DNA from: Penicillus capitatus
Taxonomy: Eukaryota; Plantae; Chlorophyta
Length of the DNA: 64,000 nt
Reading direction: 5' to 3'
Assembly: GCA_965649825.1 (NCBI GenBank)
Contig: OZ287697.1
Location: 2,245,826-2,309,825 of the forward strand
The notes under the pieces: model-generated
What the model was told of the DNA's origin: nothing
Databases searched by the model: none
What the model saw: only the letters and a program-made list of their open reading frames with translations
In this document: positions 1 through 64,000 of the stretch, piece by piece
How positions within the stretch are numbered: position 1 is the first letter of the stretch
Layout: the number at the start of each line of letters is the position of its first letter
Made by a program: the position numbers and the translations under genes

Positions 1-1858
1 TCGAACTTTCCGTCAGAATCGGGACCAAGACGTAGTAGTTGTCCGATCTCTATTGAACCTAATAAACGACAAAACTTACCCATTAGAAATGAAACAGACC
101 GTTGGACACCAGAAAGAAGTGTCCCCGACAGAATGTTTCCTGCTTGGGTCAACTCCAAAATCTCATCAATTTGGAAATGGCTGACTGTTCTGTTTGCCAT
201 ATCTAAGTCTCTTGTGGCAATCCTGGACTTTAAGGCATTTAGTAGGGTGTGCAATAGTCGAAGTCCTATCACAAGCATAGTGTCTACGTGCAATGAAATT
301 GTCAGCAGTTAGACACCTCACCAGTACCGGATACAGTTGATATCCTCAAAAACGCCGATCCACATGCAGCCTTTGTGCTGAAAGTCGTCAAGTTTGACAG
401 CTGTGCAGCGACTGAAATGACATCTTCTTCGTTCAAGAGTTCTTGTATAAAGCTTTCGTTCTGGAGACAGTCACAGGCTAGAGGAGGTGCATAGATGGAA
501 GCAAAGGCGTCGCACTCTCAGTTTGGAGGGCAAGGTAGAGCCAATTGCAGCATTGATGGAACGGTAAAGGTCGTTGATATCTTTCAACAAGACTTCCGTC
601 GCCTTATCGGTCGACACATCTGTCTTCGTCAACACGAAGATGAGAGGTAGGTCCAATGCCACTGCAACGGTCATCTGCTGAATGCAGACGTCTGTCACTC
701 CTTCCAACGGAGACACACAGACGAGAACATAATCAGGAATCATGGCTGTCAGGCCTACACACAATACGACCTCAAAGAATGAATGCATCAAACATGTGAT
801 GATGGGTACCGCGAATAACGGTTTTCAGAAACTTCTCATGGCCTCCCATGTCTATCAAACTAACACGCTGAGAGGCCACGACACCAATCTCTGCGGGTGT
901 CATTGTTGACAGACCACTGTAGTTTAAGACTTGACCATCATCTTGATAGCCAAGAAAATGCTTGGTGACGGTGGATGTGTGACCAGTCTCGATTTCATGC
1001 TTGTGTTTGAGAATGCTTGTCCGTGCACTGCCTTGTCCATCGTCCAACATGGGTTCTCTATCATCGCCATTCGTCAGACAAGCAATAAGAGTGCTCTTGC
1101 CAGCATCCATTGGGCCAAGGACTGTTAAGAAAAGAAAACGATAGAAACTGGACCTGCAACCTAGCAGAGACCTCCTATTCTGATTCCTGGAGCTGTGAGG
1201 CGTTCTGTCAGTTGTCTGACGACTTTAACCACCGCACAATGGCGCTCATAGCCTCCCAGAAATCTCCATTTGATTTCTGCTTTAGCATGTAACAGTTCGG
1301 CCATTTGGAACACTCCATCAATAGACTGTTGAAGTTCTTCAGGAAGCAGTCCTCGCGGATAGCCATCGTCCGCCACCCCCAGACAGTAGTAGCATACTCC
1401 ATTGCCTTCAGAGAGTCGAAATTTCATTTGTGTGACCTACAAATAGTGTGCAACAGCTTTCCACTGTTGTATCATAAAGAACCAGCACCAGTTGTTGAAA
1501 CCGAACAGAATTTGGATCCTTAATCTTCAGTTTGTATTCAATAGAGCCATCCTCCACTTCAGGATAGAACCAGTCAACAGACATGTCTTTCGGTGATTTC
1601 CTCTCTTCCATGTCTCGCAGTTGCTGTTCAGCAGATTCTCCTCTTTCCTGTGCCCTTGCTGCCGATTCGGCCAACTGTCGCTGTTTTCTGGCTTTGCTTC
1701 TGCGTTGCCTATTCTTGCGTCTGATAAACGTGTGGCTGTGGAGCGGCCCTGCCCCCAGGGGTGCTGTACCTTCTTGGATGGACAGGATTGTCGACAGGCG
1801 AGACTGACGTCGACACCCATTCTGGTGAATGCTCTTCGGGCGCTAATGGCTCGTCCAT
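1..1858 (-). CDS. GTPBP2: GTPBP1/GTPBP2-family translational GTPase, multi-exon, 3' end runs off the window start
   Basis: Exons give the GxIEYKL N-terminal motif (DGSIEYKLKI), G1 DAGKSTL, KHKHEIETGHTS, G3 DMGGHEKFLKT, G4 LTKTD and domain II GSIEIGQLLRLGPD at the window edge. Start ATG at 1858 inferred by threading a GT-AG intron. Confidence 0.85.
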
Positions 1859-2037
1859 TCTTCATTAGAAAGACGAGCAGAAAGCACGACGACGCCAATC
1901 AAGTGCATTACGTACATCGGCAAGGACGTCGTGTCGCACGCATGTTCTGTTCCAGAGCACATCCTCGGCTATGCATTTTGGGCAGAGGAGCGAAGTCGAG
2001 TAAGTTGTGGAGAGATCTAAAAACGCATAGACGGGCA

Positions 2038-3832
2038 ATGGAATCTGCCACGAAAGCTGAAAGTGTCGTTCGATTGGAATCTCTGGATCTTCGGGGACTT
2101 GCTGCAAGAGCCAGAGATTGGGCTTATCTGAATGGACTGGTAATGCATTGCTTTTTATTGATTGGGGAATGTAACAATGGCAAGACTACGGTTAAGGTGA
2201 TGCGCAGCCAACATTCACCGTCAGTCATTCATGCACCTATTGCTGTGTTGCCCTGTCCTTTCCCCAGAAGCGGTTTCCAGCGAGTAAGATGACTGATGCG
2301 ATCAGAACATGAAGCACTTTATCATCGTTATTTGTTCTCTAGGCCGTGGATGTCATGCCTTTGATGAACAGATTGTATGACAGTGTCAGTCAGGATGCTG
2401 AATTCTTAACATCCACACTAAAATCTGCAGCAGAATTCGATGACTTTACGGCAAATCTGTTAAAAATCTATGGAGACGTCAGAAAATTACAAGACAGTAA
2501 GAAAGAAACGGTACTGGGCATTCATCGATCTGATTACATGCTCGATCAACCCTCTAACAGACTTCTACAGGCTCGATGCGTTTCATACACTGCACAACAG
2601 AGAATCCCAAAGAGACTTCTGTTCCTAGGTGGAGCTGAATACCATTGCTTCATCTTTTGGTGCTCTAAGCAGTCGGGTGTCGAAGCTACATTCATGCCTT
2701 TTGTCTTGGCCAGATATGGCATCTTTCGTATAATGTTTTGTGGCCGAGAGATTCCATGATGTGTCTTTCTGAAGGGCAGTGGTGAAACGGTGGACAATCA
2801 GGCAGTGATTAGCATCTGCAGCGCATTGACTCTGGCTCACAATGCCACAGATCTACCGAACTCATCCATTCTGATGGTTGCAGAGCACGACGACAGCAAC
2901 CTTTACGACCAACAAGTGGGTGGCGAGAAAGTCAAGATGTATCTTCTTGTATCCGGGTGTGATTTTAGTGGATCACTTCGACTTTACTAGAAAATCACGG
3001 CATTGCTGTTATCCGAAAGCCTCTCTCAGAGATCATGGACTGCTCTGTTCTGGACGACAGTCGGAATCTGATTGTGGATGGGAAGACAGTCTCTGTGGTC
3101 TATTATCGCTCAGGCTATTCCCCTGTTTCCTATCCAACGCAGAGGGAATGGGAAGCGCGGAGACGTATAGAAATCAGTTCTGCCTGCAAATGTCCATCCA
3201 TCAGTTATCATTTGACTGGAACCAAGAAGATCCAACAGGAATTGGCTAAACCAGGAAGACTGGAAAGATACTTGGATACAGACGAATGTCAACGCGTCCG
3301 TGAATTCTTTGCTGGACTGTGGGGATTGGAAGATCTGTCAGATCCAGATGTCGATTCCATTGTTCAAACCGCAGTGCGTGAACCTGATGGGTTTGTTTTG
3401 AAACCCCAGAGAGAAGGCGGCGGAAATAATCTCTACGGTAGAAAGCACTGAAAGGAAGAACTGTAACTGAGGTCACTGTTCATACAAGGTGAGGATGCAG
3501 CTGCCGTTTTGTCCAAAAGAAAGGGACTGGCTGCATATGTTCTCATGCAACGCATTCGCCCTGAGAGACATCGGTCGGTGCTTCTCAGAGGTGAAGAGCA
3601 TTTCATTGAAGACACCGTTTCAGAACTTGGAATCTATGGAACATTCATCCGAAGGGGAACAGAGATCCTTCTGAATCAAAGTGCTGGTCATCTGCTGCGA
3701 ACAAAGGTCTTCAAACAGCCCAGTCCAATTGCAGATACTTTCATGTGTGAGTGGTAGGTGGCATCATCGGATGAAGGAGGAGTGGCTGCAGGCTTCGCTG
3801 TTCTCGATTCTCCGTACTTGGTAGATGGATGA
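2038..3832 (+). CDS. GSH2: Glutathione synthetase (eukaryotic type), multi-exon
   Basis: Motifs HRSDYM, LLQ|VELNTIASSFG, VVYYRSGYSP, KCPSISYHLTGTKKIQQ, VLKPQREGGGNN, YVLMQRI, SELGIYG, GHLLRTK and EGGVAAGFAVLDSPYL before TGA at 3830-3832. Confidence 0.95.
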
Positions 3833-4022
3833 TTGATGTGACGTATTGCGGTGCGCGGTCTGCTTGTTGTCGCGTCGATGCGCGTGCTCTCGAGAGTCAG
3901 TCAGTCCTTTAAAAACATCATCGATTCGTTAAGATTCGCAACTGAGATTCTCTTCGTGACTCAGAGAATCTCGGCAAACGCAATCTTGCGGTTATTACTC
4001 GACAAACGATAGCTTCTGTAAG

Positions 4023-5628
4023 ATGCGGCTATTTGAAGAACAGCCTGTCTACTTGGTAGACATGCACTGCTATAAACCGCCAGATGAACTCAGAATGGAC
4101 ACGGACAAGGCTATAGACATCTGGAGACAGAAGAAGGTGTACTAGCGAGTTCTGTTATAGCATTTAGAACGATCCTCTTCTTTGGATACTAGGCCTATGA
4201 GGAATCTGTCATAGATTTCAATCAGAAGATCACCAGTCGATCTGGGCTGTCCACAACGCATACGCATTTGATGAAACATTTGAATCCGGAGCATTGTGGA
4301 TTGGAATACAAGATAGGGATCAACGAAGCGATGGAAGAGGCGCAGATGTGTTTGTTTGGTGCTGTCGAAGGACTTTTGCAACAAACGAACATCAAGCCTA
4401 CAGATGTGGATATTCTGATCAGCTGTTGTTCGATCTTCTGTCCAACCCCGTCGATGACGGCAGTCATTGTGAATCGTTTCAAGATGCGTTCAGACATTCA
4501 GTCATACCATTTGGGCGGAATGGGATGCTCAATGGGCGTCGTCTCTGTGAACTTGGTCAGGGATTTACTAAAAGCACATCCAAACTCTATCGCCATGCTA
4601 TGCACAACAGAGACAACGACTCCTGCCTTCTACACTGGCACAGATCGAAGTAGGCTGGTGACGAACCTGCTCTTTCGAATGGGAGGAGCAGCTATGCTCT
4701 TTACAAACAAACCCTCTAACAGACTACAGCCAAAATATCAACTCAAGACGGCGATCCGTGTACATCAAGGCATTCGAGACACTGCCTATGCGTAGAGACC
4801 CCATTATGGTGCGTATAGTGGATTTCGAGTGCCTTGATGATTGTAGGTGTATTCGTTACTCCCCGGATGATGAGGGGATCAATGGGATCTATCTCGGCAA
4901 GGATGTCGTGGCTGAAGCCAGCAAAGGACTGGAGAAGGCTATCACGAAGATCGCACCCAAAGTACTAGGTTTTGGACAGATTGCCCTGTTTCTGCTAACG
5001 GAATTGCGGCGACGTTTCAACCGCAAGATCAAACCTTTTGATCCAAATTTCGACAAATGTCTGGATCATGTCCTTATTCATGCAGGTCGGCATCTTGGCT
5101 GGTATATCTCACTCAACCTGTCTCTGCAATACCATGCAGGTGGCGCAAAAGTACTCGAAGGGCTTGGAAAGAAGCTGCAGTTCAGCGAGTACAAGCTAAA
5201 GCCTTCTTATGATGTTCTCTACTACTATGGCAATGTCTCATCTTCTACTACGTGGTACACTCTGAGCAATATCGAATCTTTGAGAGGTGTACGCAAAGGG
5301 GACAAGATTATGCAGGTTTGTTAAGGACATGTGCAGAGGATAGATGGATGGGTCTTTGTAGGTTGGCGTCGGTTCTGGTTTGAAGTGTGGTGTGAATCTC
5401 TGGGTTGCCTGTCGTGACATATGGGAAGTGCACAATTCCTGGAAACAAGTGGCAGAAGAGAGAGGTGTGAAACCCAGGTGGCATCGACGTTCATGGAGGA
5501 GCTCTCTGGTCCAAGTCTTCCTCCTGTCTCTTCTGCTATTTGCTGTTGTCGCAGTCCTCAGCTTTGTGGACGTTCCTTGGGTGACAGCCATTCTAAAGAA
5601 TGGTCTTTCACAGCACCTCGAACTATAG
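4023..5628 (+). CDS. KCS: 3-ketoacyl-CoA synthase (FAE1/KCS very-long-chain fatty acid elongase condensing enzyme), multi-exon
   Basis: PVYLVDMHCYKPP, FCPTPSMTAVIVN, catalytic Cys in LGGMGCSMG, LFRMGGAA, IHAG|GAKVL, YGNVSSS, Q|VGVGSGLKC. Confidence 0.92.
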
Positions 5629-5824
5629 AATGCCTCTTGCTTTGCTTGCCACACCATCATCATTATCACAGATGGCACGCTGACATTCATTGATTGCTTT
5701 AACTGTTCACTGAAGTCCGCGTGATCCATTGCTGTTTTTGTTGTTCAGACATATCTCGCTCGGCAATTCGAGTGTTGGGACTGTTCCAGGAAAACAGGTG
5801 ACAGACACCCACCGTGCGGATTAT

Positions 5825-8800
5825 TTACTACACAGGGTCAGAGTTCACGCAACGACACTTTATCATGGACTCAATCGAGACAACAGACATACCCAGTCTG
5901 CTAACTGCCCTTCATGCTTTAGTAAACTTTGTAGGACAGAGGGCAATCGATTTCGCCACTCAATAGCCATGACTGAATCTTCTTCAGCCTCGCAGACGTC
6001 ATCTACTCTTCTCTTCAGCCAGGTGAAAAGGACATCTGGTCTGGGGAAAACACAGACGTTCGAGAACGGTGCATCCAGTAAGGAGAGGAGATGCATCAGT
6101 GTCATTTCTAGTTGGTTTTTCAATCCCTCGTGGTACTTGAAATTCGGGAAAGAGGCATCCACTGTTGGTCGGATGAGTTCGTTATCTGATTGCTGTTCTT
6201 CCTGAATGTTTTGTGATCCATCTTGTAAGATATGCAATCGTCTTGCCACTGCAGAGATTGCTGGAAAGAACATGTCTTGAAATGAAATTCTGATCGAAAC
6301 ATTGTCCAGAGCAGCAGCAGCTTGCATTTGAACTTTAAAGTTCGGGTTTTCGTTGACAAGATGCACAAGATGACCGATTAACTCTGAAAGCGTTCCGTTC
6401 ATACCAACTGTTGCTCTGAGACTGTTATTGGATGCAAGGCTTCCTGTGGCGTAACAGGCATTCCATTTGACTTTAGCACTGCTCGTTTGAAGACTGGTTT
6501 GTAAACAGTCCACGGCATCATTCAACCATCCATCTGACACTTCAACATCTGCCAGACATTCATTTCCTCTATCTAACCAAGACGACAATGCAACACGAAA
6601 GGACCTGAAAAGCAGGTCTCGCGGAGCAGATGTCCAAGTGCACGTATCCCGTTCGCTCTGACCTTTTCGTGATCTCTTGAAGCGGCAATGGCAGCTTGTG
6701 CCAGGGGCTTCAGAGAGACCGCATCTCTTGAAATGTAGGGTAATGTACTGGGATTTCTTGCTATGAGATCGGCAACATTTGCCAACGACCACGAGGAGGA
6801 TATCCGAACAGAGATTGTTGGATTCTCGAGACTCGTTGCCAATACACAAACGGCCTTATCATACATCTCCTGAAATGCATAAAGAAGTTGGAGATTGTGC
6901 AGAAGGACATCTGTCTGTCTTGATAAACCTTGTCGGATAAGAAATATCCAGCATTGACCAAATCTCCAATCATCCGACATGCCGAAGAGCGTACTGCGAC
7001 AACGGGATCTTCTACAGCCGCACTGAGTGCAGCACTCAAGCATTTCTGAAGCACAGGCGGTGGCAGCAGCGTCAGCACAGCCTGACACGCTCCTCCAATC
7101 TCCGTCAGAGCTGCCGATCGCAAAACCGGCGATGGATGTGTGAAAGAAGGAACAATATGCAGAGGCACATTGGCAGCAGCATTCTTCAGGAGATGAGGAT
7201 CCTCCATGAGCACAGCATTTGCTGTCAATGCTCCAAAAAGACGAATGGACTGCTGTGCGGCCTTCTCCTCTGAGCCAGAGTGTTCCATCGGTCCCTGGAT
7301 GACATTTTTATTAAGGAGTGTCGCCACATCATGCCATCTCTCTAGACAGCAGCACTCAAGGCATTGGCGCTGCATGCGATTTCTACAGTTCTACTTTTGA
7401 AGAGATCACTGTAGTTTGTTGCTGCACATGTTAATGCAGCGAGCGCTTCGGATCGAACAACATCTCTGTGTGAGTGTGCAACTGAAAAGAGAGCATCCAA
7501 CAGTGACCATCCAGGGCGCTTGTGTTCCAGAAATGACTGAATTCTCTGACTCAGTCTTCCTTGGTTATGTTCAGAACCTGAGGTGTCATCCAAGTACTCT
7601 TCGAGTTTAGCATCGGTAGGTGACGATCCAAGAATGGTGCGTAGTGCGATCATGCAGGCTGTTTCTCTTGCCACATCGCCATCCCCGTTCTCATGGTAAC
7701 GCGTCCATTGTTTCTGAATAGACTTCACCATTCTGGTTCGCAGATCCGATGGCATTCGGTCATATCGTGTCGAAGAGACAAGACTGTTCAGTGTTCTGAA
7801 AAGATGGGGAATGACGGAAAGCTTTTCTTCATTCTCAATTCCGTGCAGGAGTCCATCGTGAAGGGCAAGCACCATCCGTCCCAAAGACAAGGACAGTGTT
7901 GTAAACCCTCGAATGGCTGAAGAGTCACGATCGGAGTACTTGGCAACGGAGAGAAAGCCTTTCTGTGTCCGACCTTCCATAAGAGTTGCAATTGTTCCAG
8001 CTGCAGCCATTCTAACCTGAATTGGATCAGAAGAGAATCACAGAGGCCGCAGAGGAGAAGGACACCCATACTTGTGGATGAGGATCATAGAGAAGAACAT
8101 TGATCAGATGTGGGCTGCTGGGAGATCGCTGCAGAGGTTGTCTAAAGGGGAGGAGCACCCGCCAAAATGGATGTAGGCTTTTTCCGTCTACTTGTGACAT
8201 TTTTTGCACGAGATTCAATGCCGCTAAGCGGATCTTGACAGTCTTGTGCTGATCTGAAGATCTTATTCCACCACATCCACCACTTGTTTCGCTCCCTGTC
8301 ACCATCCATTCGCATCACAAAGTTGTCTGTCTGTCAGAAATCCCCACCTGATATGGTTGAACTGCTTGCAGAGGTATATCCACTTCCTTCATGACCTCTC
8401 CGGTGTGGAGGAACGTATCTACTGCTACTCCCGTCCGATGAAACATCTGATGTACTATCTGAAAAAGCAGACATGCTGCATGACGACTGAACGCCCACGG
8501 CAAGAAAATCTGGGATGACTTCCATGAGTGCAGGGACATAAGACACATGGCTTCCACGTCCCTACAGGTAGAGCATTGGCAGAAGGAAGTCCTTCTTCAT
8601 CCATTCAGACACTCATTTCGATGCTCACCTCAGAGATCAAAGTAGTGAGCGTATGCAAGAGCGACACATACATGCCAGATAGAAAGGGATTTTCAATGGG
8701 TTTTTGTCTGTGCAGAATGTTAGCCACCACATCCATCATTTTCTCGACGGATTGTTGTTGGACATCACTTCTGTTTGCGAATAAAGCTTGGACTGCATCG

Positions 8801-9703
8801 GATGCAGCAGAACAGAGTTCGACACTCAAAGTTATTCTTCCAGATTCCTGTCCCTGCAATCTCAACAACCGTTCTTAATTACCAAGAATGACGCACTCTG
8901 GAGTATGTGGAGTTTGGAGGCTTGTAACAATGTTTTGTCAAAGCTGTTGCGAAGATGTGTTCGAGAGATGATTGCATGTGAAAGGAAATCTGTTAGACAT
9001 GAGGCATCACGATGTCTGTCTGCATGCTTCACGCTCTATTGGATTACCTGAGACTGGAAAGCACTCAGAATGGCGCCCAAGGCTGTCACTGAATCCACCA
9101 TGGTCCGATTCACACTGTCTGTATCCAAAGACTGTTCTGTCCACTGAAGGACCAACCGAATGAGATCTCTGAATCCACTCACACTCAGTGAAGCATTTGG
9201 GCGACTAAGAAGCTTTGTAAGGATTCGACAAAATGCATTGCAGACGTCCATCTGCACACTGATGCACAGGCAACCCATGCACATGTGGAGGGAGGGAGAC
9301 CCACAAAATGCATTCTTTACTTGTCATCACTCGTCGACACTTCTGTTTTTTGATCCATGCCGATGCAGCCCACCAAACTCAGGTATCCGCCAATTATTAA
9401 CAAATCCGATTCGATCTAAAGAGCCGCGTGATGCAAATTGATGTCGTCGATTTTGAATCTCACTTCCTTGAATGATCGGGTGATGGTCTGCAGTGGAAGT
9501 TGGGACAAATCTGATAGTGCCTTGTTTAGACCCATTTCTGGTTCCAAATTCTGTTAACAGACATTTAGAGCGTATCTCTACTGAAGCAGGCAGCGTACAG
9601 AAGAGACACTCTCGAGCACTTGAAGCCATCTTTGGTGAATGTCCGCAACACTCTCCGACTTTCTCGTGGTTCGTCCGCGGCGTCCTCTTCGTCCACTCGA
9701 CAT
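5825..9703 (-). CDS. HEATR6: HEAT repeat-containing protein 6-like (ARM/HEAT, DUF4042 type), multi-exon; both ends approximate
   Basis: Helical repeat exons with KVRANGIRALGHL, KVKWNACYATGSL, NFKVQMQAAAAL and FPNFKY, which are typical of HEATR6 orthologues. Start (MSSGRRGRR at 9703) is tentative. Confidence 0.7.
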
Positions 9704-9763
9704 CGTTTAAAACAATAAATGAATGAATGACCGACCTGGAAGTGACAGGAATGGGAATGACGC

Positions 9764-11450
9764 ATGAAAATGCTTCGCCAAAAATTCAAACGGTTTGTCA
9801 CTCAATGGGCCAGTGTTGGATACGCCCTCCCGGTCATTACGGATCTGCAACCGTCGAAATGGACTCCACTGACCGATCCTGCCTCTGCTCTTCGACGCGT
9901 GGGGTTTCGGTCGACGGCTTCCGTGAGTGATCCATACAGCAAACTCAAGGTATCTCGATGCCCTTTGCATCAGATGGCAATAATTTATAGCGTTGCCAAT
10001 GCTGAATAGATATCCGATATCCAACAGCTTCTGCAAGATTCGAATGTGGATTTCCGCGATTGTTATGAGAAAACAGAGCTGATTGATCGTCTACGGACTT
10101 CCGAATCTGGATTGCCTGCTTACGTCCAGAACCGATTGAGGAGGCTGCTTACATCATCCGATATGCATGCTGGTTTAAGAGAGGCAAGGGAAGAAGATCT
10201 CTCTCAAGAAGAGGATCAGGCCGTCCGTCTTTTCAACGTCACGTCAAAACTAAAAACATGTGTGGAGATGTATGGTGTGTTGTGTTGTGCAGCGATGTCG
10301 ACATAGTGTCGTCCACGTCACATCCTTCGCTGTGGGAATTGATGGATTCAGCATGAATCCCGTTGAGATACCACGCGGCACTGGAACCGGTATCGTGTGG
10401 GACAACCACGGACACATTGTGACGAATTTTCATGTTAACACCTGAGCCGCAAGTTCATGAATGGTTTCCAGTATGATGTCTTGTCTAGGTCATTTCGGGA
10501 ACCAATGAGAAAGTTCAAGTGCAGTCGTCGGACAACACGAAATTTGAAGCTACCATTCGCGGAGTAGAAAGAGACAAGGATTTGGCTGTTCTGAAGATTG
10601 ACAGTAGTAACATCAACCTTTCTGCCATCGAAGTACATCCATCCCACTGTACACATCCTCCCACTGTTCGAGTTTCTTGCCTTAGGTTGGACTTTCCAGC
10701 AATTTGCGCGTCGGGCAGAAGGTGTTTGCGATTGGCAATCCATTTGGTTTGGATCAGACCCTGACTGCTGGGATTGTCAGCGGTCTTGGAAGAGAGATTG
10801 GATCTCTGACAGGCCGAGTCATTAAAGATGTCATTCAAACAGATGCTGCCATCAATCCTGGTAAACAGCTCACTCGCACGTATGCTATAAAAGCAGATTC
10901 ACAAAGGCAATTCTGGTGGCCCATTGCTTGATAGCCGTGGACGTTTGATTGGCGTCAATACAGCTATTGTGAGTCCTGGCAGTGGGACTTTTGCAGGAGT
11001 GGGCTTTGCCATTCCATCCAACACGGTACGCCGAGTCGTCAACCAAATCATCAAGCATGGAAAGGTCATCAAACCTCGGATCGGACTCTTCTGTGCTGCC
11101 GATGAACAATCACGTCCCTTCCTGCGAGGAACAAGTGGAGTCCTGGTTGTTGGGGTGGAAGATGGATCTCCTGCTGCGAAAGCGGGAATACGGTAAGCTT
11201 CTCACTCACAACCTCGGCAAGTGAACCGATGAACCTCCTTGTTTGTTTCAGAGGTGTCCAGAAAGTGGATGGGCATGTGATTGTGAATGACATCATTGTT
11301 GCCATCGGAGATGTGCCTGTGACTTCTGTCGAGGAGCTCATCTCTGCCATTGAAGAGTTCGATGTCGGAGACTCTGTCCCAGTCACACTTCAGAGAGTGG
11401 GTAGCGACGGTAAGTCATTCTTGGTAAACGTTCCTGTTTGGACATACTAA
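9764..11450 (+). CDS. Deg/HtrA serine protease (Deg1/5/8-like) with C-terminal PDZ domain and N-terminal SAP-like module, multi-exon
   Basis: [17 protein letters not shown]|V (His), DKDLAVLKI (Asp), [31 protein letters not shown]|NSGGPL (Ser), PDZ-type GSPAAKAG and DIIVAI. Confidence 0.93.
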
Positions 11451-11558
11451 GAAAGTGCGTTTGATCTTCGCACATGCCCCTCTTTATCTTTTTGAGATAA
11501 TGTCCACGGAGGAAGATACAAACTATCATCGTTGTTGAAGGCTTCAAATGACAAGACC

Positions 11559-12864
11559 TTAATAAAACCGTAAACACAAAAGAGAAGTGGATGCTGCAAC
11601 GCCTACCAGTTGCTCCTCTGGGTCGCTCTTCGGAATTGTTCCATGTAGCACACCAATTCTACTTGAATAGTCCGTCACGGGTCTCATTGTGTCTCCTCCG
11701 TGGTGGGCATAAAAATTCACCTTCCCACTCTTGAATCCCACATCGTCTGTTACTATGTACAAATGTCCACGAACCAGCTTCAAACAATAACCATCTTGGA
11801 GATGGGGTACAGGCGATTATCAATGCTGCTTACTTCACGGACAGTGTTCATCGGAGTATCCTTCTGCAAATCAAAGACCAGATCTTTACAGTATGAGTGC
11901 GATGCCATCGGCTTTAGTATCACTCTCAGAGATGTTCCATGGCGGCGCATCATTTTCTCTTTCGAGCACATATCCTTGTTTTTACCATTGGTCTTCTTCT
12001 GTCGTTTGGTTTGCGGTTGGTAAGAATCTGAAAAAGATCGATCGATCGCAGTCAGATCATTCATTCAACAGGCTACGCACCTTTCTCTCTAACGGTGGTA
12101 AAGAAGTCTGCTCCAATGTGTTCACGATAAGCAGACTGGCGTCGTTCTCCCCTTTCTCTGAGTGATTTTATGGTTTTCGTGACTGGGACAACCTTCAGTT
12201 GTCTCTTCCTGGGAATCTTCTGACGCTGCTCCCTCCCTCCCGACTGCACACATGGCTACAATGACACCCACCACCTTGCCTTCTGACATGTGCTGCGAGG
12301 AAACAAACTAGAATGGGTCGACTTGGAGGCGACACATGCCACAGTGCGATGAGGCTATCAAATCTCTTATCCTAGACAAAATCGAATACAGACCCCATTT
12401 ACAGTCAGACAATGCACAAGACGTCAGTCATCTTACTTCACGCAGATCACGATCTCCTTTAAAGCTAATGTGGCAGACAGGGCATCTCTTTTCTTCACTG
12501 TCCATTAAGCATAGACTTTGTTCGACGAACAAAATCAATAAGACATGAAGACGCACGATAGACAATTCTCTAGTGTTCGTTCAATGCAGTCTTTGCAAAA
12601 GCGATGAAGACATCGGACAGAAACTCTTGCTTCCATAATGACATCTGTTATATTTGGACGACATCGCCATAGAATCAATAGACATACTCTAGCATACCGT
12701 GACATAAGGGGCATTTAATTTCTGTCCCGATGCCACTGGGTCCAGTCAGCGATGCTTCCACTCTGTGACCAAAGGATCGCGCATAGACGTCAATGCCATG
12801 TCGGCAGATTGTACTTGTTCGTCGGAACCGTGACGCTTTTCCACTCGAATCCTCGCCATTTCAT
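11559..12864 (-). CDS. RING1: RING1/RNF2-like C3HC4 RING finger protein (putative PRC1 subunit), small exons, possible C-terminal ubiquitin-like (RAWUL-like) region
   Basis: Threading GT-AG introns gives EIKCPLCH|DVIMEARVSVRCLHRFCKDCIERTLENCLS|EEKRCPVCHISFKGDRDLRE|DKRFDSLIAL, which matches the RING1 pattern CPIC..CLHRFC..CI..CP.CR..LRxDxxFDALI. The C-terminal domain call and the 3' end are weak. Confidence 0.72.
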
Positions 12865-12999
12865 GCTTGTCTTGTGTTTGGCCGACAACGGTTGGCGGCT
12901 GTGTACGATTACGAAAGAACGTGTCGCGACGAATGACACGACCTGCGACTGCCTTGTGGCATGGAGATGTCCTTGCAGTGAGCGAGCAAGGAGCCATCA

Positions 13000-14155
13000 A
13001 TGGGCAAGACGCATCCAAACCCGCCTTCCGCTGACAGCAATGGGCTCTCTGGAAACTGGATGGCCTTGAAGAAGAAGCTTAAACGACAGAAACAAAAACT
13101 CGGAACTAACAAGGACACGCGACAGAGATTCGACTGGAAGAAGAGAGGAGTGAAAGAGACACCTTTGTCGGAGCATGATCATAGCCAAAGTCTCAAGCTC
13201 GTTAAGAAAGAGTTTGGATTGGAGGATGTTGTGGCGATGGATTGTGAGATGGTCTCCGTCAACATGAATGGCAGCAAACGTGCGATTGCTGCGAGGGTCG
13301 CCATTGTAATATGAGTGCATGTCTGATAAGAGTGTTGAGTGCTTTTGACCCAGGTCGATGGATTGGGAGACGTGCTGCTAGATACTTACATCGATTCAGG
13401 ATGGATAGTGCTCGATTACCAGTCAACAGTTCAATCTTTCTCTGCTCTCTAAGATCGATTTGGATGTTTGTAGCACCCGATACAGTGGCATTCAGCCAAG
13501 TCATCTGAGAAATGCCCCTTCACTCTCCGACATTCAACAAAAGGTGCATTTGGTCGAGAACACTTGGTATCAGAAATGGGTGATGCGTCAGTAAGCTGCA
13601 TGTGCAGGTCGAATCCCTGCTGGAAAACAAAGTTGTTGTGGGTCATGCGCTGGATAACGATTTCGAAGCATTGGATATCGAACATCCCGGCCACAGAACG
13701 AGGGACACCTCAAAGTTTGGACGCTTCGAATCCCTCGACAGACACAGACCGGCTTTGCAGATATGAACCTCTAATGATTGGAATGGACGGCGAAAGAGTT
13801 CCTCACGGCCGTGCTTTAAGAAGATTGGCGAAACATCAGCTGCACATGGACATACAGGTACTTATGTGTATGGTAGAGGAAGAATCTATAATGTTTGATG
13901 TCTCTATCACAGAACGGGGCGCACAATCCTGTCGAGGACGCCAGAGCAGCACTCTACCTCTATCACAATCATAAAGAAGTCGATATTTACCTCAGATTCA
14001 GTTCTTCTCCAGACATTGGATTGCTAACAGGCATGGGAAGCGAGCTTGATGTCTACTGTTGTGTCTCATCTGTCAACGATGTGACATGTCAGAGAACGTC
14101 GATTGGTCGGTGCAACCTGTCCCGTGGTTCACCGTTTCATCTATCCTCACAGTGA
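13000..14155 (+). CDS. REX4: RNA exonuclease 4 (DEDDh), multi-exon
   Basis: SGNWMALKK N-terminus, VAMDCEMV, TRYSGI, VVGHALDND, RDTSK|YEPL, AHNPVEDARAALYLY. Confidence 0.9.
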
Positions 14156-14194
14156 ATAATTGTTACCAAACGTACTTTTCTTGTGGAAGTTAAC

Positions 14195-15103
14195 ATGCGG
14201 GGTGTTTTTGTGATTTCCGTGTTTCTCACGTTTGTTTTGCTGTTCACTCGTGCGCAGAATGACGCAGGAGGAAAATCTTCTACCGACGTCGAGAACTATG
14301 TGACCTTCCCTTCCATCGTCACTGTCAAGGGCAACGTTCCAGAAGCGCCTTCCTGTGGAGGAACACTTTTAGACGACCACGTTGTTCTGACAGCTGCACA
14401 ATGTGTTGTGGGTGCTGGGAACACAACACGTCTCCCGAACGTCGTGCTGGACTCATTGAATGCTCAGAGAACGAACCGAATGCCGCAGACACGCATCACG
14501 ATGGAGACCACTGTGTATCCTGGTTACACTGGAGTGATTCGTGATGGTAATGACTTTGCCCTTCTTCGCCTGGACCATACTGTTGCCCCTTTGAAGAATG
14601 TGAAGATTTATCATGGAGATATCTCTTTCGAAACAAACCTCGTGATTATTGGAGCAGCTGGAGAAGCTATTCGAATCCGATCTGCCACAGTTGCGGATCC
14701 AGCAGAGTGTGAGAATGCTGGAATGCTGCTGGACAAAGAATCGATGGTTTGTATGACTGGCGAGATTCCGTGCGATGGGGATGAAGGAGGTCCCATTTTA
14801 GATGCTAAGACTGGTAACCTTGTGGCTGTCGTTTCATCGACGATTGATTGCAAAGGCGGCAGTAGTAACACACACTTGGCTGTTATGACAGTAAGGAATC
14901 CGAAAATCCTTGATTGGATTCAACAGACCGCGAGTGATCTGGAATACACAGCATCGTTGAATCTGGCACCCCCTGTCATCGCCTTCGATGGGCCGTCTTC
15001 TGATCATACTGTCTTGTCAGTTCCTGCCCCAGAAACAGATGAGGATCTTAGCGAAGATGAAGCAGACGATGAAATGGTGTACGATCTTCTTGGATTCCTG
15101 TAG
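14195..15103 (+). CDS. Secreted trypsin-like (S1) serine protease homologue, catalytically dead, intronless
   Basis: Signal peptide. CGGTLL..VVLTAAQC (His to Gln), GNDFALL, CDGDEGGP (Ser to Glu). Acidic tail. Confidence 0.85.
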   Translation: MRGVFVISVFLTFVLLFTRAQNDAGGKSSTDVENYVTFPSIVTVKGNVPEAPSCGGTLLDDHVVLTAAQCVVGAGNTTRLPNVVLDSLNAQRTNRMPQTRITMETTVYPGYTGVIRDGNDFALLRLDHTVAPLKNVKIYHGDISFETNLVIIGAAGEAIRIRSATVADPAECENAGMLLDKESMVCMTGEIPCDGDEGGPILDAKTGNLVAVVSSTIDCKGGSSNTHLAVMTVRNPKILDWIQQTASDLEYTASLNLAPPVIAFDGPSSDHTVLSVPAPETDEDLSEDEADDEMVYDLLGFL

Positions 15104-15433
15104 TGAGTTATACCTGTCCAGAAGTGCAATCAGATGTGCCATCTGCTTTCCAGATGATGAAATCTGATGCCGCCGTTTGTTTAGTGATCTTTCTGATCCG
15201 CATTCGTTATTCTGGTCGTTGTCGTCGTTGTCTTTCTTCCATACAGTCTATGGCCCATTAAGTTGTCGTTTGTTGTTTGATCAGATAGATGCATGCGGTT
15301 ACTCCTACGTAGTCGGAGTCACGTCGTTTTCCACCACCCGAATTATTCTTTCTTCGTATTCGAACTGTAACCAGTACACGTATTGCAGACGTGCCCTTTC
15401 TCAAGCTATTCGTCGACGCACTTGACGGGATAG

Positions 15434-16384
15434 ATGACCTTTGGGAAAAGAATGTACCATGACACCTCTGTATGCAAACAACTGTCGCTGTTTCTGTTGC
15501 TGCTATCTCTCCTATTAACCATTGTCCTCAGTCAGTCCGAAGAGAGTCTGAACGAGGAGGAGACGAAAGAATTTGTGAAGCGATATCCCTACATCGCCAA
15601 CGTACGTGCATTCGGAAGATCAGTTTGCTCTGGGGTGCTCATTGGACCTTACACTGTACTCACAGCAGCGCAGTGTGTCGATTCACGAAACGGTCGCGAA
15701 CTGAAACCGGAGCTCTGGCTCAATACCACTCTGGCAGAGGGACCCGAAGACACCGCTGTCGTTCGTCAAGTCAGTGAGACTTTGTTTCATCCAGAGTATG
15801 CTGGAAATGCTAATGACGGATACAATTTAGCGCTGCTGCAACTTAATGAAAGTGCAGCATCGTTGAGACCGATTCGGATCCCTCCTGAAGCCCTGGATGG
15901 ACCTGAGAGTATCGTTGGCCGCATCTTCTCAATCTTGGGATTTGGCAGGACGAGTCTTTCAGGTGCCAGAACCACGACACTGCAGATTGCTGTGGTTCAA
16001 GTGTTGGATCCACAGACATGTATCGATGCAGATATTGGATACCTGGAAGAACAAATGTTCTGCGTGGATAGTCAACATCCGTGTTCTGGAGCCCATGGTG
16101 GTCCTGTGTTCATTGATTCTGGCGACTCTCGGAACGATGTGCTGTTCGGTCTGGTTGTTGGGACACCGTGTTTTGAAAACACTGAACTTGCTGGTGTGAC
16201 TAGTATTTCAACGAATGCAAGTCTATCATGGTTGCGACAGACAAGAGACGAGCTCGAAAGAAGAGCAATCATTCAGGACAGCATCACCACAGATGTGTTG
16301 GGACTACCCCCTGCACCCGAGCCTCTTGTGGAGATGCTGGAATTGGAAGACGACTTCGAAGACCTACTACTTCAGGGATTTTAG
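15434..16384 (+). CDS. Secreted trypsin-like (S1) serine protease homologue, catalytically dead, intronless tandem paralogue
   Basis: Signal peptide. CSGVLI..TVLTAAQC (His to Gln), GYNLALL (Asp to Asn), CSGAHGGP (Ser to His). Acidic tail. Confidence 0.85.
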   Translation: MTFGKRMYHDTSVCKQLSLFLLLLSLLLTIVLSQSEESLNEEETKEFVKRYPYIANVRAFGRSVCSGVLIGPYTVLTAAQCVDSRNGRELKPELWLNTTLAEGPEDTAVVRQVSETLFHPEYAGNANDGYNLALLQLNESAASLRPIRIPPEALDGPESIVGRIFSILGFGRTSLSGARTTTLQIAVVQVLDPQTCIDADIGYLEEQMFCVDSQHPCSGAHGGPVFIDSGDSRNDVLFGLVVGTPCFENTELAGVTSISTNASLSWLRQTRDELERRAIIQDSITTDVLGLPPAPEPLVEMLELEDDFEDLLLQGF

Positions 16385-16961
16385 AGAATATAGGTGTGAT
16401 CGCGGTTCTCAGCAAAGAACGCATTCAATCCGACTCACTCGCTGTTCATAAAGTGTCTTAACATGTCGATCGGCATGTGTCATGTCTTTCACTTCAGAGC
16501 CACCCACTGTTTACATTATCCTTTCCTCGTCTACACAATCAGGTGATAGACAACTCAAATCCACCTATGTCGCAGAAAAAGATATGAACGTCGATTGTAT
16601 TATTCTCAGGACTCGCGATTGCTAACTGTATCATCCATCAAACACCATTCCTGTTGCCGAGAAGTGATAAATGGGTTTTCTTTGACATGCACAAGTATTG
16701 CTTCCAGAAGAGCGTCCACTCACAGAAAAGAAGAGTTGAGATTGTCCAGGTGCCCATTTCATACTGAAATGATAATATACTTCTATGGTCTAACAATGCA
16801 ATTTCCGCATGGAGTCTTAATGACGGACCCCATCACAGTCATATTTCGACAAGGACAAAGCAGATATCAATGAAAGGGCACAACGAAGTCTCTCTCCCTT
16901 TAAACGCAGACGCACGTCCAGTATCTTCGGCCCATCTATCCCCCACACATGCACGCGCTCA

Positions 16962-17872
16962 TCAATCGTCATCGCTCGAATCATCATCCGATACAGAATC
17001 CTCATCGCTGTCCTTTTCGCCACCGAGTAGCGCCTCGACGCCCATTTCGCCCGTAAACCAGGAGACGGCATTGGGAATGAGCATCTCCTTAATGCAGCAT
17101 CCCATTTCCAAGTCATCTTCCGCCAGCAATTCCACAATCTCAGACATGTCGTCTGCGTTATCCGTCTCGGGGATGACCGGAGCCGAAAAGAAGTCGAAGA
17201 AAGAGTGCGTCTGGACAACCTTTGTTTTAGGATTGCCCCCGTGCTTTGTTTTCTTTCTGACAACTTTGAATCCCGGATTCTTATCGGCTGTCCAATTGAT
17301 CGTGGTGCCTTCTGTCTTCTCCAATGTCGTCTCATCGTCTCCGCCCATAAAGTACTTCTTTTCAAGAACCGTCGGTTCGAAGAAAGGATTTTGGCTAAAC
17401 TAATCACAGAAAGGCAGAGAATGGATATTCATTCACAAGTGTACATGTCAGTCAGGGCCGTCACCTTGAAGACCAGTTTGAATCCAGGTTTGCCATCATC
17501 CAATGGGCCATGGGAGATATCTAATAGATACTTGAGAATAGGCTCGTCCCTCTTCGTCACATTTCCGCCGACTAAGTCAGCGCTCTTTAGAACTTTGAGC
17601 CAGAAGCCCGGAACTAATCCAGGTTCCTGGTCATCTGGTCGATGCGAGGCGTTTGCAGATCCAACAATGAGTTGATAGCGCTCCTTGAATAGAGGGTCGA
17701 AGAGATTGCGGTATTTCTCATCAAGTGCCTTTGTCTCTCGCAAGAATTCTTTCTTCACCAGGTCGCACTTTGCCTGGACGTTTCTCAATAACTCGACGCG
17801 CTCTCGCACTTCATCAGGGAGTGAGTCGAGAAACTTTGCGACCCCTGAGACGCGTACTGGCGTGCCGGCCAT
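16962..17872 (-). CDS. NAP1: Nucleosome assembly protein 1 family histone chaperone, 2 exons
   Basis: LPDEVRERVELL, LDEKY..LFDPLFKER..I, VPGFWLKVL, DEPILKYLLDI, GTTINW..KNP, SFFDFFS, LIPNAVSWFTGE and an acidic tail. Confidence 0.92.
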
Positions 17873-17948
17873 GATATTGAAACGAATGGACGACAGTGCG
17901 TAATGCAAACGATTTCTTGTCGACCATTCTGAGAACTGCCATTCCGAG
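17873..17948. promoter_or_regulatory. 76-bp spacer between divergent NAP1 and NDUFA9 start codons
   Basis: CAT at 17870-17872 and ATG at 17949. Geometry only. Confidence 0.4.
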
Positions 17949-19400
17949 ATGCTGCTACTCAGACATCGCCTGACATCGGCACTGCCGGCGTACTTAAGAG
18001 ATGTGAGAAGCGTCGTGCCTCTGCTTAGTTGCGGACAACAGGGAAATCACGCGTCCGGAGGTACCAGTGGTTCTGTTGGTTTGTTCCCGGGACGGCATGA
18101 CGACTCGTGATGCAGGATCGATCCGAGAATATGGTCATTTGACTTTGGATTTGGAGAACAAGGGACTGAAGAGGGGTCCCGGCGGGCGATCTTCGGTGAG
18201 TGGTGTGACGGCGACCGTCTTTGGTGCGACAGGCTTCTTGGGTCGCTATGTTGTGAACGCTCTGGCCAGAAGAGGTTCCCAAGTGGTCATTCCATATCGC
18301 TGCGACGAGCTTGAGATGATGCATTTGAAGCAGATGGGTGATCTAGGACAGGTAATGCCTGTCTGTCTCACATCGATGCTGCGGATCATGCACCTATGCA
18401 GATCATCTTTCTGCCCAAGTTTGACATATCCGATCGTCATCAACTCATCAAGGCCGTCTCCCGTTCGAATATTGTTATCAACATGGTTGGTGCCCACCAA
18501 GAAACATGGAATTTCTCGTTCCGTGATGTCCATGTGGAAATAGCCAAACGCATTGCAGAGGCGACAACTAAAGCACCGGATCTGGAACGATTCGTTCATG
18601 TGAGTGCTATGGGTGCAAGTACAGATGCCACTTCGCGAAGACTACGCAGCAAGGCAGAAGGTGATGAAGTCGTCAAACAGATCAATCCGGGTGTCACTAT
18701 CATTAAGCCATCTTGTATGATCGGCGTCGAAGATCGATTCTATAACTGTCTGGCTACTCTTGGAAAATCTCTCCCCTTCGTTCCGTTGATCGATGGAGGC
18801 GACACCAAAGTGCAACCTGTTTACGTTAGAGATGTCTCAGATGCAATGATGCAAGTGCTGAAAGACATGAGCACCAGTGGCAAGACCTATACACTTGCTG
18901 GACCAGAGGTGATGACGTAAGTCCACCACCGTCGATAGTGCACTCGCTGTGTTTACTCCTGATTCCTGACATATCTGTTTGTCCTCAGCATGAAGGAGGC
19001 AACAGAGTTGGTGTTCTACCTGATGCGTGAGAAGCTCTATGCCTTGCCCTATCCTTCTGTCCTCGCCAAAGGATCCGTCCTCTTCCACACACTCTTCCAC
19101 AGATCCGTGAGTTATTTGATAGCATATGTAAACGCCCTATTGTATGAAGGGTGTCTGCAGTTGCCATTGCATTTCATGAACTACATGCTGACAGCTGATT
19201 TTATCGATGAGTTGGCGAAGGACAACGTCCTGTCAAGTGATGAATTGACTTTCAAGGACTTGGGAATGAAGCCCAGAGACACAACGCGCGGCATCAGTGT
19301 GGATCACATCAGATACTTCAGATCAGGAGGATATGCTTACGGGACCATTGTTGGACAACATGATGTCCCCGAGCGTTTCTTGCAACGCACTAAAGCATAG
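17949..19400 (+). CDS. NDUFA9: NADH:ubiquinone oxidoreductase 39 kDa subunit (NDUFA9), multi-exon, with mitochondrial presequence
   Basis: [62 protein letters not shown]. Arg/Leu-rich N-terminal exon from ATG 17949 splices in frame. Confidence 0.95.
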
Positions 19401-21348
19401 GCGTCCATCCTCCTTTCCGTTTCAAAAAACGGCCATTCCCAACAAGTCCAAAGGCATAGTCTTGTGGCTTTACGGCACCACCCGGCTGAAACAAGTGTTC
19501 CCTGATGAAAGTCCATTTCGATTTGTTGAAAATGTCATCTCCGATGTTCGTGTTCCATGCGAGATTGGCAATTCTCCGAGAGAAGAGATAGGAATAGTAT
19601 CGTGCACCGTACGTTGTCAGATGCGTTAGCCATGCCTCTTTGAATGTGCCTGGGACATAAGGAACAGACCCGTTCTCCGAGACAACACGCTCCAGTACTT
19701 CCCCCGTCGTCCATTCTGCCTCTGCATGACTTTCAGCATGGATAAGCTGATCAAATAGAGCGATCTGGATCTGTTCCTGTGTTCTTAAGCTTGAGAACAG
19801 ACGATTCACTTTGATCAGATTTTCTAACGACGTTCGAGGAGTGAGCAGATGAGACTTGCGGTTGACGCCAGCCAGATACTGCAAGGCATCAGGAGAATAT
19901 GCCATGTTTTCAAAGAAGTGCGAGGGAATCTCAACCAGATCCAACGGTCCTCGTGTTCCAAAGAGATGCTGAAACCGTGTCTTGGACAACAACGAGTGCA
20001 GGACATGACCAAATTCATGCAACAGACTTCTCAAGTCGAAGAAGCTCAGTCTCCTGGAGGAGAAGTTGGTGATCAGTGCAATGATTGGCGTCTGATATTG
20101 ACCATCATGCAGGTCCCTTCCACACCTCAATGTATAGTGTGCGTTTTCTGGTCTCTTGTTCTGTCTTCCCAACAAATCCAAGTAGAGGTGACCGATGAAA
20201 TCACCATCCTTGGCTTGGCGAAATGCAAACGCCTGCACATTGCTATCCCAACAATCATCCGTCTCTAACTCAATCATCTCTATATCCATGCATCGGTCGA
20301 GAATTTGGGCAATTCCGTTGATGACAGACTGCATGTCGAAATCGGCGAAGATGGCGGATCCATAGCTGTCTACAACTTGCTTTCGTTTCAGGGCTGTGTA
20401 GTAGGGAACGTCCCAAGCAGAAATCGCCGACCCTTTCATTTCTTGGAGAATCTTGATTTCGTCATCGGCGGCGGGCTTTAGATGCACAGCCATGTCTGTC
20501 AGATAGTCCATAACAGCTTCTGGATCCACTGCAATAGAATCCTGCAGCTTGAAATGAGCGAAAGACTTCCAGCCTAGTGTGCCAGACCAAAGCCTCCTCA
20601 CATTCAACAGTTCCTTCAACGTTTCCACATTCTGCTGAAGAGACTGAAAATGTGCACAATACGCTCTCTCCCTAAGGCTTTCGTCACTAACAGAATGTAC
20701 GATCGCCAGATAGTGGGAGGGAGTTATTGGCAGATGGTACTGCCCCTGATGTTGGACGCAGAGATCTCTCAGATGATCCGGAAGCATGGATGTGTCTTTC
20801 AAAGATAATGGATTGCTTTCCTTGTGTTCGGCAACGCATCTCTGAAATCTCATAGTCAGTGCATGCTCTGCAGATATATACTCTTGGACATCTTGACTCT
20901 TATTGCTTCCCATACCACAGTTCACAAAATCTCGATGTAGGCTCTCTGCTACGATCTGTGTCTCCGACGTCCATTCTACGGAGGAGGATCTTGCAGCAAG
21001 AGATGCCTGTAATGCTGTGAATAACTGCTCATTCGTGTTGAGTTTGCCAATATACTGAACAAGAAACTGCAGAGCACGTACAGAATGCGATCGCCAATTC
21101 TCGTCTGGATGATTGCTGTAGCAGAAATTGGCGACATCCGCAACGCGACAGACGGAGTCTGAGATCTCATCCAACACCGCGACCACTTCGGAACCCGGCG
21201 GAACGTGACCAATACGCGAGATCAGCCCATCCGTTTTCTTGATAGCCTCTCTGGTAACAGGAAGGAAATCTTCTGCGTTGTTGAGTCCATTCAGCCCGGC
21301 AAACCCCGTTAACTGCCTCAGAGCAATCGAGACGAATCGTCGCGACAT
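19390..21348 (-). CDS. MIPEP: Mitochondrial intermediate peptidase (M3A metallopeptidase), intronless 652 aa
   Basis: LDEISDSVCRVADVANF, zinc motif LLHEFGHVLHSLL, RGPLDLVEIPSHFFE, YGARYYSYLF, and an Arg-rich presequence. Confidence 0.93.
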   Translation of the reverse strand: MSRRFVSIALRQLTGFAGLNGLNNAEDFLPVTREAIKKTDGLISRIGHVPPGSEVVAVLDEISDSVCRVADVANFCYSNHPDENWRSHSVRALQFLVQYIGKLNTNEQLFTALQASLAARSSSVEWTSETQIVAESLHRDFVNCGMGSNKSQDVQEYISAEHALTMRFQRCVAEHKESNPLSLKDTSMLPDHLRDLCVQHQGQYHLPITPSHYLAIVHSVSDESLRERAYCAHFQSLQQNVETLKELLNVRRLWSGTLGWKSFAHFKLQDSIAVDPEAVMDYLTDMAVHLKPAADDEIKILQEMKGSAISAWDVPYYTALKRKQVVDSYGSAIFADFDMQSVINGIAQILDRCMDIEMIELETDDCWDSNVQAFAFRQAKDGDFIGHLYLDLLGRQNKRPENAHYTLRCGRDLHDGQYQTPIIALITNFSSRRLSFFDLRSLLHEFGHVLHSLLSKTRFQHLFGTRGPLDLVEIPSHFFENMAYSPDALQYLAGVNRKSHLLTPRTSLENLIKVNRLFSSLRTQEQIQIALFDQLIHAESHAEAEWTTGEVLERVVSENGSVPYVPGTFKEAWLTHLTTYGARYYSYLFSRRIANLAWNTNIGDDIFNKSKWTFIREHLFQPGGAVKPQDYAFGLVGNGRFLKRKGGWTPML

Positions 21349-21378
21349 TAATTCCTTTCGACGTTTGCTTTCAGCAAA
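21349..21378. promoter_or_regulatory. 30-bp spacer between divergent MIP and TyrRS start codons (inferred bidirectional promoter zone)
   Basis: CAT at 21346-21348 and ATG at 21379. Promoter function is inferred from geometry only. Confidence 0.4.
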
Positions 21379-22927
21379 ATGGCGGCGACCGATATCTCGG
21401 CCAAAGAAATTGAAGAAGAGAACGTCGAAGAGGTCAGCGACGCTGTTTCAGCAGCGGAATTGAAAGCAGCCATGGGAAAGAATTCAGAGGAGTCTGTTCT
21501 GCATAAACACGACGTGCACGAAACAGCTGTTTGCAGGCTGACGGCGGAGGACAAGTACATTCTCGTGCGCAGTGTTGGCGAAGAGTGCATCCAGGAAGAA
21601 GAACTCAGTCGTCTGTTGGCAAACAAACCCAATCCTGTTGCCTACGACGGATTCGAACCGTCCGGGAGAATGCACATTGCTCAAGTTTAGCTGCACGGTA
21701 TCCAATACTGTCATCTGCTCATACTTTGTGCGTCAGGGAGTGTTGAAAGCACTCAACGTGAACAAGATTACCAAAGCTGGGTGCACCTTCAAGTTCTGGG
21801 TGGCTGATTGGTTTGCGCAGCTCAACAATAAGATGGGCGGTGACTTGAAAAAGATCCAACAGGTTGGCAAGTATATGGTCGAAGTGTGGAAGGCAGTTGG
21901 GATGGACCTGGAGAAAGTACAATTCCTGAGTGCATCCGAAGAAATCAACAAACAGCCAGATGCTTACTGGACACTTGTCATGGATATTGCTGCGAAGAAC
22001 AATCTCAAGAGAATTGTCCGATGTTCTCAGATCATGGGAAGATCCGAAACAGACGAACTGTCTGCCGCTCAGATATTCTATCCATGCATGCAATGTGCAG
22101 ATATCTTCTTCCTGAAGGTCAGTCAATGCATGCAGGAATGCGAGTGTTTTTTGATCCGGGTCGTTGCACAGGCTGACATCTGTCAGTTGGGAATGGATCA
22201 GAGAAAGGTCAACGTATTAGCCAGAGAATACTGTGACCAGATCAAACGGAAACTAAAACCTGTCATTCTGTCACATCCAATGATGCCGGGACTCCTACAA
22301 GTAGGCGACAAGATTCCAGAATGGATTCCCTTCCGCTTGCTCGCTTGCATGATCAACTTTTTACAGGGTCAAGAAAAGATGTCTAAATCGGACCCAAATT
22401 CGGCGATCTTTATGGAGGATTCTGAAACGGATGTGAACTCGAAGATCAGACGAGCATTCTGCCCGCCAAACGAAATCGCTGCAAATCCATGTATTGCGTA
22501 CGTCCGGCACATTGTGTTGCCATGGTTTGGACAGTTCACTGTATCCCGGAAACCTGAGAATGGAGGAGACAAGTGCAGCGCTGATCCTTCCAGTTCCATC
22601 GACATTGAGTGGTTGTCTGTTGTAGAACTTACGAGGATATGGATGTATTAGAGGCAGATTACATTTCAGGAGATCTGCATCCAGGTAGACAGCAAGCTTC
22701 GGTGCCATGAAAACGTATACGAAGGACCTTTCGGTGTAGGTGACCTAAAGCCATCTCTGGCGAGACAGTTAAACATCATTCTGCAACCTGTCCGTGAGCA
22801 TTTTGAAAAAGATCCTCAGGCAAAGGCACTTTTGACCCAGATCAAAGTAATCCGCAATCACGCATCATAACATGCATGACAGGGAGTCCAATTTTGCTGA
22901 TTGCAGAAGTACAAGGTCACAAAATGA
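21379..22927 (+). CDS. YARS1: Cytosolic tyrosyl-tRNA synthetase (plant/archaeal type, single catalytic unit), multi-exon
   Basis: YDGFEPSGRMHIAQ, VADWFAQLNNK, YPCMQCADIFFL, ICQLGMDQRKVN, EKMSKSDPNSAIFMED, DLHP|GDLK. Confidence 0.96.
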
Positions 22928-23013
22928 GAGAAAAGGACAAGACATTGCATTGAGTATATATAACTGAGAAAATGCGACACGCTGCAAGGGGATGTGATGC
23001 TGCTACCAACCAT

Positions 23014-26409
<3,396 letters not shown>

Positions 26410-26512
26410 TCACATCGGAGATCTCAGCAGCGTTTCGGTGAACCCTTCGCCCTGCTGTCGTACTTTCCTTTTCACTTCCAGCACACCTCTCTGCTTTCCG
26501 CGACTCCAACAA

Positions 26513-27214
26513 ATGAACCGTTCAAAAGAGGTCCCTTCGTTGAGAGAATTAGCAACGAGAGCTGTGTATCGCGAGTACTTGAATGTGAAGGGGGTTGTAC
26601 CCCTCATGCAACGATTTGAAGAGGTACCTACTCCTTAAGTGATTACTGTATATCTACTGAATACATCTTGCCTTTCGAAGTAGATTGATTGGATGGTCGT
26701 GAACGGACCAGAGCTGAGACAGAGATGTATACAATTCATTGTTTCCACCTATCCAAGCATCAGACAGAAGCACAGCGAGGAGGAAATGGAATCCCTTATT
26801 GGTAAAGAACTGAAGATGAATCTGGATCAGGAAACTGAAGAAGTTCGCAAACACATCAAGAGAATAAAGAAACTTCGAGGGTCCGTCATTGAACGCCTGC
26901 CTTCACCGGGTTCATACTCAAAAGAATTTGGCCGCCATGTTCCCAAACTTACTCGATCTGTTTCCGGTGATTGCCATTTTCAGCTGCAGGGGTACAGGTT
27001 CATTCCTGTTGGCTTTTATCTAGGAAAATCAGCTTATCCATATGAAAGTCTCCAAACAGGGAGGAAATGGCCATCAGACGTCAATCCTTCCAAAAGAGAA
27101 GAGCATTTGGACAGAGACGAATTTCAGGACATTTTTCAAGTCTCCTACGACACATATTGTTCCTATCCAAACTGGAAAAGAGTACAGATTAAGAAAGAGA
27201 AGAAGCTTTTCTGA
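26513..27214 (+). CDS. Small villin-headpiece (VHP) domain protein, about 3 exons
   Basis: C-terminal YPYESLQ..P.DVNPSKREEHLDRDEFQDIF..YPNWKRVQIKKEKKLF* is a canonical VHP. N-terminal exon MNRSKEVPSLRELATRAV was joined by threading. Confidence 0.8.
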
Positions 27215-27340
27215 CTGGATCTTCTCGAGCATATCGAGTTCCACGTTTCATTTGCTGTAAAACAAAATTCACAGACAGACAACAACCATTCGATAGCTCT
27301 GTTGAATGGACTACTAATGCAACATGCTGTGAGCTGTTCA

Positions 27341-27910
27341 TTAAGGATAGAATGGATGCGGCGTGTTTAGAAATCCGGCCATCCACAACGCCAGAACAGC
27401 CACTGCTCCCAGGATTGCCAGACTTCTGTTCTGTTCTTCCTGGAAGATAATCTTCTTCATTGCATAGATCATTCTTTCTTCATCTGTTTCAGGCACAACT
27501 CTTCTTTCTGTCTTCTTCTCTTCAGAAAGTGAGTTACGCGTTTCTCGATCGGTCGACGTGTCAGATGGTCCCTCTTCCTCTTCATTGCTGTCGGACGGTT
27601 TGACAAATATCTCGGCAAATATGAAAGCAACGATGGTTAAAAGGATAATGTATTCCCATGGAAAATCTCTGATAACTTCTCCTTGTTTCAAAACGAGATC
27701 CCTGAATGTGTCTCCGTCAAATATGCGCTGCGGCCTTGGGAAGAATGTTTCTGGCCGAGGGAACAAATGCTTGGGTATCTCCCAAGAAAGAGGACGAGCT
27801 TGTATTGATAGGCGTTGTCTTCGATGTCTGACAGTGAAAAGGACGCGGTGCTGTGTCCTTGTGGATATCTTGAAGCAAAACCTAGCGACCCGGTGCATCT
27901 CCGTCTGCAT
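27341..27910 (-). CDS. Hypothetical 2-TM membrane protein with organelle transit-peptide-like N-terminus
   Basis: 189-aa ORF with a basic Arg/Ser/Thr-rich N-terminus, two hydrophobic segments (YIILLTIVAFIFAEIFV, LAILGAVAVLALWMAGFL) and an acidic linker. No family recognised. Confidence 0.6.
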   Translation of the reverse strand: MQTEMHRVARFCFKISTRTQHRVLFTVRHRRQRLSIQARPLSWEIPKHLFPRPETFFPRPQRIFDGDTFRDLVLKQGEVIRDFPWEYIILLTIVAFIFAEIFVKPSDSNEEEEGPSDTSTDRETRNSLSEEKKTERRVVPETDEERMIYAMKKIIFQEEQNRSLAILGAVAVLALWMAGFLNTPHPFYP

Positions 27911-28091
27911 GGTAACCCCGTAGCCTCTGATGTGACAGGATGCGTCTTGTGGAGAGTATGTCGTCGACAGACGCAGCAGACATTGTCTGCTGATCTTTGT
28001 CTGCCATCACGACTCCCTTCTGCTAATGGCATCGGTTGAGTGCTTCGTTTGACACTTTCGACATCATCGATGCGATACGTAAAAGACACGC

Positions 28092-29019
28092 ATGTATCAG
28101 ACATTTGGACACGATTGCGCTCGCGTGGAGAACATGGAGGACGTCGACAGGGTCCTCGACATTTGTCGAGGTGTCATTCGCAAAAAGAGCATCCGCATTC
28201 AAGAATTCTTCGTCGACTTTGATCGCCTGCGGTAGATTCCATTGTGTCGTTGGAATCTCTTTGCACTTACAGAATCGCGATGGGCCTGCTAACAGGACGG
28301 GAGTCGTTCACACGAATCATTTCATCAGTGCTTTGGGAATTGGCGGAATCGACAGACTGCTTCATGTACACCCTGCTCATACTCAACCTCTATCTCCTGT
28401 TCACTCTATGCTTCCTTAAACGGCACAGGAGAATGATTTGTCGACACTCGAACGCCACTATCTTATCGAAAGAGAAGGATTCCCTGATATGATCAATTAT
28501 AAAGCGTTCTGTAACGATGTCGCCTCAAAGGTGCGACACATATCGGCTGTGACAGAATCCAGAGACATGCAAGAACACTCGTTCATTTCAGGGTCCGAAT
28601 AGTGCGCCTTTTACGTATACCCTTCCAAGGAAGATGCTCGGATTAGAAGAGGAAGCTCGATTGCAAGAACTGGTGGCTGATATTGCCGAATGTTGTCGCA
28701 AAAAAGGTATCCAATCATCTTTGCTTAAAAGGAGAAAGGCATCTGGAGGAGTATCTCCCTCGTAGGGATTCTTGTTAAACCCATGTTTGTGGATTTTGCC
28801 AACAGCAACAACAGTACAAAGTTAGTGAGCCATGTGACAAAGCATCAGTTTCACAGAGTCCTCGATGCCAAACTCGGAATCCGACTCAGCGAAGAAGATG
28901 TACAACTGCTCTGTGAGAAATATTCCAATTCTGAGTACGTAGAAATGGTGAACTATATTGCCTTCTCGAACGATGTCATTCCAGAAGAAAGGCCATACAA
29001 TCCATACACCGAAGTGTAA
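28092..29019 (+). CDS. EF-hand-like two-repeat protein (flagellar-associated type), multi-exon
   Basis: Two homologous modules: IRIQEFFVDFDRLR|TGVVHTNHF..ALG..MINYKAFCNDV and ILVKPMFVDF..VTKHQFHRVL..LG..LSEEDVQLLCEKY..VNYIAFSNDV. Confidence 0.6.
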
Positions 29020-29913
29020 CCAATTCGAAAAGTGTGATGCTGACTCACTATATAGAAAGTAGTTTCCGGTAGACAGTACCAATTAACATGCCTCATTTGA
29101 ATGACAGCGAGTCAGTCACCCCTTTCCATCGTTTTTTGACAGACACAGCACTTTGCTTTCTTGTCTGTTGGGTCGCCATAAATCAGTTATTCGCGTCGAG
29201 AACGTGCACATTTCGAAGCAACCGAAACGCCGGTCCATATTGCAAGGCCTATTTCATGCATGCGTCTGTATGAATCCACCGTATCCCTTCGGCGCACAGA
29301 AATCTCTTGTTCCAACGCACTTGCGGATGATCCGCTTCACTCAGGTACAGGCGCTGCTACGCTTTGCGTTTTGTTGGATCGATTCGTCTGCATCTGTCTT
29401 CGCGCTTCGATTCGAGGCCTCTCTTTCTAAACCTCAGGCGCATGAATTTACGGATCTATCTTCAAATGCCAGACAGTATAGGTCTCTCTGAGGAGAGATT
29501 GGAATGCCTCTGTGTCATCGCCCACAACAATGTTGAAGGCGCATTCGTTTTCAGATTCGACATTTTTGTTTTTGTCTTTACTTAGTGCATCTCGAACGGC
29601 GATGGGATCTTTGGCAGAGCCACCACCCCCAATGGATCTCAAAAGGGGATGCTCTCATGTTTGATACAAACAGGCAGAGAGAGGGATGGAGAAAGGGAGG
29701 GAGGGACAATAGAGGCAAACGTCAATGGATTTGAATCGTCAATTGTCCGTCCTCAATTTGATCTCTGTCACATCAGCGTGAGTCAACCTACGACCCGCCG
29801 CGGTAAAAAGACCTCAAACCTAACCTGCATTTCATCCACAGTCATTCCTTGCGCGTTTTCTCTCTCCGTCGCATTGTTCGTTTGTCAGCGGCAAAAGCTT
29901 CGTTTTTAAAAAA

Positions 29914-30694
29914 ATGGACGGAATTGTGAGAACGTTGTTGCAAGACTCCGCCGGCGAGGCAACTGAGCCCGAGGCGGCAATCGTCGAGGAAAAGCAAGAT
30001 ACAGCGCCCTTCTTTGGCTTCATCGGATCTGCAGCTGCGCTCGTGTTTGCATGTAAGGGGCGCGCTTTTTCGTTCTTCTCGGCGTCGAAAACGGTTAATT
30101 CGCTGTGCCTTGTTGTTTTTCGGTCGACCATCCAAGGCGGCTGTTCGCCGCCGCGTCTGTGCCTTTCTAAGCAGTGTGCGCAGGCATGGGTGCCGCTTAT
30201 GGAACGGCAAAGAGTGGTGTGGGTATCGCTTCTATGGGAGTCATGCGACCTGAATTGGTCATGAAGTCCATCGTGCCAGTGGTCATGGCTGGTGTGTTGG
30301 GTATCTATGGCCTCATTATCGCTGTCATTATCAGCACAGGAAGTAAGTGGTATTCACTCAACCTGTCTCGTTGCCGAGACTGTCTGTGCACGGACAGTTG
30401 AAGAAGAGGACTACAACCTGTTCAAGGGATACGGACACCTGGGTGCTGGATTGTCTTGCGGACTGGCTGGTCTTGCAGCTGGAATGGCTATTGGCATTGT
30501 CGGCGATGCAGGAGTCAGGTAAATCGTTGTCTTGTGTGTGATCCATTGACTTGTGTTGTCTTGTTCTGCCTAGAGCCAATGCACAACAGCCAAAACTGTT
30601 CGTTGGTATGATTCTGATTCTCATTTTCGCTGAGGCCTTGGCATTGTACGGTCTCATTGTCGGAATTATCCTTGCACAAAAGGCCACGGCCTAA
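29914..30694 (+). CDS. VHA-c: V-type H+-ATPase 16 kDa proteolipid subunit c, 4 exons
   Basis: [68 protein letters not shown]|[27 protein letters not shown] (essential Glu). Confidence 0.98.
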
Positions 30695-30860
30695 AACAGC
30701 TTTCGAGACTAGGCAAATCTCTTTTGGCTTCTTCGATCTTTGCCTTGTTTCCCTTTGACGCTTAATTGTCGGTGTTTGAAGATGATTTTAAGGAATTTGG
30801 TCGATTTATATCTCCCAGCGGTGAAACGACAGGTCGATTTCGATCCATCCATGTGCAATC

Positions 30861-32692
30861 ATGCCAAAGAAAAGGGTGGCTTACTTCTACGACAGTACGC
30901 CTGCACGGTTTAGCGACACACGATGTTCGATCGCTGCGTTGTCGATGGCAGATGCGCTTGGAAACTTCTACTTCGCCAAGAACCATCCCATGAAGCCACC
31001 ACGGTTGGCGATGACGCATCACTTGATTCTCGGATATCAGCTCCATGAGAAGATGGATATCTTTGTAAGCTGCCGCCTTTCTCTGTGCACAGACCTCTGA
31101 CACGTCTCCTGTCCCCGAGCGGCCGCGTGAAGCTACGCCAGGCGAATTGTCTTCGTTTCACTCACCGGTCTGCGTCGAATGATCGATACCTCCGGGCCAA
31201 TTCTTCTGTTGTCTACAGGAATATATCGATTTCTTGTACGAAGTCAACATGGAAAACCAACATGTATCGATCTGCAGGCGCTAGACAGCAATGAAATGCA
31301 ATGTGCTGTCAGCTATACACAGATGAATTCCAGAAGTTTGGCATTGACTGGGACTGTCCTGTTTTCGACGGATTGGCACAATTTTGCCAGCTGTACTCTG
31401 GAGCTTCCATGGGTTCGCTGCACCTACCTGTCATTTCAGTTATCGATTGCCCTCACATACGTGTGTTCTATCGACAGAGGGCGCACAACTTCTAAACAGT
31501 GGACAATATGACATTGCCATCAACTGGTCTGGCGGATTGCATCACGCCAAGAAGCTGGGTGCATCTGGCTTCTGCTATGTGAACGATCTCGTTCTGGCAA
31601 TTATTGAATTGCTAAAGTCAAATGCCCGCGTTCTTTATGTGGACATCGATGTGCACCATGGAGACGGGGTCGAAGAGGCATTTTACGCATCCGATCGGTG
31701 CGTCTCACGCTTCATTCTTCTTCCCACACATGGTCTACATTCGAGTGTTTGTACCCATAGTGTTTTTACATTGAGCTTTCACAAGTATGGGGAGAGTTTT
31801 TTCCCTGGGACAGGTTCACTGAACGACATCGGAGAGCAGATGGGACGATACTATGCGCTGAATGTCCCTCTTAAGGATGGAGTCGATGATGCATGCTTTC
31901 ATTCTCTCTTCAAGCCCATTGTAGCAGAAATCATTCGTGTCTTTCATCCATCTGCCATCGTTCTGCAATGCGGTTGGTACTCCAAGTATCTCACCATAAC
32001 CATCGCATGTTTCTTTGGATTGACAGGTGCGGACAGTCTGGCAAAGGATCGTCTGGGCGTCTTCAATCTATCACTGAGTGGACATTCGGAAGCCGTTCGT
32101 TACGTCAAGAGCTTCAACATACCGCTCCTTGTTACAGGCAATACTCTAACAGTAAAGGAGGGGCCAAGATGTATAAGCATTCCAGGTGGTGGAGGATACA
32201 CAAAAACGAATGTGGCTCGATGTTGGGCTTATGAGACGTCTGTTTTGGTGGACACGCCCATTGACGAGCACATTCCTCCAAACATCTACTACGAATACTA
32301 CTTGCCTGATCAGAAAATCAGCATTGAGCCAAAGAAGGACATCATCAACCGCAACTCAACATCGGTCTTACACTTGGGTCTGAACTGTTCTCAATGAACA
32401 TGATGGGTCATTACAGGAGCTTGACAGAATAAGGGCAAAGGTTGACGACCATCTCCGACACCTATCAAACGAATGCTGTGCGTCCTTGAATCCATCGATG
32501 GTATCGTCTGACTGGATCCGAGTGCTTTTGTTTGCAGGTTCTCGGCTGAAACGTTTTCCGCCTAAGAAGTGCTTATCTCAGATTCCAGTAGAGACAGAAG
32601 CCGAAGAAGACAACATTAGGAAATACACTTGGCAGCATTTCCGAAGTCGCGAACATCCTGAAGAATCGATCACATCGCTGTCTTTCTTGTAA
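30861..32692 (+). CDS. HDA9: Class I histone deacetylase (HDAC3/HDA9 type), multi-exon
   Basis: [66 protein letters not shown]|ADSL, VTG|GGGYT. Confidence 0.95.
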
Positions 32693-32852
32693 GTGTCTTT
32701 TCATTTTCCACGTCACTCTGTCGTCTGACGCGACGTTCTGCCGGAACGCGCGTGAATCTCCCCGGCAGCGGGTTGGAAGTTTGTCGCGTTGGCAGCCCCT
32801 TTTTCTTTCAGACCACACTCGCAGCGTCACATTCCTTCGTCTGTCTGCAACA

Positions 32853-34757
32853 ATGGAGTACAAGGACTACTCTCTGCCAGAGTTTCCCCTGAATGTCATT
32901 GCCGAGGTGAATCAGACACAACTCGATGTCAAGGACGATCCCATGGACATCGATGACTCCGCCTTGCGCGCAGACCCAGGCGTCGCCAATGAGGATAATG
33001 TCACAACGACGACGAATTCAGCTGTCGCCTATAAATCTACGCTCAGTGCTTGTCTGGATTTCTTTTACCAGGTGAACGACACAGCGTCGCTCGATAAGAT
33101 GAACGAATTGATTGAGGCTTCTTGGAAAGAAGATGCCAATGTCACGCTGCGTCTCATTTTTCAGTTAAGAGACATACGAAAGGGAAAGGGCGTGTACAGA
33201 CCCTTCCTTTACTGTCTCTCGTGGCTGAGGCACAACCATTTTCAGACACTGCTCTGCAACTTGGAGCACGTCGCAGAGGTCGGCTACTGGAAAGATCTGC
33301 TCGACCTCTTGGTCCTCGAGGTCATGAGCGGAAAAAGTTATGAAGGATATTGCCAGGCTGAACAGAGACGGGCCATATCTGTCCGGAAGTGGACAGAGAA
33401 GAAGAAAATCACAGAACTGAACCTGGACAATCCCAAGCCCAAGCCCAAGCCAAATGTGAAGATTTGTCAGATTGCCAAAGATGGCAAAATTGACAGAGAG
33501 AAAGCAGCAAAGGCAGCAAGAGATATGTTTGTGACTGACGAAAAGTATCGAATGCTTCATGTTCGGGTGGCATCGTTGTTTGCTGAATCATTGAAAAAGG
33601 ACTTGACGGCCATGAAGGAAGAAAAAGGAGTGTCTTTGGCATCGAAATGGGCACCGACAGCTGTCAAACATCACGACAAGTACACGTTGATTGTGTCCTC
33701 AATCAGCCAGCTACTGTTTCCGCATCACACTTTGCAGAAAGAAGGCCGCAGTTACGCACAGTATGTCTCTATTGCGAGAGATTTATATCGAAAGGTCTAT
33801 TTGACGCCATTACGGCAGTACTCGAAGATTGCTGAGAGATACATGTCAGAAAACCGTTGGAACGAGATTCCTTTTGAAAGAGTGCCTTCCAAATGCATGA
33901 AGAGAAACAAAAGATTGTTTACGGAAAAAGACAAAGAGAGATTCGAAAAGTATTTGGAAGATGTGCAATCGGGAAAGAAAACGATCAAGTCATCTGCCAT
34001 GTTCCCACATGAAATGGTAGCAGAAGTGATGGACAAGGACACAAGCACAATGGAAGAGGCTGTCCTCAAGACGATCCAGCTTCAATGGGAAGCTTATGTA
34101 AACAAGCTGAGAGAATCTGGATCGCTGAGCAGTTGCATGGCTATCTGTGATGTTTCAGGCAGCATGTACGGTATCCCCATGGAGGTCGCCATTGCACTGT
34201 CATTGCTTGTGGCAGATTTGGCCGAAGAACCCTTCAAAGGACTCGTTTGCACTTTTAGCGACGTGCCGGAACTCTTTGTTGTCCCAGATGGGCCACTCGA
34301 TGTCAAAGTGCAGGCCACCTTGGGAATGAACGTGGGAATGAATACTAACGTTGATGCCGTGTTCGATCTCCTTCTGGAGCGCGCCGTACAGAACAAACTT
34401 CCCAAAGATGATATGATCAAACGTCTTTTTATCTTCTCCGATATGCAGTTCGACCAAGCATCCGTTGAAGGGAAGACAAATTTTGATGTTGCAAAAGAGA
34501 AGTTCGTGGCTGCTGGTTACGATCTTCCGCAGATTGTGTTTTGGAATCTGAGGGGTGGAGGTGCTGGTGATTGGATGTATCCGGGTCATCCAGATACTGC
34601 CCCTGTCGTGAAATTCGAAGAAGGAACAGCATTGCTCTCTGGATACTCAGGACAGATGATGAAGCTCTTCCTGGAGAATGACATTGAGTCATTTAATCCG
34701 GTCGATGTTTTGATGGAGTCGATCAAATCGTACACGTACGTGAGAGTGGTTGACTAG
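32853..34757 (+). CDS. DUF2828 / TROVE-like plus vWA domain protein, intronless
   Basis: LRLIFQLRDIRKGKG, GYWKDLL, SLASKWAP, RVPSKCM, PHEMV, vWA MIDAS-like AICDVSGSMYG, FIFSDMQFD, IVFWNLR, LLSGYS. Confidence 0.85.
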   Translation: MEYKDYSLPEFPLNVIAEVNQTQLDVKDDPMDIDDSALRADPGVANEDNVTTTTNSAVAYKSTLSACLDFFYQVNDTASLDKMNELIEASWKEDANVTLRLIFQLRDIRKGKGVYRPFLYCLSWLRHNHFQTLLCNLEHVAEVGYWKDLLDLLVLEVMSGKSYEGYCQAEQRRAISVRKWTEKKKITELNLDNPKPKPKPNVKICQIAKDGKIDREKAAKAARDMFVTDEKYRMLHVRVASLFAESLKKDLTAMKEEKGVSLASKWAPTAVKHHDKYTLIVSSISQLLFPHHTLQKEGRSYAQYVSIARDLYRKVYLTPLRQYSKIAERYMSENRWNEIPFERVPSKCMKRNKRLFTEKDKERFEKYLEDVQSGKKTIKSSAMFPHEMVAEVMDKDTSTMEEAVLKTIQLQWEAYVNKLRESGSLSSCMAICDVSGSMYGIPMEVAIALSLLVADLAEEPFKGLVCTFSDVPELFVVPDGPLDVKVQATLGMNVGMNTNVDAVFDLLLERAVQNKLPKDDMIKRLFIFSDMQFDQASVEGKTNFDVAKEKFVAAGYDLPQIVFWNLRGGGAGDWMYPGHPDTAPVVKFEEGTALLSGYSGQMMKLFLENDIESFNPVDVLMESIKSYTYVRVVD

Positions 34758-35311
34758 ACCATTTGTTGTTCGACAGAAAGAGAATCGTCCCGCTGTTGAG
34801 TGTTTTTTCGCTTAGAGAAGTCTACGAGGCCCCTCGTTCCTGAATTCGGCCATTTCTGAGCATGCTGACCACTCACGTCTGTTCACCAGATCAATGGAAT
34901 GGAAAACAAAACTCATGTCTGTCAGTCATTCATGGACTAAATGGAAATCATGTCACATGGTTATCAGCTATAAAGACAGCACACAGAGAACAGCGTCGTT
35001 CCCGTGCTTACAATCAGAAGCAGTGGCATTAGGCGCAAACAAAATCTGATGAAACAATCAGGCATCTAGCTCTCAGTATCTGTCAGGAAACAGAGAGTCG
35101 GCAATTGACAGTTTGGCAAGAGCGGTGGTTTATGCCAGAAGATCCGTTGCTTGGTGTAAAGAATGTCATGTTTCAAACAATCGTGCATGCAACACTCTTC
35201 CTAACCAAGGATTCTTCTCGTGGGAGATAGATAGATAGATGGGCAGTATGGGCGAGGATGAGATTTCTTGTAGAGTGTGGATAGAGACAAGGAATACCGA
35301 GGACTGTGGCT

Positions 35312-38300
35312 TCACATGCTTGTCTCCATGTCACTTCTGTCCTGACGAGCCTTGTACTGATGCATTCCGGTGTAGAGCATTTGCATCTCATCCTTATGCG
35401 TGTCCAATCGAAACCTAAAGACAGAAATCGTCCACGAGATAGAGAATTGAGGTCAGCGATGGATCGTGCAACATCTCAGACCTTAATCTCAGGTTGGGTA
35501 CATTTGTTCTCTGAATATCGTTTCCTTCTGGGCCATTGAGCCAAAAATACTCGGCGATCCAATGCTTCTTGCATTCATCCGGGAACCCCGAATGCAGTAC
35601 ACTATTTCTTGCAATCTCGCACAAATCCGTCGAACTCAGTTTCCAAACCTATTTTCCATACTTCTGAGAAGAGTCGTCCCTTTCAGAATCTACAAACATA
35701 CCTGAGCAGCGATACTGTACTCCTCGACAAGTGGCTCTCTTGTCAGATGTATTTGGAGTGGATCGTCTGTGGACAGGCTGACATTCAATCCCCTTGCAAA
35801 GAAAATAGGAAAGGGGTTCTTGTGGTAATCGAGGAACAGCGAATTGTTCGACAGCGGAGACATACAAATACCTGCGGCAACGACAGGTCTACCAAAAAGA
35901 GAGAATGACAACATACCGATCTGAGAAAGGTAATAGAGGTATTGGAGGGGCGGCACTCTACGCAGATTGATTCCGTGTGAGATGTTATCACACATCATGA
36001 AAGCACAGGCCAGCTACAGCGACATGGCAACCCATTCAACAGAGAAATGCCAAACAGAATGGCTAACATGATCAGAGTCTCCTGCTTCACCACAGTGCGG
36101 ACGGAATGCAAACGTGTTAAGACCTCTCAGTTCTCTGAATTTGTTCAGGATGTATAAATTCGCATAGATATAGAAGGCATAGTAAGCGTATGGTGGATTC
36201 TGATCTGTTTTCCAGTCTTTGGGAAACGGCATGGCTGGTACAACTCTTCTTTCGCTTCGAGATTCATCGTCCACAGTGTCGAAACCGACGACCTCAACAT
36301 GAATCCTGAGATGGCAGACGAATAGACCAGCTGCATGGACGTACTTGTTTGAGAAACATATGCAGTTGAGGGTGGCTCGATGGATCATGAGTAACTTCAA
36401 ACAACGGCTGAAAGATGTTGCGCAACATATCCTCAAAGTTGCTCAACATGCCATTTGTTCGATAAACATTGTACAATCTGGAGACCAAAACGTCGTTTAG
36501 ATGCAGGCAAGGTAACTTGATTATTCGTTCACCTGGGTATCTGAATGAGCCACACAACATTGTTGGAAAAGAGTTGATGTTTGCAAATCCAGGAGGACAG
36601 AATATCCCATTCGACCTGTTTCACAGAATGAAACGACATGGCATTCAGTCAGTTAGACACCCTCCTGATGCTTTTCTTACCTGTCGACTGCCATATATAG
36701 ATATTCTGTACTCGGCGTGTTGGTATTTGGAGTTTTGTAAGTCTTCGAAGACCTGTTTAGTCAATTCAGCCAGATAACGTCCATGAATCAGGTTCTCCTA
36801 CATCAATCAGCATTGGGATCCGCAACACTGTATCTGAAGAAAGCATGAACTGTGCCTGTTTGATGAAGATCTCTCTCAGTCTGCTCTGACCAAAAGGATT
36901 GTATTTCAGATTGAATTTATCAAAACGATGAAAGATGCTCTTGTCGACGTGCATATCAAGCATATCCACATTCAGATCATAGCCTTTGACGGCAACACAG
37001 GGACAGTTGCCGCTTGAATGACGGTAAATGCATGCTAAATGACTTGTAAGTTGCAACGACTCGAACACTTCTTTCAAAGTGAGATACTTTCCATCTCGAA
37101 AAATAACAACCTCGTTTGGCTCTTTCTTCAATTTGGATTTGATGAATCTCAGCAGGTGCTTCTGGTGCATACATGCTGCGTGATGCACGTGCGTGTCCAC
37201 CTATGAAGACAGAATGGAATGAAGTGATATCCTGACACAGTGTGTCCAGCATATTCACTTTTCGAACATTATAGAAGTCTCTGTGTGCTGCGCTCTTCTG
37301 TGCAGCTGCTTCGGTATCGGCATTCATCATGACGTGAAGGTTGAACTTTTGCTCAAGGAGCATAAGTCTTTGATAGCAAAAGCCTTTGACAGATGCCAAC
37401 GATGTCAATTTCGTCAACCACTGCATATCACGGAAGAAATCGGATGCACCTCCTAAATCAAGCACGCGTTGAGCACTTTACAATGACAACAACCAGGCCT
37501 GGCAGAAATGCAGCCTTTTCTCGGGTTAGTCTCAAGTGGATTTGGAAAACGCCATTCTCGAGATTGAAGTGAAAATCTGACGGCGGTAGTGGATCGTAAG
37601 TAAAAGGACTGAATCCTGGAATGTCGCCTGGACAGACAGCATCCACAAGATTCTAAACACAACAGCTGTACAGCACAGAGATGTTTCACTCATCCCCGAC
37701 TGGCTTATTTGCAGGCTTTCTGTACTCAGCCATTTGAAAGAACCACTTCTCTCGCAGTTTCATGGCTTCTAGAAGCTTAAAGCAGGTATCTTCTGCTTCC
37801 TCAGACATCGAGTTCTCTGGAGTGATCACTCTACAGTAATCTTCACGCAAATCCGGATCATCGAAGGTCTGCATGGATGGCGAGTTTCTGTCAAGAGAGG
37901 AATGGTGGCACTAACTCTTGTGCGTTCGTTGACAGTTTCAAGTCCTCTTCCAACATCAATCTTCATACCCTTATGCTCATAACTTCCAATGTGTTTGGTT
38001 ATACCTACATCGATCAGCAAAAAAATCAGATATTGTTATAAACACTTCTACACTGGCCGTAGAGGCTCTTTCTACTAGTACCTGTGGAGGTTTTGGGTCG
38101 GATGAGTACATGCTGCAGCTCTCTCGACACAGTTGGAACATCACTCGGCACGTCCTATAAGGAAGAAACACGCAAACGATTCATCGCACTGAGATGCATA
38201 TAAAACAAATTCTCACTTACGTCAGAAGTGGAAGGAAGACTGCCGTAAGCATGCTGCTGGACGAAAGGAGCCTCATCATCTGTCACCATCTCCTAACAGC

Positions 38301-38843
38301 AACAGGCGATCCATTGAGTGCATTTTCGACATTGCTGACCCGTTGTAAGAGCTGAGTGCGTGGAGTGGATGGAAAAACGGGAGGGGAACGCAACTGCAGA
38401 GCACAGAGTCAGATTATGATGAAATAGAATCGCACATTCAACATAGTTTCTTTGTTCGTTGAGTTGAGGCATAGATCTGGTTCTTACAGGTGCAGCTTCA
38501 GTACAGATTTCTGGCACAGTGCCTCCAATACCACGACCGTATCCGGGCGAACACCTAGTATTCTGCCGCCGATGTGGACTCTGTGACCTGCTCCTGCTCA
38601 TCCATAAACAATAAAACAGTTATGGCAACCGTTTGACGACAAGATGGGAGTGTCTCACCTGGAAGTGGAGCCCGTGTTCCTGTTAGAATGCCTTCTTCCG
38701 TCCTTTTCTCTTGTACGTCTATTCGAAGGCTCGTGCGTTTCGCTCATGTACTTCGAAACCAGGAGAGAAACGCCGGTCGCGAGAACGACTCCCAGAAGGA
38801 CGCCTTCAATGAGAAATGCATAGCGCGTTTGGTCGGACATCAT
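35312..38843 (-). CDS. AMPD: AMP deaminase with N-terminal membrane anchor (plant FAC1 type), many exons
   Basis: HRDFYNVRK|[67 protein letters not shown]|VWKLSS. N-terminal [22 protein letters not shown]. The start assignment is an inference. Confidence 0.93.
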
Positions 38844-38877
38844 CTCTGGCGGATAGATGACATGTATCGTCAGCTAA
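38844..38877. promoter_or_regulatory. 34-bp spacer between divergent AMPD and copine start codons (inferred bidirectional promoter zone)
   Basis: Geometry of the inferred start codons only. Confidence 0.35.
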
Positions 38878-39812
38878 ATGGGTTTGTGTTGCAGTCGAGA
38901 CCTGCCATCCGATACACCGCCACGTTTCAAGAAAATACCAGACAAGTATGAATCGTTGGAGGAAGTGTCTCACGCCTTGCGTCAAGAAGGACTCGAAGGC
39001 TGCCAGCTGATTTTGGGAGTCGACTTCACGAAGTCGAATACATGGACAGGCAAATATACATTCAATGGTATACGGTTAGCATCTTTACAGTCCTTCAAGA
39101 AGCCTCTGTCTGTTTAGGACGAAGTCTTCATGCCACCGATGGGCCGTTGAATCCTTATATGGTAGCGCTCTCCCTCATTTCCCGAACGCTGGAGTCCTTT
39201 GATGACGACAATCTGATTCCCTGCTACGGGTTTGGTGACATGTCTACACGAGGAGACGCCGTTTTTTCATTTCTCCCTAAAAACGCGCCAGCTCATGGCC
39301 TTCAACATGTACTGCAGATATACAGACAGGCTGTGCCCCATATAAATCTATCCGGGCCAACTTCATTTGCTCCTCTGATTCGACAGGCTTTGCGAGAAGT
39401 TTACAAAAATGATATGGAGTTCACGGTGCTGGTCATCGTTGCAGATGGCCAAATCTCTCCGAGCTGTCGAGCGGATACAGTTTCTGCTATTGTCGAAGCA
39501 TCATCGTTTCCTTTGCCGATTATCATGATCGGTGTGGGCGATGGTCCATGGGACACTATGGAGGAGTTTGATGATCAGTTGCCTGCCAGAAAGTGGGACA
39601 ATTTTCAGTTTGTTGAGTTTGACAAAATTTTCAGAAATGAAAATCTCCAAACAGAAGAACGAAAGGAAGCTTCATTTGCCCTTCACGCACTGATGGAATT
39701 GCCAGATCAGTTTAAGATTGCACAAGCATTGATGGGTATGAATGCAAAGCCTCGAGTAGAGCAGATTATGAATGCGATCTCTCCGGCAATACTGAGGGAC
39801 CCGCCGTACTAG
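38878..39812 (+). CDS. Copine/vWA protein of RGLG type, lacking a C-terminal RING, 2 exons
   Basis: MGLCCS (myristoylation/palmitoylation-type start), LILGVDFTKSNTWTG, FDDDNLIPCYGFGD, SGPTSFAP, IVADGQ, GVGDGPWD, WDNFQFV, FALHALMELP. Confidence 0.88.
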
Positions 39813-40023
39813 AGACTAATCCTATTCATGGAAAGCCTTTCAGATGGATAAGGCCAGGGAAACCCTTTGCTTGGTTGAAGTCTTTAGATTTCGTCTCTAG
39901 ATCCGTACTTAAGCTCAGCATTCGTGTGAAAATCTATCCGCCGATTTGTTTGAACATGTCATTATTGTTTAAGATTCAGATCGTTTGTGTGTTCCCAGTG
40001 CCGCTGTCGCGAGAAATCACGAA

Positions 40024-41750
40024 ATGGGTTCAGTTCTTGTGCCCGTTCCCCGGACACATGGACATCGAACGGCGATCGCGGGAACTCAAACGTCTTTCCA
40101 AAAATCAACCGTTTTCCAGTCCAAGATGACCGGGAAGTCTTGGACAACCCGAGCGAGAGGACGCCTCGCCTGTCGAATCAGTGCCGTCGCCACAGGGAAA
40201 AACCCAAGCAGCGCGCCGGAGGTTGCAAAGAAGTCAGCAGAAATCAAAACGGACTCGAAGAAGCAAGTCACACCAGAGCTCGCTAAGGCTCTTTACGAAG
40301 ACATGTATCTCGGGAGACAATTTGAAGAGAAATGCGCAGAAATGTACTACAGAGGAAAGATGTTTGGGTAGGCCACCTAAAACGTCGACACTAAGATTGC
40401 TTTCTGACACGATCTGTGTAGCTTCGTTCATCTGTACTCTGGTCAAGAAGCCGTGTCCACCGGAGTGATCTCTTGTTTAAATAAGGATGATTATGTGTGC
40501 TCTACTTACAGAGATCACGTCCATGCGCTCAGCAAAGGAGTTCCTGCATCGTTGAGATACAACAATTGTGGATCTCCTTTTGATCTGTGTTTTGGCAGAG
40601 AGGTCATGGCTGAGCTGTTTGGAAAACAGACGGGAATCTGCCGAGGACAGGGTGGATCCATGCACATGTTTTCAGCTCAACACAACTTCGTATGTCAAAC
40701 CATTTTTGTCCTCTGCCTTTCATATCAGTAACATGTATAGCTCGGAGGCTTCGCGTTTATTGGAGAGGGGATCCCTATTGGCATTGGCGCTGCGTTTCAG
40801 GCAAAATATCGCAAGGTCTGTTCTGCCATGACATGAGCATGTGGATAGACCTCCTCTATCCGTAGGATGTATTGAAGGATGATTCAGCATTCCAAGTCAC
40901 CTGCTCGTTCTTTGGAGATGGCACATGCAACAACGGTCTGACATCGTTTTGCACAAACACATGTGGATTTGCGATAATTCAGGGCAGTTTTATGAGTGTC
41001 TAAACATGGCAGGACTGTACAATCTGCCACACATCTTCGTCGTGGAAAACAACCTGTGGGCAATTGGTATGAATCACAACAGAGCCACATCTGTAACGAT
41101 GGGGGATCATATTCCCTACATCTACAAGAAGGGGCCGGCGTTTGGATTTCCTGGTGTCCATGTTGACGGCATGGATGTGCTCCAGGTCACAATCGACGTG
41201 TATTCTTGAGATTCACAGCTGTTGTGGACTCAGGTGCGCGAGGTAGCATTGGAAGCAATCGAAAGAGCCAGAAATGGAGGCGGTCCCACTCTCATCGAAT
41301 GCGAGACGTACAGGTTTAGAGGCCATTCCCTGGCAGATCCAGACGAGCTGCGAAGCAAGAAAGAGAAAGAGATGTATATGGTATCTTGGAATCTTTCGAA
41401 TACCATCCCTTCATTGATTTTTGTTTTTGAAGGACCGGGATCCGATACCGAGTTTTAAGAAGGACATGGTCGCTGCCGGAGTTCTCACACCATCTGACTT
41501 TGACGAGATTGAAAAACAGGTGGAAACCAAGGTCGATAAGGCGGTTGAATTTGCTGATAAGAGTCCAAAACCTGTAAGATCAACCTGCTGCGTGTTTTAG
41601 CAAAACAGTCAGCTGGTTTGTCCTTTGTAGGAAAACGCACAATTGCTGGAGAATGTGTTTGCGGATCCAAAGGGGTTTGGAATTGCCGAAGACGGAAGAT
41701 ATCGCTTCGAGCATCGTGGATTCACAACTGGCAGTGTACAAGTGTCTTAA
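40024..41750 (+). CDS. pdhA: Plastid pyruvate dehydrogenase E1 alpha subunit with transit peptide, multi-exon
   Basis: MYYRGKMFG|[42 protein letters not shown]|[20 protein letters not shown], and the plastid-type tail [17 protein letters not shown]. Confidence 0.96.
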
Positions 41751-42219
41751 CTGCACGACCGTGTCGATTCTCTGCTTTGAGAAGAAGAGAGTTTTTAACC
41801 AAACCCAAAGATTCAAGCCGTCCTGCAACGTCTGTGTAGCACATGTCTCAAAAATCGAACGATCGAACTTCACCATCCGAGATCGTCTTTTCTCTGCTAC
41901 AAAGATCCTGATGGCAAATACGGTCTGTTGCTTACGAACACGATGACCAGTTGTTCTGCCAATCCGGTTGCCAGGTCACTTTAGCTATCCTTTCATGCAG
42001 ATCGCATGCATTAATTAAAGAAAAGAGTCGGTTTTGGCCGTTTCGGGCACAGTACCATGTTGATTAAGACAAGAGCACCAATGCATTTGAGCAACCATGC
42101 AGTTTACAAAACAAATCTCAATCAACAGCAGAACAATTGCTGATGAGCATTCCTGTATTGATGTAGGTACTGGGATGGCAACTTCCTTACAAAACCAAAT
42201 CATTGGTCATGTTGCTGTG

Positions 42220-43236
42220 CTACTCTCGCGGTTCGATCTTTGGAATTCTCTGGTAGACAAGCCAGGTGAAGAAAAGCACACCTGCCTCCGTTCCAAAAAG
42301 ATCGTGGCAGATGTGAAAGAGTGCATTCGTTTCAGGGCTTTCTCCATAAGTGTCTAGCAGAAAAACGAAAAAGAGATTCACACCAACCGACAAAACAGGG
42401 AAGAAGATGATCCTCCAATCATCAAGAATCTTGTATCCACGGTATGTCAAAACTGCCATGATCACTGTCAGAGTGATGTAGATGGGTATTTTGTAGCTGG
42501 TGTCCTGTATTGAGGGATCAGCACCGACAGTATACAGATAGGACGATCCGAAGAGACCCAGTGCAAAAGCGATATTGATCAACCGGGTCTTCCAGGTGTC
42601 CTCCAATACCAAGCTGTCAGCCCAGAGGGCAAAAGATGACAACAAGAAAAAGTAGAACATAAAGTTGAGCATCGTAAAATCATTCTCGTAGTACCAGGTT
42701 TGTGTGACATGCCAGCCAATCTCAGCAGTAATGGCGACCATGATGAATGCGAGTCCTAACTGAGAGGCAAAAACGGCTGAGCGATCGAGTTTGAGCTCCG
42801 GCAATCCTTCATAGAAAACTCGCATAGCGACAGGGATAAGAACAAAGCAGAAAACGTGCGTTGCGATCAGTCCAAGTTTCCAGCCACCGTTGACTGACAT
42901 TGTCGGTTCGACACTGCCCGGCAAAGTGTTCAGCACATAGACGAACCCGCCGAAAGCGATGGTGAGAAATATCCCCAGCCTTTGGAGTCGAGCATCGAAA
43001 ATCATTCCATCTCCGTCAAGTGTATTCGCCAATGCTTTGCTTTTTTCCGCTGTTTTGTCGCTGCTAGAAGCCTGACATGATTTGTCGCGCTTATCTCCAA
43101 GCGTCTTTGAGTTTTCGCTTCTTCCTCCGAGCATGCGCACACGAACAGGAGCTTTTATCGTGTGGAATGGCGAGATTTGGCGACGAACAAGGTGACAGGA
43201 CAGACGATGTGTCGCGTGGCAACGAAAAACGTCCAT
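42220..43236 (-). CDS. Uncharacterised polytopic (about 8 TM) membrane protein with transit-peptide-like N-terminus, intronless
   Basis: 338-aa ORF with eight hydrophobic segments and intramembrane polar motifs ATHVF, AEIGWH and HICHD. No family recognised with confidence. Confidence 0.75.
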   Translation of the reverse strand: MDVFRCHATHRLSCHLVRRQISPFHTIKAPVRVRMLGGRSENSKTLGDKRDKSCQASSSDKTAEKSKALANTLDGDGMIFDARLQRLGIFLTIAFGGFVYVLNTLPGSVEPTMSVNGGWKLGLIATHVFCFVLIPVAMRVFYEGLPELKLDRSAVFASQLGLAFIMVAITAEIGWHVTQTWYYENDFTMLNFMFYFFLLSSFALWADSLVLEDTWKTRLINIAFALGLFGSSYLYTVGADPSIQDTSYKIPIYITLTVIMAVLTYRGYKILDDWRIIFFPVLSVGVNLFFVFLLDTYGESPETNALFHICHDLFGTEAGVLFFTWLVYQRIPKIEPRE

Positions 43237-43693
43237 TCGAACAAATAGTTGGCTGTGGAGAGAAGCACTTCTTTTTTGGCTTCCTCTATAATGCGAAAAG
43301 AGAAGCTACACAAAACAGAGATACGGGAATGGTTGAATGCATCGCTCAAAACTGATGGACAGCGGTCGAAGCCAAAAATAGCTAGCATCCAATCGACATT
43401 GGTCTTTCGCCACCGTCGACTTGGACATCACACCAGGTGCCAAGGCTGTATCGTGTGAGAATGTGAATGTTCATCAGTTTCTGAGAGCCACCAAGGCGAC
43501 ATTGGGTAGACACGAAAAGGACGGGTGAGTGACAGATAGAGCATGCTGTTACCACTTCACGGTGTCCGATGGACTGTCCAACAGCGACTTCTTGACAGAA
43601 TTGAGGAGTGCAAAACTACTTCATTGACAGAGTTACAAAGGGTGGAAAGGAACGCTGGCACGAGTTCTCGGAGGTAACTGACCAGAGGGATAC

Positions 43694-45013
43694 ATGAGAG
43701 AGTTCGGAGGGGTGGGAAGGGTGACCAGTCCAAGACGTCCTATGGATCTCTCGACAGTGCCAACTCCAGGGGGATGGCTCCCAATCTCTGAACCCGAATC
43801 CGCGATCAAAGCCTCGGCACAGAGGCCCTTTCCGCATGCTGTGGAAACAGACGTCACATCAGACGCTGTTTCAGCGCCCACGGACGGCAGTCAAATCAAA
43901 CGTCGGACGTACGAGACTGTCCCATTTCAGCAGACGGCGACGTACTCCGCGCTCTGCTTTCCGAAAAAGGTTTGGTGTCCTAGACGTGACGGCGTAACAA
44001 ACAACGGCCTAGGCGTGATTCCTCTCTGCCTGCTGCGGACTCTGGCAGATCGTTTTGCAACCTGTCTGGACCGAGGGGCTTCGACCGAAGACCTGGAGGA
44101 AGACGTCTTCAAGAAGCTAGAAGACAACAGGGAATCCGTTGCCATTCCCTTGGACAACGGAGGAGAGCCTCATCTGCCCATGGTAAACAAACAAAATCTT
44201 CAAACTTTGGTTTCGAAAGGAGATTGTGCATGACAGGAGAGAGGAGGACGAGGCACCATCTGTGTGGATAAGCGAGAAGTGCCAGCCGCACTTCTAGGGG
44301 CAATCGACAGGACAAATTTTAGGACTCATCTCTACACCCTTAAGGTAAAACAATGAGAACTACTATCAGATCTGTACAAACTGATTGTGTGACAGGTGGG
44401 AGATTACATTCTTGCCCCGGAGATCATCGTCGAGAGGAAGACAGTGGCGGATTTCCACGCTTCCTTTATCAAGAGGAGGGTCTTCTCTCAGATCGAGAGG
44501 ATGACGCTCCAATACGAGCAGCCAATGCTGCTGATTGAATCCTACAAGGGGCACTATCGCCAGCGACGGTCACAAAGGACAGACCTGTCGATGCCATCCA
44601 AGGACATCATTTCTCGCCTCGTCCTCCTCGTCAATCAATTTCCATCACTCGGGTACTTAGTGATGATGCTTTTCTATTCCATAGACAGATGGTTTTTTCT
44701 GTTTTACAGATTGATCTGGTCATCATCTCTTGACGCGACCTGTCGTGTTTTCGTCGATCTGAAGGAGAATCGCTTCGATCCGGATCCGGATGAAATCGAG
44801 AGACGAAATAAAATGATGACAGATCATCTGACTGATTGGGACTCCATCGACATCTACAGGTGTGCCTTCTTCTTTTTGTCTATCTGTCGTAGTAGACATG
44901 TGTATAGGAATTTGCCCGAAAACTTAACTAGCATACACCAGAAGCTGCTAGAATCTGTTCTAGAATTAAATAACTCTTCTAAACAGTCATTTGTACTTTT
45001 CTTTAACTTGTAA
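43694..45013 (+). CDS. XPF-derived ERCC4 endonuclease-domain protein (variant A), no helicase-like N-terminus, 5 exons
   Basis: EEDVFKKL..VAIP linker, ICVDKREV, LK|VGDYIL..IIVERKTVADF, LLIE, IISRLVLL..FP.L.LIWSSS..AT. Introns at 44183-44236, 44345-44395, 44653-44709 and 44860-44907 are all GT-AG and keep frame. The start (ATG 43694) is uncertain. Confidence 0.7.
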
Positions 45014-45457
45014 AAGAAGAAACATAAAGTGTGACATCATATTGACTCCGGCTATGACCATAATTCTGCGACAGAATCGTAGTTTTTGGCTGCCTGTGAG
45101 AGTGACAGAGTGGGCATAGCTGTAAGCACAGCAGGTTCCGTCGGACATATTGAGTGCAACATCTATGTTCGACATTGCGTATCGGCTGCATGTTGTGAAT
45201 TCTCCACCGACAGTACCTGTTGAATTTCTGCCGAGACGATGAGACATGATTGTTCGGTTAAAGGAATATCGTAACACACAAACTCATTACAATGGCAGAG
45301 TTCAGATATGACGGATTGAATGTTGAACACGTACGGCGGCTTGTTCTTGGCACGACGATGCCAGTGTGTCGACGAACGTAACTCACGTCGGTCGTTATCC
45401 TTCATCATTCATCATTGCTTAGTGTCTCATACCACATGCAATAAAAACACTCATGGT
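44008..45457. repeat. Diverged partial copy of the array unit, homologous to 49939-51442
   Basis: Homology starts abruptly at CCTAGGCGTGATT (44008 vs 49939) and continues with substitutions and indels to the start of the exact array. Confidence 0.9.
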
Positions 45458-45547
45458 AAAACACAACAGAGCGAACGCACTGACTCGCAAAAGGAACACA
45501 GCAACAAAGAATAACAAGATGCGCCCCCAATGATATCTGTACATTCA

Positions 45548-46918
45548 TCAGGGCTGTGCTGCTCCTTTCTGCAAATCCTTAGCATCTTTATTCGGTTCCT
45601 CGGGGGAGGACGGAGGTCCAATCAGGGACAGGATGGTCGGTAGGAGGAGCAGGCCCGTAAACATGCCGGCGATAGTGGAAATGGAATACTGAACGAACAA
45701 ACGATTGCTAATGGCTGGATAATCCGAAAGAGCAGAGGGCAGCATTCCGAGAAAAGTTGTCACGCCGCCATTGAATACTGCAACGCCCATAGTCTGGAGC
45801 GCGTGTGTAGAACGTGTGAGACGATCCCCTTCGGCCAACATGAAATCTCGAGCAATGTGCGCACAGAACTCCACGGACAACCCAACCGTCACAATGAAAG
45901 CAACGTAGGCAGAGTAATCCAGATCGATAACAGTCCAACTGGTCATTCCAACCGTCAGCAGAACAGAGAGCAGCACGCAGACAGACACGATGAGCGCGGC
46001 AAAGATGTTGACGATGAGGGGCAGCATGATGACCGTCGCGACAGCCATGGAGATGCCTATCGCCTCTACCGTCTTCAACGCCAGGTCTTCGTACTGCTCG
46101 CCGATGGCATACACCACGTAGTCGAACGGATAGACCTCGATCGACTGTCGATCGAGGATGTCGCGTCCCTCCTGGAGGTGGTCCAGTTGACTGGGCACGC
46201 TCGTGAGGCCTCTGGCATAGACGTACGACCGCGTGCCCTTTGGCGTGCCGAAGGTGTTTCTCTCCGTCGTCGTCTCCTCGTCCAGGTTGATGAAGACTCT
46301 GGATGCACGTCCCGTCGCCGTGTTGTTCGGGAAATCCACCCAGTAGCTCTCGATCTTGCTGTCAAAGCCTTCGGGGTTCTCGTAGAAGTTGCGCTGTGTC
46401 AGCATTGGTCGATGAGGGCAGTAGCATTCCACCGAGTCCTTTTTGTACTGGCACCGTTCTCTCATTCCGACTGCCGCCTGCGGACAATGCGTCTCGCACC
46501 TCTGCTCACACTCTTCGGCTGACGCGACGCCGGCGCAGATGTTCTTCGACGGATGCGCAAAATCGGCAGAGGAGAAGCCATCGTAGTACCAGTGCACTTC
46601 GTCCATGCAGATCTCGTTCGAGCAGAACTTCGCTTCGACATACTGCGTGTAGAAATCCATCCACGACTGCGACATCAGCCGCTCCTCTGTTCGGTATCCT
46701 CCATCAACGTATTCGTACTCCGACTGCCTGGCCGCTTCAAACTCTTGAGGGTCTGTGTCGTCGACGGAGTCTCGGAACACGATGTTGATCTGCGACGTGT
46801 CGAAGTAGTCTTCCGAGGTTGTGAGGTAATCTTAAGTGTAACTCTTCGGGGACACAGACTCGCTCAAATCGAGCCCCTGTTCGAATGAAATCGTGTAGTA
46901 GATGCCAAACGGAGTCTG
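45548..46918 (-). pseudogene. Patched/NPC1-like (RND/SSD family) C-terminal half, 5'-truncated, with in-frame TAA at 46832-46834 (copy 1)
   Basis: FGIYYTISFEQGLDLSESVSPKSYT*DY, then ectodomain, then TM8-12 with VGLSVEFCAHIAR and GVAVFNGGVTTFLG. No N-terminal half is present upstream. Confidence 0.8.
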
Positions 46919-48281
46919 CTAGTGTAGCGAACATGTTCTCTAAAATTCAGATTATGAGACGACAACGTCGAGAATGTTTGACAACTCGTCAGAACAATTC
47001 AGCGCGCCGAACAGCAAAATGCGCACCTTGAACAACAACCACTAGACGGATGCTCTATGCAGCGAGAGGTAAATTTGTTATCTATCTGGGAATCCTTGGG
47101 AATAGTCAGACAAAACGCAACAATCGACCATAGCACTTCTTACACCGCATGCATCCTGAAAGTAGCGGGTTCGCTCAGAAAAAGGAGAGAAATGACTCAC
47201 CGCATCCTTTGCGGCAGAGCTTCATACAATGCGCTGCAGACGGATGACTGGCATGCTCCGAAGGAATCTCTCCGGTCCACTGCCCGATACCATGCCTTTG
47301 ATCTGCAACGCAGAACGGCATTCGGAGATTGGCCATTTCCGACTGTGTTTGGCAATACGAAGATTGGTCGGCGGTGCATCTGCCACGAAACGGCTCTCAG
47401 TGACACGTATCGGCAAGAAGAAGCATCTTACGAAGATAGCGGCGAAACCTGGTGCCTGTCTTGTCTGTCGTCGGTTCTATGTCCCCAACAGACAATGGAA
47501 TCTCGATGAGAGACGAAATATGTCGCTTACTTTCATCGATCTCATAGGAGCTTGCCTGTTCAGAACATTAAGGAATGCGTCGTGTCATAAGGGTGAGCGA
47601 GTGTCAGAAGACAGCGACTGCGTTAATCGCTCAGGTAACGAAAACCGCTCGTCATCTACCCGCCTGTGATTGTTACTGTCACTGGAACGGGGCGACAACT
47701 GTCAGAATTCGCCACACCAGATGCGTCACGACTGCCATGATGTCTCTTTTGAGCACACTCCGCACTGAAACTTAAAGACAGAAACGTCGGAGGTCATTGC
47801 GCCTCGAATTGCTTTACGTGGACAACCTCTTACCGTGCGTCATTTGGCCTTTAGTCACATCACCAGTCAGCGTTCCCGTCTGCCATACTCAATCGGCTTC
47901 TTTAGTGAATGCGGGACAGTTTTTAGCTAGACATGCACTCCCAAGATGAAAGACCACAAAGACAATGCTTCTCAGTGTCCACCGTCTTCTACAATGTCAC
48001 ATCCGTCCCGTCCAGAGTCTAGGATTCGTCGGCGTCGTCAGTTTTCCATCATTAAAAATGCATGCCATCTTTGCAACCAGCGTTTCTTCAATTTCGCCTT
48101 CAGGTTTGCAGTCGACGACCGTTTCCCACACCCCAGCAGACACTTCTTTCTGTAGGCCGCGCTCGGAATCTCTCTCGGCGCGACCGGTCTCGCCGCCAAG
48201 ACCTTCGACAGCACAGCTCGACGCTGCGGCGCGCGAGACCACAGGTGTCGCAGCGTCGAGTCGAAGACGCAAGGAAGCGCC

Positions 48282-50948
48282 ATGACTGAGACCGCAATAA
48301 CGAACCCCTTCGTTGGCGTCGCCCTCAGGAGAACGGGCGACGTCGTCGACCTTCAGCCTTTCCATTCGACAGGGGAATACGTCGAGACGCTGGAGATCGA
48401 CCTCCGAACCGGCACGGCCGAAGCTTCGACGCAGCCGCGTTTCCTTCGTAGCTGCATCGTGTTCCCTGGACTTCTGGGAATGCTGCGCCTTGCCAAAGCA
48501 ACGGTCCTCGTCACTATCAAGGAAGCAAAACAAGTACACTCGCCTGCTCACGCAGACCGGACAGCGACAGCCTTGGTTCTGCAGGTCGCAACGGTGCATG
48601 GTTCTCCAGTTTACCGAGTGGTTCAGACAGAACTGCATCTTCCCAGGGGACGTTTATCATCACAAGATGCCAAGTGCGTGCATAGATGTATGGACGCGTG
48701 ATTTGTGCGAGCCCCTGTGCGTAGCCACATCGAATTGGCGAGATCGGCAGTGGATCCCAAACAAGCCGGAAGAGGACTGTACTTCAGCGGCGGAATCCGA
48801 CTGACGCTGACCACTGAGCGACAGGCGGCCGTCAGCAATGAAAGAGGAGAAGGGTCGTGGGAACTGGAAGACACCCGCTTCTCCTGGAATCGCCATCTGA
48901 TGGAACCCGTCACACGTAATGCACATCCTTTTCCGAGAGAATGTCCAGATGTCGGCGATGTAGAGCTGAGAGCACATGGATTTGTGTTACCTGTCATTCA
49001 AGGCTTCGTACAGGAGCTGACAGATTCGGAATTTTCGCAGCGAGTGACCGGGAAGTTGACCCTTGTGGCACGTCGTTCAGTGAGACGCCTGGGCACACGC
49101 AGCTGGAGAAGGGGCGCCGATCTCCAAGTGATTCTTCGCGTCTACGCTTACGAACCTGTATATGTCGATGTCAGGGATCTGTGGCGAATTTTGTCGAGAC
49201 AGAACAGCTTCTGTGTCTGTCGAATGGACATATGTGTTCGTTCGTTCAGCTACGAGGACCAATCCCCGTGTTTTGGGCAATCATTCCGAACGTCAAGTAC
49301 AAACCATCCACGCGTCTTGGGAGAGAGATTGACTACACACATGCCTTCGTTGTTCACGTCAATGACCTTCTCCGTACGTACACAGTAAGCAAGACCTGTG
49401 TCGTGGGGGGATGGGATACAGAGATGTTGTTGGATAGGAATGCGTTGCGGTGAATTTGGCACACGCCACCGGATCTGAGGGTTCCTTGACAAGTACATCC
49501 GACAATGCCACTCGGCGTTTCGCAAGGACGAAAGACGGCTTCTGTCTCATCAATTTTGATTTCCATAAAGAATGTGGAACGACTCGATATCATCGTATCT
49601 CCATCCTATTCGACAGAATCCGAGCAGATCTGGATCGCTTTGGCGAGTTCGTTATCGTATCTCTATCCTCGTCTGATTTCGTGTGCGAACACAAGTGCAT
49701 GACAGGAGGAGGGTCGAGCAACATCTGTTCAAGACGGCATCGTTCGCACCAATTGTGTCGATTGCCTTGATCGCACCAACGTCGTGCATACCGTGTTTGG
49801 CCGTTATGCCTTGGAGTCTTTTCTCAAGAAAGAGCATCTACTTGGGGTCCAAGCGTCTCTGCCAGCATCTTTCCCTCATGTCAGATACAACGCCATCTCC
49901 TGTCATCTCGTCCAAAGCTTTGTGTTTGTGCAGGTCGCCCTAGGCGTGATTCCGCTCTGCCTGCTGCGGACCCTGACAGGTCGTTTTGCAACCTGTCTGA
50001 ACAGAGGGGCTTCGACCGAAGACCTGGAGGAAGACGTCTTCAAGAAGCTAGAAGACAACAGGGAATCCGTTGCCATTCCCTTGGACAACGGAGGAGAGCC
50101 TCATCTGCCCATGGTAAACAAACAAAATCTTCAAACTTTGGTTTCGAAAGGAGATTGTGCATGACAGGAGAGAGGAGGACGAGGCAACATCATAGTGGAC
50201 ACGCGAGAAGTGGCAGCCTCACTTCTCGCGGCGATCGACAGGGCAGATTTCAAGACCGATCTTCACCTCATCAAGGTAAGACAATGAGAATTAATAACAT
50301 ATCTTTACAAACTGATTGTGTGACAGGTGGGCGATTACATCCCGACCCCCGACATTGCCATCGAGAGGAAGACAGTGGCAGATTTCCACGCTTCCTTCAT
50401 CAAGAGGAGGGTCTTTTCCCAAGCTGCCAAGATGACCACACACTTTAAGATGGCGATGCTGCTGATTGAGTCTGACGGGGGTCAGCCCCATTTAAGACAT
50501 GATGAGAAGATCGCCCTGTCGATCGATTCGAGGGACATCATTTCTCGCCTCGTCCTCCTCATCCATCACTTTCCAACACTCAGGTACTTAGTGATGCTTG
50601 TATGTTCTACAAACAGATCGTTTTTCTGTTCTACAGGGTGGTTTGGTCGTCATCTCCGGATGCGACCTGTCAACTGCTTGTCAAGCTCAAGCAGAATCGC
50701 CCGAATCCGGACAGTACAGAGGTCAAGAGACGTACAGAAAGGGCGAATGATGACTTGACAGACTGGAAGACAGTTGACATCTGCAGGTGTGCCATTCCTT
50801 TAGTCTATCTGCCATGTTTGATCATCGTCGTCCTTGACATGTGTTTAGAAATTTGCCCGGAGAGACAACAACCATCCGCCGGAAGCTGCTAAAAGCTTTC
50901 AGAACGTTCAATAATTCTCCTCGACAGTATTTTGTACAGTTTTTTTAA
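48282..50948 (+). CDS. Chimeric SAC1-like phosphoinositide phosphatase::XPF ERCC4 nuclease fusion (copy 1), about 11 exons
   Basis: SAC motifs GLYFS, FSWNRHL, FVLPVIQGFV, RRS..GTR..RRGAD, GSVANFVETEQ, FDFHKEC and RTNCVDCLDRTN (49748-49780) read in frame into STEDLEEDVFKKL, IIVDTRE, VGDYI..AIERKTVADF and LRVVWSSSP. Stop at 50946-50948. Confidence 0.72.
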
Positions 50949-50949
50949 C

Positions 50950-51390
50950 TTGTAATAGAAGACACATAAAGTGTGACATCATATTGACTCCGGCTGTGAC
51001 CACAATTCCGCGACAGAATCGTAGTTTTTGGCTGCCTGTGTGAGTGAGAGTGACAGAGTGACCATAGCTGCAAGTGAGAGAGTTACCATAGCAGGTTCCG
51101 TCGGACATATTGAGTTTTGCAACATCTATGTTCGACATTGCGTATCGGCTGCATGTTGTGAATTCTCCATCGACAGTATCTGTTGAATTTCTGCCGAGAC
51201 GATGAGACATGATTGTTCGGTTAAAGGAGTATCACAACACACAAACTCATTACAATGGCAGAGTTCAGATATGACGGATTGAATGTTGAACACGTACGGC
51301 GGCTTGTTCTTGGCACAACGATGCCAGTGTGTCGACGAACGTCGACACATGGATCAATGAACGAAATCACGTCGGTCGTTATCGTTTATC
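50950..51390 (-). CDS. Possible small hidden coding region, convergent with the ERCC4 gene, present in every unit and at 45010-45400
   Basis: Four indels between this segment and its diverged homologue measure 6, 12, 3 and 21 nt, all multiples of three. ORFs at 50908-51210 and 44987-45277 align. No family recognised. Confidence 0.35.
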
Positions 51391-51532
51391 ATTCATCATT
51401 GTTTATGTCTCCCACACCACATGCAATAAAAAACACTCAGGCAAAACACAACAGAGCGAACGCACTGACTCGCAAAAGGAACACAGCAACAAAGAATAAC
51501 AAGATGCGCCCCCAATGATATCTGTACATTCA

Positions 51533-52903
51533 TCAGGGCTGTGCTGCTCCTTTCTGCAAATCCTTAGCATCTTTATTCGGTTCCTCGGGGGAGGACGGAG
51601 GTCCAATCAGGGACAGGATGGTCGGTAGGAGGAGCAGGCCCGTAAACATGCCGGCGATAGTGGAAATGGAATACTGAACGAACAAACGATTGCTAATGGC
51701 TGGATAATCCGAAAGAGCAGAGGGCAGCATTCCGAGAAAAGTTGTCACGCCGCCATTGAATACTGCAACGCCCATAGTCTGGAGCGCGTGTGTAGAACGT
51801 GTGAGACGATCCCCTTCGGCCAACATGAAATCTCGAGCAATGTGCGCACAGAACTCCACGGACAACCCAACCGTCACAATGAAAGCAACGTAGGCAGAGT
51901 AATCCAGATCGATAACAGTCCAACTGGTCATTCCAACCGTCAGCAGAACAGAGAGCAGCACGCAGACAGACACGATGAGCGCGGCAAAGATGTTGACGAT
52001 GAGGGGCAGCATGATGACCGTCGCGACAGCCATGGAGATGCCTATCGCCTCTACCGTCTTCAACGCCAGGTCTTCGTACTGCTCGCCGATGGCATACACC
52101 ACGTAGTCGAACGGATAGACCTCGATCGACTGTCGATCGAGGATGTCGCGTCCCTCCTGGAGGTGGTCCAGTTGACTGGGCACGCTCGTGAGGCCTCTGG
52201 CATAGACGTACGACCGCGTGCCCTTTGGCGTGCCGAAGGTGTTTCTCTCCGTCGTCGTCTCCTCGTCCAGGTTGATGAAGACTCTGGATGCACGTCCCGT
52301 CGCCGTGTTGTTCGGGAAATCCACCCAGTAGCTCTCGATCTTGCTGTCAAAGCCTTCGGGGTTCTCGTAGAAGTTGCGCTGTGTCAGCATTGGTCGATGA
52401 GGGCAGTAGCATTCCACCGAGTCCTTTTTGTACTGGCACCGTTCTCTCATTCCGACTGCCGCCTGCAGACAATGCGTCTCGCACCTCTGCTCACACTCTT
52501 CGGCTGACGCGACGCCGGCGCAGATGTTCTTCGACGGATGCGCAAAATCGGCAGAGGAGAAGCCATCGTAGTACCAGTGCACTTCGTCCATGCAGATCTC
52601 GTTCGAGCAGAACTTCGCTTCGACATACTGCGTGTAGAAATCCATCCACGACTGCGACATCAGCCGCTCCTCTGTTCGGTATCCTCCATCAACGTATTCG
52701 TACTCCGACTGCCTGGCCGCTTCAAACTCTTGAGGGTCTGTGTCGTCGACGGAGTCTCGGAACACGATGTTGATCTGCGACGTGTCGAAGTAGTCTTCCG
52801 AGGTTGTGAGGTAATCTTAAGTGTAACTCTTCGGGGACACAGACTCGCTCAAATCGAGCCCCTGTTCGAATGAAATCGTGTAGTAGATGCCAAACGGAGT
52901 CTG
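51533..52903 (-). pseudogene. Patched/NPC1-like C-terminal half (copy 2)
   Basis: Matches copy 1 except a P-to-L SNP at 52467. Same TAA at 52817-52819. Confidence 0.8.
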
Positions 52904-54266
52904 CTAGTGTAGCGAACATGTTCTCTAAAATTCAGATTATGAGACGACAACGTCGAGAATGTTTGACAACTCGTCAGAACAATTCAGCGCGCCGAACAGC
53001 AAAATGCGCACCTTGAACAACAACCACTAGACGGATGCTCTATGCAGCGAGAGGTAAATTTGTTATCTATCTGGGAATCCTTGGGAATAGTCAGACAAAA
53101 CGCAACAATCGACCATAGCACTTCTTACACCGCATGCATCCTGAAAGTAGCGGGTTCGCTCAGAAAAAGGAGAGAAATGACTCACCGCATCCTTTGCGGC
53201 AGAGCTTCATACAATGCGCTGCAGACGGATGACTGGCATGCTCCGAAGGAATCTCTCCGGTCCACTGCCCGATACCATGCCTTTGATCTGCAACGCAGAA
53301 CGGCATTCGGAGATTGGCCATTTCCGACTGTGTTTGGCAATACGAAGATTGGTCGGCGGTGCATCTGCCACGAAACGGCTCTCAGTGACACGTATCGGCA
53401 AGAAGAAGCATCTTACGAAGATAGCGGCGAAACCTGGTGCCTGTCTTGTCTGTCGTCGGTTCTATGTCCCCAACAGACAATGGAATCTCGATGAGAGACG
53501 AAATATGTCGCTTACTTTCATCGATCTCATAGGAGCTTGCCTGTTCAGAACATTAAGGAATGCGTCGTGTCATAAGGGTGAGCGAGTGTCAGAAGACAGC
53601 GACTGCGTTAATCGCTCAGGTAACGAAAACCGCTCGTCATCTACCCGCCTGTGATTGTTACTGTCACTGGAACGGGGCGACAACTGTCAGAATTCGCCAC
53701 ACCAGATGCGTCACGACTGCCATGATGTCTCTTTTGAGCACACTCCGCACTGAAACTTAAAGACAGAAACGTCGGAGGTCATTGCGCCTCGAATTGCTTT
53801 ACGTGGACAACCTCTTACCGTGCGTCATTTGGCCTTTAGTCACATCACCAGTCAGCGTTCCCGTCTGCCATACTCAATCGGCTTCTTTAGTGAATGCGGG
53901 ACAGTTTTTAGCTAGACATGCACTCCCAAGATGAAAGACCACAAAGACAATGCTTCTCAGTGTCCACCGTCTTCTACAATGTCACATCCGTCCCGTCCAG
54001 AGTCTAGGATTCGTCGGCGTCGTCAGTTTTCCATCATTAAAAATGCATGCCATCTTTGCAACCAGCGTTTCTTCAATTTCGCCTTCAGGTTTGCAGTCGA
54101 CGACCGTTTCCCACACCCCAGCAGACACTTCTTTCTGTAGGCCGCGCTCGGAATCTCTCTCGGCGCGACCGGTCTCGCCGCCAAGACCTTCGACAGCACA
54201 GCTCGACGCTGCGGCGCGCGAGACCACAGGTGTCGCAGCGTCGAGTCGAAGACGCAAGGAAGCGCC

Positions 54267-56933
54267 ATGACTGAGACCGCAATAACGAACCCCTTCGTTG
54301 GCGTCGCCCTCAGGAGAACGGGCGACGTCGTCGACCTTCAGCCTTTCCATTCGACAGGGGAATACGTCGAGACGCTGGAGATCGACCTCCGAACCGGCAC
54401 GGCCGAAGCTTCGACGCAGCCGCGTTTCCTTCGTAGCTGCATCGTGTTCCCTGGACTTCTGGGAATGCTGCGCCTTGCCAAAGCAACGGTCCTCGTCACT
54501 ATCAAGGAAGCAAAACAAGTACACTCGCCTGCTCACGCAGACCGGACAGCGACAGCCTTGGTTCTGCAGGTCGCAACGGTGCATGGTTCTCCAGTTTACC
54601 GAGTGGTTCAGACAGAACTGCATCTTCCCAGGGGACGTTTATCATCACAAGATGCCAAGTGCGTGCATAGATGTATGGACGCGTGATTTGTGCGAGCCCC
54701 TGTGCGTAGCCACATCGAATTGGCGAGATCGGCAGTGGATCCCAAACAAGCCGGAAGAGGACTGTACTTCAGCGGCGGAATCCGACTGACGCTGACCACT
54801 GAGCGACAGGCGGCCGTCAGCAATGAAAGAGGAGAAGGGTCGTGGGAACTGGAAGACACCCGCTTCTCCTGGAATCGCCATCTGATGGAACCCGTCACAC
54901 GTAATGCACATCCTTTTCCGAGAGAATGTCCAGATGTCGGCGATGTAGAGCTGAGAGCACATGGATTTGTGTTACCTGTCATTCAAGGCTTCGTACAGGA
55001 GCTGACAGATTCGGAATTTTCGCAGCGAGTGACCGGGAAGTTGACCCTTGTGGCACGTCGTTCAGTGAGACGCCTGGGCACACGCAGCTGGAGAAGGGGC
55101 GCCGATCTCCAAGTGATTCTTCGCGTCTACGCTTACGAACCTGTATATGTCGATGTCAGGGATCTGTGGCGAATTTTGTCGAGACAGAACAGCTTCTGTG
55201 TCTGTCGAATGGACATATGTGTTCGTTCGTTCAGCTACGAGGACCAATCCCCGTGTTTTGGGCAATCATTCCGAACGTCAAGTACAAACCATCCACGCGT
55301 CTTGGGAGAGAGATTGACTACACACATGCCTTCGTTGTTCACGTCAATGACCTTCTCCGTACGTACACAGTAAGCAAGACCTGTGTCGTGGGGGGATGGG
55401 ATACAGAGATGTTGTTGGATAGGAATGCGTTGCGGTGAATTTGGCACACGCCACCGGATCTGAGGGTTCCTTGACAAGTACATCCGACAATGCCACTCGG
55501 CGTTTCGCAAGGACGAAAGACGGCTTCTGTCTCATCAATTTTGATTTCCATAAAGAATGTGGAACGACTCGATATCATCGTATCTCCATCCTATTCGACA
55601 GAATCCGAGCAGATCTGGATCGCTTTGGCGAGTTCGTTATCGTATCTCTATCCTCGTCTGATTTCGTGTGCGAACACAAGTGCATGACAGGAGGAGGGTC
55701 GAGCAACATCTGTTCAAGACGGCATCGTTCGCACCAATTGTGTCGATTGCCTTGATCGCACCAACGTCGTGCATACCGTGTTTGGCCGTTATGCCTTGGA
55801 GTCTTTTCTCAAGAAAGAGCATCTACTTGGGGTCCAAGCGTCTCTGCCAGCATCTTTCCCTCATGTCAGATACAACGCCATCTCCTGTCATCTCGTCCAA
55901 AGCTTTGTGTTTGTGCAGGTCGCCCTAGGCGTGATTCCGCTCTGCCTGCTGCGGACCCTGACAGGTCGTTTTGCAACCTGTCTGAACAGAGGGGCTTCGA
56001 CCGAAGACCTGGAGGAAGACGTCTTCAAGAAGCTAGAAGACAACAGGGAATCCGTTGCCATTCCCTTGGACAACGGAGGAGAGCCTCATCTGCCCATGGT
56101 AAACAAACAAAATCTTCAAACTTTGGTTTCGAAAGGAGATTGTGCATGACAGGAGAGAGGAGGACGAGGCAACATCATAGTGGACACGCGAGAAGTGGCA
56201 GCCTCACTTCTCGCGGCGATCGACAGGGCAGATTTCAAGACCGATCTTCACCTCATCAAGGTAAGACAATGAGAATTAATAACATATCTTTACAAACTGA
56301 TTGTGTGACAGGTGGGCGATTACATCCCGACCCCCGACATTGCCATCGAGAGGAAGACAGTGGCAGATTTCCACGCTTCCTTCATCAAGAGGAGGGTCTT
56401 TTCCCAAGCTGCCAAGATGACCACACACTTTAAGATGGCGATGCTGCTGATTGAGTCTGACGGGGGTCAGCCCCATTTAAGACATGATGAGAAGATCGCC
56501 CTGTCGATCGATTCGAGGGACATCATTTCTCGCCTCGTCCTCCTCATCCATCACTTTCCAACACTCAGGTACTTAGTGATGCTTGTATGTTCTACAAACA
56601 GATCGTTTTTCTGTTCTACAGGGTGGTTTGGTCGTCATCTCCGGATGCGACCTGTCAACTGCTTGTCAAGCTCAAGCAGAATCGCCCGAATCCGGACAGT
56701 ACAGAGGTCAAGAGACGTACAGAAAGGGCGAATGATGACTTGACAGACTGGAAGACAGTTGACATCTGCAGGTGTGCCATTCCTTTAGTCTATCTGCCAT
56801 GTTTGATCATCGTCGTCCTTGACATGTGTTTAGAAATTTGCCCGGAGAGACAACAACCATCCGCCGGAAGCTGCTAAAAGCTTTCAGAACGTTCAATAAT
56901 TCTCCTCGACAGTATTTTGTACAGTTTTTTTAA
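54267..56933 (+). CDS. Chimeric SAC1::ERCC4 fusion (copy 2)
   Basis: ORF track translations are the same as copy 1 at offset +5985. Confidence 0.72.
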
Positions 56934-57517
56934 CTTGTAATAGAAGACACATAAAGTGTGACATCATATTGACTCCGGCTGTGACCACAATTCCGCGACA
57001 GAATCGTAGTTTTTGGCTGCCTGTGTGAGTGAGAGTGACAGAGTGACCATAGCTGCAAGTGAGAGAGTTACCATAGCAGGTTCCGTCGGACATATTGAGT
57101 TTTGCAACATCTATGTTCGACATTGCGTATCGGCTGCATGTTGTGAATTCTCCATCGACAGTATCTGTTGAATTTCTGCCGAGACGATGAGACATGATTG
57201 TTCGGTTAAAGGAGTATCACAACACACAAACTCATTACAATGGCAGAGTTCAGATATGACGGATTGAATGTTGAACACGTACGGCGGCTTGTTCTTGGCA
57301 CAACGATGCCAGTGTGTCGACGAACGTCGACACATGGATCAATGAACGAAATCACGTCGGTCGTTATCGTTTATCATTCATCATTGTTTATGTCTCCCAC
57401 ACCACATGCAATAAAAAACACTCAGGCAAAACACAACAGAGCGAACGCACTGACTCGCAAAAGGAACACAGCAACAAAGAATAACAAGATGCGCCCCCAA
57501 TGATATCTGTACATTCA

Positions 57518-58888
57518 TCAGGGCTGTGCTGCTCCTTTCTGCAAATCCTTAGCATCTTTATTCGGTTCCTCGGGGGAGGACGGAGGTCCAATCAGGGACA
57601 GGATGGTCGGTAGGAGGAGCAGGCCCGTAAACATGCCGGCGATAGTGGAAATGGAATACTGAACGAACAAACGATTGCTAATGGCTGGATAATCCGAAAG
57701 AGCAGAGGGCAGCATTCCGAGAAAAGTTGTCACGCCGCCATTGAATACTGCAACGCCCATAGTCTGGAGCGCGTGTGTAGAACGTGTGAGACGATCCCCT
57801 TCGGCCAACATGAAATCTCGAGCAATGTGCGCACAGAACTCCACGGACAACCCAACCGTCACAATGAAAGCAACGTAGGCAGAGTAATCCAGATCGATAA
57901 CAGTCCAACTGGTCATTCCAACCGTCAGCAGAACAGAGAGCAGCACGCAGACAGACACGATGAGCGCGGCAAAGATGTTGACGATGAGGGGCAGCATGAT
58001 GACCGTCGCGACAGCCATGGAGATGCCTATCGCCTCTACCGTCTTCAACGCCAGGTCTTCGTACTGCTCGCCGATGGCATACACCACGTAGTCGAACGGA
58101 TAGACCTCGATCGACTGTCGATCGAGGATGTCGCGTCCCTCCTGGAGGTGGTCCAGTTGACTGGGCACGCTCGTGAGGCCTCTGGCATAGACGTACGACC
58201 GCGTGCCCTTTGGCGTGCCGAAGGTGTTTCTCTCCGTCGTCGTCTCCTCGTCCAGGTTGATGAAGACTCTGGATGCACGTCCCGTCGCCGTGTTGTTCGG
58301 GAAATCCACCCAGTAGCTCTCGATCTTGCTGTCAAAGCCTTCGGGGTTCTCGTAGAAGTTGCGCTGTGTCAGCATTGGTCGATGAGGGCAGTAGCATTCC
58401 ACCGAGTCCTTTTTGTACTGGCACCGTTCTCTCATTCCGACTGCCGCCTGCGGACAATGCGTCTCGCACCTCTGCTCACACTCTTCGGCTGACGCGACGC
58501 CGGCGCAGATGTTCTTCGACGGATGCGCAAAATCGGCAGAGGAGAAGCCATCGTAGTACCAGTGCACTTCGTCCATGCAGATCTCGTTCGAGCAGAACTT
58601 CGCTTCGACATACTGCGTGTAGAAATCCATCCACGACTGCGACATCAGCCGCTCCTCTGTTCGGTATCCTCCATCAACGTATTCGTACTCCGACTGCCTG
58701 GCCGCTTCAAACTCTTGAGGGTCTGTGTCGTCGACGGAGTCTCGGAACACGATGTTGATCTGCGACGTGTCGAAGTAGTCTTCCGAGGTTGTGAGGTAAT
58801 CTTAAGTGTAACTCTTCGGGGACACAGACTCGCTCAAATCGAGCCCCTGTTCGAATGAAATCGTGTAGTAGATGCCAAACGGAGTCTG
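57518..58888 (-). pseudogene. Patched/NPC1-like C-terminal half (copy 3)
   Basis: Same translation as copy 1. TAA at 58802-58804. Confidence 0.8.
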
Positions 58889-60251
58889 CTAGTGTAGCGA
58901 ACATGTTCTCTAAAATTCAGATTATGAGACGACAACGTCGAGAATGTTTGACAACTCGTCAGAACAATTCAGCGCGCCGAACAGCAAAATGCGCACCTTG
59001 AACAACAACCACTAGACGGATGCTCTATGCAGCGAGAGGTAAATTTGTTATCTATCTGGGAATCCTTGGGAATAGTCAGACAAAACGCAACAATCGACCA
59101 TAGCACTTCTTACACCGCATGCATCCTGAAAGTAGCGGGTTCGCTCAGAAAAAGGAGAGAAATGACTCACCGCATCCTTTGCGGCAGAGCTTCATACAAT
59201 GCGCTGCAGACGGATGACTGGCATGCTCCGAAGGAATCTCTCCGGTCCACTGCCCGATACCATGCCTTTGATCTGCAACGCAGAACGGCATTCGGAGATT
59301 GGCCATTTCCGACTGTGTTTGGCAATACGAAGATTGGTCGGCGGTGCATCTGCCACGAAACGGCTCTCAGTGACACGTATCGGCAAGAAGAAGCATCTTA
59401 CGAAGATAGCGGCGAAACCTGGTGCCTGTCTTGTCTGTCGTCGGTTCTATGTCCCCAACAGACAATGGAATCTCGATGAGAGACGAAATATGTCGCTTAC
59501 TTTCATCGATCTCATAGGAGCTTGCCTGTTCAGAACATTAAGGAATGCGTCGTGTCATAAGGGTGAGCGAGTGTCAGAAGACAGCGACTGCGTTGATCGC
59601 TCAGGTAACGAAAACCGCTCGTCATCTACCCGCCTGTGATTGTTACTGTCACTGGAACGGGGCGACAACTGTCAGAATTCGCCACACCAGATGCGTCACG
59701 ACTGCCATGATGTCTCTTTTGAGCACACTCCGCACTGAAACTTAAAGACAGAAACGTCGGAGGTCATTGCGCCTCGAATTGCTTTACGTGGACAACCTCT
59801 TACCGTGCGTCATTTGGCCTTTAGTCACATCACCAGTCAGCGTTCCCGTCTGCCATACTCAATCGGCTTCTTTAGTGAATGCGGGACAGTTTTTAGCTAG
59901 ACATGCACTCCCAAGATGAAAGACCACAAAGACAATGCTTCTCAGTGTCCACCGTCTTCTACAATGTCACATCCGTCCCGTCCAGAGTCTAGGATTCGTC
60001 GGCGTCGTCAGTTTTCCATCATTAAAAATGCATGCCATCTTTGCAACCAGCGTTTCTTCAATTTCGCCTTCAGGTTTGCAGTCGACGACCGTTTCCCACA
60101 CCCCAGCAGACACTTCTTTCTGTAGGCCGCGCTCGGAATCTCTCTCGGCGCGACCGGTCTCGCCGCCAAGACCTTCGACAGCACAGCTCGACGCTGCGGC
60201 GCGCGAGACCACAGGTGTCGCAGCGTCGAGTCGAAGACGCAAGGAAGCGCC

Positions 60252-62918
60252 ATGACTGAGACCGCAATAACGAACCCCTTCGTTGGCGTCGCCCTCAGGA
60301 GAACGGGCGACGTCGTCGACCTTCAGCCTTTCCATTCGACAGGGGAATACGTCGAGACGCTGGAGATCGACCTCCGAACCGGCACGGCCGAAGCTTCGAC
60401 GCAGCCGCGTTTCCTTCGTAGCTGCATCGTGTTCCCTGGACTTCTGGGAATGCTGCGCCTTGCCAAAGCAACGGTCCTCGTCACTATCAAGGAAGCAAAA
60501 CAAGTACACTCGCCTGCTCACGCAGACCGGACAGCGACAGCCTTGGTTCTGCAGGTCGCAACGGTGCATGGTTCTCCAGTTTACCGAGTGGTTCAGACAG
60601 AACTGCATCTTCCCAGGGGACGTTTATCATCACAAGATGCCAAGTGCGTGCATAGATGTATGGACGCGTGATTTGTGCGAGCCCCTGTGCGTAGCCACAT
60701 CGAATTGGCGAGATCGGCAGTGGATCCCAAACAAGCCGGAAGAGGACTGTACTTCAGCGGCGGAATCCGACTGACGCTGACCACTGAGCGACAGGCGGCC
60801 GTCAGCAATGAAAGAGGAGAAGGGTCGTGGGAACTGGAAGACACCCGCTTCTCCTGGAATCGCCATCTGATGGAACCCGTCACACGTAATGCACATCCTT
60901 TTCCGAGAGAATGTCCAGATGTCGGCGATGTAGAGCTGAGAGCACATGGATTTGTGTTACCTGTCATTCAAGGCTTCGTACAGGAGCTGACAGATTCGGA
61001 ATTTTCGCAGCGAGTGACCGGGAAGTTGACCCTTGTGGCACGTCGTTCAGTGAGACGCCTGGGCACACGCAGCTGGAGAAGGGGCGCCGATCTCCAAGTG
61101 ATTCTTCGCGTCTACGCTTACGAACCTGTATATGTCGATGTCAGGGATCTGTGGCGAATTTTGTCGAGACAGAACAGCTTCTGTGTCTGTCGAATGGACA
61201 TATGTGTTCGTTCGTTCAGCTACGAGGACCAATCCCCGTGTTTTGGGCAATCATTCCGAACGTCAAGTACAAACCATCCACGCGTCTTGGGAGAGAGATT
61301 GACTACACACATGCCTTCGTTGTTCACGTCAATGACCTTCTCCGTACGTACACAGTAAGCAAGACCTGTGTCGTGGGGGGATGGGATACAGAGATGTTGT
61401 TGGATAGGAATGCGTTGCGGTGAATTTGGCACACGCCACCGGATCTGAGGGTTCCTTGACAAGTACATCCGACAATGCCACTCGGCGTTTCGCAAGGACG
61501 AAAGACGGCTTCCGTCTCATCAATTTTGATTTCCATAAAGAATGTGGAACGACTCGATATCATCGTATCTCCATCCTATTCGACAGAATCCGAGCAGATC
61601 TGGATCGCTTTGGCGAGTTCGTTATCGTATCTCTATCCTCGTCTGATTTCGTGTGCGAACACAAGTGCATGACAGGAGGAGGGTCGAGCAACATCTGTTC
61701 AAGACGGCATCGTTCGCACCAATTGTGTCGATTGCCTTGATCGCACCAACGTCGTGCATACCGTGTTTGGCCGTTATGCCTTGGAGTCTTTTCTCAAGAA
61801 AGAGCATCTACTTGGGGTCCAAGCGTCTCTGCCAGCATCTTTCCCTCATGTCAGATACAACGCCATCTCCTGTCATCTCGTCCAAAGCTTTGTGTTTGTG
61901 CAGGTCGCCCTAGGCGTGATTCCGCTCTGCCTGCTGCGGACCCTGACAGGTCGTTTTGCAACCTGTCTGAACAGAGGGGCTTCGACCGAAGACCTGGAGG
62001 AAGACGTCTTCAAGAAGCTAGAAGACAACAGGGAATCCGTTGCCATTCCCTTGGACAACGGAGGAGAGCCTCATCTGCCCATGGTAAACAAACAAAATCT
62101 TCAAACTTTGGTTTCGAAAGGAGATTGTGCATGACAGGAGAGAGGAGGACGAGGCAACATCATAGTGGACACGCGAGAAGTGCCAGCCTCACTTCTCGCG
62201 GCGATCGACAGGGCAGATTTCAAGACCGATCTTCACCTCATCAAGGTAAGACAATGAGAATTAATAACATATCTTTACAAACTGATTGTGTGACAGGTGG
62301 GCGATTACATCCCGACCCCCGACATTGCCATCGAGAGGAAGACAGTGGCAGATTTCCACGCTTCCTTCATCAAGAGGAGGGTCTTTTCCCAAGCTGCCAA
62401 GATGACCACACACTTTAAGATGGCGATGCTGCTGATTGAGTCTGACGGGGGTCAGCCCCATTTAAGACATGATGAGAAGATCGCCCTGTCGATCGATTCG
62501 AGGGACATCATTTCTCGCCTCGTCCTCCTCATCCATCACTTTCCAACACTCAGGTACTTAGTGATGCTTGTATGTTCTACAAACAGATCGTTTTTCTGTT
62601 CTACAGGGTGGTTTGGTCGTCATCTCCGGATGCGACCTGTCAACTGCTTGTCAAGCTCAAGCAGAATCGCCCGAATCCGGACAGTACAGAGGTCAAGAGA
62701 CGTACAGAAAGGGCGAATGATGACTTGACAGACTGGAAGACAGTTGACATCTGCAGGTGTGCCATTCCTTTAGTCTATCTGCCATGTTTGATCATCGTCG
62801 TCCTTGACATGTGTTTAGAAATTTGCCCGGAGAGACAACAACCATCCGCCGGAAGCTGCTAAAAGCTTTCAGAACGTTCAATAATTCTCCTCGACAGTAT
62901 TTTGTACAGTTTTTTTAA
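60252..62918 (+). CDS. Chimeric SAC1::ERCC4 fusion (copy 3)
   Basis: As copy 1, with SNPs at 61513 (C-to-R in the SAC domain) and 62183 (A-to-P after VDTREV). Confidence 0.72.
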
Positions 62919-63502
62919 CTTGTAATAGAAGACACATAAAGTGTGACATCATATTGACTCCGGCTGTGACCACAATTCCGCGACAGAATCGTAGTTTTTG
63001 GCTGCCTGTGTGAGTGAGAGTGACAGAGTGACCATAGCTGCAAGTGAGAGAGTTACCATAGCAGGTTCCGTCGGACATATTGAGTTTTGCAACATCTATG
63101 TTCGACATTGCGTATCGGCTGCATGTTGTGAATTCTCCATCGACAGTATCTGTTGAATTTCTGCCGAGACGATGAGACATGATTGTTCGGTTAAAGGAGT
63201 ATCACAACACACAAACTCATTACAATGGCAGAGTTCAGATATGACGGATTGAATGTTGAACACGTACGGCGGCTTGTTCTTGGCACAACGATGCCAGTGT
63301 GTCGACGAACGTCGACACATGGATCAATGAACGAAATCACGTCGGTCGTTATCGTTTATCATTCATCATTGTTTATGTCTCCCACACCACATGCAATAAA
63401 AAACACTCAGGCAAAACACAACAGAGCGAACGCACTGACTCGCAAAAGGAACACAGCAACAAAGAATAACAAGATGCGCCCCCAATGATATCTGTACATT
63501 CA

Positions 63503-64000
63503 TCAGGGCTGTGCTGCTCCTTTCTGCAAATCCTTAGCATCTTTATTCGGTTCCTCGGGGGAGGACGGAGGTCCAATCAGGGACAGGATGGTCGGTAGGA
63601 GGAGCAGGCCCGTAAACATGCCGGCGATAGTGGAAATGGAATACTGAACGAACAAACGATTGCTAATGGCTGGATAATCCGAAAGAGCAGAGGGCAGCAT
63701 TCCGAGAAAAGTTGTCACGCCGCCATTGAATACTGCAACGCCCATAGTCTGGAGCGCGTGTGTAGAACGTGTGAGACGATCCCCTTCGGCCAACATGAAA
63801 TCTCGAGCAATGTGCGCACAGAACTCCACGGACAACCCAACCGTCACAATGAAAGCAACGTAGGCAGAGTAATCCAGATCGATAACAGTCCAACTGGTCA
63901 TTCCAACCGTCAGCAGAACAGAGAGCAGCACGCAGACAGACACGATGAGCGCGGCAAAGACGTTGACGATGAGGGGCAGCATGACGACCGTCGCGACAGC
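63503..64000 (-). CDS. Patched/NPC1-like 3' end (copy 4), 5' part outside the window
   Basis: Same C-terminal TM block with two I-to-V substitutions (63961, 63985). Intact or pseudogene status cannot be judged here. Confidence 0.7.
   Translation of the reverse strand, partial: AVATVVMLPLIVNVFAALIVSVCVLLSVLLTVGMTSWTVIDLDYSAYVAFIVTVGLSVEFCAHIARDFMLAEGDRLTRSTHALQTMGVAVFNGGVTTFLGMLPSALSDYPAISNRLFVQYSISTIAGMFTGLLLLPTILSLIGPPSSPEEPNKDAKDLQKGAAQP

Follow-up and report, generated by a model that had tools for sequence, protein, structure and literature searches.

The window analyzed here is a continuous 64,000-bp stretch of DNA, from the nuclear genome of a gene-dense eukaryote with introns, tentatively a chlorophyte green alga. 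Its right-hand part is occupied by a head-to-tail array of a kilobase-scale unit built from pieces of unrelated genes, with a short XPF-type nuclease gene, here called X0, immediately to the left (Table 1). The window also encodes a GH2 protein; exact-match look-ups with this protein, the SAC1 N-terminal ORF, and the Patched ORF gave no identical entry in the collection used. A lag-5985 self-comparison, implemented in Python, revealed an exact 5,985-bp period spanning positions 45458 to 64000 (18,543 bp), with the last mismatch to the left of the array at position 45457. Tandem Repeats Finder, run with a maximum period of 500, gave no rows. The array comprises three full copies plus 588 bp, i.e., 3.098 copies in the window, the fourth being cut by the window end. 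Differences between copies are all substitutions, with no indels and no irregularities at the junctions, and the seven lag mismatches correspond to six variable unit positions, which confirms the initial annotation of three full copies and a partial one with about six single-nucleotide differences. An array of rDNA or other RNA genes was considered and dropped, since a scan against Rfam at gathering thresholds gave no matches to rRNA, tRNA, or any known RNA family and ARAGORN predicted no genes.

Table 1. Features of the tandem array and its left flank (window positions; unit offsets where indicated)
Feature	Position	Strand	Basis or remark
X0, short XPF-type (ERCC4) nuclease gene	43694-45013	+	Pfam ERCC4 match, 1.5e-13
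X0 model exons	43694-44182, 44237-44344, 44396-44652, 44710-44859, 44908-45013	+	Introns 48-57 nt, GT..AG
Older direct repeat	44005-45457	+	Paralogous to 49936-51442, the final 1.5 kb of the unit; blastn, global alignment
Unit copy 1	45458-51442		5,985 bp; lag-5985 identity
Patched/NPC1-like fragment	45548-46780	-	Weak MMPL match; repeats at +5985 and +11970
Spacer, apparently non-coding	46781-48281		No Pfam, no tblastx signal
SAC1 fragment	48282-49879	+	Syja_N (Pfam) matches; alignment to yeast Sac1 80-417
SAC1 fragment model exons	48282-48673, 48725-49127, 49175-49377, 49494-49650, 49706-49879	+	
SAC1-to-XPF junction	49880-49935	+	54-nt GT..AG intron-like stretch (49880-49933) + 2 nt
X1, XPF-type 3' part (nuclease domain + tail) fused to SAC1	49936-50950	+	Pfam ERCC4 match
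X1 3' flank	50951-51442	+	Ends at the unit-to-unit junction 51442/51443
Unit copy 2	51443-57427		Only difference from copy 1: 52467 G>A, Pro>Leu in the Patched-like ORF
Unit copy 3	57428-63412		Differs from copies 1 and 2 at 59595, 61513, 62183; related-assembly allele kept at all three
Partial copy 4	63413-64000		Versus copies 1-3: 63961 private; 63985 = related-assembly allele
Variable position	Offset 549		Private to copy 4
Variable position	Offset 573		Copy 4 versus copies 1-3
Variable position	Offset 1025		Private to copy 2 (52467)
Variable positions	Offsets 2168, 4086, 4756		Copy 3 versus copies 1 and 2

Domain content was analyzed by ORF-wise Pfam scans and PDB sequence searches. The results bear out an earlier description of the unit as a patchwork: a Patched-like gene lacking its 5' end, a SAC1 gene lacking its 3' end, and the 3' part of a gene of the XPF type. 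The Patched-like fragment represents the C-terminal third of the transporter, with part of extracellular loop 2 and TM8-12 only, and its ORF aligns solely to residues ~980-1184 of PTCH1 and 1075-1255 of NPC1. The head of this ORF carries no ATG and the sterol-sensing half is missing; the full Patched/NPC1 architecture of 12 TM helices, a sterol-sensing domain, and two large loops is thus not found in the fragment. Its match to the multi-exon Patched gene of a relative (locus L001) is limited to the last exons (L001 9491-10803), and a tblastx search with that full gene found no upstream Patched exons anywhere in the window. The spacer that follows has no Pfam match in any of its ORFs and no tblastx match to any of the fetched loci. 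It is also the most diverged part of the unit relative to the related assembly described below (6.1%, together with six indels, none of them a multiple of three in length), and the idea that it is a fourth gene piece was dropped on account of these frame-breaking indels and the missing Pfam and tblastx signal. The GC content of the block formed by the Patched piece, the spacer, and the SAC1 piece is 51-55%, versus 47.1 +/- 1.3% in the flank, an offset consistent with pieces copied from elsewhere.

The SAC1 fragment covers ~445 of ~590 codons, from the start codon up to and including the catalytic CX5R(T) motif. It covers residues 4-433 of a 588-aa relative (P0125), with the homology ending at '...SLPASFPH', and the stretch 'CVDCLDRT' aligns with the yeast Sac1 catalytic loop, so that the CX5R(T/S) motif of the Sac domain is present. 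Neither a complete Sac domain nor the C-terminal membrane anchors are found, since homology stops at ~433 of 588 in the relative and ~417 in yeast Sac1; the gene is cut inside the phosphatase domain and lacks its 3' quarter with the TM anchors. Searches for Patched and SAC1 homologues returned no ORFs from sister or outgroup assemblies. At the junction with X1, the reading frame is kept whether the 54-nt stretch is spliced or unspliced, and homology to X0 begins at 49936, right after it. The resulting chimeric ORF is 725 aa long, uninterrupted across 49880-49935, with modelled GT..AG introns, and intact in the window copies. X1 itself has intact splice sites and frame in the window and keeps the GDY...ERK motif; an ERCC4 nuclease domain with the GDXn-ERK motif is therefore present, and Pfam matches ERCC4 in both X0 and X1.

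The spliced model of X0 encodes 369 aa and aligns to human XPF over residues 677-824 only. The helicase-like N-terminal domain of eukaryotic XPF is absent from both X0 and X1, and a minus-strand ORF (42220-43236) leaves no space for it upstream of X0. X0 overlaps a second, older repeat that lies directly against the array. According to blastn, 44005-45453 matches unit positions 4479-5982 with 81% identity in a gapped alignment of 1516 columns. This repeat is itself a mosaic: 44075-44255 is 100% identical to its counterpart, the coding center ~70%, and the 3' flank ~95%. The dS between X0 and X1 is 0.07 at the 5' end versus 0.4-1.2 in the center. A blastn self-comparison detected no other internal repeats in the left 45 kb. 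The initial annotation had placed the array start at 45458. The exact period does begin there, but the repeat homology starts earlier, in the 44005-45457 paralogue, which had been missed. Within a few bases of 45457/45458, identity jumps from 81-95% to 100%. In codon comparison, X0 and X1 align without gaps over 263 aa, free of stops, with a dN/dS of 0.44.

For comparison, we used a contig of an independently assembled close relative (ENA ERZ25074695, ctg339801, locus L006). L006 is collinear with window positions 33692-51621, with zero differences over 39813-46029. It has the mosaic once, followed by the unit-to-unit junction (L006 17775/17776), a 179-bp stretch of a second unit with 7.8% divergence, and then an RNase H-integrase (retroelement) fragment. 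As assembled, the two related genomes differ in copy number, with at least three units in the window versus one plus 179 bp in the relative, whose contig was compared up to its last 6 kb. The unit diverges by 4.3% between the two assemblies versus ~0.02-0.07% among the window copies. Because the relative carries a single mosaic, the same junction, a diverged 179-bp second unit, and a retroelement fragment, the mosaic and the unit-to-unit junction are judged from this comparison to be old, and the near-identical array to be particular to the lineage of the window. Two earlier proposals therefore gain support, namely that the segment was rearranged before it was amplified and that the amplification was recent, in the sense of being young relative to strain divergence.

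The six variable positions were polarized with the related assembly as outgroup. Derived alleles are common to copies 1 and 2 at three sites and to copies 1-3 at one, and the remaining two are singletons, giving a nested copy genealogy without homoplasy, (((1,2),3),4). A match between variant and sister alleles was dropped as a coincidence statistic, since such a match follows automatically whenever copies 1 and 2 carry a derived change. Derived alleles that are nested and common to adjacent copies are what stepwise duplication would predict, unlike random consensus errors, and this pattern argues against random assembly error. A more specific artefact would be that the real genome has about two units, or fewer per haplotype, the remainder arising from extra traversals of an assembly graph cycle or from haplotype variants chained in tandem. 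Only one base separates copies 1 and 2 and the window ends within the array, both of which speak for such an artefact, and an assembler could have turned true haplotype variants into additional passes around the cycle; two 99.6%-identical contigs found in a related species show that haplotype variation occurs in such samples. Moreover, the related contigs bear metaMDBG-style names, and long-read metagenome assemblers, the class in question, have been reported to emit tandem repeats without read support (bioRxiv 10.1101/2025.04.22.649783). That survey counted repeats of >=80% identity, with per-sample means of 88-96%, mainly in short, often circular contigs of <50 kbp (bioRxiv 10.1101/2025.04.22.649783). 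The window resembles its "excessive repeats" in having kilobase-unit tandem repeats at the contig level, and the surveyed assemblies share their naming style with the related contigs; unlike those repeats, the window's copies are >=99.9% identical and lie in a long, gene-dense chromosomal context, with nested variants that fit an independent assembly. A graph cycle, however, needs a true junction and an identical unit start, so at least one full unit and a second identical start must be real, and the junction itself is found in the independent assembly. The four unit versions are distinguishable, free of homoplasy, and polarized by that same assembly, and the array shows neither indels nor junction irregularities. 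We therefore consider this artefact unlikely. The copy number of at least three is the assembled one, and over-expansion by the assembler is possible.

The initial annotation had also raised a possible dosage increase of the chimeric gene. Relative to the related assembly, dN/dS is 0.84 for the SAC1 part, 1.22 for Patched, and 0.30 for X1, compared to a control value of 0.27 for the flanking DUF2828 gene. Purifying selection is thus not seen across the fused parts, the low value being that of X1 taken by itself, and the relative's copy has a +1-nt frameshift in X1 at ~50183 and, within the CX5R(T) motif of SAC1, a substitution of A for T. Each of the five coding differences between the window copies is non-synonymous (5/5), among them a Cys>Arg and an Ala>Pro replacement within the chimera. 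Evolution of the SAC1 and Patched pieces is thus about neutral, and the dosage proposal finds no support in these data. For X1, the gapless, stop-free alignment to X0 despite the high central dS, together with the low dN/dS to the relative, points to probable constraint over a large part of its history. One could imagine an adaptive amplification, in which a functional SAC1::XPF chimera, with the SAC1 promoter and N terminus and an ERCC4 C terminus, would be expressed and selected for dosage. The ORF with canonical introns in all window copies, the retained catalytic motifs of both partners, and the conservation of X1 speak for it, but a SAC1 part without a membrane anchor and cut within its phosphatase domain, its near-neutral dN/dS, the lesions in the relative, and the exclusively non-synonymous differences between copies speak against it, and we regard this scenario as quite improbable. 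Equally doubtful is the version in which SAC1::XPF would be a young expressed gene born by exon shuffling, its copy number recently raised by selection and the gene lost by frameshift in the other lineage. Since the pieces behave as non-functional DNA, neutrality, and not adaptation of dosage, is the most likely account of the expansion.

Taken together, the array is probably genuine: a kilobase-scale "macrosatellite" in which a relic mosaic was expanded in tandem, recently in evolutionary terms, and the expansion would have come about by unequal recombination between old direct repeats. Before the expansion, the locus already held the mosaic and a junction that returns from the 3' flank of the nuclease to the Patched tail, about one and a bit units, as the relative shows. 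Duplication of the 5,985-bp interval could then have followed from unequal (non-allelic) homologous exchange or replication slippage, the candidate exchange partners being two old direct repeats, the X0 3' part with the Patched tail and X1 with the Patched tail. Later unequal exchange between the now perfect copies may have added further units, with the left edge repeat apparently escaping homogenization. The direct repeats stand one period apart, as non-allelic homologous recombination (NAHR) needs (44005-45457 versus 49936-51442, with 81% identity and tracts of up to 100%). The second repeat resembles X1 as far as 51442; rightward of that position it matches the first Patched tail exactly. 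Unequal crossover, one of the options put forward initially, is now favored because an older direct repeat flanks the array and the junction pre-exists in the relative. Some observations count against this reading: simple NAHR does not specifically predict an edge as sharp as the identity switch at 45457/45458, and the intact 725-aa ORF and splice sites, together with the probable past constraint on X1, fit poorly with a relic.

The patchwork structure could also have come from gene-fragment capture by a transposon of the Helitron or Pack type, or from an extrachromosomal circle that was copied by a rolling-circle mechanism and reintegrated as a tandem array. Patchworks of unrelated gene fragments are typical of such captures, rolling-circle copying yields head-to-tail arrays with an exact period, a retroelement fragment adjoins the locus in the relative, and the GC contents of the block and its flank are unlike. 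However, domain scans of the unit found no transposase, Rep, or helicase, and the unit shares no similarity with the relative's retroelement; a search directed at inverted repeats and hairpins found no terminal inverted repeats or notable hairpins in or around it, and there are no dispersed copies within the window. The junction, furthermore, is a pre-existing old one, which unequal exchange explains without any circle. We consider an origin by capture or circle very improbable.

If the expansion by unequal exchange is real, the locus is a clear natural case in which an old partial duplication seeded later array growth, and it combines this with an unhomogenized edge copy and a copy genealogy that can be read off six SNPs. 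In addition, two haplotypes otherwise identical over the adjoining 6 kb would be polymorphic for copy number. The array is an ordinary kind of structural variant and not a new kind of biological system; its use lies in providing a worked case of structural-variant evolution in a poorly sampled algal lineage and a test locus for assembler handling of near-identical 6-kb repeats.

Several known systems share features with this locus. Helitrons and Pack-MULEs capture gene fragments, and amplification through eccDNA is exemplified by the EPSPS replicon of Amaranthus palmeri. The window resembles these cases in its patchwork of unrelated fragments, its possible rolling-circle array, and the amplification of a rearranged segment, but differs in that neither terminal inverted repeats, transposition genes, nor dispersed copies were found in the window and in a junction that pre-exists in the relative. 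In yeast, segmental duplications formed by replication-based or homologous mechanisms are direct and intrachromosomal, span a few kilobases or more, and arise between short or diverged repeats (PMC2518615); for the window, unlike for yeast, the mechanism is read from sequence only. In population surveys of Drosophila, tandem segmental duplications with breakpoints inside genes produce 5'- or 3'-truncated and in-frame chimeric genes that segregate as copy-number variants, most of which are expected to be neutral or deleterious (PMC4069613, PMC5460883). The window unit contains the same kinds of truncated and in-frame chimeric structures, yet its chimeric junction is older than the expansion, it consists of fragments only, with no whole gene, and it is present in at least 3 copies, not 2. 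Macrosatellites and other kilobase-unit VNTR arrays, such as human D4Z4, are homogenized by unequal exchange. While only ~3 copies are seen in the window, of a unit that is a mosaic of unrelated gene relics and shows no sign of chromatin or functional roles, the array is D4Z4-like in its kilobase-scale unit with an ORF, its near-identical inner copies, its more diverged edge copy, and a copy number that varies between haplotypes.

A lag comparison over the whole window revealed a 5,985-base self-match spanning 45458-64000, with position 45457 as the final mismatch before the run. Seven lag mismatches correspond to six variable unit positions, all differences between copies being substitutions, and the period, copies and variable sites of the initial annotation were therefore correct. 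Tandem Repeats Finder gave an empty output for this array solely because its longest period is 500. No internal repeats were found in the left 45 kb, and no rRNA, tRNA or Rfam family was detected in the whole window.

Coordinates of the array, its gene pieces and other features of the window
Feature	Position	Strand	Remark
Trypsin-like serine protease ORF	14183-15103	+	
Trypsin-like serine protease ORF	15434-16384	+	
GH2 beta-galactosidase	23014-26313	-	intronless, 1,099 aa
X0, short XPF-type gene	43694-45013		gene model; includes part of the 44005-45457 repeat
Unit copy 1	45458-51442		lag identity
Unit copy 2	51443-57427		lag identity
Unit copy 3	57428-63412		lag identity
Partial unit copy 4	588 bp, reaching window end		lag identity
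Patched-like piece	45548-46780	-	410-codon ORF
Spacer	46781-48281		between Patched-like and SAC1 pieces
SAC1 piece	ATG at 48282, homology to about 49879	+	spliced model
SAC1/XPF junction stretch	49880-49933		54 nt, intron-like
XPF piece (X1)	from 49936		3' part of XPF-type ERCC4 nuclease gene

Introns are short (about 47-116 nt) and bounded by GT..AG, and the genome is eukaryotic. Similarity of the Patched-like ORF is confined to the final portion of Patched and NPC1 (PTCH1 ~980-1184, NPC1 1075-1255). On a relative's contig, L001, lies a long Patched gene with multiple exons and a sterol-sensing domain; of this gene the window matches only the final 1.3 kb, the upstream exons being absent throughout the 64 kb. 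The fragment begins within an extracellular loop, lacking the preceding helix and a start codon, and the spacer has no detectable coding signal. According to the alignments, the spliced SAC1 model corresponds to yeast Sac1 80-417, CX5R(T) loop included, and covers residues 4-433 of a relative's 588-aa protein; it is truncated inside the phosphatase domain, so that the last quarter, with the membrane anchors, is missing. The closest named SAC1 relatives are green algal (Bryopsis, 40%), with Ostreobium, Coccomyxa and Raphidocelis among the matches listed, and homologues of the flanking gene DUF2828 gave no clear taxonomic signal; the genome is tentatively placed among the chlorophytes. Since the frame stays intact whether the 54-nt junction stretch is spliced or not, the window encodes an uninterrupted 725-aa SAC1::XPF chimera. 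The Patched-spacer-SAC1 block (45458-49935) has a GC content of 51-55% versus 47.1 +/- 1.3% in the flank, where all 1.5-kb segments of the leftmost 43.5 kb lie at or below 50.5%, which is consistent with fragments copied from elsewhere.

Adjoining the array on its left, 44005-45457 is a paralogue of the last 1.5 kb of the unit (81% identical, with gaps) that had initially been overlooked. X0, the XPF-type gene overlapping it, aligns to human XPF 677-824 and lacks the helicase-like N-terminal domain. Identity between X0 and X1 is a mosaic of a perfect tract, a diverged coding centre (dS 0.4-1.2) and a 3' flank about 95% identical. The perfect tract (180 nt, 44075-44255 versus 50006-50186) contains a whole 54-nt intron and sits in XPF paralogues that are elsewhere 70-80% identical; it likely reflects gene conversion older than the split between the window and its sister, a close relative's assembly. 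As the protein alignment covers 263 residues with no gaps or stops at a dN/dS of 0.44, X1 is an old paralogue, probably under constraint during a large part of its evolution, and bears gene-conversion tracts at its edges.

Two public assemblies were located via DUF2828. The sister (ENA ERZ25074695, contig ctg339801, here L003 and L006) is collinear with window 33692-51621 and shows zero differences over 39813-46029 (6.2 kb), about 0.8% divergence to the left of this tract and 4.3% over the remainder of the unit. The right boundary of the identical tract is offset 573 of the first unit (offsets being counted within one unit) and looks like a recombination breakpoint within the array. In the sister, the Patched-spacer-SAC1-X1 mosaic is present once, and its junction from X1 flank to Patched tail is the same as the unit-to-unit junction of the window. 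Both are thus older than the split of these two close haplotypes. Only the window lineage has the array of multiple near-identical copies, which supports the earlier proposal that a segment already rearranged was recently amplified. The sister's second Patched tail is only 179 bp long, 7.8% diverged, and abutted by a 5'-truncated RNase H-integrase fragment of Ty3/gypsy-type order (L006 17955-20540) that has no counterpart in the window. The outgroup (ERZ26696514) is 86% identical and collinear only as far as 43513, about 180 bp upstream of X0, with nothing detectably shared past that point; its next 1.26 kb (20627-21887 in L004/L005) has no window similarity and no Pfam domain. As aligned here, X0 and the array are located beyond the synteny break. 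The outgroup contigs L004 (4.08 Mb) and L005 (0.51 Mb), each at about 170x, share 99.6% identity across the 21.9 kb that were aligned and are probably two haplotypes or strains within one sample. The beta-galactosidase aligns collinearly with E. coli LacZ over its full length (E about 1e-180) and is conserved in both the sister and the outgroup, which are likewise eukaryotic; it may have been acquired long ago from a bacterium. The two protease ORFs are an adjacent tandem paralogue pair.

Polarising the six variable positions against the sister gave a derived allele common to copies 1 and 2 at three offsets (2168, 4086 and 4756), one common to copies 1-3 at offset 573, and private alleles at offsets 1025 (copy 2) and 549 (copy 4). 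The resulting genealogy, (((1,2),3),4), is nested and free of homoplasy, as fits stepwise duplication, since random consensus errors would give singletons. An assembler could in principle have inflated the copy number by threading haplotype variants into extra passes round a cycle: the related contigs bear metaMDBG-style names, and long-read metagenome assemblers are known to output tandem repeats unsupported by any read (bioRxiv 10.1101/2025.04.22.649783). However, the sister-polarised alleles are nested, and the junction occurs independently in the sister. Moreover, no assembler could build the repeat unless the sample contained the junction and, directly after it, sequence identical to the unit start. 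It is therefore very likely that the tandem duplication, with two or more units, is real, and three or more copies in the window lineage are likely.

The old structure would have consisted of two direct repeats one period apart, the 3' part of X0 with a Patched tail and X1 with the second tail. Slippage during replication, or unequal exchange, involving these two repeats would duplicate the exact 5,985-bp interval and leave a hybrid repeat, X1-like on the left and first-tail-like on the right, a pattern consistent with that at 49936-51621. Unhindered exchange among perfect copies could then have added units and maintained their similarity, and the leftmost repeat would remain diverged, as expected of an array edge. 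We infer this mechanism as a whole from sequence comparison. Between the origins first suggested, unequal crossover is favoured; a rolling-circle or eccDNA origin would look alike in sequence and is not needed. Terminal inverted repeats, element genes and similarity to the sister's retroelement fragment gave no support for transposon capture of the pieces. The sister looks like a recombinant: as far as offset 572 of the first unit it and the window descend from a very recent common ancestor, and beyond this point it follows a diverged, non-expanded haplotype. This suggests that copy number at the array is a segregating polymorphism.

The initial annotation had also raised a dosage increase of the chimeric gene, whose ORF is indeed intact in the window. 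Between window and sister, dN/dS was 0.84 for the SAC1 part (30 non-synonymous and 12 synonymous changes), 1.22 for the Patched fragment (about 10 changes only) and 0.30 for X1, compared to 0.27 for the DUF2828 control. The sister carries a +1-nt frameshift in X1 at about 50183 and a CX5R-A catalytic motif in SAC1, and six spacer indels have lengths not divisible by three. Among the window copies, each of the five coding differences changes an amino acid (Ile>Val twice, Pro>Leu, Cys>Arg and Ala>Pro). Taken together with the truncations, these observations indicate that the gene pieces behave as relics, and dosage adaptation of a SAC1::XPF gene is not supported.

The array is a tandem duplication of kb-sized units with partial and chimeric genes, a kind already well described. 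Macrosatellites are another well-described example of such arrays. Drosophila tandem duplications with partial or chimeric genes (PMC4069613, PMC5460883) and yeast segmental duplications (PMC2518615) are of the same kind, to which the array, of modest interest, adds one member.
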